Assembly: GCA_964188305.1 (NCBI GenBank)
Contig: OZ076885.1
Length of the DNA stretch: 64,000 bases
Direction: 5' to 3' (one strand)
DNA from: Podarcis bocagei
Taxonomy: Eukaryota
The position numbers were made by a program, and so were the translations under genes. The notes under the pieces were generated by a model that was not told the DNA's origin, did no database searches, and saw only the letters and a program-made list of their open reading frames with translations. Positions 1 through 64,000 of this stretch are shown here, in pieces (positions within the stretch are counted from its first letter, which is position 1; every line of letters begins with the position of its first letter).

Positions 1-169
1 TTGCTATTCTATCTTTGCCAGCCAAGAAAGCAGCGCCTCCTTCCCAAATTCATTATTCTTCTTGCTATTATTGTTGTTGTTACATATGTACTGAATTCTG
101 ATGGGATGCTGTTTAAGCTGCTGCTACTGCTAATTTAAGACAAAACATGCGAAAAGGTATTTCATTCAA

Positions 170-1500
170 TAAGGCAAAGCGTATCCCGCGCCAGCCATGG
201 GAAAGGCCCCCTTCTCTTTCGCTGCGGCTGAGCCTGAACTAGAGACTAAGCAGAAGCGGAACCAAGAGGCGGGGGGAGGGCTGTTGCTCAATCGATCCAG
301 CGAACGGATTTCATCCGTCAAATTGGAATTTAACAAGGAGCCGCCATCTCGAGGCAGCAATAAACTCACGTGCAGCCCGAGAGGCAAATACCCCACAAAA
401 GGGTTAGAGCTGCATAGGGGGTGGGAAGCGGGGACCCAGCCTGGTTTGTTGTTCTGCAAGCCAGGTTTGGTTTGTCTTAAAACAGCGTGTCCTAACGTGG
501 TCATTTAGCTTCGGGTTCTTTTCGTGGCAAAGGCGATATATTACCACTAATAACGGAGGCTCAAGCGGCAGTTTAAACAGCAAAGTTACTCCCGCTGAGC
601 TATATAATACCAGGTCAACATGTATAGGAACTGCAGCCTGAAGGGGCTGAACTCAAAAGCTACCCACCCTTGCATCGCTTTTCCTTTGCAATGGGGAATA
701 TTGCACGCGCCACCCAACACTGTGGGACCTACTTCTATGTAAAGCCGTTACTTCTGTCGAACCGCGGCCTCATTGCTAGAGCCACCCACCTTGCGCGCGC
801 ATGGTCCCACGTTCAATTTTTTAGCACTCCTGCCTGAAATCCTGGAGAGGTGGGCCAAGAGCCTGACTCGACTTAAGGCAGCGTCTTCCGCCACCCCCCG
901 TAGAACTGCCCTGTTTATACGGCTCCCCCCAGGTAGAAAGCGATATGTAAAATGTGGCCAAGACGACGAGTAAGCACCTTGGAGCCGTTTACTCTCTCCA
1001 CTTAGGGTGTGCAGCTGCCTCTGGCCACGTCTACTTGCCCCCATGGAAGCTAACGGGGGGCTGACTGCCCTGCGAAGAACGACGCCTAGGGGCTGGGGCT
1101 GGGACACGCACGAGAGCGGTGCGTTTTCCTGTCAGGCAGCGAGCGGGGCAGCCCCGCGACGGCAGTGTGGAAGGACCCGTCCCTTTGGCGGCACGGAGAG
1201 TGGTGGGAGTGCCCAGAGCGCTGTGCCCGCAGCCCGTCCGACTCGCAGCTTCTCCTCGGCGGCGGCGTCGCCATGTCCGTCAGCGAGATGTTCATCGCTT
1301 TGCAAGGGGTGCTCACGGCCGACCAGGATATCCGCGAGGTGAGAGAGGGTCGCGCCGGTGCGAGGACCACGGACTCTTCCCCCGAGCTCGGAAGGGGGAT
1401 CCCTTTCCTGCCCATCCCTTTCGCTGGTCATCGGATGACGGGGACTAGAGCCTTGGTTTTCCTACCTTCCAAACCGCGGGAGCCAACCTTTTAACAACTG
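170..1500. promoter_or_regulatory. CpG-island promoter of TSN (possibly bidirectional)
   Basis: GC- and CpG-rich compared with the rest of the window and spans the TSN ATG at 1273. Contains a YY1-like GCCGCCATCT near 340-350 and an ETS-like CTTCCG near 885-890. Boundaries approximate. Confidence 0.75.
1273..1338 (+). CDS. TSN: TSN coding exon 1 (MSVSEMFIALQGVLTADQDIRE)
   Basis: Kozak gccATGt; donor GAG|gtgaga at 1339. Confidence 0.97.
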
Positions 1501-4500
1501 CATGCCTGAAACATGGGACCCATTTCTATCACGTAAACCCCAAACCGCCCTATGTGTCTCTGTTGTGGCTCCTGTAATAACATTTACATAACGGCCCAGG
1601 AGAGGGAAATTTAGTTGTTGCTGCTTGTTACGCTAAGTGTGAGAGAAATTGCATCGGCTGAAATTTTCCGTCCTGCACCACCAGCGTTAAAGATCTTGTT
1701 CTCCTTTGCGCCTATTCTTTGTCAAAGCTGAACAAAGAAACAACAACAACCAGTGATGATTGCAAGCACTGCCACCCATCTTGGGTCAAGGTGTGATCCA
1801 CTATGGGGTACTGACCCATCACAAGTAGCAGTATGATGAACAGAATCATAGTAGCAACCTAATTGCCTCATAGATAACCATTAGTTAGCTAAGTAGTGCA
1901 GACCCCGTTTTTCAAAAGCCAAGCTATGGACCCACTACTTTTAAAAAGTTTGATATCTCTCTGGTAGTTTTTGTTACGTGAATGGTGCCACAGATCTCCT
2001 GAGTGGATTACTGGGGTCCATGGACCCCCCCCCCCCCAATTAGGAACCAGAGGTCTAGAACAGTGTTTCCCAACCAGTGTTCCGCGGCACACTAGTGTGC
2101 CGCGAGACGTTGCCTGGTGTGCCGTGGGAGGGAGGCGGGCAAGTCGGGCGGCGAGAGGCGGGGCGGCGGCGGCGAGGAGAGGCCGCCCAGCGCGGGGCTC
2201 TCGCCGTCTGCCTGCCTGGCTGCCTGCGTGGCGCTGACGTCACAGGGCTGTAACGTGCCCCACATAGGCACATGCGGGGCGGCAAGCGAGCTCCCTCCCA
2301 CATCCCATCGCCGCTCGCTTCGGCCGGCCTACTGGGCTGTCGCAGGCGGAAGGCCTGCGCATGCGCGAGGTTTTCGCGCCTTCGGGATTCCCTTCACGCC
2401 TTCCTCCTCCCGGGTCCTTGAGAGCGCGGGAAGCAGCAGCGCGAGACCGGCGTTGAGCCTGGTAGGTATTGCGCTTGCCAAGGCAGTCATTTGGGAAATG
2501 AAAACTTGCAAAGCAAGCAACCAGTTCAATCTGAAGTGCGTGTATGCTTAATATCCGGTATCTGAAACCTGTTCTGCCCCCTCCCCCACACTTGGTGCCA
2601 TTTTCATCTACACATGCAGCAGAGTAAGTTGACCCAGAATAGTACCAATTCAGATGGCAGATGGGAGAATGACAGTGCTGAATGCTTTCCCATGTAGAAC
2701 AGTCCCTGCAAATAAAAACCTAGCATATTTGGAAGAGGGATGCTGGCCTAACCATTACCTTCTATGCTGTTACTATTTTTTAATTTTTTTTACATAAGTA
2801 AAAAGTGACCTTTCCCCATCTGGCATGGTGGTGTGCCTCGAGATTTTTTTCATGAAACAAGTGTGCCTTTGCCCAAAAAAGGTTGGGAAACACTGGTCTA
2901 GAAATTTACTAGAGAGAAAGACAGGCAAAATTGAACAGCAGTTTTGTGCTAACATTGCATATTTTTCTGTACAATCATGTTCTGAGTATTTTATTGTTGT
3001 TTACAGGAGATCAGGAAAGTTGTTCAAGCTCTGGAGCAAACAGCCCGGGAAATTCTTACAGTGCTACAAGGAGTCCACCAGGGGTCTGGATTTCAGGACA
3101 GTAGGTCATGCTTTGTTTGCCTATTGAGAAAAAAAGTCACAAACATGTTTACATGCATAAAGGATGGTTACAGAAGAAGATAAAAGATGCCACTCAGTAA
3201 CGTAAAAGTGAAATGGTTATGTGTTTTGTGAAAAACATTTTTCTACTCCAGTTTCTTTGTGAATTGGAAATGCAGGAAAGTGAATCATGTACAATACCTG
3301 TAGATTATAACACTAAATTTGACTGTTTCATTATTGGGCACTTAACTAGTCAACAAAGACTTATTCAGCTGTGAAATCTTAAAACAAGTCTGGTTTCTAT
3401 ATCCTATCACACTGGGCAGGGCAGCTTGTGGGTTCTACTCTGCTTGAGCAGAGCCTGGTACAAAAGACATAATAGAATGAAACAATTCAGAACCTGGAAA
3501 ATTTTTAAGGGCCAGAACTAAGCAAAGCACACATTCTTTCCACACAGTAATCCACTCCCTTCCCATTTCAGCAGTACAATTTAGTGGGTCATTTTGTTGT
3601 TGCAAGTGTTAAACACACCTGAGTAAGAAATCCTTGCTGATCTGCTTCAGATCACCCAGAGAATTACTATTCAGTCACAATTTACCTTCTGTTCACTCCA
3701 GGTGTGGGGAACCTAAACAAGTAGAAGCAGGCTTCTTGCTTCAGACTGCCACCCTCCAATTCATGGGGATTGGGGGTGGGCAGTGCTAGCACATTTGCTT
3801 CCACACCTCTACTCATCTGACAGCTTACCCAGTTGCAGGAATGAATCTCCCAGTAGAGCAGAGCGGCTGCAATAACATTCCCACAGCAGAGTCATTGCCA
3901 TTTACTTTGAGGGTGGGAAGGGGGAAGTGGTGGGAAGGTCAGGGCTGTACAGACGAGCTAGCTAGCAGGAGCCCTGGATTGCCTCTGCCAGTGCATCCAC
4001 AGAACCCTAACTCACCCACCCACCCAGTCTTTCCCTGTAAATGACAGTGATGGCTTCCAGGCACCTATTGCTGCAGCTGAACCACTCCTGTCATTATGAA
4101 CTTATTTCAGTGGGACTAAACCATGACTAACTTAGGCTTCAGTCCTGTATCCTCTTACCTAGGAATAAGCCCCATTGAACTTAATGGAACTTAGTTTTGA
4201 TGCATAGGATTGTGGTGTCCTATGGATGGATCCAGTGAATCAAACTTAATAGAAATTTAATTAATATATAAATGCTGTTGGGGTTGTTGTTCATTATTAT
4301 AGTGCGTACGTTTGTGTTTTTATGTTGTAAACAACCCGGTGTTCTTCAGAGGGAGGTATAGATAGCAAATAAATAAGAAACCTGTTTCTTTTAAGTATCA
4401 CAGTATTGTCTTTGCTCATGGTTCTATGCCTAAAGGGTGTTTTCTTTAAAGAAACTCAAAAACCAATAACTAGCCTTTGTTTTCGAGGTTAAGTGCTGTT

Positions 4501-7112
4501 TGTTTTTAATTCCAGTACCAAAGAAGTGTCAGAAGGCTCGTGAACACTTTGGTACTGTTAGAACACAGTTGGCCTCTCTGAAAAACAAGTTCCCTGCAGA
4601 TCAATATTACAGGTTAGTAAATGTCCACTTTCCTCCTGCCTATTGTGGTCTTTTTTATAATATTTTATTCTTTTTTCCATATAGAAAGTTACATTTGTTA
4701 CTGAGCAATTTTAAACCAATCATTTTAATATGGATGGCTATGATTTATTTCCACTGTTGGAGGCAGTATGCTTCAGCATACCAGTTACTAGGAATCACAA
4801 GCGGGGCGGATGCTATTGTACCACCACAAGGATAGGATTTAGGACTAGATGGGCATTTTGTCGGATCCAGCAGGAGTCTTCTGTTTAAAGTGCCAGGAAT
4901 CACTTTCTCTTTCCCCCCCATGCAGATTTAATGAACATTGGAGATTTGTGTTACAACGTTTGGTGTTCTTAGCAGCATTTGTTGTCTACTTGGAGACAGA
5001 AACCTTAGTGACTCGGGAAGCTGCTACAGAAATACTTGGAAGTAAGGAATTGTTTTTCCACTTAAACACAATGACTTTTGGCTTTAACAAGGCTCCCTAA
5101 GAAATTCAGTAAAATGTTAACCTAAATTGGCACATCAGAAAGCTTCTACGTCACTTTCATTCTAAAACCTTTTGACGTAGTTTGACGGTGAAATAAAGAC
5201 TAGACCTCTGCTTCAGCTCTGCCAAGGTTCCTTTTTTAACTGAAAAAATTAGTAACTGTTAGTAAAAAAAAGGAGTCCATATATGCACTGCTCGAGAGCT
5301 ATGAGTTGGCAGAGTTGCAGGCTCCCTGGAAAGGTAGAAAGTCCACAGTGAAAGACAGGGGAATGTGGGAAGATTAGGTGTACACATTAATTGTATGAAG
5401 CTTCTATACATTCTTATTTACTTTGAAGAAGCCACACTTGTATTCAGTGAGGCTTACTAAATGTTTAGGATTACAGCTCTACTCCAGCAGTGTGGACTCT
5501 AAATGGCAGCTACTCATGAGGATCTTGGGCAGAGGTTTTCCCCATGAGCCCTGCTACCTGAAAATCCTTTTAACTAGAGATGCTAGGGACTGATCCTGGG
5601 ACCTTCTGCATGTAAATAATGTGGTCGGCCACTGTGCTTTGGATTTGGGGCTAAGATATGTAACCCTACAATCCTTCCTAGAGTCTGAGATTAACATCCA
5701 AGGTACTTCTCTGTGTGCACCCACCAAGAGATGTCAGAGAGTGGCAATGAGGGAATGGGCCTTTTCAGTGGTAACCTCAGTTAGAGGATACTCTCCCCAG
5801 GGAAACTCACCTGACACTGGCTTTGTCCTCTTTCAGGCACTAGGTGAAGACATTTTTATTCTCCCAGGCATTTGGACAGCAGCACTGATATTGGAACTTT
5901 TGGTGGCTACCAGGGTATACATCCTGTGTGAAGGGCGTGGATGCTTTGTGCTTTTTCAGATTACTTTTTCTTTGAACACTTTTAGTATTTTATATTTGAA
6001 TTGTTTTTGAATCGATCGGTGTAATTAACTAACCATTAACCTAAAAGGAAGGCCTAACCTGAATTGGCACTCCTTTCATTTTGGAGTCTTCTAACCCTGA
6101 TGATTTGTATTATCAGAGTTGAATCCAAATCCGTTCATTCTTTTTGCAGTTGAATCTGAAAGAGAGAAAGGCTTTCACCTGGACATTGAGGATTACCTCT
6201 CTGGGGTGTTGACTCTGGCTAGTGAGCTGGTAAGTAGAGAGTATTGAGAAGTTTTAGAACTAATGCAGCATTACTTACCTAGTTGGACTGAAAGTAATAT
6301 CCAGAGCCTTGCGTGGACAAAACTAGAGGTTACAAACAGTGGTACCTCGCAAGACGAAAAACGCGCAAGATGAAAGAGTTTTCCGTTTTTTGAGTTGTTC
6401 CGCAAGACGAATTTCCCTATGGGCTTGCTTCGCAAGACAAAACGTCTTGCGAGTTCTTGCGAGTTTGTTTCCTTTTTCTTAAAGCCGCTAAGCTGTTAAT
6501 AGCCGCTAAGCCGCTAATAGCTGTGCTTCGCAAGACGAAAAAAACGCAAGACGAAGAGACTCGCGGAACAGATTAATTTCGTTTTGCGAGGCACTACCAT
6601 GGCTCTTTCTTTAATGAAGTTGCTAGTTGCCCTTTTTCTGCAAAGGGAGGCTTATGGTTGCATATGACTCTACTACTAGTAAAGGTTCGCAAGATTGAGG
6701 CTTCTTCATCAAATATGCTCTAAAAGCCAGTATAATTTATTCTCTGGAAGGAAGACAAAGTGCTGAGTACCCTGTTCAGATGTTAATACTGTTGTGGGCC
6801 TCCAGTAAGGCCTACCTAGCCCGATTTGGTCTGTGCACGTCTGCTTATCTTGCACCATTCTGCTTTCTTCCATAGGCTAGGTTGGCAGTGAACAGTGTCA
6901 CAGCTGGAGACTACGCCCGTCCCCTCCGCATCTCTGCTTTTATCAATGAGTTGGATTCCGGATTCCGCCTTCTCAACCTGAAGAATGACTCCCTGAGGAA
7001 GCGCTACGATGGCCTCAAGTACGATGTCAAGAAAATAGAGGAGGTGGTTTATGACCTGTCAATCCGAGGGCTCAACAAGGACTCAATTGCTAATGCTGGT
7101 GGGGAGAAATAG
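1273..7112 (+). CDS. TSN: Translin (TB-RBP; C3PO subunit), 229 aa; join(1273-1338,3007-3100,4516-4612,4926-5041,6150-6229,6876-7112)
   Basis: Spliced translation MSVSEMFIALQGVLTADQDIREEIRKVVQALEQTAREILTVLQGVHQ...PADQYYRFNEHWRFVLQRLVFLAAFVVYLETETLVTRE...GFHLDIEDYLSGVLTLASELARLAVNSVTAGDYARPLRISAFINELDSGFRLLNLKNDSLRKRYDGLKYDVKKIEEVVYDLSIRG is clearly translin. All introns are GT-AG, and exon lengths 66+94+97+116+80+237 sum to 690 nt. Confidence 0.98.
2061..2895. mobile_element. Non-autonomous hAT (Charlie-type) DNA transposon in TSN intron 1
   Basis: Perfect 15-bp TIRs CAGTGTTTCCCAACC...GGTTGGGAAACACTG. Perfect 8-bp TSD GTCTAGAA at 2053-2060 and 2896-2903; NTCTAGAN is the typical Charlie target. 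No transposase ORF. Confidence 0.92.
3007..3100 (+). CDS. TSN: TSN coding exon 2
   Basis: tttacag|GAGATCAGG; encodes EIRKVVQALEQTAREILTVLQGVHQGSGFQD; donor A|gtaggt. Confidence 0.97.
4516..4612 (+). CDS. TSN: TSN coding exon 3
   Basis: ttccag|TACCA; encodes IPKKCQKAREHFGTVRTQLASLKNKFPADQYYR; donor AG|gttagt. Confidence 0.97.
4758..4885 (+). mobile_element. CR1 LINE 3'-end fragment
   Basis: ggaggcagtatgctt...ataccagtt...ggactagatgggc...gatccagcagg...tcttct; the same motif recurs at 13441-13590 and 23470-23637. Confidence 0.6.
4926..5041 (+). CDS. TSN: TSN coding exon 4
   Basis: tgcag|ATTTAAT; encodes FNEHWRFVLQRLVFLAAFVVYLETETLVTREAATEILG; donor A|gtaagg. Confidence 0.97.
5700..5875 (+). 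mobile_element. L2-type LINE 3' fragment
   Basis: ...gggccttttcagtggt...ggtgaagacatttttattctcccaggcattt, recognised as a squamate L2 3' end. Confidence 0.5.
6150..6229 (+). CDS. TSN: TSN coding exon 5
   Basis: tttttgcag|TTGAA; encodes IESEREKGFHLDIEDYLSGVLTLASEL; donor CTG|gtaagt. Confidence 0.97.
6337..6598. mobile_element. Tc1/mariner (Tigger/pogo-like) MITE in TSN intron 5
   Basis: Left TIR CAGTGGTACCTCGCAAGACGAA, degenerate right TIR TTCGTTTTGCGAGGCACTAC; internal reiterated CGCAAGACGAA motifs in both orientations. Confidence 0.75.
6876..7112 (+). CDS. TSN: TSN coding exon 6 (last, to TAG)
   Basis: ttcttccatag|GCTAGG; encodes ARLAVNSVTAGDY...RGLNKDSIANAGGEK*. Confidence 0.97.
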   Translation, partial: ARLAVNSVTAGDYARPLRISAFINELDSGFRLLNLKNDSLRKRYDGLKYDVKKIEEVVYDLSIRGLNKDSIANAGGEK

Positions 7113-7514
7113 AGGAGGGCTTGTTGAACTGAAGCAATCATTACCTCAATCTTGCTGCCAATGAAGGAGAAGCTTTAACTTGAGCTCTCCAGCAGTAGTT
7201 TAGAGGAACCACAAAGCTGCATACCACTGTTGTTTTTTCCTAATGGAATGTTTAGTATGTCCAAGCAGAAGCACTCATTCCCCCCCCCCCAAGCCCCTCT
7301 AGCAGGCACTGCTTGGAGTCCTAAGTCACCCTGGCGTAAGCAAACTGTCATCTCTGAACTACAGCTGTTGCTATCCCATTATCCCTGCAGAACCAAGTAT
7401 GGGGATTATTTCCCCCCTGCGTCACAGCCTTTGTTCAAGCCTCATCCTTTTTGGATCTCCACGTCATTTACATGTAGCACAGTTTATGCAGACTGCTGCC
7501 CTGGGCTCCTTTGT

Positions 7515-7524
7515 AATAAATAAA
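7515..7524 (+). terminator. TSN proximal polyadenylation signal (overlapping AATAAA x2)
   Basis: AATAAATAAA about 400 nt after the stop codon. Confidence 0.45.
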
Positions 7525-8482
7525 AGTTCAGTACTTGGCTGCAGCTGATGTGTAAACAGCTTGTCAAAAAGCAGTCATTTTCTGCTCATCTGTGTAAATC
7601 AGATAGATTGCTGCATAAAATCAAGAGTTCAGAACTAGGATGATCAGTTCAGTAGACATATTGTTGGGAATGTATGTTTTCAAATAGTCACCGTTCTATA
7701 GTACACATATATTTGTATCCTTAAACATGCTGATTTTTACATTTGGGAAGAGACGTGAAATAGTCATTGAAGCCGAACAGTTGCTTGTGGGCATTTTCTA
7801 AGTATATATATAAGTTTTAAAAAGCAAATCCAGGAACATGTTTTAGGTGATTTTTTTGTGGGGGGAGGAGCACAGATTTCAAGGAGGTAAGTAGTTACAT
7901 AACAGGGCGAAGGTGTTTGTGTTCCTTTGAATTCTAAGTGTCCTGTTTCACATTTCCTTCATTTTGTATTGTATCTTTTTTATATAACGTTCTTGGTCCA
8001 TCATGCAGCAAAGAATGCATTTGGCCTTAACAAAAAACGGTGACACTTACCTTGATCCTAAACACACGTACATGGAGGCGAGTTGCTTTGTGCATAGGAG
8101 CACAGCTTTTGTATGTAGGGTGCAGGTGCAAATCACTCTTCTTTCACCTCCATGTGTGTGCTACCTCCACTGTATTAGTATTTAACATCCATCTTCTGAA
8201 TCTCATTTATATGTGCAAAATTTGTTTCTGCAATATACTGTGTTGTTTTGTCTGAGCATTTTTCATATTGTGTGCTGTATAGGATCTGTTTTCCCCCTTG
8301 CCCTAAAGTTTTTCCTTTGACAAATATCACCTCCAAAAGATAAGAAAAATATTTGTACTTTACAATATTAGTGGCTGTAAGTATCTTTTGTTTGTAAATC
8401 TTTGCTTTTTTCTGGTTATGTTTTGGGATGGGTGAGGGAAAAGTTCATTGAAAAGCAAATTCTTCCTTTGTTAACGTGGGTA

Positions 8483-8488
8483 AATAAA
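8483..8488 (+). terminator. TSN distal polyadenylation signal
   Basis: AATAAA preceded by U-rich and TGTA elements and followed by a GU/U-rich tract (gtgcttctgtgattttgttttgtatgtttct). Confidence 0.6.
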
Positions 8489-8932
8489 AGACACTGTTCT
8501 TTAATATTGTGCTTCTGTGATTTTGTTTTGTATGTTTCTTACAAGCTTGCACCCTGTAATTCACAATAACTTGTTTAGTATACAGGTGTCATATTTTCTT
8601 CATTTTAACAAAAACCCCTTCTTTCAAGACACTGCGATTCTACAGCGCCCATTTTGGGAGGAAGGCTATGATAAAGGGCTCACAACTGGCGCAGAAAATC
8701 TTGCTAAACAATATTCTTACAGTTCTTTTCCTGTCGGCTATAGAATAGAAAAGTGCTGCCACATATTTTGTTCTCTAGTATTCTACAGAGTTCTTTTTTA
8801 TTATTATTCTCATGTGTCACTAGGATAGGAGTGATCTGGTATGGAAAACAAAAAGAGAAGTTAATTAAAGTGCAAGGAAACATAATTATTAAAACATTTT
8901 ATGTTAATCTACAATAATGTAACGGATTCCTT

Positions 8933-8938
8933 TTTAAT
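8933..8938 (-). terminator. Candidate polyadenylation signal of the RhoGEF gene (ATTAAA)
   Basis: ATTAAA on - strand with a U-rich tract downstream; alternative - strand AATAAA sites at 9367-9372 and 8797-8802. Confidence 0.3.
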
Positions 8939-10669
8939 TAAAATTTTGAAATACACTAGATTACATCATTTAAATAATCACAAACTAGAAGAGGTAATTG
9001 AGCCTTGTTAACAGAAGCGTATTTCAGAACGATTTCTGATGTTAAGACATTCCTTGGATTTCTACAATGGGTTTTTAACCATTTACAAACAAATCCAGTG
9101 ATCCGTAAAGGGAGAGAGTATTGCTTATCCACAGGATTATACAGGTAATCTGGAATGTTTGTGAGTGAACTCTGAATATATTTCGGCTTCCTTTTCCATT
9201 TACGTGTTACATGCATTCAGTGCAAAGTAAAACTCGGTAAACTGGTTCCTACGTGGGCACGAGGGTAGAAGTAGAAAACTGATAAGCTAACAAAAGATGG
9301 ATGAATTAAATGTTTCCTGGGAGAGCAAGCTGAAATGAGGCTAATTATACTGTCTAAACATTCTCCTTTATTGTGTTAATACTGCTCTAAATTTGACTGG
9401 ATGTTGCCTAATGCTGTTATAATATATGCACAATGAAACCAGTCTATCATATATGGTCAAAATTCCTTTTTCCCAGCACAATCATGCAGTGTCAGACATC
9501 TCACACGCCTATCTGATCCCCACATTATTAACAAGATTAGCTCAATATTTTCTCTCTAGAGACCTGCTCCTCATGATCCGGTGCCAATAACCCCTAATTA
9601 CCATAGAGGAAGACATCCCAAGTAGGCCACAAATCTGAAGGGCCCGCCCTGCCCCCCTTGAGCAAGTCTTCACAGGGTAAAGCCTATTTGCCCTCAGACA
9701 GACAACACACATTTTGTTGTCTTCACTGTTATACCTATTTACAAAATGTGCAAAAGATTCCCATTACCCAGAATCTAGATCTCACTCCTCTTACCACTTA
9801 CGAGCCTCCTCTGATTTCTCCTTAGGCCAAGTTGTGCTGAAGTGATTATTTTGGCTAGCCAGATTAACTCCTTATGTTCCTACAGCTCATGCTTAACTTT
9901 CACTCCACACTTAACAGGCAGTCTTCAAACTAACAACACTCTTCCTTATCGCTACCAGCTCAGTCAGTTACACTAAGCAGAGGGTTGGCCACCAATCTCC
10001 TCTCAAGATGACAGCCTCTTTTTGACAGTTTGTGTTCCATGGGGCCCTCACTTTATCACCTCATCAGGCAATGCCTCTCAAAATGGGGAATGTGGCCTCC
10101 AGAAGGGTTTGTGGGGCACCTACAAGAGAGGGGGCAGCATTTTGTAAGTCTTATTGATAAGTAGGTCTATAAAGCTTTCCACAATCTGAGTGTCTACCTC
10201 ATGGATTTGCTGACGGAAGGGTGGAATGGTCAGTCACAGACTGCTGTGAGTTACCTGAAGCTAGAGACCATGGACTGTGGGAGCAGCTGAGAAGAGGAGT
10301 AGCGGAGGTAGGGGAGCAACTGTGTGTGTAGGAACCACTCAGTTGGGAGCAAAGCAGACCTAAAGGTTATAGGAGCCAGGTAGCTACACCCAATGAGGTT
10401 TCTAAGTTGGGTTGTATGGAAGATCTAACAAGCTTAAAAACGGGGCACATTTTTTCCTTCAATTTGAGAAACACTTATTTAAGTGGTACTCGTCACAAAT
10501 GAATTCTCAGTAGAAAACGACATCGTTACGGATAGCTCCAATGCTAATTGGCCAGGTGAAGTTCATCCTTGGTGCAATTTTTGTTGAAAAGGAGATCTTC
10601 AACCCAAAGCAGGTTGTGAGGAAATTTCTGAGCTTACTTAGCCAAGTCATTTTGCAGTCAGCGATCCTT

Positions 10670-11465
10670 TCATGACCTATTGTGCGATGCGCTTATCATG
10701 ATGTTGGGCAAGGCGTTGCGCCGCTTCTTCCAGGAGCCCAGCTCCCGAGAGTACCTCCGTATCTGCCTGAACCAGTGGTGAGTCCGTGCCTTGTCTCCAT
10801 CTCGGAACACAAAAGACTCCCGCCTGATCTCAAGGAGTTCAAACGTGTCGTCGCAGTCGGGATCCACAGAGACCACACAGTTGCTGAGTCTCAAGGGCTC
10901 CCTGAGCAAGCTGAACTTCCCATTGTTTTTGTCCCTAATCAGTACCAATACTGCATCTTTCACAGGCCCTGGCTCTCCGGGTTCAAAGCTAGACTCAGAG
11001 GCGCGTCTGATGTTGACCATGAGGAGCACTTGCATGTTCTGGAATTTTAAGGTCTTGCTGCCCTTTTTGACCCACTGCCCATCAGGAGGCTGGGCCAGCT
11101 GCAAGGGGCCTTCCATCACAAAGCGGGTTTCTTCCCGCAGCCAGCCCACAGTCTTGATAGCGGTTTCCCTCATTTCAATGTTAATGACCTCCCTGTTCTT
11201 CTTGCTGTCCTGGCGGAAGGAACGCAAAGTCCACGAGTTTCCTTCCTGCTTGGTCTTCATGTTTATGTGCTCCAGGTGGGACTCAATGCGGCTTTTGGCC
11301 TCCCTCAGGCTGCTGTGATCTGGGTGGTACTCAGTGGTGGCTTTGATGATGCGGCTCAGCAGAAGTGGGTACTTGGTGACTCTCTGTAGTGGAGCCATGA
11401 GGAAGGACCGCAGATTCATGCGGCGAAGAGCTGTGTTGTCGTTCTGGGAAACATTGAGGAAAATC
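10670..11465 (-). CDS. RhoGEF gene last exon: DH C-terminus, PH-like domain and tail
   Basis: Acceptor cctccctgcag|G; encodes IFLNVSQNDNTALRRMNLRSFLMAPLQRVTKYPLLL...WKKRRNALPNIMISASHNRS*. Confidence 0.94.
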
Positions 11466-14400
11466 CTGCAGGGAGGTCAAAAAATAATGTATTTTGTAAA
11501 CAGGTACAGGAAAACAGAAAAGCTTACACCGAGGCTCTTGTTCTTACATACACATGAGGCATTGTTATCTTTAATTAATTAACATTTACAAAGTAATTAT
11601 GACTTAAGATCCCAGAATATTATTGATATATACTGCTTTCCTGCAAAACCATTTACTTGATTTGCTAGACTCAGGAACATTTTTTATTTTTTTTCCGTTC
11701 TCAGGCTTTGTTTAATGCATCACTAAGGTAAGGTTCAATAGACTTGCTGTTGATATCTTAGCTGTTAAATATTACTAAATTTATGCAAGTGTAGACACAG
11801 GGCAGTATCTAGCATATTAGTTGCAATAGTGCAGGGAATGTTTTCACCCTCTCCTTGTCCTATGTGTCCTCTGTACCCTAAATCTGTTCTGAGGGTTCCC
11901 CCAGCCATCTAGAACGGATTTGGGGAGGAGGCTGGAGGTGCAGGGAGCACTCAGACACTGTACTGGGAATGTCACAGGTGGATGGGCACGGCCTTTCTAT
12001 TGTTCTGATAAAGCCCCAGTTGGTGATGTGCCTTTGTTGGTAAACTCCTCAGCTCTAGTTGATGCCATGTATCCTGGTGTAAGTGCCTGGTCATTGATGA
12101 ACCCCCCCCCCTCCCCAAAGCATACTTGCTCCAAGGGGTGTTGCTAAGTACTTAAAAGTATGGGCTCATAGACAAACTTTTTGCATATCTGAATTAATAT
12201 GTACAGATGCAAATTCAGAATTTTAATATTACAGACAATAAGCCCATTGGACACCCCAAATATGTTCAATTAACTTGCACCCCACTCCAGATCTGTCCCC
12301 TCTTCAATTAAATAACTCTCATTTTCCCAAAAGATCCTTCTCCAAATCCATTTAATCCCCTTACAATTGCCCCCATTCATTATTATCTCTAGGTGCAATC
12401 ATTTCAAATTCATTTATTTCCACAAATTTGTATCTTACTAACCCAGATGACATGCCCCTCCAACACACACCCAGTTAATCTCTTGAATACATTACCTACC
12501 CATAAATGCTCAGTACATTTAGGAAAAGATATGGAGTCTGTGCCCCAAGGCATATACTCCCTACCAGGCCTGTGCAAGGGGGCGTGGACAGCTGGGTACA
12601 CTTGCCCTGGGCCTTGGAGGGCTAGGATGACTGGGGGGCTCCACCAGGGGCCTGCAGGACTTATGGTGTCATGTCAAGAACAAGACTTCCATGCTGGGCT
12701 TCATACAAGCTCTGAATGGTCCTGCTACCAACCCAAGATTAAGAGGTCTCCTCACCTGAGTAACTCCTTCTCTTTTTCCAGTGCATTGAGCATGTTCACT
12801 GAAGATGACTGCTGGAGGCAGTATGTCTGGAAGGCAGGCAGCATATTGACAAATTCCAGGAATATCTCACCGATGCACACAGTCATGAGGTCATCATCGC
12901 CCTGCCGACACACAACACACAAGGCAATGCATCAGCCAGAGACGTGGAGGTACCAGAGGCCATTAAAAGCCACCTGCCTAATATTCAATTGTGGCAAATG
13001 TGCTGGAGTGGAGCTGGTGACATTGGTGTCTCTGCAGTTTATGGAGCTGAGGTGTGTCAGGGCAGCAACAAAGGCAGGGCTGTGTGGACATACCAGCAGG
13101 AGGAACAGATTGGTGTCCACACAGCCCTGACCGCATCACCGCCCTGCCCCGTCCCAGCCCTGCCCAGGTAATATGCAACCCAGACCTACCACCTTGACTG
13201 CAACTGCTAATATAATTACAAGGTGATCTTGGACTACACGTTAGCAAAACACCTCATGATAGCTGTTTCAACAGTGAGTTTCTATTGGCCACGTTTCCCA
13301 TAAACTACAGCTTGAATGCATTCTGAATAATTAAGCTCTTTCCGCACTGAAAACAAGCAAAAGTGCTACACGTTTTTCCTTGAACCTAAACCAGGAACTG
13401 CTAACTTCTGCACTCTATTCTCCAAACAGTGGCCCAAGCCCAGTCACTAGGAATCACAAGGGAGGAAAATGCTGTTATACTCAGCTTCTGTTTGTGAGCT
13501 TCCTATGGGCATCTCATTGGCCACTGTGAGGACAAGATGGTAGGTGAGATGGGCCTTTGGTTTGATCTAGCAGGGATCTTTTAATGGTTTTCTACTGACT
13601 CTGGTAGAACATTAAAAGTGTATGCAAATACAATGCAAAAGTGATTAATCTCAGCTTGACAACCATGTTGTTATTCCCTTCCATGTCTTTTAATGATTTA
13701 CTCTACTGATGTATATTTTTAGAATCTGTTACATTTTGATTCCTAATTAAAAAAAGATAAAAGTATTTCACAAAAGACTATTGCAAGACCATTCCCCCTT
13801 TTTTGCCAGCATGAGGTGCTGTAGCACAGAGGCTCAGTTATGACACAGAGTACTACACTATTGCTGAAACAAAAACAAACATTCATAATTAAGGAAACAT
13901 GCCATCCAACTTAAATGGTTTGCTGAAATCCATTAGCAGACACCATCCTTGTAAGTTAAACTGGATTTCAGTTGAATTTCATGGATTAAATCTGCACTTT
14001 TGAGGTTTTGAAACTGGAGACTGTACCACCCTATTCCCCCCAAAATTTCAACCCCATATATGTCAAAATAGAACGCTCAACATCTGAACCCTTTAAACTT
14101 ACTGCATTAAAATTTGCATGCATGCACACAGATTTCTACGAAGTAGTGCAATGCAAATTTTGCATATATGATTTTGAGTTCTAAATTAATTTTAAAAATT
14201 GTGACTGGCAGAGCTGGAAATGACTCATAGGATCTCTTTTACGCCTTTGGTCTTATTCCCGAGCTCTTCTATTATCCTTGATTTCCCTCCTTGGCTCCCC
14301 AGCATCTTAAAAAGTTCAACTACATCTCTGACGCAGTGGATAGCATTATCACATTTCCCCATTTTGGATGATTATATCTTGGCCTAAAAAGACACAAACC

Positions 14401-17400
14401 TTTTGCCCGCTTGCACCACCAGCATGCAGTCCCTGGAAGGTCAGCTACGAGGAAATACAACCCTTGAACTGAAAAAGGTTCCTTGACCCTCGTCCAGGCT
14501 GGCTGGGAGTGACCCCCAAGGGTTTCACACAAGACTCTTTTCCAACCCTACCTGGGAGATGCCAGAGATCAAACCTTGAACCTTTGTATATAAAACATGA
14601 CCTCCGACACCAGGAAGAATCCCTTTCCTGCCTACTTGTCCATATACCCAGTACTGTCTTCTCCGATGGCCCTCTAAGGCAGAGGGTTTTCACTGCACCT
14701 GCTATCTGATCCTTCCCCTTCCCTCCCTTTTAAAAATGGCTAAGTCAGAGACTGAACCTGGAACTTTCTGCATGAAAAGCATGTGTTCTCCTGCTGAGCT
14801 CTGGCCCTTCCCCAAGGCGATTATCCGGCCTTCAAAATAATACTCTCTCCCGCATTTGACTTGCAAAGTTCAACAACAGGGCGCAGAGCCGTGTGCCGTA
14901 CACAGGGTGCTAGTCTGTAATAATGAACCATCAAGAACTGCTGTTCCAGCAAATTATAAGTAACCTTGAGTACGTTCAAGAAAGAGCCAGTTTGGAGCGT
15001 GGCTCAAATAACACTTAAAGGATTTAACTAGCCTTGCGCCTGTTCTTGGCCACCGGCAATTGTTGGCAGCCAAAGCCGCTTTTAATTGCTCTCCTGTGGG
15101 CAAGATGGGCTTCTTTGAATGCTGCTGTAAAAATTAATTTCATGGTAAAAGGGTGTTTTGTTTCTTTCAGAGCCCTTAATAAAGCACAGGCCATAATATA
15201 AATACACAGCGGCGTGTAAATGCCATTCGCTTTGCTGAGGTGCTAGCGCAACCGTCTGCCTGCCAGCATTGTTTTCCTTCAGCCAATGGAAATGCGGTAA
15301 TATTTGGAACTGATGGTAGGCCTCGCTGCGCAGCAAACTGAAAGTGCTAAAGGGGCAATTCCACATGTCATAAAGCTAGCCCCATACTGGTCTGTTCAGG
15401 AGCACATGGGGCAAAGGGACTCACGGGGTAAGGCAGCCTTCCCCAGCCTGGTGCCTGCCAGATGTTTTGGACTACAACTCCCATCACCCCTTACCATTGG
15501 ACATGCTGGCTGGGGCTGATGGGAGCTGTAGTCCAACAACACCTAGAGGGCACCAGGCTGGGGGAGGTTAGCAAAGGGATGCATGCATCGCAGGGGGCTT
15601 TCTTAGGTGATTCTATGATTCTACAAGGCACAAAGGATTTTTGAGATGCTTATCCACCAAGTGGTCTTGAATTCACGTAACTTGTCAATCACAAAGAAAC
15701 ACAGGCGACTTATGGTAGACTGGGGGCATCCAATCAGAGCTGAGGCCTTCTTCCCTAATCTAGAGGCAGATGTTTTCTCACACAATTGAAATGACAAAAA
15801 AATAATTAAAAAGTTGGTACCCTTTGGAACAAGAGCACAGGGAAGCTGCCTTATACCAAGCCAGACCAACTAGCTCAGTACTGTCTTCTTTGACTGGTAG
15901 CATCTCTCCCAGCCCTACCTACACGCAATGCATAGGCTCTTACACTCAGCAATGGCCCCTTCCCTCTTTCAGCAGCTAAAATGAGTCAGACAGAGGCATA
16001 CCCATTCTCAATTCCCTTACCTGCTCATTAGGCATTGTGCCTTTCTAATGAGTGGCACAACCTTTGAGTGCCATAGTAACAAAGCTACAGTGGCAAAAGT
16101 AGCTCATTATAACTGCACAGGGAAAGGGAGAAGAAATCTGAGACCACACACGCACACACTACCTGCTCAAAGGCCTGCTCAATCTCTTCTTGAAGGTACT
16201 CCAGGAAGTTTTCGTTGAGGTCAATGAGCTCCTGTATGTTGCCGAAAACCACCAGCAGCTGGTCCTGTGTTAGCAGGCCAGCAGCTTGCATGGGGAGGTA
16301 GAACTCTTCCTTGATGATGCGCAGGTCCTCCCCGTAGCTGGTTTCAGTGTTGACAAACTCCAGCACCGACTCCTTCCGCTCCGTCCGGCACTTCAGGCAC
16401 TTCTCGCAGAGGATGGCCCGCCTCTTGTTCTGGTTCTGGACATCCGTCTCCAGCGGGAAGTGTCTGCCCCCACAGTCGGTGCAAGGCTGGTGGGCCTCCC
16501 AGGCCTGCAGAGATGCCAGCGTCTCCGACGCCTTGCTCCTCCACTTCCTACTCAGCACCTGGCTGATGCCGCTGTCTGCCCGCTCCATCTCAGCTGACCT
16601 CATCCTTGGCACCCCTCCACTGCTGGCATCGGCACTGTCCCTCTCGTCACTCCCGCCAACAATGCCGCTGTCGGCGCTGAGACTGCTGACGTTGCTCCAG
16701 CGGTGTTTGGAACGAAAGGAGCCGCCCAGAATGCCGTGGTTCTCATCAACGTTGCTGCTGTAGTTGAGGTTGGCTTTCGTCAGCACTGGGCCTGAGCAGG
16801 GGGGGGAAATAAAATAAATCTATTTGTGGAACCTTCCCATTGTTTTGTTCCTCAGCCCTGTTCATCCAACAGTAAAAAGCTTGTCCTGTTTTGTTGTGTT
16901 TTTCTCCTTGTGACCAGGAAGGATTCTGCAAAGTACCTGAATACAGAGACAGGGAGAACCTAGTTCTTACTGATATGTTGCTACATTCTGGCATTTTCAT
17001 ACATACATAAAGATTTTCTTTTTCTTCATGCTAAGAAAAGCTTGACCTGATCGCTAAGCATGCTCTTAAAGGTACAGTAGCAGGTCATCTTTAAAAAAAA
17101 AAAAAAGACAGAAACCCTCCTTGTATTGTACTGGTTAAATTGTCCATCTAGCCTAATGTTATCTCCAAAGCCTTGGTCAAGGTTTCCTCAGCCTTGCCTG
17201 CTGAGATCCTTTAAATAGACCTAGACAACTCTTGACCCACCAATATATCCCGCTGGCTACATTGCTTGCTGGGTGCTTCTATATATTTGCAACCCCCCCA
17301 AAAGTAGAGGTTTATCAAATTCCTGGTGGGCCACAATGCACAACTGTGTTTAGTCTCATGGGCCATAAGCTAGCAGGTCTACTTGACAATATGCAAAGAA

Positions 17401-20400
17401 CATATTCTGCTTCTGAGTTACACTTCTCTCTTTAATTCAACAGCTAGGGAAGGATGCTCTCATTTAGAATTTGGCTCAGGTGTGTTGGAAGGAACAAGCC
17501 TGTCCTAATGAACTACGCAAAGAACAAGCGGAAGCCACCTATTGACGGCTCCATCTGCTCAGTATACTTGCAGAACAATTGTTCCAGGTTCTACTCACCT
17601 TTTGCTATATCATGCATGAAGTCAAAGAAAGCACTAGATTGAAGCTTAGCTCATGACACTGCCTTACCTTTGCATACCCCCTTTCCTGCATTTGCCAAGA
17701 GCCAGTTTGGTCCTGTATGGGCCCAATCCAGGCTATTGGCTGTTGCTATGAATTGTACAGACAGAAAGCACACTGGAGGAGGAGCTGCTACTGTATTCCC
17801 CCTCCTCTGGAGGGACCCTGGAATAAGAGGCTACAGCCGGCTGCAAACATAATCCACGGCTGTTGAGTGGGAGATGTTTGGAGGCTATCTCTCTGAATGA
17901 TGGCTGCTAACCTAATGTCAAAACACATCCAGAACTATGAGTGACATGGACAGACCCTGCAAATCACACACAAAGCAAAAGGCAAGGGGGGCATACTGGA
18001 GTCTCTCTCTTGCCGGCGCTTCTGGGCATGCTGCCGTGCTGCTGCAGCAATCTTCAGCTCCAGTTGTTTTCTCTTCACAGCATCTGTTGGCATCGGATCA
18101 CTGAAATGAGGCCGCAGCCGACACTCCCGTTGAGCTTTGGTGCAGTCCGAAGTTTCGTAGGAGATGTCAGAACTTGATCGGCGGCAGTTGGGGCTGGAGC
18201 TCTGGAAGAAAAGCAAGGGGTGGTTGTGGGGAGAAGTTTCTACTAAACAATATATAAGATACTTAAATAAGGTAAAGGTAAAGGTACCCCTGACCATTAG
18301 GTCCAGTCAGGACCGACTCTAGGGTTGTGGCGCTCATCTCGCTTTATTGGCCGAGGGAGCCAGCATACAGCTTCCGGGTCATGTGGCCAGCATGACTAAG
18401 TCACTTCTGGCGAACCAGAGCAGTGCATGGAAACACCGTTTACCTTCCCACCAGAGTGGTACCTATTTATCTACTTGCACTTTGACGTACTTTCGAACTG
18501 CTAGGTTGGCAGGAGCAGGGACCGAGCAACGGGAGCTCACCCCGTCGTGGGGATTCGAACCGCCAACCTTCTGATCGGCAAGTCCTAGACTCTGTGGTTT
18601 AACCCACAGCGCCACCCACATCCCTTGAAGATACTTAAATATACATGGCCAAATCCGACACCCAGCGCCCACTACCTCTAAAACCGTTGTTTCTCCTCAT
18701 ACCTTTCTGGGGGGGGGGCAACATCCTCACTCAAGAAAGGAAGCAAAATATGAGCTGTTAGTGTTACATTGAACACATGTTCATGAAATCTGTGTGCAGC
18801 TGTTTAAATATGCACATAGTTTAATATTGGGGTGTCAGCAAGCAACATGTCTATTTTATCGGGCTGTATGGGAGAGTTGGCAGGATGGGCAACCATATGT
18901 GGACAGTGTATCGCAGCAGCAGCTTTACTCCAATTAAGATGGCAACAGCTCTCTTTCCCCACCAACCACTGTTTGCAATCCAAACCCAATGATTTGGATT
19001 TGTAAGTGCTAGACTGAGGATGAAACGGGCATTCCTCCCCATGCCTTTCCTCACACGCTTTCTGAAGGCTGGAACTTTATGTCTATACTACATAGTTAAA
19101 CAACTTTCCAACTGGTTTCATTGTTTTGGGTCATGACCAAGCGATCAAGAAACACTTTTCCGTGAAGAATCTACACAGATTACTCTGAGCACCCTCACGC
19201 AGCTGTGGTTCACCCAAAGCTCCAGTTGGGTGAAGCTAGGATAATAAAACAACTCTCAACCCAATTTTAAAATATTGTGGGCCCGATCCAGCTAACATTA
19301 TGTGAACAGGTCCTATTGAAAGCAATGGAGAAAGTTAATCTCCAGTTCCATTGCTTTCAACGGTATTTTGGGCCACTCCCGATATCATTCTTATTGTGCA
19401 CATGTGATGATTCATATTCATGCTGGTATCGGGGCGGTTATCCACAATCCCGCTTTCAGTCGTTTGCACCTGTCATCGTTCTGAGGTAAACATACTTTTC
19501 AATTGGTGCATGTCCTGTAGCTTCCTGTTGAAACCCTGTAACTTTTCATATCTCAAATGTCTCAGGTTTTTTGTTTTGTCCTGCATTTGTTTTGCTACAG
19601 AGCAAGATTATCCCTCCAGACAGGAATCATGCAGTAACACTGGGGAAACATTTGCAGAACAACTGATAAAGCAGAATAATCATAGCTGTCAACTTTTCCC
19701 TTTTCTTGCGAGGAATCCTATTCGGAATAAGGGAATTTCCCTTAAAAAAAAGGGAAACGTTGACAGCTATGAGAATAACGTGTGGACAGTCCAGCGTCAA
19801 TCCAACACAATTGCACTAATACTGCATGAATGACACACTATGGAATACACCTCCAAAATGCACCAGTCTGGAGGGGCCCTTAGTCACATGTAACTTTAGC
19901 TAGATTTGTACGGTAGTGTTGATGTGCCTTAGGTATCTTCATTCATTAGCTTGTTCCTCGCAGCCACCCAGAAGCAGGAAGGGTGAGATGGGGTGCGGGA
20001 AAACAGGAGAGAGAGGGGGGGGGAGAGAGAGGTAGAAGAAGGGAGGGAGGAAAAAGCATGGAGAGAAGAGCCAGAAGAGTATTGGTGACAGGGGTGCAGA
20101 ATAGCTGAGAGCTGTCATAGAAAGTAAAGTTACAGCTCCCTGACCCAACACTTCTGAAACCCCTTTCTGTTCCAGGCCACACAACTCACGGTGGGTTGAT
20201 GCGAGTCCTCCACAAAAGTGAGGTCATCCTTCTTAAGTTCACAGAATCCTTTGGAGGGAGTCTCAGGAGTAGCATCGCCACTGCAGCTGTGAAAAAAGGG
20301 ACACCACCCCAATTAATGTCCTGCACAAACAGCAGTCCAGAGCCAACTCCATGCGTTGAGAGGAAAATGCATCTTGAAAGCTACAGTGTATTATTCTACA

Positions 20401-23400
20401 GGTCTTCTACCTTGCGGAGTCAAAAGCACCTCATATCTTCTTTCTCTTACATATGCCATTCCATAAATGCACTTCTACTGATGCAGCGGATAATAGGGTT
20501 GTGTGTGTGGCTTTTTTAATGAAACATGTTTGTAAATTTAAAGGGTTGCCCCGCCTAATATTTCTGTATAAAAGCAGCATCTAAAGTGCATGAAATCTTT
20601 AAGCTTCTTGTCCCTCTTAGTTGTTTTATTTGCACTAAGATAGGAGACAACTTTCTGTTCTGTCATCAGAAAGAAAGTGCTCCCCTAAATTATCAGATAC
20701 CATGAATAATTTCTCATTCATAAATGATGAGGAAACTGTATATCCAAGCCCCAAGGGAGGGAAGAGAGAGGACAAAACCTAGTCACACCCACATATAGGA
20801 TTAGCGGTGGCAGAAACAATATTTAGCATTTACGTAGCTCACTTGAAGTGTTCACTATACTCGGCACACAAATATGAATGGGTGAAGGGGTTTAAGACTT
20901 CCAGGTGTCAATCACACACAAAAATGCATGCTTTGCTTATTTGATATATTGCATTTGGGGATCTTGTGAATCATCAGGAGACTGCAGTATCCTTCTGCCT
21001 GTGTTAAAGAACTGTATACCATTCTAGATAGTTGCCCTCTAGGCAACCCTTCATACAAAAATGCAAAATACATCTTTTAAAATAAATATTCCCTGTGTGG
21101 CCCATCACACATTTCCTCACAAATATACAGTGAATCTTTGGTTACTATGCTGCTTCATATAGCATTTTTAAAATAAAAAAATTACATCATCTAACAAAAC
21201 AACAACAGAGTAACTATACCAACTCTGGATAGTGACACTGGATAATATCTATATACTGTACATATTATTCCTGTGGCTTGGCTCACTTTCATGAATCACT
21301 TTGTAGTATCTGATATGAAGACAGCTCAGAGGTGTGTGACTTGTTCACTCCTGCTTTCAGCTTGTGGCACAGTGTTCTGAATTGATCTGTAAGGAGCTGG
21401 TGCATGGATAATCCTGCCTTGTGGGGAAGAAAAGGGAGGTTGGAGTCCATGCCAGTTCGGTGTTCTCCAACTCTATGGCTCTGCCTAACTGGGATGACAG
21501 CGCTTTCTGCCCAACAATGTTATACACACCGTGGACAAAATCCCAGTTTAGAATGCAGCTAGCTTGTTCTATTTCTCAACTGACGCTGGTTTAGAAGGAA
21601 ATGCATCAAAATGCAGTAAAAGTATCTCCCCGCTTATGCATGTTCGACTCTCGCGTGGCCATGTATGTACTCGGTGCAGGGAAACAATTAAATAAATAGA
21701 TTTAAACTTCAAAAAGGCAAGAAAAAGGCAAAAGCAGTCCTAAAAGAGCACAAGAACTGCAAAAATGGTGTGAAAAGAGCAGAAAAAAATGCTAGCAATC
21801 CCAGGAGCCTTTGCAACTGCAATCTCATGAGCCTTTGCACCAACCTTTGAGTTGAGTTTGAGAAAGGAGGTTTGGAGGGAGCTATTGTGGTGGAGTTTGG
21901 CATGTTTTGGGTGGCGCTTGGCGGTGAATGTGTTTACAAGATTTAGATGTGGCTAATATTCTGTGTGCCCTGCTTCCCAAACCAGCTGTGGAAGTACACT
22001 GGATGCAGAATAAACAGAACTGTGAACACCACCTCACTTTTCCAGAGAAAGAGAGTAGGTAGGTATTTCAGGTGATATGCAAAATGGCAAATTATATTAA
22101 AACTACTGGGAATTTTCCTTTGTAGGAAGTTATTTCTCTTTATATTCAAGAAATCATATACACACAGTTCCATATTTATTGGATACTGGAGTGCTCTTAT
22201 CTGTACATTAGTACTCATTCTATATATTCTCTCAACTGCCTCTTAGCCAACTGTTTTTGCATCTATTCTATCTCTTTCTCCCAGGTGAGAGTGATTCTCC
22301 CATATGGTATTAGAGCAAGGAATTTATGTAATGGAAGGTTTCTGGATGGGGAAAAATGTACATAATGGTACGGCAACTATTTGTGGCTGAGGTGGTTCAA
22401 TCAGAGATGTGCCTAATTCGAATGAAGCTAGGATGATCAGTATATGAGGTGGGTGTTGTTTTTGTTTCTGCTAGACATGGTAACTGGCTTCAGTTTTTGG
22501 AGAAGGGTAGTCCATTTGCCTGCTTCACTGGAAAAAAAAATTGTTCCCAAGGCTCCACCCTGTTTACTACCTCACTGCTGCAGATCCCAAATGGTCCAAC
22601 TTCATCTTTGATTTTATTATGGAACCATCTTTATCCACCTCTTAAATCAATGAGCAATACTTCAATCTTGAGGCACCCTGCCATCTGGCATTCCTTCATC
22701 GTCTCTACAAGCTGGGCCTTTCTGTTATGGCTGAATTTTTCCTCTTCTCACTTTCCCCACATCATCCTTGACATTGGCTGCTGTTTTGACCTTGAAAGAA
22801 AACAATATTTTGCCCAGCAACTTTATGCACTTTAATATGCTCAAATCCAAATATTTTCCTTTTTTATTTTTTTAACCTTGGGACTTTTCTTTCCTTAACT
22901 GCTTTCTCTGTCATCGTAAAATTTTTGCCTGTCTTTATTTAATTCCTTATATACTGGATGCTCTGATTTCCTGCCCATTCACTGACATGGCTATTAATAA
23001 TGCCCTAGGTTTTCATCTTTCTCTGTCGTCAGATTCCTCAGAAAGCCTGGTAAACACAATTCACAATCAAAAGGTAAAACAGGTAATAAATCAGGATCTC
23101 CTTTCAATCATGCTTTCAACCATTTCTTTTTTGCTCAAGTAAAAAAAAATGCTCTACAATTCATGACAGGCTTTAGATTATTCCATGAAGATAAAACACT
23201 ACAAATTAGAGGCTCAGAATTAAAACATTAAGCTGCTTATAAATGTGCTGAGTAAATTACATTTGGAAGAAAGTTCAGAAATAAGGGGCAGATGTGTTGC
23301 ATGTAATTCAAACACACACACAAAATTCCAGCAGGATCTTAAGAAGCCAATGACAAGAATAACCCAGGAAGTCTTCCACTTCACATGAATGAACGCTAAC

Positions 23401-26400
23401 TTAATCTGAAATGATAAAATTGTCATGGGTGAAAAGGGTATCAATAGCCAGTAGTTATGAACGCTATATTACCTCCAGTATGCCTTTCACTACCAGTTGC
23501 TGGACAGCATAAGTGCTATTGCACTCATGTCCTGCTTGTGGGCTTCTTGTAGGCATCTGGGTGGCCACTGTGGTAACAGGATGGTGGACCAAATGGACCT
23601 TTGGTCTGATCCAGCAGTGCTCTTCTTATGATTTTATGTGCTGAAAGGATGCTGCTCCATGTAAACAATTGACTGTATGCAGCAGCTCACCTTATGGACT
23701 GGCCTCACACCAGATCTCCCCATGTTATTCATATTACTGACAGGTTTTCTTACAACAAGCACTCGGTCAAATCATGCGGCATGGGGGAAATCCACATGGC
23801 AAGGCAAGGCACATGTATACCTGGCCCCATGGAACAACTGCCACAAGGACCCTATTTCAAGCAGCCTCAACACCACATGTTGCTGAAGTGAACCTAAGGC
23901 TTGCAACCCTGTCATTTCACTGCCAAATCCTGAGAATATGTTGCCTCTCAAATCTAGTGACACCCCTGCCGCTGAGCCAGAAACTCCCATCGTCAAAACC
24001 AGATCCTCCATGAGATTGCTAAAGCTCTGGAAGAAAATGACAGCTGGGTTTTGAGCAAATAATGGCTCCCAGTTTTACAATTTCAAAGGGAAACTGTTTG
24101 GTCTCATAAGCTTTTGACTCAAAGTCATGAGAAGCTTGGCAACTGGTTGAAATGACCGTTGTGTTTTTCATAGAAATGAATTAATTTCAGAAAGCTCTGA
24201 ATGTAAGCAAACTGAGCTTGATAAAGTCCATCTATGGCAAAAGGGATGTTGTGAACAAAAGAAAATAACACTGTGCGATGGATCTCAGTCCCATACTTAG
24301 AGAACCCATGGCTTATAAGAGCAGAGGCTGGCTCACCTGAGCAGGAGGAGGTGTTTTACTGCACTTGGGACAATGGAATCTCTATGTAGGTCAGACAAGA
24401 GAGCATCAATTTTTTTAGACCAAAGGGCTGCATTTTCTCAGCCTCCAAGCTCCTGTGTGGTTTTTAATGTTTGAATACCCCTTTCATTTACTTTTGCTGC
24501 TCTGATGGGTTTCACCAGGCTGTATATTATGTATTTTCTGTTGCGTTTATAGTTTTCTTGTTCTCATTCTTGTTTGTTACTTTTATTTTCAAATTTTGTA
24601 TTGCCCCATGTTTGCACATTGATAAATAAGATTTTCTGGTTTATTGTGAACTGCTTCTTTCCCCTCCTAGCTCCAGAAAGAGAAACTAGGAAGCCTTGGC
24701 TTCCTAGTATATCTGAATCAGGGTTCATGGTTTGTTGATCCGTAACAAACAAACAAACAAACAAACAAACAAACCATAATTACAAGCAAACTTTAAGCCA
24801 TAGTTGTTGGCCTATGACATGTGGACTTGTTAGGGAGCAACAAATCATGATTCCTAGCTTGGATGTAATGGGAAGCCAAGACTTCCTGGTTTGTTCATCG
24901 TGCCTGGGGGGAATGAGGAGGGAGTGATTGAGCATGCTGCTCATTTACAATAAACCACAATCTGCCAGAAAATCTGACTTATCATGATATGTGGATGTAT
25001 ATGTGATAGAGCATAGCATAAATCTTTATATATAAACCAATAAGGGTGCCATTCAGTCACCCCGTATGACCCTAAAATAGTGAATCCTAAGCTTATGGTT
25101 CCAACAAGGGAATTCAGTCTCTGCCTTGAACTCATCATGGAAACTATCCCTCATAAGATTTGTGTTGTTACGTTGCCCCAAATACACACTGCAGGAAATC
25201 TACCAATATATTAGGTCTCCATAACCATTGATAGCTTACAAAGGGCAGCATTTTTTTAATTATTTGCCCAAGTCACCTGAAAGTCAGTTTTCACAGGCTT
25301 TAATATTATGTTTTGTGTCACCTCCATTCACATGACTGACATTTCCTCCAACCTGCTGCCCAAAGTCAATAATTAACCCACCCTGTGAAGATCTAGATGT
25401 GTGTCAATGAACAAGGAGGACCAGTCATTTCAGTGGCTCAAGAAACAGAGCAAACACCCCCCCCCACGAGGCAGAGGGAGTCCCCACCCTCTCCACAATC
25501 CCCAAGACTACCTTTCTAGATTGTTAGGCAAACTCCTTCCTGACATCAGATATAGCAGTTAGTTAAAAACCCCAGCTTCATCAGTTCTCCCAAAGTGGCA
25601 TATGGGAAAATGTCTGCACAAATTAACACAGCCCCAACACTGTCTCTTTCCCTACAGCTGCCTGATACCTCAAAGAAAGGAACTCCCCACAGGTCAAAAG
25701 GGGGAAAGCTATTAATGGCGTAAGTGTCTGTGCAAATTATTACACCTCTGCAGCATACTGATTCAGCAAGGAAATTCTATAAATTACTTAATACAGCTAA
25801 ATTTGAAAGTGCATTTCTAAGTACCCTAAAACTGAAATTGCTCTCAAGAACTCTAACAGAGTCGGTTACCTCTTCTTAATGAGGTCCAGTGCAGAGCCTA
25901 TAAATTCATCCTTCATTTTCTGCAGCTTAGCTCCATAGCTGGATATATCTGTCGCTTCTAATAGCAATGGGCAGCAAGAAGACTGGTTTTCAGGCACCAC
26001 TGGCTGTCCAGCATGGTGGAGGACTTCGCTTAGTTGTCTTGCATTCAATCCCTGAGTCTCCCCTTCAGCAAAAGTTTTCCCTCCCTCCTCCCTAAGGGCT
26101 GCAGCAGACTGTAGAGGTGGTCTTGGAATTGGACTCGAACAAATGGGGACCGGGATTCTATCTGAAGTTGGCACCTCATAGCGCTTGTCCCTAGCCATAG
26201 GCATGTTCATCAGGCAGAAGCTCCTGTCCCATGTAGATGAATTATCTTGATAGCCAACAAGGCCAGAAGTGCTCTGGGTATTTTCATGAAACACATCATC
26301 ATAATAATCTATCGTTGCAACCGTTTCTTTGGCAAGAACTTGCTGGGCACCTGAACAAGGGTTCTGGTTTCTTTTTTCTTCCAACTTTTGGGTTCCTTCC

Positions 26401-27422
26401 TTCACATCTTTTGTCACTTCACCGCTGCCACCGAGAAAACATGTCTCCTTGATTCTCATCCGCTTGAACTCTTCAAAAGTTGGAATGTAGAGTCTCTCTT
26501 TGAAGTCCCCTTTTTTGCTCAGCTCCAAAATCCTTTTGGTGTCTCCTTCCCCCTCATATCCCTTTAAGGATCCAGTCGTTTGGGACTTGACCATGTCCTG
26601 GCCATCACTGGCACAATGGAGAGTCAAGTTGGGCGAGCTGTTCTGTCTCCTGATCTGCAATCTTCTCCGAGCTTCTTGCTTGATGTCTTCTGGGTTTGTT
26701 AGTCGGCGAGAAAAGCAAGGCCGATGACTCCCCAGAGCTGTCCATGGCCCGTGAGTGAGGGTGGCATGCTGCACAAATATGGTGCAACAGTTCACCGAAC
26801 AACCGTTCTTATATTGCTGGCATGCCCGGCATTCAGAGCATTCCCTTGGAACCAGATCATTCAAGGAAACCTGAGGTCTGAGAGGCTTGCAAATCTCTGC
26901 AGCTTTACTACTGTGAATTCGAAGTTTTTCCTTTAGGGTTTTTTTGGCATCCCCATCCACGGAGGAGAAAAGCCACGGAGGCACTTTGGCACAAGGAGGA
27001 AGGGCGACGTCTCGCGCTGCAGGTGGAATTCTGTCCAACGCGAGAGGGAAGTGTCGGCAACATTCAGGTGAGCTGGGGGATGGAGTACCTTCTGCAGAAC
27101 ACTTTGACCAATGAGCTGTGCCTTTGTAACGGACGACAAATTCTTTGTCTACATTTCCATAGCGGGGATGGCAATGCGGATCAGCACCCGTGGCCCAATG
27201 TAGATTCTCCACACTTCGATACAGATGTGCCCCTGCAGTGCTGTCTGCTTTGCTCACAGGATTAAAGTCCCCAGTAAAAATGCGAGCGTCCAAGTTCTTC
27301 AGAGGATGCATGCTGCTAACTGAGAAATCCTTTAAGCCATGTTGTGCGTACAGCTGATTATTCTGGCAGCTCAAAATTACCCGACAGTGTTCCTGCCTCT
27401 CATCAACGCTGATGTATGTCAT
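10670..27422 (-). CDS. Uncharacterised Dbl-family Rho guanine nucleotide exchange factor (DH + PH-like), about 1141 aa; complement(join(25870-27422,20190-20286,17997-18201,16163-16791,12756-12901,10670-11465))
   Basis: Six GT-AG exons with matching phases (2,0,1,0,2) total 3426 nt with no internal stop. DH hallmarks: ERKESVLEFVNTETSYGEDL (CR1), FGNIQELIDLN, YCLQQ, LRSFLMAPLQRVTKYPLLL (CR3), LEHIN. A PH-like region follows (FVMEGPL...SFVFRDGDKARTHHWFRQI). The start ATG at 27422 is inferred as the first in-frame ATG after an upstream TGA. Confidence 0.88.
12756..12901 (-). CDS. RhoGEF gene exon, middle of the DH domain
   Basis: Acceptor tcggcag|GGC, donor AG|gtgagg; encodes GDDDLMTVCIGEIFLEFVNMLPAFQTYCLQQSSSVNMLNALEKEKELLR. 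Not shown in the ORF track. Confidence 0.92.
13441..13590 (+). mobile_element. CR1 LINE 3'-end fragment
   Basis: Homologous to 23470-23637 (gggcatct..ttggccactgtgag...gatggg.ctttggt.tgatc.agcagg). Confidence 0.6.
15434..15570. mobile_element. Palindromic hAT-derived MITE (ggactacaactcccatc...gatgggagctgtagtcc family)
   Basis: Inverted arms; same family as 57988-58123. Confidence 0.75.
16163..16791 (-). CDS. RhoGEF gene exon with Cys cluster and N-terminal half of the DH domain
   Basis: Acceptor cccctgctcag|GC, donor CAG|gtagtg; encodes PCTDC...LCEKC...ERKESVLEFVNTETSYGEDLRIIKEEFYLPM...EIEQAFEQ. Confidence 0.93.
17997..18201 (-). CDS. RhoGEF gene internal exon (SSSPNCRRSSSD...KRKQLELKIAAAARQHAQKRRQERDS)
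   Basis: Acceptor cttttcttccag|AGC, donor A|gtatgc; phases 0/1. Confidence 0.85.
18270..18624 (-). mobile_element. Sauria SINE, full length
   Basis: On - strand: tRNA-like head GGGATGTGGGTGGCGCTGTGGGTTAAACC...GGTTCGAATCCC, then body, then (ACCTTT)n tail. Perfect 14-bp TSD AAGATACTTAAATA at 18256-18269 and 18628-18641. Confidence 0.93.
19681..19771. mobile_element. 91-bp hAT-type MITE
   Basis: TIRs CATAGCTGTCAAC...GTTGACAGCTATG; 8-bp TSD AGAATAAT/AGAATAAC. Confidence 0.8.
20190..20286 (-). CDS. RhoGEF gene internal exon (CSGDATPETPSKGFCELKKDDLTFVEDSHQPT)
   Basis: Acceptor ttttttcacag|C, donor ACC|gtgagt; phases 2/0 bridge the neighbouring exons exactly. Confidence 0.78.
23470..23637 (+). 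mobile_element. CR1 LINE 3'-end fragment
   Basis: ...ggcatctgggtggccactgtgg.aacaggatg.tggacc.aatggacctttggtctgatccagcagtgctcttcttatg. Confidence 0.65.
24744..24774. repeat. (AAAC)n microsatellite
   Basis: Seven perfect AAAC units plus a partial unit. Confidence 0.95.
25870..27422 (-). CDS. RhoGEF gene, large first coding exon (517 codons, mostly low-complexity N-terminus)
   Basis: Inside the 554-codon ORF. Ends ...GSALDLIKK(S) at donor AG|gtaacc (phase 2), matching the phase-2 acceptor at 20286. Likely acceptor tttcttctttgcatcatcag| at 27614. Confidence 0.78.
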
Positions 27423-27752
27423 AGCAAATTGACGCGGACAATCTAACAGGCTGATGCTTTTTGAAGGAAGAGGGCAAGAGGAGGAAGGAGTTGTCGGACT
27501 GCTCAGATGCTGTTCAGGAGTCCTAGCCACAGACAGCAGGGCTGTGCTATCAGGGTGCTCACATCAATGAGCAGGCACATCTCCACTGTGAGAGCACGTG
27601 CGGATGGAGAACACCTGATGATGCAAAGAAGAAAAAGGAGCTTACAGAAGAGACACAGCATCCAAAGAGAAGACGGGTAGCCAACGATCACAGAAGTAAC
27701 CAAAAGGAAGCTTACCTACTACCTCCGACTTTGGAGCTGTTCAGCATGCTCT

Positions 27753-27925
27753 GTGTGGTGTGGTGTAGTGGTTAGAGTGTTGGACTATGACCTTGGAGAC
27801 CACGGTTCAAATCTCCACTTGGTCATAAAGCTCATTGGGTGACCTGAGGCCAATCACTGTCTCTCAGACTAGCTTACCTCACATGGTTAGTGAAAAGGTA
27901 GATTGAGGAGTGGGGAAATTATTCT
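27753..27925 (+). mobile_element. tRNA-derived SINE (MIR-like lizard family)
   Basis: A box tggtgtagtggttagag, B-box-like ggttcaaatc, core gctcattgggtgacct...tctctcag...cttacctcaca; related copies at 30995-31172 and 36662-36760. Confidence 0.7.
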
Positions 27926-29445
27926 CCCATCACCACCCCAGGAACCTCATGAAATCATGCAGAGTATTACTTAATTTTCTACCTTAAAACTTCACTGTGG
28001 CTAAACATGTGAATGTGCATTTCTTACAGGCAAGCCCACTACATGAACCACTACCCCACATGGGATCTTTCTGATGTATATGGATTTTGTACTAGAGTAC
28101 TTACACCTGAATATGATTCCCCCCCCCCAATAATAATAATATAATAATGTAAAGCCTTGCAGAGCATCCCCAGTTTGCATGAATAAGATGTCCATGTTTT
28201 CCCCAAGGTTATTTTCTCTTATCCGCTCACAACCTCACCTGGTCCTCTCCGAGCCTAGGAGGGCTTGTTTTGAGATGCTTGATTTTCTTCATGCTTTAAT
28301 TATTTCTCCTCTGCTGTTCTCTCTGGGGAAGGCTGCAGGTAACGGCAAAGAAGCATTTCTTGTGTGATCAAAGGGTACAACTTGATCTGCCAGGAAAGAC
28401 AGAATAAAGACAGCACGAGAGGTGAACGTTTAGCAGAGAACAAAGATGGCTCACCACAGAGCAGCACTGGCATAGAGAGAGGTGGGAATCTGTCAGTGAA
28501 GAAGTTTCATAGTACGATTCTATAGATTCAATGGAAATTACTCCCAGCAAATTGCAGCTACTGAAGCAGTCGCTGTGAGTTCTTCTCCCACAGTGTGAAC
28601 CTGGTGCTATGCAAACTATAGACACACCAGCAAGCCAAGTGCTAGATATGTCAGTGAGTCAGGACGTATGGTCTCTCTGACTTAAATTTATTTTTTTAAA
28701 AAATAATAATCAGATACACACTTGCACTTATGCATATCTTTCCCACTACGTTAAAATAATGCTCCTGGGACTATGTGAATTGGCATGTTGGTGTTGTCAC
28801 AGTGATTTGCTAATAGATTCTTAACACAGCTGCAACACTATCAGCATTCAGTCTGAAACCAAACAGAAAATCTACACTCCCCCACCAGACCTTATACCAG
28901 GTCTGAAAAACTTTATAAATGTCCAATTTATCCTGCTGTTCTTTGTCTTCAAATAATTTGGCATATCACTTTGTGTAAATATAAAAGTAATTTTTAATAA
29001 GAAGTCACGCTGAGGGCATTTGACTCTGCACCACCTCACAAAAATCTATCCAAATGTCAGCAAGACATGCTGGAAACATAAAGCAGGCTATATGTGTGTG
29101 CCTATGTGGAAAGAAAATCAGAAGTTTATGGGGGGAAATTGTTAGTATTATGCAAAATATGATTTTTATATACTATACCAGTGAGTCTGTTGCAAATTCT
29201 TCTAGGATATCTTAAAAATGTTATACACCCAGAACATTGTAACTGGAAAAGAAATCCGCTAAGTACAGCAAAAAAAGAAGCTAACAACAACTCAGTGTAC
29301 TGTGAGTGTACTCAGATAATGCCAACTGAACAAGAGTGGTTTAATAAACATGGCACATTACCTCACTGAGCTTACTGCAATGCTATGATTAAAAGAAGGA
29401 AGAAATAAGAAAATAACACTTTGAGAAAACTTGGTTGTTTTTTAT

Positions 29446-29563
29446 CAGTGCTATTTTTCTAGAAAAAGAAGTACTCACCATTAATGCCTCCCTCCTTCTC
29501 TTATAATGGCACTGCCACCCACCTGAAAGGTGCCGGAACTCAGTTCCATTGGAAAAAAGCCCT
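29446..29563. mobile_element. Short DNA-transposon MITE
   Basis: Imperfect TIRs CAGTGCTATTTTTC...GAAAAAAGCCCTG. Confidence 0.55.
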
Positions 29564-30994
29564 GCTGTTTACCCATCAAATGGAACAGAAATATAGTTTG
29601 GAACTATTTTAAGCCTTTTAGTTGCTGATATAAATTTGAGATTCTTGGCTGCTCCAGGTGTCGTGTTGATGGTGCATTCATTATTATTTGTGTGCTCGTT
29701 GTGGTATCAAGCCATTATAAATGATCCCACTTTTAACATTGTTTGCACCTGGAAAAGATTTGGGGCGGAAATACTGCTTTGTTCCCAGTCACAGCATGTC
29801 CCATAACTTTCCTGCTGAAATCCTACAACTTTTTATACAAAAAAAATGTCCTGGTTTATTTTAAATTTTTTTGTCCTGCTTTTATTTATTTCCGCTATTT
29901 CTACACCACTTAATCACCAAGCTTTCGAAGCCGTATACATACACGTTCCAAAAAGCATACAGTAGGTAAAATCAATCAAAATTAATCATGAAACCAGACT
30001 GTTGTGCTACAGTGCCCCTCCAAGCAGCAATAATGCAATAACATTGGGGAAGCATATAGAGCTGGACAGGGGATTGATGTGTGGAAGGTTCAATATAAAT
30101 CCACTACTAATGCACTATTGCTGTGTCAGTGACATGCTGCAGAATACACCTGACAAAAAACCGCACCAGTCTGTCAGATGAATTGCATTTGGAGAGTTTA
30201 TAATATAATGAGCTTGCAAGGGAAAGGCCTTTTTTCTCATCATTGTTGCATTTAGTAGTAAACGCATACGTTTTATGTTTGTGTGTGTATATAAAATGAA
30301 AAACGAAGAAAAAAAGGACTTCATCCTAAACCAAGCAATGGACAATAGAATTCAGAAGGGGGCTGAGAGCTTAGACACCAGCTAGGAACCCCCATCTAAC
30401 CAGAAGGTCCAGAAAAGAACCTTCCTAAGAAGTTGCCTGGATATGTTTAGATGTGGCAAGGTTTGCTGTGTGATTTGTGCTTTGAGTATCAAGGACAGTT
30501 GACAATAAATTTGTAAAAGCTGCTGAATACCTGCTGTTGCTGTGGTAGAGTTCCAAGGCTAATCACTAATAACTTACAGAGTGTTGAGGAGTTTAAGAAT
30601 ACTACCTAGCTTCTTACAAATTGCCTTGCAGACGTCTCTTGCCCATGCACTTTGGAGCTCATGTTCCTCACTGGACCACATTTGGAGCCAATCTCCATGA
30701 CTGAATGAGTCATCACACAAGAGAACTTTCAGAACACTGGAGATGAAAGGTCACCTAAATTTTCTTTTCGGTTGAATCAGTTCGCACATTTAGCTGTGAT
30801 CCATCAAATGAGGGTAATTCAAGTGGTGTAGATATATGCATGCAGACCTCTTATGTCACTTCATCTCCCCAGATTTCAGATTTTAAGAACCCTTTCACGG
30901 CAGATTATGTCCCAGTTTCTGTAAGCTTCTCACATGGGATGCAATTGTGCCTGGGCTAATTTGCAAGATGGCTGTATCAAGGCCTGAGATAATT

Positions 30995-31172
30995 GAGGTT
31001 CAAATCCCTACCCAGCCATGAAGCTCATTGGGTGACCTTGGACCAGACACCAACCTCTCAGCCTAACTTATCTCACAGGGTTGTTCTGAGAGTAAAATGG
31101 GGAAGATGAGAACCATGTATTTCACTCTGGGCTCCTTGGAAAAAAGGTGGGGTATAAATGGAATAATAATAT
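30995..31172 (+). mobile_element. tRNA-derived SINE, 5' partly missing
   Basis: ggttcaaatcc...gctcattgggtgaccttgg...tctcagcctaac.tatctcacagggttgtt...ggggtataaatg.aataataat. Confidence 0.65.
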
Positions 31173-31337
31173 TAAGAAACTGAAGGTTTGAATGAGTCCT
31201 ATAGCTTAGCCGGAGCTGATAAGCCTCTGTGGACACCAGTCAGAGTTTTTTGCCACATCAATCCACGTGACTCCTGGGAGAAACAAATCTCATTGCTTAC
31301 ATAACATTTGCTAATTCGCCTGACTCAAAAAATGTTT

Positions 31338-31340
<3 letters not shown>

Positions 31341-31376
<36 letters not shown>
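31341..31376. repeat. (CA)18 microsatellite
   Basis: Direct reading. Confidence 0.97.
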
Positions 31377-31379
<3 letters not shown>

Positions 31380-34300
31380 CACAAACACACTGTTCTTTGA
31401 CAAGCACTCGGCAAGCAACAGGACTCCTGCCCACAGACCATTATTTCTTCCCCATCTCCCCTTGAACCTAGTACATGACAGATTTGACACCACCAGCACC
31501 AAAATCACTGAAACAGGTTTAAATGTCTTCCATTCCAGTGACACTGTACTGTACTTAGCTGGCTCATAAAGCTGCTGCCCATCTTCTATTCTATTCAAAA
31601 TCCCTCCCCACCCGCACCACAGCAAAGTATCTGACATATTTAGAGGATTATGCCTCACTGGAATAAATTATTTCCTCCCAAGTCTGCCTCCTGCTTGCCT
31701 GCCTGGCCCAGCTTTATTAGAATTAGTGGGAACATCAGGAGGATGAAAAGAGACAAACAAGACAGGAAGAGAGAGGTAGGAGGGGAAAGAAAAAGAGAGA
31801 GAAATATTTCAGCACAAATTGGAAAGGACTTATAAAAGGAGCAAGGCAGCCTACAAAATCACCACAGACCTGAGCTGAACTGGTATGTCAGGCGCCCAGT
31901 GATAATGGGCACATCTTAAAGCAATGGCAAAAATAAAAAACTGCAGCGCAGGTTGTTCACTCTGCTCCTGTAGGGATTAGCTAGCATAGCATTTTGATTC
32001 TGGAGAGCGGGTTCCTTAGATTGTCAAAGAGGAGATGGTTGACTCCATGCCTGGGAGAAAACTGCTTTGCTTGCATTTTTCCACTTCAGTTGACACCTCT
32101 GCCTGCTCCCTTCTTGCATTCCACATGGTTAAATGCGGCACTGGCCCAAGGGACTGGGGGGGGGGAGCAGTTCCACGGCACATTACCCTGCACCTCCCTC
32201 TATCATCTACTTCCTGGAATAATAGCTCCCAATTAGTAGAGAACAAAGCACCTTGTGACATAATGCCAAACATGACTCTGGGGAGCAGAATGTAAGGAGC
32301 AGAGGCCAGAGCAGCTGGCTTTGCTGCAGCATTGGCTAGCAGCGGGCAGATAAAGTGTGCCTGGTCTCGTACCTCTCTAATTCCCACAATTGATGCTTCT
32401 CAAATCTCAGCAGTAAATTGGCAGTGGAACAGCATCACTTAAGAGCATCCAGCAGGGAGCCCTCAATTTTATGGCCCTTCTCCTAGATATTTAACCTATA
32501 TATCTAGCAGAGAGAGCACATAAAGTATCTGATATCAAGACACAGAAGTTATACAGAGTGAAGCCTATCTCCTAATGCATCTCCCCCTCCTAAGCAGACA
32601 ACAGCCGCCACCCCAAACTAATTTTGGTCATGTCATTGTATGATACACATGGAACTAGTTGACATCAATGATCCAATGTGCATTTGCAAATGAACCCATT
32701 TGAACCCATTGAATAACACAACTCCATGTGAATCACAGCACAAGGTGAGCAAAAACATTGCTTCATGGTGGGTTGATCGGTGGGTTGGTCGATAGATAGA
32801 TAGGACCACCAGCAATGCTGGTAGGCGGAGGATTGTAAGGAGCCTTATGTAACCTTTAATGAGATTTTATAAGTAAAGAGCAAGCAACAAGAAGCCAAAA
32901 GATGCTCACTGAAATTAAAAGGCCTTTGGAGTCCATTTAAGAACCACCTAACAGGGAGCTACAAAACATTTTTAAGAAAAGCAATTCCAGAGATGCAGGC
33001 GCATCACTAAAAAGGCCCTGTCCATGGTACCCAACAGCCTGATCTTTGTGAACCAGAACAATAGCACCTCTGAGGCAGATCCTATGGCATGAGCAGGTTC
33101 TATATGGGTGCAACCAGTCCTTAAAATAACCTCCAAAGCATTCAGGCTCCAAACACCAGCCTGGCTCACAGCACTCTTGTGGAGCAACATCGCAGAAGAG
33201 TGGTTTCAGGCAGCCTCCATATGGAGGCTGTAACCTTTGGATCAGCACCATGAGACTTTCATTTCTCAGACATCACTTTGGGGATACTGTTAGCTTTTAA
33301 CTGCAGATAAAGCGGGCAAGATGACTGTGCCATTTGGATAGCAAGTTCTCCAGTAGTTCCAAGTCTTCACTTCTGGTAAGCACTGCTTCTCGGTTGACAT
33401 GCAAAGTCTCCAGCATGCTCAACATCAGTAGGAGGGACATTGTCTCAGCTCCAAAAACATCCCTGGGTGGTTAGTAGGCAGCAGGGTTCTGGCATCGCCC
33501 ATATCCAAGCATTGTAACGCCATCTGAATTTTACTTGAGCAGCTTGTTTCTTTGCTGGGAATGAGGCACCATTTCAGACAGAGGTTTGGCCTGTGCTTTG
33601 GTTGTGCCTGACCCCAAAGCTTCTCAGAAAGACTGAATGGGAAAACAAGTCTGCAAAACAGTTGCACTCTTGCGCCAGGAGGGAGTATTTGGGAGTTTGC
33701 TGGGGTGAACCAGGGTAAGGTTTGGATCTGAAGAAACTAGCACCTTCACAGACCCCCAAAATGCCCCCAAGCTGGCATGGTTAAATCCTCTCCACTTGTT
33801 TACAGTGGGAGAGAAATCAAGTTTTTTAAATAAAAACAAAAAACAGAAAACGGCTGATGAGTGCAAAACTGCTTACTGCCAGTCTGAGTGCCTAGTAGGA
33901 CACTGGATTGTGCAGTTTGATCACATTCAGCCCCTCATCTCACCCTGGCCTTTAGTATTTCATTCTAAAGCTGAGACTTATCAGGATTCTGCTGATATAC
34001 TATCAGTAAAATGGCAATCATGCAGATTTCTAAGTGAGCAAATATAAAATATTTTAAAATGTCATTTTATTTACTATCATGTATGGATTTTAGTTAACAT
34101 CCACGGGTATAAGCAAACTGGATATTTATTAATAAACTTCTAATTCTACCATACCTGCTGATGCAATGCAGTGTGTATGTATACTGTGCCATATACAACT
34201 GATTATGTTCAGGAGAAGAAAAGAAATCTAGATCGGAGTCCCTAAGATGAGTGGATGGTAGCTTGCACCTCTCCTTCTGGTCAGCAACTGAACAGCAATC

Positions 34301-37300
34301 CACCCATCACCTATTATTCAGTATAGTTTCTAGTAATCAGATATTTGAGAACATAAAAGGAGTCTCATAACCAAACTACCAGAAAAGCCATGGATCATTC
34401 TACTATATTAGTTTGTCTCTGGGAGTGAGCAAAGAGCATATTAAGCACAATGTCTAACTGCCAGACTCACCAGTATACAATTATAAAAGAGCCCAATTCC
34501 CAATCCAGTTCCCATTTACTGCGCAGAACCTATATGTTGCCTATAATTTAAGAATTAAGCACTGTTCCAAAGAGACACCAACACTGTGGCAGTTATTTAA
34601 AAAAACCCTGTACAGATAGTCAAACTATTCTGGGGTGAATGTGGTCACCTGTACCATTCTGTTACAGATTTTTTTTTAAAAAAACCAATGATAAGTGGCA
34701 GATGTGTGGTGAAATATGAGGTAAAGTGGTACCCTATCATCCTTGGGGACAACTAAATGTGACATTAAAAGCACAGCTTGGCATAGCACATATAAAGAGT
34801 AGCCAATGTGGTGTCCTCCTGATGCTGTTGGACTATAGCTTCCATAATTCCTAATCACTGCCCATGCTGTCTAAGGCTGATGACAGTTGTGATCCAACAA
34901 CATCTGGAGGGCTTCAATTCAGCTACCTCTGGTGTATATCTTTTAACAACTGCAAATAACAGCTTCAGGGGGTGATTTTTTTATTGGGACTATGGTGTGG
35001 GGAAGAGAGTTCTGCAGTTGCGATTCTTATTCTGCCCCTTTTTGGTAGCTATGGTTTACAGTTGTTGCTGTTGGGTTTAAAAATAAATAAATACATACCC
35101 ACCAAATTAAGTGTTTTACATCACATATAATTTGGTCCTTCCGGGTCTCCCCAAAACGTCTCTCATGCAAGGGAGCTTGTTTGCACAAAAAGACCTTCTG
35201 ACAAGTTGGGTAATGGATTTGTTTAAATTGCAATGGGCGTATCGTAAAATAATCACAAAATTTGATTACCTCTATCAGCATGCTGCTGTTTAATTTAATG
35301 AAATGCAGAACTCACCAGCATTCTTGTATTTTTCTCCCTTAAGCAGTTTACCTGGGAGATGCGCCATAGATCGGTGCTCTTGGCAATAGGATCATTGATA
35401 CAATCCGAATTGCCCTACAAATTAAGTCTGCTTAAGCTCTCTGCATCTGTGACTCAAGAAAAGGCATATGAGGCATGGGCACATGAACACAGCCAGCTAA
35501 GTTTACACTCCCCCCCTCCCCCCGCAACCTTGGCAGAAAATCTGACAACCTTAATGCTATGACTGACCCCAGAGCAAGATCCCAGGTCTTCCTCTCAGTG
35601 CTTACCTAGGTGCTATCTAAAGACCCAGCTAGATTTTATGCACAGATGGGTGCATCTTTCTCTATCCACCTAACCCTTTTCCTAAAAAAATACCCAAAAG
35701 TGAGACTGAACGTTTTACTGGAATAAATTTTTCTTGGATTTTCCCAAACTAACCCCATCCACCCAACTGCTTTTGGTGGGAATAGATTTTGCTATTACTT
35801 CAAAGCTGCAAGCTCCAAAGTCTTCAGAAGGAAGGTTAAGTATCTAGGGATTTGGTTAACATCAAGAAACATAAACTTATATAAAAACAACTATGAAAAA
35901 ATCTGGCTTGATGATATATTTTTGTTAAAATTATTGTGTTGAAATATGTAATATTTTTTATTATTTTTTATTTTTAAATAAATTCTTCAGAAGGAGAAAA
36001 AAAATTAAAAATGGGAAAATATCTATTTTGGACATTATCTATGGGTAAAGTTGACCATAACAAAAAATGACAGAAATGCAAGCAAGTGCCAGTTTTTTGT
36101 AGAACTAAATTTGCTTTTATTGAAATGTTATTCTTTATTTATAATATGTTACCGTATATTTGATTTGATTATTGCAATCAAAATGCTGCTTTTTATTTGG
36201 TTAAGGATTGGTTACTGTTGCAAACTGCTTTAGGCTCAGCTTGGTTGTTAGAAAAAGCAGCACACAAATATTAAGGTAACACAAATCAAGAATTGTGCAA
36301 GCCCGTTCCCCTACTGATCTTCACTCCCAAAGTCTATTAAACACTGGTATGACAGTAAAGATAAGCTTTTAAGGGTTTTGCTGATGCATGAAATTAAAAA
36401 GAGTAAATTAGATGCTACTTTAACGGTATTATTAGAAACCATGTGTGGTTTTAAAAAAGAAAATGAATAGTAAAAGTTTGTGTATGAGTGAGTGAGCGTG
36501 CAAGCGCATTTTTATCAAGACTGCAGTGCTGGGAGGAGATTTTGCTCTTCCCAAGAACTCTCCTCCCTCCATACACACACCAGGCATGGGGAAAATCACA
36601 CACACCCTTCAGCTTACTACTTCTTACTCACTTCTTCTTTTGTGGGGAGAGAAGTGTGGTTGCCAGCATGGTGCAGTGGTTAGAGCGCTGGACTAGGAAC
36701 TGGTCGAAAAGGACCAAATCCCCATTTAGCTATGAAGCCCATTGGTTGATTTTGTGGGGCCAGAGCTGTGAAATGCACAAGGGGCACAATTCCTAGAACA
36801 CTGCGTTGCTAGCTAGCTAGTCACTGCCTCTTGACAATGCGTATTTCCCCATCCACGTGTCTGCTGTACAGATGGCAGGAGAAACCTATTGTTGAAAAAG
36901 GAGAGTTGCAATTGGTTCATTTAAATCTATATGTCACTGGTGTGGCCTGATAAGATTGGTCTAGAAAGGGGAGGGAAGAGGAGAGAGAGAGAGGAGGAAG
37001 AGTACTTCCCCCCTGTTTCCTCTTTTGCCATTTTTACCATAATAAGGAAAGGAAGCTGCTAGCAGGATGCCCCACAGCAACCACCATGCAGTCTTGACAC
37101 TCACTGTGAAATCTGCCTCCTGTCCTGGTGGCTGAGGATGATGCAGGAAGGAAAAAAGCCACGTGCCCTTTGCCTGATCTGGGGTTCCTGGCAGGAGGGC
37201 ATGCCAGCTGGCAGCCTCCTATGCCAGATCCTAGGAATCACCCCCAGTAACGTGGCTGGTGAAAACAGCCTTCCCTAATTAAGATCAGGAGCAAGAAGTT

Positions 37301-37800
37301 AAATGGAGCAGCAAGACATGCATTGTAATTTTATTCTGCCATCCTGCCTAACCTTTACAAGTGTTCTGCCTCCTAATTAGAACATAATTTTACTTTTAAA
37401 CATGAAAACATTTTGAATGAAATTATTCTGGAGGAACCATATTTTGTGGCACATTGCCCAGCTCTGCACTGTTCCGAAAAACTTACAGCTTTTTATCTGC
37501 TTTGGCAAGCATTACGTGTAACGGTGGCTGTGCCTGTTTTGGGAACTGAGCACCCTAAACCTGAGCCTGAACTGAGGAGAGAGAAAGGGGAAAAACAACC
37601 CTCAGTTAAGCAGCATGGCTCTGTGAAATGGCTGCACGGTTACTTTATGGCAGCTGATGGACTTTAGGATCTTTTGCTAACTGGGAAGATCACGGAGCAG
37701 AAGAGCTCAGGATTTCTGAAACAGGAGCCCAAGACTTGGCAGAATTGGGTTTCCCCATAGGCAGTGTCCCACTTAATGACTTCTTGTTGCTATGACATTA

Positions 37801-38060
37801 CAGTCATACTTCGGGATAATTATGCTTCAGGATAAGTATTTTCGTGTTGCGCTCCACAGTGACCCGGAAGTAACGGAGCGCATTACTTCCGGGTTTTGCC
37901 ACTCGGGCATGCGCAGAAGGTCAAAATGACATCACGCGCATTGGCAGAAGTGGCGAAATGCGACCAGCGCACGCGCAGACGTGCTGTCGCGTCTTACGTT
38001 CTGTTTGGGATGTGAATGGGGCTCCAGAACAGATCCCGTTCGCATCCCGAGGTACCACTG
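37801..38060. mobile_element. Tc1/mariner MITE (subfamily A)
   Basis: TA|CAGTCATACTTCGGGAT...ATCCCGAGGTACCACTG|TA. Confidence 0.75.
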
Positions 38061-38062
38061 TA

Positions 38063-38288
38063 TAGTGGTACCTCGGGTTACAGATGCTTCAGGTTACAGG
38101 CTCCGCTAACCCAGAAATAGTACCTCAGGTTAAGAACTTCGCTTCAGGATGAGAACAGAAATCGTGCTCCGGTGGTGCGGCAGCAGCGGGAGGCCCCATT
38201 AGCTAAAGTGGTACCTCAGGTTAAGAACAGTTTCAGGTTAAGAACAGACCTCCAGAATGAATTAAGTTCTTAACCCAAGGTACCACTG
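38063..38288. mobile_element. Tc1/mariner MITE (subfamily B)
   Basis: TA|TAGTGGTACCTCGGGTTA...TAACCCAAGGTACCACTG|TA; homologous to 44462-44696, 59972-60213 and 61337-61562. Confidence 0.88.
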
Positions 38289-38570
38289 TATTGACCCATA
38301 GACTTTAGATAGAGGTAAGTTCCAGGGAAGCCATCATAAAAGCCAGGGACCCTTTGAGAAAGGCCAGTATTTGCACACAGATGGATTGAAAGGACTAACT
38401 AAACTCCTTTGATGATACTCTCTGCCTTTTAGCTTACTTTTGTCATTTTTTAAAAAAGGGTATCACTCAGCAAATGTCCAAACCTGTAGGTATAGAAAAG
38501 GGATTGTGACGGGGGCATGAGAAACAGTCAGGTAGGCACATGGGGTGTGTGCATGCGCATACTAGTAAAA

Positions 38571-38707
38571 CAGGTGTGAGGCAATCTATGGCCTTCCAAA
38601 TATTGCTGAACTACAACTCCCATCACAGCTGGCTATCAGCCATGCCTGCAGGGGCTGATGGGAATTGTCATTCAGTAACATCTGGAGGGCCAAAGGTTCC
38701 CCCACAG
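38571..38707. mobile_element. Palindromic hAT-derived MITE
   Basis: gaactacaactcccatc...gatgggaattgtcattc inverted arms. Confidence 0.65.
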
Positions 38708-39280
38708 TAGCTATTTACTTATTTTATTCGTTTATTTAATCCACTCTTCTCTAATGCTCTTGCAGTTTATCACTTATGATGGACAACCGGCGTAAGTTCC
38801 ACTGGCTGAGCCCAAGATCTGCCAAATTCAAACTCCCTCATCCCAGCAGATATTGGTTTTGGATTGAGCTCTAAGTCTTGAGGGATACTTAAAACACAAG
38901 TATCACACAACCTAAGAGCAGCCAAGTCCCAGGATGAGAGGTATCTGGTTGCCACTTCTGTAGCTGCAACTTTTTTCTTGTCACTTCCTATGCCATGAGG
39001 TCTATGGTGAGGATTAAAAGGCTTGCAAATTTCTGCTGTGCCTTTGCACACACTCATGAGCTGATCAGCAGTGCCTTCAAATTCTGCTTTTGACAGAGAG
39101 CCACATCTTTACCCGCCCACAGATGCAGTGTGGTGGGTATTGCTTGGGAAGTTGGACAAAATGGCCTGGTGAGCCAGAGATTCCCCATTGCTGCCCAACA
39201 GTAATGCTGAAAGAACCCAGCACTCAAACTGCCTGATTCAAAAAGAGGTGTGGAACCCAGCCTTAAGCAAACAGTGGATT

Positions 39281-39553
39281 CAGGGCCATCTTACCCATAG
39301 GCACTAGGGGTGCGGGGCACCCGGGCGCCGGGCTCTCAGGGGCACCAGGCCGAGAGTCCGTCGGTCGGAGAACTGTGGCAGGCTGTTCTGCTGCAGGTGG
39401 CTCTGTGCCGCGAGTTCGGGGGCAACCAAGCCAATGAGACGCTGAGGCAGCCAGCCGGCTCCGCCCTCCTGCACGTCTGGGACTGGGCAGCCGGGGGGGG
39501 GGCGCCGGGCAGATCTTTGCACCCCAGCACCGCATATGCATAAGACAGCCCTC
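39281..39553. mobile_element. Non-autonomous hAT (Tip100-like) element, GC-rich
   Basis: TIRs CAGGGCCATCTTA...TAAGACAGCCCTC; 8-bp TSD AGTGGATT on the left (39273-39280), right copy expanded into a microsatellite. Confidence 0.8.
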
Positions 39554-39603
39554 AGTGGAGTGGAGTGGAGTGGAGTGGAGTGGAGTGGAGTGGAGTGGAG
39601 TGG
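39554..39603. repeat. (AGTGG)10 pentanucleotide microsatellite
   Basis: Direct reading. Confidence 0.97.
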
Positions 39604-42600
39604 ATTGCATCACACATGCATGCACACATGCACGTGATTTCTCTACACTTGTTTACTGAATACGTACTAGTTAATAACTGACACCCGAATGTGTGGACCC
39701 ACTCTAACGTAAAACATTACACTGGATCCAGCGTTCTCACGAACAAGACTCCTCTGAGGACACACCTGCTGGAAGAAAGGCATTGGGTGATTTTTGCTGG
39801 TTCCTCCTTCCCATTGTACCTCTTGTATATTTGCTGTGGAGGGTTGAGGGTTGGAGGAGACCTGGTGCAATGGAAATCAATGAACACTCTGCCTTCTCCT
39901 CTCCTTCCTCCAGCAGGAGCCTCCACTGGACCTCAGTCCCAAGAGATTGATAGGAACCCTTCTGTTCACAGAAGAGTCACTCAGAAGCTAACACACTGCA
40001 TTTGTAAAAGTTCTGCTCACGGTATTCAACTTGTGATATGGCCCATGCATGCATGCATGCCCATCCCTTCATGCAGCAGTCACTGAGAGATAAATGTGCA
40101 TTGATGAATGCTTTAAAAGCTCGAGGGTGGGTTGGGTTCCTGCCAAAGGGGAGCACAAATATACTTGGGCCTGGCCAGGTCTCCTTCAGTACAACCCTTC
40201 CCCACGTTTTTGATGCAATTGCATCACATGCTGGCAGGCACAAAGCTAGTTCTGCAATATTCTTTTCCAATATATGGGGGTTGTTTTATTCCTGTGCTTT
40301 CAGCCATGGCAGCAGAATGCTAGAATGCTCCTTTAAAAGAAATCAGAAACAAGGTTCCATACTTAGAAATGTCCTTCGAGAAAAAGGAAATAAAAGGCTC
40401 AGAAAGCTATAAAATCAGCCAGCATGGAAATTAATAAAAAGAGCAGCAATAGAACGGGAAGCAATTTATATTGGACACATCTTCCATTTCGCTGTCGCCC
40501 TCGTAGCAGTGGCACTCTCTCTGAATGCAAAATCAGAAGCAGTCAGATCCAAGAGATGGAAAAACCCTGCATTTGAAGAGGACAGGGGAATCCGCTTCGC
40601 TTCTGCCAAATGCTAAGCCTATATTGCTTCCCATGCTCGTCCATCAGAGGGCAGTTATCGTAGCCTTCCAAAGACATGCCACAAAAGAAACTTTTTCAAA
40701 TTCACAGCACAGAGCCAGGTTATCTCTGAATTCAATGGCTAGGCCTACAGCAGGTAAAAGAGAATAGAGGCAAAAGCCTATTCTTTTCAGATCCAGCAAA
40801 AGAATGGAAAAGAATAGATTTTACACATTTATTGGCAGGGGATGGGAAAGGAAGTAAGGCCGGCTAGTGAGGATGGAAAGCTGCCTGACAATATCCCTTC
40901 ACTAGCAAAGCTGCTCATGTCCTACAAAATCAAAGGCTTTTCCTCAGAGGATATCATTTCCAAAATCTATGGATGCACTTTTATTGCTGGGATACATGGT
41001 GCAGTCGAGTTGTTTTAATATTCCTCCCCCCCCCCCAATTGTATGACACTCCAAAACCTCACCACCTGCAATTAACTAGTGGAGAAAACTTCATCAATCA
41101 CAAACAAAGCAAAGGTCCTTATTAAAGTGTTCCTCTGAGACAATGGGAAACAAATTTGTCCACTAGTATCTTCTTCTACGGCAGTCAAGGGCTGATGGGA
41201 GTCGTAGTCCAAAATTAATGGAGGGCGCCAGGTTGGCACAGGTTGCTGTACAATGAGCTGAAGTCTGAGGCACCTCAGAACCTTCTGTGAGATGTGAGGG
41301 TTCTGCAGCAGATATTCAAAAGTTCCTTAACATGCAGATTTATGTGCAAAGGATCTCCTGGATCAGGACCTATGAAAACATCTGCCTTATAAACGAGAGG
41401 CTGCATTGCAGTAACCACACCCACACTGCTTTGTGATGCCATTACATCACACAGCAAAGAGTCAAAAATTATTGGCAGCCATAGGATGGAGCAACAAATA
41501 TTTCGATCAATGGGGTGAGACTGATTCAGTGCAATCTCCAAGGAAAAAAAAACTCCTCAATAACGTACTGCTTTTTCAATTTCAACAGTCCTTTTCTGAC
41601 AGGAAAACCTGTGTGTTTGGGCTGTACCTCTTTAGACTGCTGGTAGAGCTCCCATGACAGAATGTTCCTCAGCACTGTCAATAAATAATAAATAAAACTC
41701 CTGCATGCTGAAAATTAGCCTGTCAGGGTAAAAGCCAGGCTAGACTCCTCCTCTCTAACATCTAGTTTTCTGTATGCAGGAAACACTTAGCACTCCTCCA
41801 GACTACCTGTCTATTGAGCGTTCATCCCAATTTGAAGCTTGCACAGCAGTTAGAATATGCTCTGTCTTCATTTGAGTGCTCAATTTGAGTGGGGAGATTA
41901 TGCAACAATGAGCATTCACCATCATTTTGATTTGTTGTGTGGTAGTTACACATCTTCCCATTAATCTTCATTCACCACACAGTTTTACTTTCCGAACTGC
42001 AAAAAGTCTTGTGTTGTTTTAAGATGGATTTGTTGCACCAGGACGACAGAGCACTTTAATTCCCATTAATTGCGCAAACCTATATTTCTAGCCTGTGTTT
42101 CAATCTCTCCTGCAAAATATAGTGACAGTCAGCTGGAGGCGATCTCAGTCATGGGAGCTCCTACCTACAGGGGTACAACCAAGAACTAAGCTTCCCTCTT
42201 GGCACTTGTGAGCACTTACAATAACATTTCTGAAGGATTATAACTCTGCACCTAGTTCATGTTGTACGAAAAGGTGGAAAACTAGTAGAAAAAATAGAAA
42301 GTAGACTTGCTCCTTTTTGCAGTGTCAGAAGCAGCTCTAAACACAGGATCCCTTTGCTCCAAAACAACAACTGCCTTCTGCTGCAATCAAACTGTAATTT
42401 TTGCCTGAATGGTGATGAATGGCATTGTTTGGAATGAGCAAAGGCAATGAACTAAACGAGTAATAGGAATTGCAAGAGTCCCTTTGCTCTGCGGCTCTCC
42501 TATTATTTTATTTAGCTTCATGATTTAATTAAAAACTCCATGACTCCACTGCTGGGTAAGGCGAGAATTGCTCATGTGAGCCAGAACTCAGGAGGCTTGT

Positions 42601-44461
42601 GATCTTTCTTACTTGGAAACTTAAGCATAATGAGCTACTTACTCATGTAGGGAACCTTACGATAGATGGCCTAAATCTGCTTTCAGAGATGACCACAAAG
42701 CTAATCAATGTTAAATTGCCCTTCAGTTTTCCAGAGATATCACTGTTTGCGGTTACATATTCAGACACCCTTTTAATTCAGCAATAAGATTGTGGGAGCT
42801 GGCTGCCGACGTTATCTACCATTGTATAGACTGTCTGGCTCCTAAAAAAAATCTCCCTGAACCATCAGAGCGAAAAGCTCAAAAATGTTTGGAAAGGTCT
42901 CCACTGCAGTTGTTGGTTTCAGTCCACAAACAGTATGTAATGCTACGTAATTTATGACTTTCCTACCCCCAGTTTACACTAGGTTTCTTCTGAATTGAAA
43001 TGAATGGTGAGGAATAGCATAATTAATTATGTAACATTTCACCATAATGGACAGCAAGATAAATAATGTAGTTTTTGTCAGAAGATGAACTGCAGTAGAA
43101 CAGAAACAATGCTGTGTGTTACGAGAATACAGGGTGGGATGGAATCTGATGCCCTCTTACATCACTGGTCAGGATTGGGTAATAGCTGCCAGATGGGCAA
43201 CCTGGACATACTTTTTACCTTTACCTGATACAATGGGAGATGCAGCTGGTGAGGTGAGGAGGGAGTAGTACTTGGCCACAGGGATTTAGGGAAGCAGCAT
43301 GTTCTTATAGGTGGGGGCTGAGACGTGGCAATAGCAACAGAGAGAGGCTGGCTCTGAGCTGAATAGGTGCCCACCCAGTAACAGCACAGCAAGATACAGA
43401 TGTCAGGTATAGGATGTTGCTGGTGCAGCACCTTCCACTTCTGATTGCAACTGACCAACCACTCCCTGAATCCACTGCCACTTATCAACATCTCCTACAA
43501 CCTTAATGTAGGAACCAATGTAGTTATTGGTGTGGTGGAACAGAGCTGCCCTTTCAACACCAGCATCACTAGAGTACACCTGGATCTTCTTCTTCTTTGG
43601 CGATCACTCGTAGCCGAGTAAGATTGTCTTCAATAAACACGGTTTTTACATCTGGATGGGACCAGAGTGGGCAACCCTGCCCAACCCCATTCCTGTCCAG
43701 ATACACCGTAGCGGTGCCTGTGTCGGGAAGGAGGCTCTGTCCCACCACACTGACTGCTACTGTGTGGGTCCCCCTCCTGCTTGGCCTCTGCTCAGTGGCT
43801 GTTGCAGAGTACCACTGTAGGAGATATAAAAGCAAACATCTCAGGATTGTGGTGTCCTTCATAGATCCTTGTTCCCCTCTACAGTTGGCAAACACAAAAT
43901 TGGCAAGTACCCTTATGAATATTAATTTGTGGCACAATTTGTCAGAGAATTCAGCATTCCCTAGTGCAAAATACTAGACTGTGGTTTTGTTTTAAAGCAC
44001 ATCTCTGTGCATAGATGCCACAGGCAAATAACTGAGCAGATGAACCCTGTGTATGAAGCAGCTCCTAACTTAACCTTTATACATCAGAGAGAGATTTTAC
44101 CTTGTTTGTAAATACCATCCGGCTGTCACCACTACGTGTAGTTACGATGTCTCAGAGAACTTAATGATCACTTAAGGAAGGCAAGGGGAAAATGAGTTGC
44201 ATGACCTTTGTCATCCCATATCCTGTAGGTCAGCATTATTTAAGGCAACTGGGACAACGAGGAACTGAACATTAGGCCTGCCAGATGAACAGATGGATGG
44301 ATGAAAGCCAGCGCAATCCATCTTCCAGCTTTCCCCTCCACAGAGCAGTGTGACATTCAAGCCCATCTATTTCCTCACATACGTGGGGAAAGCACGTGGA
44401 ATTTCACAGCAGCTCTTTGGCTGATGTGGAGGCTGACTACAATATGCTTTATGGCACAATA

Positions 44462-44696
44462 CAGTGGTACCTCTGGTTATGAACTTAATTCATTCCGAGG
44501 TCCATTCTTAACCTGAAACCGTTCTTAACCTGAGGTACCACTTTAGCTAATGGGGCCCCCCGCTGCCGCTGCCCCGCACTAATTCTGTTCTCATCCTTAG
44601 GTAAGCTTATTAATCAGAGGTACTACTTCCGGGTTAGTGGAGTCTGTAACCCGAAGTGTTTGTAACCCAAGGTGTTTGTAAACTGAGGTACCACTG
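44462..44696. mobile_element. Tc1/mariner MITE (subfamily B, inverted relative to the 38063 copy)
   Basis: TA|CAGTGGTACCTC...GAGGTACCACTG|TA. Confidence 0.88.
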
Positions 44697-46380
44697 TACA
44701 AGCAACTGTGCAAAATAGGAAGCACAATTTAAGGAGCAAGCAATATAATGACCACTAGGGCTTTTCTTGGCAAACAATATAAAAATTGGGCACAATCCAT
44801 TTGCTTTTATCTTGAAATATTTCAAATGAGTTGACCTTTAAAACATAATGTTGGGATCAAATGATGCATTATATGTATCTGTGTATCTTTTTCTTTCTGT
44901 TTTAACTGAAACAAGCCTCAAAAATTGTGTGTTTTAGGCAAGGGAACAAGACGTTTCTTAACTTTTTTGCTCTAGTTGTTTCTGGACTCAAAACTGACAG
45001 CAAGATTTCTTTTTCCTTTTTCTGTTTTATAGGGAAAACTATACAAGGCATATCTTTTCCTCCATGGGGTAAAAAGCAGCTGGGGAAAATTTGGAATAAA
45101 ACAGCCAGGACGGAAAGAGTTACAAAGTTACAAAGTCCTTCTGTTCCTGCCCCTAAACTCCTATTCTAAGATTTACTGGCATGAAGACTACATTCATTTT
45201 TTTAAAAAAAGAAAAACATAGTTAAATAATGGATACACATGGCCGCATGTAATACGTCATTTGGCCTTTAGAAGTTACTACCAAATAAGATGCCTAATTG
45301 CTTCTTGGCATCAAATATGTTTGGAACAAATATCTTGGAAGGCAAATATGTTCCAACTAGGGTTGCACAGGTCTAGGCAGGTTTCCATAGCTCTTGAGTT
45401 TGGATCAGGTATGTAGGAGGAGAGACTTGACTGACCCTAAGATGGTACAGCAAAAAGGGCAAAGATGGTATGACACCTGGTGAGATTAGACTGGCATAGG
45501 CTCATCTCACACATAACACAGGTACAGGCAGCCATCCCTAGCCACGCGTAAGCTGCTTATAAACTCACCACAGGACAATTAAAACCTTGCGGGGAGATGT
45601 CTGTGGCGTCCAGCCACGGAATAAAGTATGCTCTCTCACGAAAAGGATGCCCAACATCCTAAGCACAATGACATCATGAGGGTAGGTAAAAGTGGAAGCT
45701 GGGTTGGAGGGCATCACTCCCCCCCCCAGTCATGTTAATTTTATATATCACAGTTGTTGCTGGACTACAGGTCCCTCCAGGGATGTTGTCCCCACCCACT
45801 GGCTGAAGCTGATCTGAGCCCATCAGCATCTAGAGGGCTGCAAGTTGCCCATCCCTGTATTTTCTTAAAATCCCCATTTAATCTCCAAACCTCTTTCCTT
45901 TCAGCACAGTCCTTGTCATTTCAAATCTCTATGAAAGTCTATGATTTTTTTTAAAGAAAATGAGCCAGCTCTTACACATTCAGCTCTCACTCATACCTCC
46001 ATACAGATGACAAAGATCTAATAAAACAGGCAAGCCTTTTCTAATTAAAGGTTCAGCCATATGAGCCAGCATCTCCTTCCACCCAACCTCCTCCTCCTCC
46101 TGCATTTCCTTTATAAAGATCTACTGATATCACTGATTGCTGAAGACATGACTATATTTCACACTGCATGGTAGTCTTCTTCCATGGGCTGCTCCCAGAG
46201 GCCAGACTATAAAAACTCCCCTAATGGCAAAGCCCCTTCTGCAAGGTCTGTCTTTGAGAAATTCATCCAAAAAGATCCCCATTGTCAGGTCTGCAGGTGA
46301 GCTGCTCCACTTTGGCTCCCCTTGATGACATATTTCCATTGGAATGGAAGCCAGAGACACACCACTGGTAGGTTAAATAT

Positions 46381-46903
46381 TGTTGCACATCACCCCAATC
46401 TCTGAGTGGTGCAAGATCCCAAGGGTTCCAGGTTTGTGGAACAAACCCAGGGTTTGTGTTTCTTTTAAGAATAAGGCACAGAGGAGACTGTGGTGTCTTT
46501 AGGACATATGGTTTATTTACACATATAGGTAGTCTGAGCCTACGATGGAGGGATGCATACCCCCAAAGGGTCTTGTTTCTCCCATAGCCACAGCCTTGGA
46601 TTGAAAGAGAAATGAACCATTGCTGCCTCTCTTGCTTTCCAGCTTGCTGCTTTGCTTCTGGCCCATATCACTACAAACTCCTCTAAACGGAGGCTTTGTC
46701 CTTCCAACTATCTGTGAGTTAAGGGTGGGCCCCCACCCATTTGTCATCTCGCACAGAGCCCCCTTTCCTTTGTTCTCTTACTGGCCCATCACCCAGGCAA
46801 TCACCTCATCAGGAAGCTAGCCTGGCTTATATTTCAACACTTGCTGGGTCCAGGGTTAGAAGGGTCTCAACTTCCTAGCCCACCCCACCCCAAACTCCTA
46901 ACA
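46381..46903 (-). mobile_element. Probable solo LTR
   Basis: TGTTG...TAACA termini, about 520 bp; internal AATAAA on - strand near 46512; flanks ATAT/GTGT do not form a clean TSD. Confidence 0.5.
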
Positions 46904-47057
46904 GTGTTCAGGAGGAAATCACTGATTGGTACTGAAGACTCACACTCAATGTGGCTACTTATCTAAATGTTTTACGCCAAATACTTAAATTCTCTCAAGC
47001 CCACAACATTCCTCCTGCCTGCCAAGACTTAAGCACAAATTTCTGCACTTTCTCTTT

Positions 47058-47262
47058 CATTTTATTTATTTTATTTAACAAGATTTATATACTGCTTGAT
47101 TGTAAGAAAGCCTCTTAAGTGGTCTACAAGAAATATTATCAATAAAACAGTTAAAAACATTAAAAACAATTAAAATGATCAGCAAAAAAGAGTTAAAAAC
47201 ATCAACATATTAAATGTCTGGATAGCCTAAAAAAAATGCTTTTAAGTAGGCACCAAAAAGGG
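47058..47262 (-). mobile_element. L2-type LINE 3' end
   Basis: tttatttatt...atttatatactgcttgattgt...aagtggtctaca...tgcttttaagtaggcacc pattern. Confidence 0.5.
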
Positions 47263-48185
47263 TGCTGTACTCTTTCTGCTTCTTATAGTCATCATGCTAC
47301 AGCTGTGACTGTAAGAACTCAAGAGCTTGCTGGATTAGATCAGGGGTCCATCTATCCCCTGCTGTGGTCACAATCAGAACCAGACCACACACCCCATGCT
47401 TGCTACTCACAATGGGAGGAAAGTGGCAGTAAGAGCTTCTCCTCCTGGGGAATGGAAGGGCTACGGGATGGGATTCCAACTGGGTCCATGGAAGGTAGAA
47501 AATCCTGACCCCTCTTCACTAGGGTCCTTTCCCAGCTCACCCTCATGCCTCTCATACTAGTTATTTTTTGTTTTGCTTTTATAAAGAACCACGCACACCA
47601 GGGCTAACCATCTGATTAGTATCATGTCTAGTTGGGCCCAATTTAGCTCAGTTTTCCCACATGCAATGTGATGGTTTGAAACCACGATTCGAAATGAGAA
47701 ACAAGAAAACAGCGTGAGCTGCCGAGATCTGCTCCCTGCTTAATCCCGCTCCAGCTGAAACAGAGCTTAATGCTTCCCTCCTGTACACATCAGCCAAGGG
47801 ATTAAGTCCAGCGGAACACCGGCTACGCACACACTATACCTTCAAAGCTCATTCTAAGAACAATCCCGGCCCCTGCTCAAAGAATTCTGGGCACTGTAAT
47901 TTGCTACAGGTTGCAATGGTAAGACATAAACTACAGTGCCCAGAATTCTTTGAAGGGGGAATGCTTTGGGGGTATAGCCTGCACACAGCAACAGTGGCAC
48001 TTACCCCAAGTAAGCATGCAAAGGATTGCCACTACATGCAGGTGTAACTGCATTTGCCAAGACTCATCTCTTGTTACCTTGCCTCTCCTTTCCCACCCAC
48101 TCCTCGGCTGCCCCCTGCAAAAATGCAGAATGTAACCTACTCAGGGCAGGGACCTGTCTTTTCGTTGGTTGGCATATGGCGGATA

Positions 48186-48527
48186 AAGGTAAAAGGACCC
48201 CTGACCATTAGGTCCAGTCGTGACCGACTCTGGGGTTGGGGCGCTCATCTCGCTTTATTGGCCGAGGGAGCCGGCGTACAGCTTCCGGGCCATGTGGCCA
48301 GCCACTTCTGGTGAAACCAGAGCAGCACACAGAAATGCCGTTTACCTTCCCGCCAGAGTGGTACCTATTTATCTACTTGCACTTTGATGTGCTTTCAGAC
48401 TTGTAGGTTGGCAGGAGCAAGGACCGAGCAACGGGAGCTCACCCCCGTCGCGGGGATTCGAACCGCCAACCTTCTGATCGGTAAGTCCTAGGCTCTGTGG
48501 TTTAACGCACAGTGCCACCTGCGTCCC
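48186..48527 (-). mobile_element. Sauria SINE, near full length
   Basis: Homologous to 18270-18624 with a small internal deletion; imperfect TSD ATATGGCGGATA/ATATGGTGGTTA. Confidence 0.92.
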
Positions 48528-50454
48528 ATATGGTGGTTATGGACAGATAAATAAATAAGTAGCTTCAACATCAATTCACAGCTCACATGGTGTATATAAA
48601 GCATGGATAAAGAGCTGCTATATCAACATGAACAGCCTGCTCCTACGTAGGAATTTTGAACAGCAAATCCCATTGACCTAAACAGGATTTAGGGTTCATC
48701 CATACTTCCGTTCATCCCAATATCCCCCCCCCCCATTTGTCCCGTGATTTCTAGGCACAGGTCCAAGAGGTTATTCTTTTGTCCCACTGCTTTCCCTGTG
48801 AAAAACCGCTGTTTACTGCTGAGTTGGAACAAACAACAATCCGCAGAAAACCCAATTGATGTTTCTTCCAATGCAGCAGTAAATATGGGTCCATGAGCCC
48901 TCACTTCCTGGTAAGCATGCTTAGTTTTGCAGCCTTGGGGTGCTGCCGACAATTACGATGCAACCCAAGGCATGCATTTACTCAGAAGTAAACCCCATTT
49001 CTTCCTTGGAATGTGTGTTTAGGATTGCAACCTTAGACTTCTTAACTCTCCTTGGTTTCAACTGACTGTGGGCTCATCCAAACTTTCTCTTGACCCACAT
49101 TTTGATCTTACTGTGTACCAATTCATTTCCCTGGGCCTGAGAGCTTTTCTTCTTCCATCTATGGCTGTGCCATGCAAAAATCTGATCTTACCCACTAAAT
49201 TGAAGCTCGGTTAAGCAAAGTCTCTCTTCGGATTTCCCACACATCTGATAAGATCCAGTTCAGCAGGTAAAATCAGATTTTCTCAAGGTACAGACGCAGA
49301 ACAATAAGAAAAGCTGTTGGGCTCAGGGGAATTAATCAGTACACAATATGATCAATATACTGATCAAGCAAGTGTGCATGAGCCCTGTGCACAGGTTTGC
49401 AGCCTTGGTCTACTGCTTATCATCAGCTATTCTGACCTAAAGATGGCTTACTATGTAATATTTTATTTTGAACTGCTATCCATGGCGGTACCAAATATAG
49501 TCATTGTTTGCCTTGTTTGTCCCCTTGCAATGAACGCCAAGCATTGTTCTCAGTGTATTGTGAAACCTTGCTACAGACATTGCTCTTTTGTCAAATAGTG
49601 TTATCCAGTGGTGAATTTGAACAAAGACTGCCCAAGGGGAAAATCAATGTGAGAGTTTCATCTCTTAGGTATCAGCTTTCAGGTGGTAAATCGAGCTACC
49701 ATGCAGCTTTGAAAGAGTTTATCTTCACACAGTGAAAAGAAAAGGGAAGTTCAGACAAGGCTCCAAGTACATAGACCCCATGCATTGTGTGTAGGATCAG
49801 AATTGTGCCCTCGCTGCCCACTGGGCATGGCAGTCCTGCCTGACATCCACAAGCTGGGTGCAATGTTTGTACAAGTATAAGAACCTACATGCATAGGTAT
49901 CCTTGGCAGCAATTCTGGAAGCCATTTGCAAAACGTAACATATTAAGTGCTTAACATTATTTTTCTGAAGGTTTGTCTCAGCCTAGTTGCAATGTGAACT
50001 TTATTCTCAAGAGTTTGGGGCAGGGGGTCACTGCCCAATTGCATCCATTCAAAGCTTTTTGCAGAACAGTGTTTCCCAAAGTGAGGCATGCATGCACCAT
50101 GCTAAATGTACATGCAGAGGGGCACAGGAGCTTCTTCTCCTCTTGATTCTTGCATTCCTCCTCCCCCCCCCCATTTTTATGTGTGCCCATTATCCTTTTT
50201 CTCCCATGTTCTTCTGCTGTGTCACCCAAAGTTGCTCAGGACCCTAAGAGTGCTTTAGTGGTTCTGTAGGAGATTGCCTCCTCTGAAAGACGCCTTAACA
50301 CAACATTGCAATACGTACAAAATATCATCCAGTCTCTATTCTGGCCTAACCTCACATTTTTAGGGCAACTTGCTGAGAAAGCTGCAGCAATACTCCTGCA
50401 CCAGCATCTAGACTGGGATCGGTAACTGATGAAAGGGGTGGGGTGTAAATTAAA

Positions 50455-50670
50455 TAAAAATGAAACAGATTCCAAAAACATTTTCCAGTCTGGGCTCCAA
50501 TCCTCCTGTGGGATAGATGTGGCACTTGTCAGGTTCGCAAATAATTTATTTGCTAATGATTTCAGACTGAGGACCGATGGCAGCTGTGGTTACAGCAGAC
50601 CTCACAGCACATTCAATACTATTGAGCATGGGTTGCTGTTTCAGCAGATGAGAGACATTGCAGGGTATGA
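50455..50670 (+). mobile_element. Degenerate L2 reverse-transcriptase fragment
   Basis: ETDSKNIFQSGLQSSCGIDVALV...FNTIEHGLL resembles the L2 RT motif FQSGFRPGxGTETALV...AFDTIDHGILL. Confidence 0.65.
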
Positions 50671-52739
50671 CCACAACTGCCAGTGTCATAGGCACAAGAT
50701 GAGAGTCAATCAGTGGTGATGGATAGCTATTCATCATCCCAGAGATGCTTAAAATGTAGCATCCCTCAGAGATGCAATCTGCAGCTCACTTTGTGAACAA
50801 TAAATATAGGGGCCCCTAAGGAATGTCATGCTAAGAGCAGAGATTCAGTTTGCTGATAATATGCAATTGAACGTTACTTGCCCTGTGAGGAACAGCAGCT
50901 CTTCCTGCTCCAGAGGAAGTGCCTGAACTAAGTAGGACTGCCAGCTGCATAAACAGCTAGGGATCAGGCTAACTGAAAGTTTGCCTTCCTCTTCATTCAT
51001 CTACTTGAACTTTAAAGTCCTCTTCCATGGACCTATTCTGGGTACCCCCTGCCAAACAGTGAGGTCAGTAACTCCTAGGGAGTTGGCCTTTGCAGTAATG
51101 GCACCTGATTTTGAATGAATTTACCTTATTACAGTCACAGACCAGCATAAGCAAAGCATCTAAATAAATAGCATAACAGTGAATGGCACCTTTATTATGG
51201 AAGAGCCTTCCCTGGGAGGCTCACCTGAGAAGGCTGTTGTGGTCTGGAGAACCTTCTGTTTGGGCAGACCTTTTAACCAACTTAGATAATCTGGGCTTCC
51301 ATTTTTCAAAGTCTGTTTTTACTTTGGGTGGTGTGACGAGTTCTGTTTTGTTGTACTTATGTAGTGTGTGTGTGTCCCCCCCACACACCTTGTTTTAACG
51401 GTTGTATGTTTTATTTAATATGCAAAAAGCAAATGCAATATATATTGTGAGCCACCCAGAGAACACCCAGAGAACATACAAATGTCATAAAGAAATAAAA
51501 GTTATATTGACTTCAGGGGAGTTGTATCCAATTACGCTAGCTGCAGTTTTAGCCCAGAATGATGCTATTAATTTAAAAGAACTCCCTGTGCTAACTTTTA
51601 GATCAATCTATGTTAGACACATTGTGATCACCACCAGTGTTCATTAGAGCTCTGTAGTAGTGGTGGTGGTGTGGTCTGCATCTTGTTTATCTATGGCTAA
51701 GTTACAATCCCTTACCGCTTTCCATGAAAAGCCCACAGCAGCATTTGGCAAATGAACCTCTTGGTGCCTCGGCTAGTGGTCCTAGCCTGCCTGAAAGGGC
51801 ACTGTGGAAAACTCTGGGCTTATTAAATTTAATGAGGAGTTCAACCAGTTCCTAAATAATTCACTGCTTATCATCATCAGCTGCTGTGGTAATAAGAGCT
51901 CAGCAAGTCACCACTTCAAGAAACTATGCCAGGCTGCCTCATGTCCAAAACCAACTTACATAAAAGAAAGAAGTCTACAAAGATATTGGATGTTGCTTTA
52001 ACGTATCAACAGGCATCATAAAAGACCAGGATTTCAGTGGATATGTTATTATATACCAACAGAATATTTGGTTTAGATACAGCTATGCTATAAAATTCAT
52101 TTTGGTTTAACAGTCATTCCCTCTCCTAGGTAACCTTGGAAATTGTAGTCTGATAATACGGAAAGAGGCTAAGGATTCCTAACAGAGAATGATGAGCTCC
52201 CACACCTGGCAGTGGCCAAGTTGACAATTAAAGGTAAGCCATAGTCTGAAACAAACCATTGCTCACCTGCCCTCTCTTCCCTATATTGTGCCAGAGGAAT
52301 ACAAGCCAGAGCAGTGGCTTAGTATTACAGAAGAACTAGCGCTTATGGTTTGTTCCCCCAAAACAAACCACAAACGGTGAGCCAAGATCAACAAATTCCC
52401 TCTACCAATACACCATTGTTGCTACTTTGGTAAACTGCTTCAAAATTACACACCTCCAGGCAATTTCTGGTGGAAATTTGAATGCTCTCATTTTAAAAAC
52501 ACAAACACAAAAAAATCGCTGCACATGGAAGTCAACACGTTGGGGATAATGTTCCTCCAACATGTCCACTGTCTATAAGCAGCACATTTTAAAAATGTGT
52601 GAGACCAGCCAGATTTGTGACACACTCACCAAGGTGTATCATGTGCATTTTCTAAACATCTTAATATATTCCAAGCTGGGAAAAGCTATGGATCAAGGTT
52701 ATAATTTAAAAAATGGAATTAAAAGACAAGTCTTTAGCT

Positions 52740-52872
52740 CAGGGGTGGGAATCTGTGGTCATCTGAATGTTGGATTCCAATTCCCATCAGCCCCAGCCAG
52801 TATCCCAGTAGTCAGGAGTGATGGGAGCTGTAGTCCAGGAACATCTGGACAGCACCAGGTTTCTGATACCTA
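52740..52872. mobile_element. Palindromic hAT-derived MITE
   Basis: ggattccaattcccatc...gatgggagctgtagtcc arms. Confidence 0.65.
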
Positions 52873-54088
52873 CTTTGAACTGAGTTAAAAGGTTAGTGTA
52901 GCATTTAGATCAGGGATGGGAAACCTGCAGTCAGCTTCTATCAGCCCCAGCGACCGCAGCCAATGGTCAGAGACAATGACAGCTGGACTTCAGCAACATC
53001 TGTTAGGTGATGGGAGGAAAGTATGATGTCAGCAACTTAATGACTCAATACTTTTACAAAGTACAGAAATGAAACGTATCTTCCTGACTCATAATGAGTA
53101 CTATGAGAAGATTAGGAATTCAATAAGTGATGCCTACTTCTTCTCTTTCTGTTTTCACAATAAGTGAAAACATTCCTCCTCGGTGATCCATAGTGATGTA
53201 AGCCCCTTAGTGTATCTTTCTTACCTAGTGTTTGTGCCAGTTTACCAGACAATGAACTTCCCATCAGTCATATACAACCATGACGTAATGCTACTGTTTA
53301 TACAATTTAATTGGTGTTTCTTCCCCCTAAGAGGAAGTCATCAATAATTTACAGCATGTCCTCTGAGCAATAAGGCGCCATCCCTCAAATCATGAGCAAC
53401 TGGGCATAATAAAATGATCAGAGGAGCTTATAGTTTGGAAAAGGCAGACATTTTTGATCATGAAAGAAAAAGCAACAACTCAAAGTAACTTAAGACTTTT
53501 CTTCAAGTACTGAGGACTAATGATGACACTGTTAAAAGGAAGTTCAGCTTGTGTATAAAAAAATGAGTTGTTTGGGGGGAGTGTTCTGGAAAGCAATTCT
53601 CTCAGAGGGTTATTCAGCTAACACGTTACAGTGCAAGAGAAATAAATTAGTACGAGATAATATGAGCGAGGAGGGGAGTTTGTCATGTTACATGGAATGG
53701 AAAGTTGTCTTATGGATATCACAGCTGGCTTCTATAAACCCTTTGCAAATGTGCCTGGAGTCTACACATATTAAAGGATTGGGTTCCCCCCCTCCTTGAA
53801 ATGGAGAGCTAGTGGCTAGGATTTTTTTTTTTTAAGTATTCCCCAAACTAAAATTTCAGCAGCAAAATTGGACAAGTTTTGCAACTGAAAGGTCTACAAT
53901 TTTAACAAATCTAAAGACTGTACATAATTTTACTTCACTTGTAATATAAGTGATTGAGTGTTATGGAGAAATGTCAAAAGAAGATGAAAATCTCTGTAAT
54001 TTCCCCAATGGTTTCATGCCCTTATAAATGTATCCCACCATGTGGTGCATTGAAGGGGGATGGAAGCACTGTAAACTTATTCATCGAA

Positions 54089-54091
<3 letters not shown>

Positions 54092-54122
<31 letters not shown>
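54092..54122. repeat. (TC)n microsatellite
   Basis: Direct reading. Confidence 0.95.
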
Positions 54123-54124
<2 letters not shown>

Positions 54125-54859
54125 TTCTCTCTCTCATAAGCAATAAATATATGCCCCAGTTATATTACAACAGTTCCACATGGTAGCCTCCCTCCACAAG
54201 TCTCTTACAGCCTGTATCCCATTATGTACACAATATGAAGAGAATACTTTGCGATGGGTAGATATCTACCTTACTGCTGTTTGCCACATTTAATAAAGTG
54301 CCAGCAAAGTGCACTCCAGCACTTGAGAAGGCAAGTTCATAGCATCCTAAATTTAAAGCATTTTTAGGGAAAAGGAAATTTGTAAAAGAAGCAATTAGTT
54401 AAAATAATTGCTTTAATTTTTAGGAAGGGCGGGTGCAACCTGTTGCCAAGTGCCCTCAAAATGGAATAATTTGAGGCAGAGAAGGTATGAAATAAGTAGG
54501 TGCTTAACCTTTCCTCTGTTAGCCATTTTTTGGGGGGGGGATTCTTCTCCCCTCCCCCTAGCCACTTTTGCCCCACTGCAGGGACAAGACCTGGGTCTGG
54601 CAAGAGTAAAGGCAACTTGGTGGAGAAGCTTCACCAGGAAAAGGTGGTTGGCCAGGAAATGATTAAGCACCTTCAAGCTAAGAATGGATGCAGGTCAAAT
54701 GCCCAACCAGTCAGCATCCATTTCTAACAGTGGACAAGGAGATGCCTATGGGAAACTTGAAACAAGCAGGATATAAGTACAACAGCACTCTCCTCACTTG
54801 CAATTCTCAGTATTCAGAGGCTTATTGCCATCCTTAATCTCCCAACACTCAGTTTCATT

Positions 54860-55071
54860 AAAAAAGGTAAAGGGACCCCTGACCATTAGGTCCAGTCGCA
54901 GACGACTCTCTGGGGTTACGGTGCTCATCTCGCTTTACTGGCCGAGGGAGCCGGCGTACAGCTTCCAGGTCATGTGGCCAGCATAACAAAGCCGCTTCTG
55001 GCGAACCAGAGCAGCGCACGGAAACACCGTTTACCTTCCCGCTGGAGCGGTACCTATTTATCTACTTGCAC
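54860..55071 (-). mobile_element. Sauria SINE, 5'-truncated
   Basis: Tail and 3' body match 18270-18480; tRNA head absent. Confidence 0.88.
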
Positions 55072-55089
55072 GGCCCTAAATACTATGAC

Positions 55090-55450
55090 ACATGCGGGAA
55101 AATGTTTCTCTGTCCACTTTCTCGACACCCTGCACAACTGTAAATGCCTCTATCATGTTCCCCCACCCTTTACACGCCCCTTTTGCTAAAATGAAAATTA
55201 TAAATGTTGCAACCTTTTCTCACAGCGGAACAGCTCCAAACCCTCGGTCATTTCAGTTGCTCTTTTCTGCTCATTTCCCAACTCCGCAATATCCTTTTAG
55301 AGGTGAGGCAACCAGAACTGTACACCGTATTCCAAGTGCAGCTGCACCCTAAATATATATACTGGCATTGTGATACTGGCACTTTTATCTTCAGCCCCTT
55401 TTCTAATGACTTCTAGAATGGAATTCACCTCTTTCACAGCTGCCACACAC
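55090..55450 (-). mobile_element. CR1 LINE ORF2 C-terminal remnant
   Basis: - strand CVAAVKEVNSILEVIRKGAEDKSASITMPVY...HLEYGVQFWLPHL*KDIAEL...QKRAT matches the CR1 motif LEYCVQFWSPHLKKDI. CR1 3' UTR-like sequence lies at 54690-54835. Confidence 0.85.
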
Positions 55451-57987
55451 AAGGTCACAGAGTTTTGTTTTGTTTTGAAGCAGATTTTCAAATTGCACCA
55501 ATTTCTCACCAAGACATCCCACCCCAAGAGTCCAACTGCCAGATGCATTAAGGGTGCTCTGAAATCAGCAGAATGCTGGGAATATCTCCACAACAGCTTA
55601 GTGGCTTGAGCAATAAAAGAATTGTGTACATTTGTTTCACAGCAAACTGTGTGGAAAGGCCCTAATAGTGAATTTCCTTTGTCTGGATCTGTTTCACCAC
55701 GCAGAGCTGAATATCAAATGGAAAACAAACAACCACTGAAAATTTACAGAGGCATTTTGCCTCATGACAACAAGCATGTTTTCTGAGCAGCGCTTATTAA
55801 AGGAAAACAAAGGGACAATTTTCATCTCTCAAATGACAGAGGGAAATCATTGTTTCAGCCTACATGTGTAGACCTGGGGCACAAAAGTTTACAAAGCTTG
55901 GTGTTTGTATAATTTCTTATTTCTAGGGGAGTATACCTACTACAGATGCCAACCATCCTTTCGCTTTTTCCAGTCCAGGATATACAAACCCCAAAATGCA
56001 GCGCAGGAAGCAAGTTTCATGGGATTTTGAACTCATACCTTTGAGAACATGATAATGGAGAATAACCAAGCAAATAGGGAGAGGGAAATAATTTCTTCTG
56101 AGAAAGAAGTGACTGCAAAGACAGAAGCGAATGGAGTTAATTAGCAACAGGGGAGTAAAAGCCAAGCTTCAGGTGCAACTATGTGCATGCTTCCACGGCT
56201 TAGGTTAAACAGAACAGCTTTGGGAAAGCTACAACTAAACCCATTTATCACAGCTGATAAAATGGTCTCAGTGGTGTTTAAATGTTGTAATTTCTGAGGC
56301 TGTTTTAATTGGATAGAAAGCCTTGAATTATAAAGTCAGTTGTACAATGGAATCAACAACCAAAACACCAGAAGTCAATAATATATTTACACTCTATCTC
56401 CCTTATCAGACTGATAACATGGGCAGCACACATGCATTTTATAAAGAGAGAGAGAACAAACATTTTACATTTGCAGTGATTGCTCTGTGCATAGTAGAAA
56501 TTAAGGCACCAATGGCCATGGGTAGAGGGGAAAACTAAAGCTGCAGATTTTGTGATAATGATAATAGTAACAAAGACACGAGTGGCCTTCTGTGTGACAG
56601 TTACATCATTGTCCACTTACACAAGGCAACTGGTGTTCCCTCCACATTTGATGTGGCATGGTGCAATTACAAAATTTAATGATATCTGGAGGAACAATGG
56701 GCCATGTATATACTGGTTCTGGCAGATGAAGCATAAACATAATAGAAGGAGGTGATCAACAGTTATGAAATGAATACTAGAGAAGGAAAGTTCCCAATCC
56801 AGTTTGAGGACAGTTGTGTGGACAAAGCCCATAAACGTACGATTTGTACACGTGTAGGCTCTGTGCCAATGAGGTTCTGAATGTACATGGTGGGGTTGGG
56901 TAGGGATGGGGCCAGGAGGTATGAAACAACTTCCTCCATTTATGTATTTACTGCACGTATTCAGTGTACACGCAGAGCTTTAGATAGGTTTTATTTATAT
57001 TAAACTATCAGTGTGAACAAAACAAGGAGCTAGCATGATGCAACCCATAACGCGTCTTAGTAACACCAATATATCATATCAATATAAAAATCACTTTTAA
57101 AGAACATTAATCAGCAGATTTCTAAAAAGAAATATTTGCTGAACTGCCTTGCCCACTCTCTCAAATGTATACGGTATATGTGATGCTAAAGAGAATAGTT
57201 ATCATGGATGAGGATCTCCCAAAATCAAGCAGTCTTACAAGTGCAATCCTATGCATGTCTTGGGCTAGGAATATATGAATACACTCAAATAATACTTTTT
57301 AGACCTATTGACTGCAGTGCTAGGAGAATTACACCAGTCCAAGTGGAAGAATCTGGATTTTTGCCTTGTCCCACAAAGAGACTGAAGCAAAGCTGCAGTG
57401 AAAGCCGCCATCCATTTATCACATTGTACGCTGCTCCCCCTGAGAGGAGAGGCAGAGCAAAAGCAGATCAATAGTAAACATGGAGCAGGGACAGCTAATC
57501 TGCACCCAGAGCGTTGCTGCAAATTAAAAAGAATATGCAATCATCACAGTCCTCTTGCCCCTTGCCATTATTCTATTGGATGATAATTAAAATCCACAGG
57601 CCAAATTCAATCTGAGAATAACTCTATGGATTCCAGGAGAGGTTCAGCAGAGATCAGTTCACCTCGTTATGTTAATTGTTGTGCTGTAAATGAATAGGGC
57701 AGCAGCAGCAGTAGCAACAACAACAAAAGGAGGAGGAGCGAGGAAGCCTCTATGTAACAGCAAAGTTGTTAACTCCTGCCTGCTAGGCACATGGACTAGA
57801 GTGGCTGCTGCCATCCGCCACAACCTTGATGCTTTTGTATTCCATGGAAAGAATCTTCCAGGAGCTCAGGTCATTTACATGCTGAGTTCCCCACACTGGT
57901 ATTTCAGAAAGGCTGCAGTGTTGCTTCACAGCTCTCGGCAAAAGACGTGCAAACCTTTGCCTAATATTAGGCTTCTTTCTGCTATAC

Positions 57988-58123
57988 CAGGCAGAGGCAA
58001 ACTCGACCCTCCAGATGTTTTGGGACTACAACTCCCATCATCCCTGACCACTGGTCCTGTTAGCTAGGGATGATGGGAGTTGTAGTCCCAAAACATCTGG
58101 AGGGCCGAGTTTGCCTATGTCTG
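57988..58123. mobile_element. Intact 136-bp palindromic hAT MITE
   Basis: Near-perfect inverted repeat; perfect 8-bp TSD TGCTATAC at 57980-57987 and 58124-58131. Confidence 0.9.
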
Positions 58124-58513
58124 TGCTATACAGCCACCCATGCAGCTGTGCGTCCTCTTCATTGGATCTACCTCATGCCACATCCTCCAATATATCCTTC
58201 ACCCTGTGTGGTAACAGATGACCACCTTTATTACATATTTTCCCACACCATCAACACTTGATGTATAGCAAAATCACTCTTATTTATATACTCATTATTG
58301 GGGGGGGGTGGAATTATACCCTTCCCACTACCAGGTCTTAAACTTTGGCTTTCGAATCAACATCGAAGAAAATCCAAACTTCAGTCTAAAAATGACACAA
58401 GGCAATGGCAGATCCAGCCACAGCAAAACAGGGAGACAAAAACAGCACAGAGATAAATTTATTTACAACTGGCCAAAGTCTCGAGAAAGAAACTCTTCTG
58501 CTCCTAAAGTGTG

Positions 58514-58640
58514 AGAGGCCATGGTTCAGTGGCAGAGTATTTGCTCTGCATGCAGAAGGTCCCAATCCCAAGCAATTCCAGGAAGGGCTTGGAAGAGAGC
58601 GCAGTCTGAAAGACCCACTAGAGAGTCACAGTCAGTCAGA
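58514..58640 (+). mobile_element. tRNA-derived SINE (Squam3-like)
   Basis: ggccatggttcagtggcagagtatttgctctgcatgcagaaggtccc head; reverse-strand relatives near 5490-5630 and 14720-14810. Confidence 0.6.
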
Positions 58641-58997
58641 GAAGCCCTGCTTTCTGTACTGTTTGTGCCAGCAAACTTTTGAGGGCAGTCAGATTGCTTC
58701 ACTCCCAATCAGTGCCTATCCCGTTGTTTCCTGCTGAAAGCCTTTAACTTTGTACACCACAAATATACTTGTTTATTTTTGGCTTGCTTTTTTTGTACTG
58801 TAGTCCCCTCTGGGACAGCAATAATGTGGTAGCATTGGGGAAGTACTGCAGAACAAAAGGGACCACCAATGCACTATTTTTGTGTTAAGAACATGTTGCA
58901 GAATACACATGAAATAAAACAGCAGTCTGTCTAGATGGGCCCTAAGTTATGTCAGAATTTCTGTGTTGGCTGACCTCAGAAGCCAACAGACCTCAAC

Positions 58998-59041
<44 letters not shown>
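58998..59041. repeat. (TCTA)11 microsatellite
   Basis: Direct reading. Confidence 0.97.
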
Positions 59042-59042
<1 letters not shown>

Positions 59043-59971
59043 TTATTTATTGCCACGGATGTGCATGGAGGACAGGCCCCTGCCCCCAAGGAGTTTACAG
59101 TGCCAAAGAGGAGGTTACAACCTCCTGTTAACCAGCTGGCTGGAGCCTGGAAAGAACGAACAATCCGAATATTCCTTAAATATATAATTATAGAACCTGC
59201 ATTGAAAATATATTTCACAAGTAAGCATGGTTGTATGTTTTTCATGCGCATTAAATGGTCACAGAAGAACCTAGTGCTTGAGACTTACTTGGGTTTGTAG
59301 AGCAGCTTCCCAGAGGAGCTTGAGGCCTTGAAAATGTGTTAATAAGCAACTGTTCTAAAGAACAAAGCCCTCTTGTTTAACAACTGTCCTACTGGTCAGT
59401 GCCTCAGACTTTTGTTGAAGCTTCTCGCAGTGTTGGAGAATTACTGCTTTCTCTGAAGCTGGCATTGATGGAACTGAGGAACCAGAAAGAACAGCAGTGT
59501 ACACACTCCCATTTATTCTGTATCCAGGGCACTCCCACCACTGGTTTGGGAAGTGGTGTACATGCAGCGTTATCCTGTAGCTATCCTGCCATTTCGTATG
59601 AAATATTGCATTCTGATATGTTTTCCCTCAAACCAGCTTTGAGCCAAATGGAGAAAAAGAACACCCTAGCTGCATTTTGAGATGGTAACGTGCCCACAGC
59701 CAACATCACCTGGGATGAAACCTATACCTGCCTAGATGCTACTTCAGGACAAGGCAGCAGACTGCGCAAGTTGTTAAAATGAGCAATGGATGACAACAGC
59801 CTGTTGAGCCATCCCAAGCAAGCCAAATGCAAAGAAAATGGTTACTTTACCTTCAAGCACCTGAATTTCAAAAAAGGAAAAGATTCCCTCCTTAATGTGG
59901 TGGGTTCCAAAAGTCATTAGATTACCACTTCCAAGGATGATGGGAGCTGGAGTCCAACAACAAGTAGAATA

Positions 59972-60213
59972 TAGTGGTAACTCGGGTTACAAACACCTTG
60001 GGTTACAAACACTTTGGGTTACAGACTCCGCTAACCTGGAAGTAGTACCTTGGGTTAAGAACTTTACCTCAGGATGAGAACAGAAATCGCGCGCCGGCGG
60101 CACGGTGGCAGCGGGAGGCCCCATTAACTTAAGTGGTACCTCAGGTTAAGAACGGTTTCAGGTTAAGAACGGACCTCCAGAATGAATTAAGTTCGTAACC
60201 AGAGGTATCACTG
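59972..60213. mobile_element. Tc1/mariner MITE (subfamily B)
   Basis: TA|TAGTGGTAACTCGGGTTAC...AGAGGTATCACTG|TA. Confidence 0.88.
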
Positions 60214-61336
60214 TACACCAGTTTGGGCTGGTATACAACTCAAAACTTCAGTTTGTTTCCGTTTAATTTTTGATCAGTAGATTCCAGAGTAGACACCAAG
60301 ACTCCCAAATGGAAGTTATACCAGATTACAAAACTACCCAACATCCATTTGCCAATTTGGACAATCCATACAGCTGCAGAACAGGGAGGTGGAGCTTGTG
60401 GTCCTCCAAATGCTGTTGTACTCCAGTTCTCATCAGCTGCTGCCAAAATGGTCAATGATCATGGGATGATGGGAGTTGTAGTCCAGCAACATCTAGAGGG
60501 CTACAGGTCCCCCATTATCTGTTCTAGAAAGATCTTAGGTGGTGAAAAATAGTCCCTCCCTGATCTCAGCAGGCAGCAATGGAGACCCTGGGAGGGAAAT
60601 GGCAACAGTTCATAAAATATCTTTCAGATAAGACATAACATGGACCTTACACTATAGAGGTTGATAGGGGAGAACGATAGTCTTTGCATCATGTGTATTT
60701 CTGGGGAAGTAATGGCAGCACCATGCACCAGAATATGTGCTTACCTCACTGCTGGGTGTGGAGGCACTGCAGAAATCTGAGTAAAGATGCATGGAGAATA
60801 GGGACTGATTGGCAGGGTTGTAGAGCAGTGGCTCATCAAGTGTATTTTAGGCCTAAAATTCCCATCAGCCCATGCTGGTTTCCATTCCTGTAGCACAACC
60901 TTCTATGGACAGTGGGAGAGGACAGCCTTTTCAAAATTCTGCTTGTTGTTGGTGTGAATCGCCCAACCTCCAGCTTCTGCACCAGGCAACACCCTGAAAC
61001 ACCTCAGCTGGATTCAGCACTTCCTCCTACTCAGCGAGGGGTAGCACCTTGCAGGCCACGGGCTATAGATCCTCCTTCACAGTGGGTGGCACCCCATGCC
61101 TAGCAAATCAGGCAGTTCTTAGCGGGGAAACAGTGTTGCTAAGGGACAGCTGTGGAAGTAGCAGATGCTTAATGAGAGCATATGAGGGCTAACAGAAGGC
61201 CAGCCTGGTGGCAACCACGTGGATGCTTCGTGGGTGAAGAGCAGTTTGTTCTGTTTTGCAAAATAACCGAACTGAGGTACAGGTGATGAAGGGATGCATT
61301 TCTCCCTAACATGTGAAGATTCTACGTACCCAACTA

Positions 61337-61562
61337 CAGTGGTACCTTGGGTTAAGTACTTAATTCGTTCCGGAGGTCCATTCTTAACCTGAAACTTTTC
61401 TTAACCTGAAACACCACTTTAGGTAATGGGGCCTCCTGCTGCTGCCACACCACTGGAGCACAATTACTGTTCTCATCCTGAAGCAAAGTTCTTAACCCAA
61501 GGTACTATTTCTGGGTTAGCGGAGTCTGTAACCTGAAGCGTATGTAACCCAAGGGACCACTG
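61337..61562. mobile_element. Tc1/mariner MITE (subfamily B, inverted)
   Basis: TA|CAGTGGTACCTTGGGTTA...TAACCCAAGGGACCACTG|TA. Confidence 0.88.
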
Positions 61563-63799
61563 TATTCTGGAAGTAATTTCTGGATGACTTTGCTGTGTAC
61601 AACCAGTGCTGGGGGTGGGGTGCCAGTACGCCACACTAGTGAATATCATCACACACAAAAAGAACTGGATACAACCCAGCCAACCGAAGTCTATGCAGCT
61701 AGTGCACGGGGCTCCTTGCCACCTTGCTTTCAATGTAAACACCGAGGACAGCCATTTTGTGCCATACAGTTCTCTCTGGGAACAGTGGAACATTGTCAAG
61801 TCCCATCACTTCCAGGGGGACTTCCTTTATGTGCACTGAAAGCAAAATTATGTCATTTACTGGTGATTCCTAATAAGTATTTGGGAACAACTGGTTTAAA
61901 AGGCACTATAATGTTCTTTTGTGGTGAGGCTATAATTGCATTTTTCTAAAAACAGGTTGCCATTCGCAATCATCTGAGTTAATATGAGTATTTTCTGCTA
62001 TCCAAAATGAATTGTTTTTGCTTTCCAAAGGTCACAGTGATCTTCTCTAATCTGTTTTGCGGGTCCATGTCTTAACTCTTATCCTATATTCTGTATCCCT
62101 ATCTCGAAAGTTTCCCCTTTGACGTCAGTGCAGCTAAACACTTGTTAATAAATATTGTATGGGATAAGCATCAATATACAAGTACTTCATTACCGTTATT
62201 TTTTAAAGCATGCTTTTGCATAATTCATGACATGAGATATAGATTTTTTTCCAGAGGCTGATCATTCTAATTAACCATGATATATGTTATTATTATATGC
62301 AATGATAATATCTGACTTACAAACACATTGAGAATTAATGCCACCCAAAAATCCATATATTTGCAACCATAAAGAGTCAACTTCATCAGTTTTTTTCCTC
62401 CTTCAGCTTGTTATCTTTCCACTACTAATATTTAGCACCACATTTATCAGCTATGGGGTGCTAATTTTTTCCTCAATTAGTTTTTCTGTAATAAAAAAAC
62501 CACCTGGTACATTTCTCATGACTAACACGTCGCTTTTAAGGCACATTCCCCCAAGAGCCTCATGCCTCCATCCCAACACCTAGGGCATTTATTAGCCAGC
62601 TTTGGGAAGGCAAGCCAAGGGTGGGGAGCAATTGTCAAATTTTAAGCTTGCTCTCCCCCTTCCCTCCACACATGCAACAGGACAACGTGTAGCCCATGGG
62701 TTCCATGGTTAAAGTACTCTTGCAGCCCATTTTGTATGATAAGTTGTATGATAAGTTGGGCCTGTTCCAAGTGGTGCTGCTTGACTTTGACTGTGTGTTG
62801 AGGTCAGTGATATGAGATTTCTGGAACGTTTTGAATTTGCACAGGGTAATTTGCATTGGGATTTTTTTCTGGTGCCATAGTGAGAGCTAATTTAGCATGT
62901 CTATTTTACTTATATTTAATAAAAAAAGGTTTTTTTCTTTTTTTAAAAAAAAGTGCCACATGTTCATTTTTTGCCCCAATACACAAGTATTTGACCTAAA
63001 ATATTTGAAAGGGGGAGGAATTAAAGCACACTTAATGTGGTTTAAATATTATATTGTGTAGTATTGTTCATTGGAATGCTTGTACAAATAAAGACAATAG
63101 CATGCCCTTCCCTTACATTGTTTAAATTTAAGGTAGTGGGGAAGACACTGAAAACCATTGACACACTAAAGTTTATTTTCGCAAACCCAACTGACAACCA
63201 TTCTTCTAGTTTAGAATCAATTCATTGTTACTAATGAGCTTATGAAATGGAAAAAAGGGTATCCAGGAAATTACCCCACATCACTGAAAGTTAAATTGCG
63301 TAAGTGTAACAAAGTACATTTCTGGCTCTCAGATCATCGTGGTCCCCAAGAATACAAAAACTGGCCATCTCTGATTTTCCTTCACCTGTTGCTCCAAAGC
63401 TTTAGGATAGCATTGCCTATGAATACAAGCAGTCAGCTTTCCGCTCCAGACGCCACAGCCAAAATTAAGCAATTCCAGCAACCTTCCAGTTAGGCAACAG
63501 GTTTCCCGTATTTTGATCTTATTCTTCTTATCCTCCCCTACTCAACATACCCAGATCAGTGAAAGGCCTGCTTTTGCATGGTCAGGCACTTATACAAGGA
63601 CACTTAAAAAAAAAACTTCATTCCTCTCCTGCCAGGAGTTATTTGCCAGAAAAGCGCATACAAAAGTTTTCTTCAGTCCTTGTGGCCTGTCCTCTTTATT
63701 CAGCTCCCTGAATGTGTTCAGACTGGCATTTTTCCTTCGCTGATCAGCTACACTGAACACAAGCAACAGCCAAACAACTTCTTCACAGAACAAATGCAG

Positions 63800-64000
63800 T
63801 GTATCTTGACAAAGTCCCCCAAGATATTCTTGTGGAGAAGTTGGTAAAATGTGGGCTGGGCAAGGTAACTGTTAGGCGGATTCGTAGCTAGTTGACTGAC
63901 CAGACCCAGAGTGCTCACTATAATGGTTCCTCATCATCCTTAGAAAAAGTGACCAGTGGGGTGCTGCAGGGTTCTGTCTGGGCCTGTTGCTGTTCAACAT
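63800..64000 (+). mobile_element. CR1 LINE reverse-transcriptase remnant (runs off the window end)
   Basis: DKVPQDILVEKLVKCGL...TVRRIRS*LTDQTQ...VTSGVLQGSV, the CR1 RT motif, with stops and frameshifts. Confidence 0.85.

Follow-up and report, generated by a model that had tools for sequence, protein, structure and literature searches.

A conserved pseudosubstrate-like motif in the exposed C-terminal tail of GEF64C-family Rho exchange factors

A RhoGEF gene of Podarcis bocagei, located in the 64,000-nucleotide stretch of DNA analysed here (the window), ends in a conserved, exposed linear motif of the pseudosubstrate type. Translation of the minus strand of window positions 10694-10732 yields WKKRRNALPNIMI, 13 residues that extend from P-6 to P+6 when the Ala of the core RRNAL is taken as the P-site. 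The data establish the motif and its type, not its partner. Our best explanation, which comes from sequence comparison and which we hold tentatively, as plausible though short of probable, is that the tail may act as a pseudosubstrate towards a basophilic AGC kinase in the form of its free catalytic subunit, with that of PKA (PKA-C) the likeliest.

The coding exons were delineated by tblastn with orthologues and by inspection of splice sites. They are listed from the N-terminal to the C-terminal end of the protein.

about 25870..27422, minus strand: large N-terminal exon of the long isoform, ~517 aa (tblastn to caecilian P0062 residues 1-533, 45.7% identity, E 1.8e-119)
20190..20286, minus strand: probable 5' coding exon of the short isoform, boundaries tentative (weak tblastn match to the P0045/P0046 N-termini; splice signals)
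17997..18201, minus strand: coding exon that encodes CRRSSSD (18169-18183) plus a basic, helix-like stretch that is conserved (94% by tblastn to Pogona P0045 residues 51-120)
16163..16791, minus strand: coding exon with a disordered N-terminal region, a CxxC...CxxC knuckle (16388-16483) and the start of the DH domain (about 16378) (tblastn, translation, Cys conservation)
12756..12901, minus strand: coding exon of the middle of the DH domain, GDDDLMTVCIGEIFLEF...EKEKELL (tblastn, 98-100% to lizard orthologues; AG/GT boundaries)
10670..11465, minus strand: last coding exon, with the end of the DH domain, the PH domain and the tail; acceptor ...CTGCAG/G (splice sites, translation, RNA splice joint)

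A Pfam scan found no domain in the ~517-residue N-terminal exon of the long isoform. The open reading frame that encloses the motif, 10670-11419 on the minus strand, bears the end of the DH domain (Pfam RhoGEF PF00621, E 1.9e-13). It reads ...HHWFRQIRRYSRELGSWKKRRNALPNIMISASHNRS before the TGA stop at 10670-10672, which leaves seven residues between WKKRRNALPNIMI and the stop. In single-cell RNA data from a related species, reads extend over the last exon and ~1-1.6 kb of 3'UTR, and three of them contain the predicted splice joint 12755/11464. This shows that the gene is expressed and that its protein really ends in the tail.

Sequence comparison identifies the host gene as the squamate orthologue of Drosophila RhoGEF64C/GEF64C (ARHGEF49), a DH-PH Rho exchange factor, because it combines a Pfam DH domain and a DH/PH fold match with the phyletic pattern reported by Fort & Blangy 2017. 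The Pogona vitticeps orthologue P0045 is 98.9% identical over the last exon by tblastn and has an identical tail, and its DH domain matches PF00621 with an E of 1.1e-37. The solved sequences closest to the gene in a PDB sequence search are intersectin DH domains, which match over the DH part only; ARHGEF3/NET1 ranked far down in that search and was rejected as an identity for the gene. Word-index searches returned orthologues from birds, turtles, lizards, amphibians, teleosts, a skate, two marsupials, amphioxus, a gastropod and a mite, and no placental mammal orthologue was found among their matches. The exhaustive search for orthologues gave 73 representatives at E<1e-30. The automated names of the orthologues are inconsistent, for example 'myosin-M heavy chain', 'intersectin-2-like' and 'ARHGEF17-like'; one salmon entry is named 'Rho guanine nucleotide exchange factor 49', and the entry from the skate refers to zebrafish si:dkey-91i10.2. 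In the published survey, GEF64C orthologues occur in fishes, coelacanth, sauropsids, amphibians and marsupials, the placentals having lost the gene, and the overall pattern is one of non-placental vertebrates plus most protostomes (Fort & Blangy 2017, PMC5499878).

Fly GEF64C is a RhoA GEF that furthers the attraction of axons towards the midline (Bashaw et al. 2001, PMC2199320). Neither of the two GEF64C papers (PMC2199320, PMC5499878) takes up the tail motif, and arhgef49 or si:dkey-91i10.2 received a single incidental mention in the searched literature. The host family is thus already known though little studied, whereas the tail motif and a possible PKA link appear to be undescribed in the searched literature. 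The suggestion of the original prediction that this might be an undescribed system consequently fails for the gene, a member of the known GEF64C family (PMC5499878), and appears to stand for the tail motif within the searched literature.

The architecture of the C-terminal region was modelled with AlphaFold2 (AF2) on the DH-PH-tail unit of the Pogona orthologue, using an alignment of 65 orthologues (alignment A2). The model has a mean pLDDT of 83, and its residue numbering is used below. The DH helices are found at residues 1-196, and two further elements precede the tail.

10802..11128, minus strand: PH-like β sandwich, model residues 234-342 (AF2 strands)
10739..10792, minus strand: PH C-terminal α helix, model residues 346-363, pLDDT about 90 (AF2 secondary structure)

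The PH domain has no Pfam match, despite the β sandwich and C-terminal helix of the AF2 model; a failure of this kind was noted by Bashaw 2001 (PMC2199320) as well. Foldseek aligns the model over about 380-396 columns to the DH/PH tandems of PDZ-RhoGEF, p115, LARG and NET1, with E values of about 1e-14, and the nearest folds are those of RhoA-specific GEFs. The motif corresponds to residues 366-378 and begins two residues past a conserved L-G that closes the PH helix. The polypeptide chain beyond this helix is modelled as coil, with pLDDT <50 from residue 370. The full-length AF2 model of the snail orthologue P0037, which is 40% identical to the Pogona protein, is arranged in the same order, with a helix at 382-398 and a tail at 403-417 with pLDDT <50. 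The models show the last 20 residues as a predicted exposed, flexible tail that adjoins the PH C-terminal helix and in which the motif is not buried. The location given in the original prediction, 10694-10732 and C-terminal to the last PH helix, is reproduced exactly by the translation and by the order of helix and motif in the model, and the burial in the PH fold that it had considered as a counterargument is contradicted by the low-confidence coil of both AF2 models.

The tail itself, covered by a peptide of about ELGSWKKRRNALPNIMISAS, divides into the following parts.

10694..10732, minus strand: conserved C-terminal motif WKKRRNALPNIMI (translation and conservation)
10709..10723, minus strand: pseudosubstrate-like core RRNAL (both Args invariant in the alignment; fits the published consensus)
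10718-10723, minus strand: Arg-Arg of the core
10715-10717, minus strand: Asn of the core
10712-10714, minus strand: P-site Ala
10709-10711, minus strand: P+1 Leu
10670..10693, minus strand: variable end SASHNRS and TGA stop, 10670-10672 (translation and column entropy)

Conservation was evaluated in alignment A2, with sequences from lizard, fish, amphioxus, fly, mite, molluscs, brachiopod, bryozoan and acoel, and in a second table of 128 unique tails. The latter was anchored on RR....N, which fixes P-3, P-2 and P+3 by construction, and the unbiased figures for these three positions are those of A2. Only 13 columns of A2 are invariant, among them R369 (P-3), R370 (P-2) and N375 (P+3), each found in 65/65 sequences; G364, W366, I376 and M377 are at least 90% conserved. 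Over the 47 non-vertebrate rows of A2, WKKRRNALPNIM ranks second in conservation among the 12-mers of the DH-PH-tail unit, exceeded only by the DH catalytic helix PLQRVTKYPLLL. The column entropy is 0-1.4 bits within the motif, compared with 2-3.7 bits in the flanks at 353-365 and 379-385 and 2.7-3.7 bits in the last residues.

The 128 tails delineate the remaining positions. The P-site is occupied by Ala in 104 tails, Gly in 23 and Glu in one, and never by Ser or Thr. Ser is the commonest replacement for Ala, and its absence, with that of Thr, is as a pseudosubstrate predicts. The P+1 residue is hydrophobic in 122 tails (Leu 106, Met 11, Val 3, Phe 2), the six exceptions (Arg, Thr, Gln or Asn) belonging to divergent members, and P-1 is Asn in 107 and Gly in eight. 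Upstream, P-6 is Trp in 122/128 and both P-5 and P-4 are mainly Arg or Lys; P-13 is Tyr or His and P-14 is often Tyr or Phe, the residues at P-13 and P-14 lying on the PH C-terminal helix of the AF2 model. Downstream, P+2 is Pro in 72 tails and Ala in 48, Ala being the residue of most invertebrates, P+4 is Ile in 122/128 and P+5 is Met in 119/128. The family consensus is W-[RK]-[KR]-R-R-N-[AG]-[LM]-[AP]-N-I-M-[IL], and in most orthologues 5-9 residues separate N-I-M from the stop. The motif is carried by fly, mite, amphipod, bivalves, gastropods, brachiopod, bryozoan, acoel, amphioxus and all non-placental vertebrate classes. Fly RhoGEF64C belongs to the same family and likewise has its DH-PH unit at the extreme C-terminus, the Musca protein ending in ...GAWRKRRNALANIMINGMLTRS; it differs from the lizard protein in being much longer and in having Ala at P+2 where the lizard has Pro. 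As read from these alignments, the 13-residue linear motif has been under very strong purifying selection across Bilateria.

Eccles et al. 2016 (PMC5059767) quote the pseudosubstrate consensus as R-R-X-S/(A/G)-hydrophobic and show binding of the ARHGAP36 sequence RRGAV in the PKA-C cleft. The GEF64C tail core matches this consensus at every defining position, and the Asn and Gly found at its P-1 are the residues of PKI (RRNAI) and ARHGAP36 (RRGAV). Full-length PKIα (PDB accession number 3wyg_D) reads ...GRTGRRNAIHDILVSSASGN. Comparison of PKIα residues 18-28, RRNAIHDILVS, with RRNALPNIMIS of the tail gives six identities and four conservative changes over 11 positions. The similarity in the six residues past the core has P≈0.003 against random 6-mers, in a comparison that was made post hoc. 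The two sequences share RRNA followed by an aliphatic P+1, Asp or Asn at P+3 and three hydrophobic residues at P+4 to P+6, as well as a helix ahead of the extended pseudosubstrate and a disordered context (PKIα is also represented by the 1ATP peptide 5-24). PKIβ and PKIγ would read RRNALPDI and RRNAVPDI, and their Pro at P+2 would then match the lizard tail, a comparison given no weight here. The aromatic residues are arranged differently: the lizard tail has Trp at P-6, Tyr at P-13 and no aromatic at P-11, whereas in PKI P-6 is Arg and P-11 is Phe, and both the replacement of the P-6 Arg by Trp and the lack of Phe at P-11 count against the PKA reading. Furthermore, PKI is a free 76-residue protein with an NES, whereas the tail motif is the C-terminus of a DH-PH enzyme. 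Neither a 30-residue nor a 50-residue tail matched the PKI family (Pfam PF02827) at E≤10, the only hit being a spurious one to PGM_PMM_I. A phmmer search of the tail against all PDB chains, including those of PKIα, returned nothing at E≤10, and an ESM Atlas feature search with a 40-residue tail gave no usable match. The resemblance to PKI is at the level of the motif only, with no sequence-family relationship detectable by these searches.

Three further PKA-binding proteins offer parallels. The hallmarks of the PKI motif of SMOOTHENED (SMO) are Ala at the P-site, Arg at P-2 and P-3, a hydrophobic P+1, an upstream aromatic residue and a preceding helix (Happ et al., bioRxiv 10.1101/2021.07.05.451193). 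The GEF64C tail exhibits the first three throughout the family, and it has the preceding helix and, in vertebrates, Tyr at P-13 as a candidate upstream aromatic. SMO itself carries its upstream aromatic at P-13, within a pseudosubstrate embedded in the tail of a signalling protein. It differs in that this is a GPCR tail, with an affinity of about 0.8 µM that relies on avidity and GRK phosphorylation. ARHGAP36 also belongs to a family of Rho regulators and carries R-R-x-A-hydrophobic, and some GEF64C orthologues read RRGAL as in that type. Its motif, however, is N-terminal, lies in Arg-rich sequence and is linked to the degradation of PKA-C, and its binding to PKA-C is experimental whereas that of GEF64C is putative. 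The conserved RRNAL of the EBV protein BNLF2b binds and inhibits PKA-C (bioRxiv 10.64898/2026.08.23.746553), so that by experiment a Leu may stand at P+1 behind RRNA. BNLF2b is otherwise different: it is a viral microprotein, it has a proline-rich auxiliary motif alongside, and it is unrelated to RhoGEFs.

These comparisons lend partial support to the original interpretation of the tail as a putative PKA pseudosubstrate. Its description of the motif holds in each particular: RRNAL fits the R-R-x-A-hydrophobic core of the published consensus (PMC5059767), extra basic residues and a helix lie upstream, and the aromatic residue is not at the P-11 position of PKI. The check that it proposed on conservation also came out in its favour, the motif being kept in both vertebrate and invertebrate orthologues while its flanks drift.

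PKA-mediated inactivation of vertebrate RhoA via Ser188 is established. If the tail is a pseudosubstrate of PKA-C, both of its invariant Args would pair with the kinase's acidic active-site cleft, the Ala or Gly at the P-site would be unable to accept phosphate and the Leu or Met would fill the P+1 pocket, while the hydrophobic I-M-I, which parallels I25-L26-V27 of PKIα, may add contacts. The GEF could then block PKA locally at the site of Rho activation and so protect RhoA from inactivation by PKA. Alternatively, PKA-C could capture the GEF only once cAMP has released the catalytic subunit. Either option would couple Rho activation to the cAMP state. AKAP-Lbc (AKAP13), a RhoGEF that anchors PKA, provides a precedent for the physical coupling of a Rho GEF to PKA. 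AKAP-Lbc binds the RII dimer via an amphipathic helix and hence holds the inactive holoenzyme; a pseudosubstrate would bind the free catalytic subunit only. No link between RhoGEF64C and PKA (RhoGEF64C with Pka-C1) was found in the searched literature. Trp at P-6 and Asn-Ile-Met from P+3 are as constrained as the Args, yet they are not recognised PKA determinants, and a minimal PKA model leaves both unexplained. The constraint on N-I-M outside the known PKA determinants implies that the partner may read a different or larger epitope.

Many Dbl-family GEFs are autoinhibited by flanking segments, and the tail could likewise act in cis, either as a latch, autoinhibitory or stabilising, that folds back onto the DH or PH domain or as a membrane anchor in which Trp, the polybasic run and the hydrophobic residues cooperate with the PH domain. 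The position of the tail directly behind the PH C-terminal helix, after the conserved L-G hinge, suits such a role, as does the conservation of the Trp, the basic run and the I-M-I hydrophobic patch. In the fly, the gain-of-function phenotype is reported to be lost through a GEF64C missense allele 'at the COOH terminus', and DH-PH fusions were poorly expressed (Bashaw et al. 2001, PMC2199320). However, the tail is not docked on the DH-PH body in either AF2 model, in both of which its pLDDT is <50, and the exchange of Pro and Ala at P+2 argues against a continuous amphipathic helix. Simple membrane binding, moreover, would have no need for an invariant Asn, a position restricted to Ala or Gly, or a fixed spacing. 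We regard a cis-acting element as a serious alternative, although on balance an unlikely one.

The extension of the PH C-terminal helix binds Gαq in p63RhoGEF and Trio, which is a precedent for a tail that docks a partner in trans. The GEF64C tail could accordingly dock onto a partner, such as a receptor tail, a G-protein subunit, importin-α or a scaffold, that reads the whole W-x-x-R-R-N-A-L-x-N-I-M epitope. Such a partner would account for the conservation beyond the core, where Trp at P-6 is present in 122/128 tails, Asn at P+3 is invariant and I-M is conserved at about 93% or more. KKRR fits a monopartite NLS, and in vertebrates PNIMIS fits the regular expression of the calcineurin PxIxIT motif. 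Yet the overall pattern is explained by no known motif class, and the restriction of the P-site to Ala and Gly, with no Ser or Thr in 128 tails, is a prediction of the pseudosubstrate type. Calcineurin PxIxIT was down-weighted, as its Pro is Ala in 48/128 tails (Pro in 72), the 'x' Asn is invariant and the Met is conserved at about 93%. The NLS was treated likewise: KKRR or RKRR is present, but an NLS does not need the equally strict Trp, Ala/Gly, Asn, Ile and Met. The ALxxPI helix of Gαq type known from p63RhoGEF was set aside for the different spacing of ALPNIM. A trans partner of this kind is improbable in our estimation, and slightly more so than the cis-acting element.

The tail might also serve a basophilic kinase other than PKA, such as PKG, PKC, ROCK or PKN, as pseudosubstrate or docking site, which would make the protein a scaffold of GEF and effector. 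The pattern R-R/K-x-(A/G)-hydrophobic is common to the pseudosubstrates of several AGC kinases, the additional basic residues at P-4 and P-5 are conserved and the host protein is a Rho GEF, all of which are consistent with this idea. The closest literal matches are nonetheless PKA inhibitors, namely PKIα (RRNAI), BNLF2b (RRNAL) and ARHGAP36 (RRGAV), and the tail is without the basic residues C-terminal of the P-site that PKC pseudosubstrates have. This assignment is doubtful, more so than docking to a non-kinase partner.

A chance resemblance without function is effectively refuted. RR.[AG][LIVMF] occurs 15 times in the six-frame translation of the 64-kb window, in real proteins it turns up about once in every 4,500 residues, and the five-residue core by itself is not above chance, as the original prediction had cautioned. 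The motif rises above chance because it is conserved, with R369, R370 and N375 supplying three of only 13 invariant columns across Bilateria, and the caution does not extend to a core retained across that range in a disordered tail with drifting flanks.

Axon guidance, epithelial morphogenesis and cell shape depend centrally on the cross-talk of cAMP/PKA with Rho, and the known physical links between PKA and Rho are few: AKAP-Lbc, ARHGAP36 and the phosphorylation of RhoA by PKA. If the PKA reading is true, GEF64C would join PKI, RI, ARHGAP36, SMO and BNLF2b among the carriers of PKA decoy substrates, and a pseudosubstrate within a RhoGEF would constitute a direct, stoichiometric link kept for >500 million years. 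It would also supply a role for the non-catalytic element that is most conserved in this little-studied GEF family. A bolder and decidedly speculative proposal, to which we give little credence at present, is that GEF64C RhoGEFs may be ancient bifunctional cAMP-sensing Rho activators, in which the DH-PH unit would activate Rho and the PKI-like tail would capture and inhibit free PKA-C, kept across Bilateria and lost in placentals. Bifunctionality of this kind, if true, could explain the Rho-dependent axon attraction driven by fly GEF64C. The gene exists in Drosophila and zebrafish, where these ideas are easily testable. Even with a partner other than PKA, the tail is a sharply defined and apparently undescribed linear motif.

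The coding part of GEF64C, the squamate orthologue of the Drosophila DH-PH RhoGEF of that name, extends well beyond the last coding exon, and several features of the gene are described here.

Features of GEF64C in the window.
25870–27422, (-) strand: large N-terminal exon of the long isoform, ~517 amino acids, matched to the caecilian orthologue P0062
18169–18183, (-) strand: CRRSSSD, matching the RRxS consensus for phosphorylation by basophilic (PKA-type) kinases, within a conserved N-terminal exon
16388–16483, (-) strand: CxxC-x21-CxxC motif (CTDCGG...LCEKCLKC), adjoining the DH domain on its N-terminal side

The ~517-residue exon shares 45.7% identity with residues 1–533 of P0062, and a Pfam search of it returned no domain. 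At least one exon between it and the downstream exons is probably absent from the gene model, because the reading-frame junction between them is unplaced. At the other end of the gene, single-cell RNA reads from a related species pile up at 9000–9700, ~1–1.6 kb below the stop codon, a position that fits the 3' end of this gene's 3'UTR. The last exon (within 10400–11500) was also found in several small runs from different squamate species (65–114 million letters each), with 0.54–0.82 of the sampled words present. Since these runs look like exon-capture or phylogenomic data, the last exon may be a marker locus.

In the CxxC-x21-CxxC motif, conservation of each of the four cysteines is 90% or higher across a range that runs from molluscs to lizard. 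The segment resembles a small zinc knuckle or ribbon; the Pfam search gave no match to it, and the AF2 confidence over the segment is only 60–83.

Bashaw et al. 2001 (PMC2199320) describe one of three sequenced EMS alleles of fly GEF64C as a missense "at the COOH terminus", which abolished the gain-of-function phenotype. As located by that wording, the mutation could fall inside the tail motif, the predicted PKA pseudosubstrate-like stretch of 13 residues with an RRNAL core. The CRRSSSD site reads RRRSSSD in the goby orthologue. By these consensus matches, GEF64C may be a PKA-type substrate besides a pseudosubstrate carrier, both roles being predicted.

Follow-up and report, generated by a model that had tools for sequence, protein, structure and literature searches.

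One of the closest described systems to the gene reported here is Drosophila RhoGEF64C (Gef64C; Bashaw et al. 2001). The DH domain of the fly protein catalyzes exchange on Rho more than on Rac and not on Cdc42, the protein induces C3-sensitive stress fibres, and its gain-of-function phenotype is suppressed by dominant-negative RhoA (PMC2199320). In spiracle cells that invaginate, RhoGEF64C and Rho1 are both placed at the apical side (PMC3892749), and stellate-cell shape requires RhoGEF64C (PMC9231607); Rho-dependent axon attraction, apical constriction and stellate-cell shape are functions shown only in the fly protein. A vertebrate relative of Drosophila RhoGEF64C, named GEF64C, was counted as number 72 of the vertebrate Dbl RhoGEFs; GEF64C groups phylogenetically with the fly protein, occurs from fishes to marsupials, is lost in placentals and is absent from platypus (Fort and Blangy 2017, PMC5499878). 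The same gene is known as ARHGEF49 and, in zebrafish, as si:dkey-91i10.2 (now arhgef49). It is the one Dbl RhoGEF that is kept by most jawed vertebrates under strong constraint and is missing in placentals, and for that reason neither mouse nor human-cell studies of it exist. In the literature, no exchange assay or genetics was found for any vertebrate ARHGEF49, the name 'arhgef49' was met in one paper, in passing, and 'dkey-91i10.2' was not found. Zebrafish, frog, chick and lizard are usable models for the role of ARHGEF49 in vertebrates.

We analysed a 64,000-nucleotide stretch of the lacertid Podarcis bocagei (the window), in which one locus is very probably the ARHGEF49 gene of this lacertid and, as such, corresponds to Drosophila RhoGEF64C, which has one counterpart in vertebrates; a Rho-type exchange activity would follow from the fly protein. 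The minus strand of positions 10670-27422 contains an open reading frame of 3426 nt in six coding exons (E1–E6; Table 1), which was read by hand and checked by script; the summed exon lengths give 1141 codons and a stop. Each internal acceptor of the RhoGEF gene has AG and each donor has GT, with compatible phases, in agreement with the six-exon, uninterrupted coding sequence that an earlier note on this DNA had proposed. The assignment in that note of an intact DH-PH RhoGEF adjoining TSN also holds, as all exons are open and TSN is convergent. The frame within E1 is open for 554 aa, and its start agrees with the N-termini of the orthologues, which open with MTYI(S/N)(V/I)DERQ. E2 was located by tblastn with gecko and Podarcis proteins, and its phases keep the reading frame continuous from E1 to E3; this exon is shorter in squamates than in bird and frog ARHGEF49. 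E3 is 100% identical to that of P. muralis and 63–89% identical to those of fish, frog and gecko, and its similarity to amphioxus is weak. A chance origin is impossible given the 554-aa frame of E1 and a DH domain that is split in order over three exons.

The P. muralis orthologue (NCBI model LOC114603832, here P0148) has the same six-exon coding structure, the same 1141 aa and the same TSN neighbour. Its identity to E1–E6 is 98, 89, 100, 93, 100 and 100%, respectively, where the 93% at E4 comes from an alignment that runs past the donor, and the exon boundaries derived from this alignment are those read by hand. The window DNA is about 96% identical to P. muralis, which assigns it to a different lacertid or a different lineage, and no substantive difference from vertebrate ARHGEF49 is seen. 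P0148 was used as the full-length proxy for the domain and fold work, and the window exons were searched singly.

Table 1. Features of the ARHGEF49 locus and its surroundings in the window.
Feature	Position	Strand	Description
E1	27422-25870	(-)	1553 nt, 517 codons + 2 nt; ATG at 27422
E1 product			long N-terminal region, no Pfam domain; 98% to P. muralis over 517 aa (tblastn)
E2	20286-20190	(-)	97 nt; short, weakly conserved linker exon; AG/GT borders
E3	18201-17997	(-)	205 nt; holds the conserved RSSSD...RLRPHFSDPMPTDAVKRKQLELKIAAAAR block
E4	16791-16163	(-)	629 nt; HRWSNVSS..DSG and ERADSG motifs, four-cysteine motif, first third of DH
Four-cysteine motif	16397-16483, in E4	(-)	C722-x2-C725 ... 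C747-x2-C750, right before DH helix 1
DH start	near 16363, in E4	(-)	Pfam RhoGEF profile 3-77
E5	12901-12756	(-)	146 nt; mid-DH; Pfam RhoGEF profile 69-109; 100% to P. muralis
E6	11465-10670	(-)	796 nt including TGA at 10672-10670; Pfam RhoGEF profile 129-180
E6 content	to about 11261; about 11128-10739	(-)	last third of DH; PH-like domain; then C-terminal tail
C-terminal motif	10694-10732	(-)	W-K-K-R-R-N-A-L-P-N-I-M-I, encoded as WKKRRNALPNIMI; seven residues before the stop
Conserved block	8897-8978	(-)	about 1.7 kb past the stop; matches a transcript contig at its 3' end with 82% identity
TSN (translin)	about 1270-7112	(+)	translin exon frames; convergent, tail-to-tail with the RhoGEF gene

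By sequence comparison, the lizard protein is an orthologue of ARHGEF49 and a relative of RhoGEF64C. An exhaustive search returns the vertebrate orthologues first and then full-length C-terminal matches at 38–48% identity, with Musca RhoGEF64C named among the matches right after the vertebrate orthologues. Over the last about 420 aa, RhoGEF64C homologues of insects, spiders and amphioxus, including that of Musca, share 43–48% identity with the lizard protein (blastp, E 1e-88 to 1e-115). In contrast, the best solved human Dbl sequence reaches an E-value of 1e-12. The DH-PH unit lies at the extreme C-terminus, as in the RhoGEF64C family, and the lizard chain has three motifs in common with this family: CxxC...CxxC, which immediately precedes the DH domain, ERxDSG, and W[RK][KR]RRNAL[PA]NIMI in the tail. 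The domain order and the family motifs also match those of vertebrate ARHGEF49 from sharks to birds. The insect RhoGEF64C proteins differ in being 1.5–2.6 kb of residues long, with low-complexity N-terminal regions unrelated to that of the lizard protein, and the N-terminal islands of the vertebrate proteins are no more than faintly visible in amphioxus.

The insect RhoGEF family to which the earlier note had placed this DH domain nearer is RhoGEF64C. The gene is not new: it is annotated in P. muralis, it bears the symbol arhgef49, and its spread and placental loss were published in 2017. The view of it as an unrecognised RhoGEF has to be abandoned, since Fort and Blangy (2017, PMC5499878) already catalogue GEF64C. 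Automated names, whose existence had been anticipated, were found as LOC numbers, si:dkey-91i10.2 and arhgef49. Three further automated names do not describe the protein. The EH, five SH3 and C2 domains expected from 'intersectin-2-like' are absent from the Pfam results for the exons and P0148, no exon nor P0148 matches the myosin head implied by 'myosin-M heavy chain-like', and the defining domains of 'ARHGEF17(-like)' or 'rho guanine nucleotide exchange factor 17' are absent. ARHGEF17 has a long C-terminal region beyond its PH domain. Its architecture is thus different, because the ARHGEF49 chain stops seven residues past the tail motif.

The Pfam search of the exons and P0148 at E-values up to 0.1 returned DH models only, with RhoGEF above and Alsin-DH below the threshold. 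PF00621 (RhoGEF) scores 130 bits on P0148, over residues 762–945, and the single exons score 51.4 (E6), 45.6 (E4) and 19.1 bits (the short E5) relative to a cut-off of 27.6. Of the 48 family members, 46 have the catalytic glutamate of the TExxY motif in CR1 (E768), and the other two have gaps there. In the QR..KYPLLL motif of CR3, Q904 and R905 are invariant (48/48) and position 908 (K in the lizard) holds K or R throughout; N945, the asparagine that ends the last DH helix, is likewise kept in 48/48. All five residues can be seen in the E4 and E6 sequences of the window itself. The DH motifs given in the earlier note are all present: EQ and GDDDL on the two sides of the E4/E5 border, ELLR and IFLNVSQNDNTALRRMNL on the two sides of the E5/E6 border, QRVTKYPLLL and LEHIN.

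The PH domain has no Pfam match in P0148. The AF2 model places a seven-strand β-sandwich with a C-terminal helix cap after the DH domain, with pLDDT values of about 93 for DH and 80–90 for PH; the position of the PH directly after the DH is further indicated by alignments to DH/PH tandems over about 400 columns. The lizard protein is thus predicted to adopt the DH-PH fold. In Foldseek, the RhoA-specific tandems of PDZ-RhoGEF/ARHGEF11, p115/ARHGEF1 and NET1 rank first (E about 1e-14), with LARG/ARHGEF12 slightly lower. The E-value range across DH/PH tandems is nearly flat (8e-15 to 1e-12), and Vav1, Tiam1, intersectin and P-Rex1 score almost equally. Identity in the structural alignments to solved human Dbl proteins is 15–22%. 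For the RhoA-specific tandems it is only 18–22%, and the lizard protein lacks accessory domains such as RGS and PDZ. A sequence search of the solved structures returned generic DH matches only (best E 1e-12), with no close relative among them.

By homology with the fly protein, lizard ARHGEF49 most likely activates Rho. The 1141-aa protein consists of a long N-terminal region that is mostly disordered with a few conserved islands, the four-cysteine motif, a catalytically complete DH followed by a PH-like domain, and a short tail with an invariant motif that is basic and hydrophobic. It would exchange GDP for GTP mainly on RhoA-type GTPases, perhaps also on Rac and not on Cdc42, and in turn would drive local actomyosin contractility and cell-shape change. 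The specificity assumed here is that of a fly protein with about 44% identity, whose isolated DH also acted on Rac.

The same orthologue could instead be mainly a Rac or Cdc42 exchange factor in vertebrates, similar to intersectin or Tiam, which we consider unlikely. The best solved-structure sequence matches for the C-terminal helices of the DH domain, including the ..HPDHS.L.. stretch, are intersectin-2 and intersectin-1 (E 1e-12 to 1e-10), and that for its N-terminus is Tiam1; intersectin is a Cdc42 GEF and Tiam1 is a Rac GEF. Exchange on Rac by the fly DH in vitro (PMC2199320) and the occurrence of 'intersectin-2-like' among the automated names point in the same direction. However, the intersectin match reaches an E-value of 1e-12 only and spans about 65 residues, and the lizard protein is without the EH, SH3 and C2 domains of intersectin. 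The fly genetics and cell assays favor Rho with no Cdc42 activity, and RhoA-specific tandems head the list of structural matches.

Few transcripts support the gene in this species, whereas support in a relative is complete. Three single-cell RNA reads of this species span the E5-E6 junction (12756 to 11465), which is one of the five junctions, and the bulk RNA-seq runs X23 and X24, which carry the same species label, show no exon coverage. In the relative, the full-length orthologue lies on intron-less transcript contigs of 4.3–4.9 kb, whose alignment blocks stop at the donor end of E1 and at the ends of E3–E6, with E2 unaligned. The lack of bulk coverage and the handful of single-cell reads would fit a lizard copy that is decaying or silent, a recent relic on the way to the loss seen in placentals, and the marsupial copies are indeed fast-evolving (63–66% identity to the lizard over the C-terminal 430 aa, vs 90–92% for bird and turtle). 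This is very improbable for a gene with six open exons and canonical splice sites that retains all catalytic and family-specific residues and yields spliced reads. Moreover, its C-terminal 430 aa are 97% identical to those of gecko, and its DH-PH exons are 100% identical to those of P. muralis although the DNA of the locus differs by about 4%.

Orthologues of ARHGEF49 carry the names arhgef49 or si:dkey-91i10.2 in sharks, gar, bowfin, teleosts and coelacanth, and LOC numbers in lungfish, amphibians, turtles, crocodilians, birds and squamates. Among the matches listed, the mammalian orthologues are those of three marsupials only. No placental protein is present among the best 120 matches of either full-length search, including the one seeded with a marsupial protein, in which the three marsupials are followed by turtles at 46–47% identity. 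With orthologues from sharks to birds and relatives in insects and amphioxus, the suggestion of an ancient bilaterian gene that is kept in non-mammalian vertebrates is borne out. The lack of a mammalian counterpart holds for placentals, within the best 120 matches, and not for marsupials, which have one; loss in mammals accordingly becomes loss in placentals, as three marsupials keep the gene. Correspondence to a known human ARHGEF or PLEKHG protein, which the earlier note had held against its own reading, was not seen among these 120 matches. That a placental (human) orthologue hides under another ARHGEF or PLEKHG name, with no mammal group lacking the gene, is barely credible: a few orthologues are auto-named 'rho guanine nucleotide exchange factor 17' or 'ARHGEF17-like', but the chain ends differently from ARHGEF17, the best 120 matches of either search include no placental protein, and Fort and Blangy report none in placentals or platypus (PMC5499878).

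Two motifs outside the DH-PH unit are conserved throughout the family. C722, C725, C747 and C750 are kept in 43–45 of the 48 vertebrate and invertebrate members, with exceptions that are mostly gaps. In the tail motif, all 48 aligned members, from insects to vertebrates, have the W, RR, N, I and M, and the other positions are nearly invariant; a regular-expression search found RRNAL.NIMI in 41 of the 48, each 4–12 residues from the end. Judged from the alignments, both motifs are shared derived characters of the ARHGEF49/RhoGEF64C family, and both may be undescribed so far. The AF2 model is uninformative for either, with pLDDT values of 42–64 for the four-cysteine motif and 45–53 for the tail.

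The conservation of the two motifs suggests that they could regulate or localise the exchange activity. CxxC...CxxC is a candidate zinc knuckle that could position DH helix 1. The W[RK][KR]RRNAL[PA]NIMI tail resembles the R-R-N-A-hydrophobic core of the PKI pseudosubstrate and could serve as a docking site for, or an inhibitor of, a basophilic AGC kinase, for instance PKA; alternatively, it could be a latch that keeps the DH-PH unit autoinhibited. In the fly, a C-terminal missense allele abolished the gain-of-function phenotype, at a position that the text of the paper does not specify (PMC2199320). We regard it as unlikely that the two motifs are regulatory modules, so far undescribed, of a RhoGEF that is ordinary in other respects. 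If they were, ARHGEF49/RhoGEF64C would couple kinase signalling to Rho activation, a link that placentals gave up. Both motifs provide concrete handles for mutagenesis.

The synteny of ARHGEF49 with TSN is conserved, as the tail-to-tail pair is also present in spotted gar (Pfam Translin) and P. muralis. In Dromiciops, Monodelphis and basking shark, the 10 kb downstream of the gene were covered, and no TSN was found there. The conserved block past the stop codon matches a spliced 4.9-kb transcript contig (L005) that encodes an orthologue (P0127), and from this match it is probably part of the 3' UTR of the RhoGEF gene.

The earlier note had described an intact six-exon DH-PH RhoGEF gene next to TSN (translin gene), with an uninterrupted coding sequence of 3426 nt and conserved DH catalytic motifs, and this description is exact to the base. 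The six coding exons (E1-E6) together encode 3426 nt, and a script found AG at all internal acceptors and GT at all donors. The phases are compatible at every junction, including EQ/GDDDL (E4/E5) and ELLR/IFLNVSQ (E5/E6), and E4, E5 and E6 match the Pfam RhoGEF model in profile order. The lizard ARHGEF49 gene is real and intact.

Positions of ARHGEF49, its neighbour TSN and associated elements in the window
Feature	Position	Strand	Remarks
E1	27422-25870	minus	1553 nt, sequence read directly
E2	20286-20190	minus	97 nt, sequence read directly
E3	18201-17997	minus	205 nt, sequence read directly
E4	16791-16163	minus	629 nt, sequence read directly
E5	12901-12756	minus	146 nt, sequence read directly
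E6	11465-10670	minus	796 nt, sequence read directly
Cysteine motif	16397-16483		immediately ahead of DH helix 1
Tail motif	10694-10732		4-12 residues from the C-terminus across the family
Conserved block, probable 3' UTR	8897-8978	minus	82% identical to the 3' terminus of a transcript contig from a relative
TSN	about 1270-7112	plus	convergent with ARHGEF49

Four RNA runs labelled with the same species were aligned to 10600-16590. Two bulk runs (12% of reads sampled) gave no exon coverage, and two single-cell runs covered E6 and E5 with a few reads. Three reads, each with its own start, connect 11465 with 12756, which is the exact E5-E6 junction (CT..AC on the plus strand, GT..AG on the minus strand) and the sole one of the five ARHGEF49 junctions read in same-species RNA. 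Expression is low in the sampled tissues. In two public sequencing runs, assembled contigs of 4.3 and 4.9 kb carry the uninterrupted coding sequence of P0127, the 1170-aa orthologue of a related sauropsid; these contigs are taken as spliced transcripts because they are far shorter than the 12-29-kb genomic genes. Aligned to the window, their blocks end at the E1 donor end and within a few bases of the ends of E3, E4, E5 and E6; E2 is unaligned between these contigs and the window. All four RNA runs reach 8-29x depth at 15400-15600, the rest of the intron being empty, and the reads there show numerous loose ends, strand-switch joints and variant letters. This pattern resembles that of a short interspersed repeat expressed from many loci elsewhere, rather than that of an ARHGEF49 exon.

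The window exons were searched singly, and a database protein, P0148 (Podarcis muralis LOC114603832, 1141 aa), was used for full-length work. P0148 shares identical borders with the window exons, at 98-100% identity for E1, E3, E5 and E6, 89% for E2, and 93% for E4, where the alignment runs past the donor; at the DNA level, identity between the P. muralis locus and the window is about 96%, so the window derives from a closely related lacertid. A word search that used E1 alone retrieved orthologues from geckos, birds, frogs and fish, including one named arhgef49. The frog orthologue P0079, which has the full DH-PH, retrieved 354 proteins at E 1e-10 or better, and the best 120 of these all come from non-mammalian jawed vertebrates: sharks, bichir, sturgeon, paddlefish, gar, bowfin, teleosts, coelacanth and lungfish among the fishes, and caecilians, salamanders, frogs, turtles, crocodilians, birds, lizards and snakes among the tetrapods. 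The names in this set are 'uncharacterized protein LOC...', 'si:dkey-91i10.2', 'arhgef49' and 'Rho guanine nucleotide exchange factor 49'. Bird and frog orthologues are about 29 residues longer than squamate ones at the end of E2. Reading through the E2 donor (20130-20190, minus) gives VSCVAWNRKGFQK..., then a stop, which faintly resembles the extra segment of the bird and frog orthologues (V-MSMATETWENK / AVSMTTQSWQK). Squamates seem, from these sequences, to use an upstream E2 donor and to have lost the remainder of a longer ancestral exon.

An exhaustive HMMER search with E6, which covers the DH end, the PH domain and the tail, returned 1313 matches at E 0.001 or better and 72 at E 1e-30 or better. 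Vertebrate orthologues rank first (65-89% identity), followed by proteins of 1100-2600 aa in which the match spans the whole query at 38-48% identity and runs to the protein's own C-terminus. Lower matches are mostly short fragments or a 70-residue DH segment common to all Dbl proteins. Cluster look-ups identified Dromiciops gliroides LOC122745940 (a marsupial), amphioxus, spider and hoverfly members. By local blastp, the last 430 residues of P0148 align with ten invertebrate members at 41-48% identity over 388-439 columns (E 1e-88 to 1e-115). Solved human Dbl structures, by contrast, are matched in sequence at E 1e-12 at best, with 15-22% identity in structural alignments.

A marsupial-seeded search returned the Sarcophilus and Monodelphis orthologues (79% and 75% identity) and after them turtles (46-47%); the best 120 of 316 hits include neither placental nor monotreme proteins. 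Three marsupial clusters only were found, none from Diprotodontia. The marsupial orthologues (L001 and L003; proteins P0206, P0351 and P0352) are shorter, at 1005-1065 aa, and over the last 430 residues they share 63-66% identity with the lizard protein, compared with 90-92% for bird and turtle. Judged by these sequences, they evolve much faster than the sauropsid orthologues; the cysteines, catalytic residues and tail motif are all kept. Marsupials were previously reported to have a RhoGEF closely related to Drosophila GEF64C, whose absence from placentals was considered a specific loss (Fort and Blangy, 2017; PMC5499878). We identify ARHGEF49 with their 'GEF64C' on the basis of the link to fly RhoGEF64C, the identical taxonomic pattern and the finding of no second vertebrate relative of RhoGEF64C in the exhaustive E6 HMMER search. 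The earlier note had proposed an ancient RhoGEF lost in mammals, a reading that is correct and has been in print since 2017 (PMC5499878), but the loss is not mammal-wide, as marsupials keep the gene. ARHGEF49 is already known, named and published as a case of lineage loss, and the annotation of the sister species contains the same model.

An alignment of the last 430 residues covers 21 members from vertebrates and 27 from invertebrates. Of these 48, 46 have the Glu of TExxY (the other two are gaps), and all have the Gln-Arg of QRVTKYPLLL and the LEHIN Asn. Ahead of the DH domain lies a C-x-D-C ... C-x2-C motif, whose four cysteines occur in 43-45 of the 48 members with mostly gaps as exceptions; it is a candidate zinc knuckle. 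In the tail motif, W-[RK]-[KR]-R-R-N-A-L-[PA]-N-I-M-I, the W, RR, N, I and M are invariant, and the tail is a candidate pseudosubstrate, autoinhibitory latch, partner site or membrane site. This tail characterizes the bilaterian family as a whole and is not peculiar to the lizard. Pfam detects RhoGEF and no other domain in the proteins of lizard, marsupial and fly. For residues 712-1141 of P0148, an AlphaFold2 model based on the 48-member alignment has a mean pLDDT of 80 (about 93 for DH and 80-90 for the PH-like sandwich, with low confidence for the cysteine motif and tail), and the DH-PH fold is confirmed in this prediction. The top Foldseek matches are the RhoA-specific DH/PH tandems of PDZ-RhoGEF, p115-RhoGEF and NET1, with LARG slightly lower. 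Vav1, Tiam1, intersectin, P-Rex1 and Dbs come next, no more than two orders of magnitude behind, so the predicted ranking is weak evidence for GTPase specificity.

The ARHGEF49 protein has every part that a working Dbl exchange factor needs. The DH domain of fly RhoGEF64C alone catalyzes exchange on Rho, less on Rac and none on Cdc42; the full-length protein induces stress fibres in Swiss 3T3 cells that are blocked by C3 transferase, and its axon-crossing gain-of-function is suppressed by dominant-negative RhoA, not by dominant-negative Rac1 or Cdc42 (PMC2199320). In later work, RhoGEF64C is apical in the invaginating cells of the posterior spiracle, a proposed site of Rho1 activity (reviewed in PMC3892749), and is required for renal stellate-cell shape and actin architecture (PMC9231607). 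This fly evidence favours a Rho-directed exchange factor, and by analogy ARHGEF49 would shape cells via local actomyosin, with RhoA moderately likely to be its main substrate in vertebrates. The remaining interest of ARHGEF49 lies in its vertebrate function and the two invariant motifs.

TSN lies tail-to-tail with ARHGEF49 in P. muralis, as in the window. Spotted gar has the same arrangement, with a 229-aa Translin gene 4 kb beyond arhgef49. The pair is ancient. No TSN exon was found within 10 kb of ARHGEF49 in Dromiciops, Monodelphis or basking shark, where the intergenic stretches are longer. Given the conserved transcript match 1.7 kb past the ARHGEF49 stop codon, the ARHGEF49 3' UTR may extend to within about 1.8 kb of the stop codon of TSN, and the 3' UTRs of these convergent genes may come close to each other or overlap (7112-10670).

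Among frames of at least 95 aa, the region upstream of ARHGEF49 (27600-64000) yielded no long conserved one. The G+C content is slightly higher at 38-40 kb, a possible sign of a CpG-rich promoter or 5' UTR exon. Sampled words of E1 are present at 38-84% in fourteen small runs of 28-121 million letters, dated 2017-2022 and bearing six organism labels, a pattern that fits target-capture or phylogenomic libraries, so E1 may already be in use as a squamate marker.
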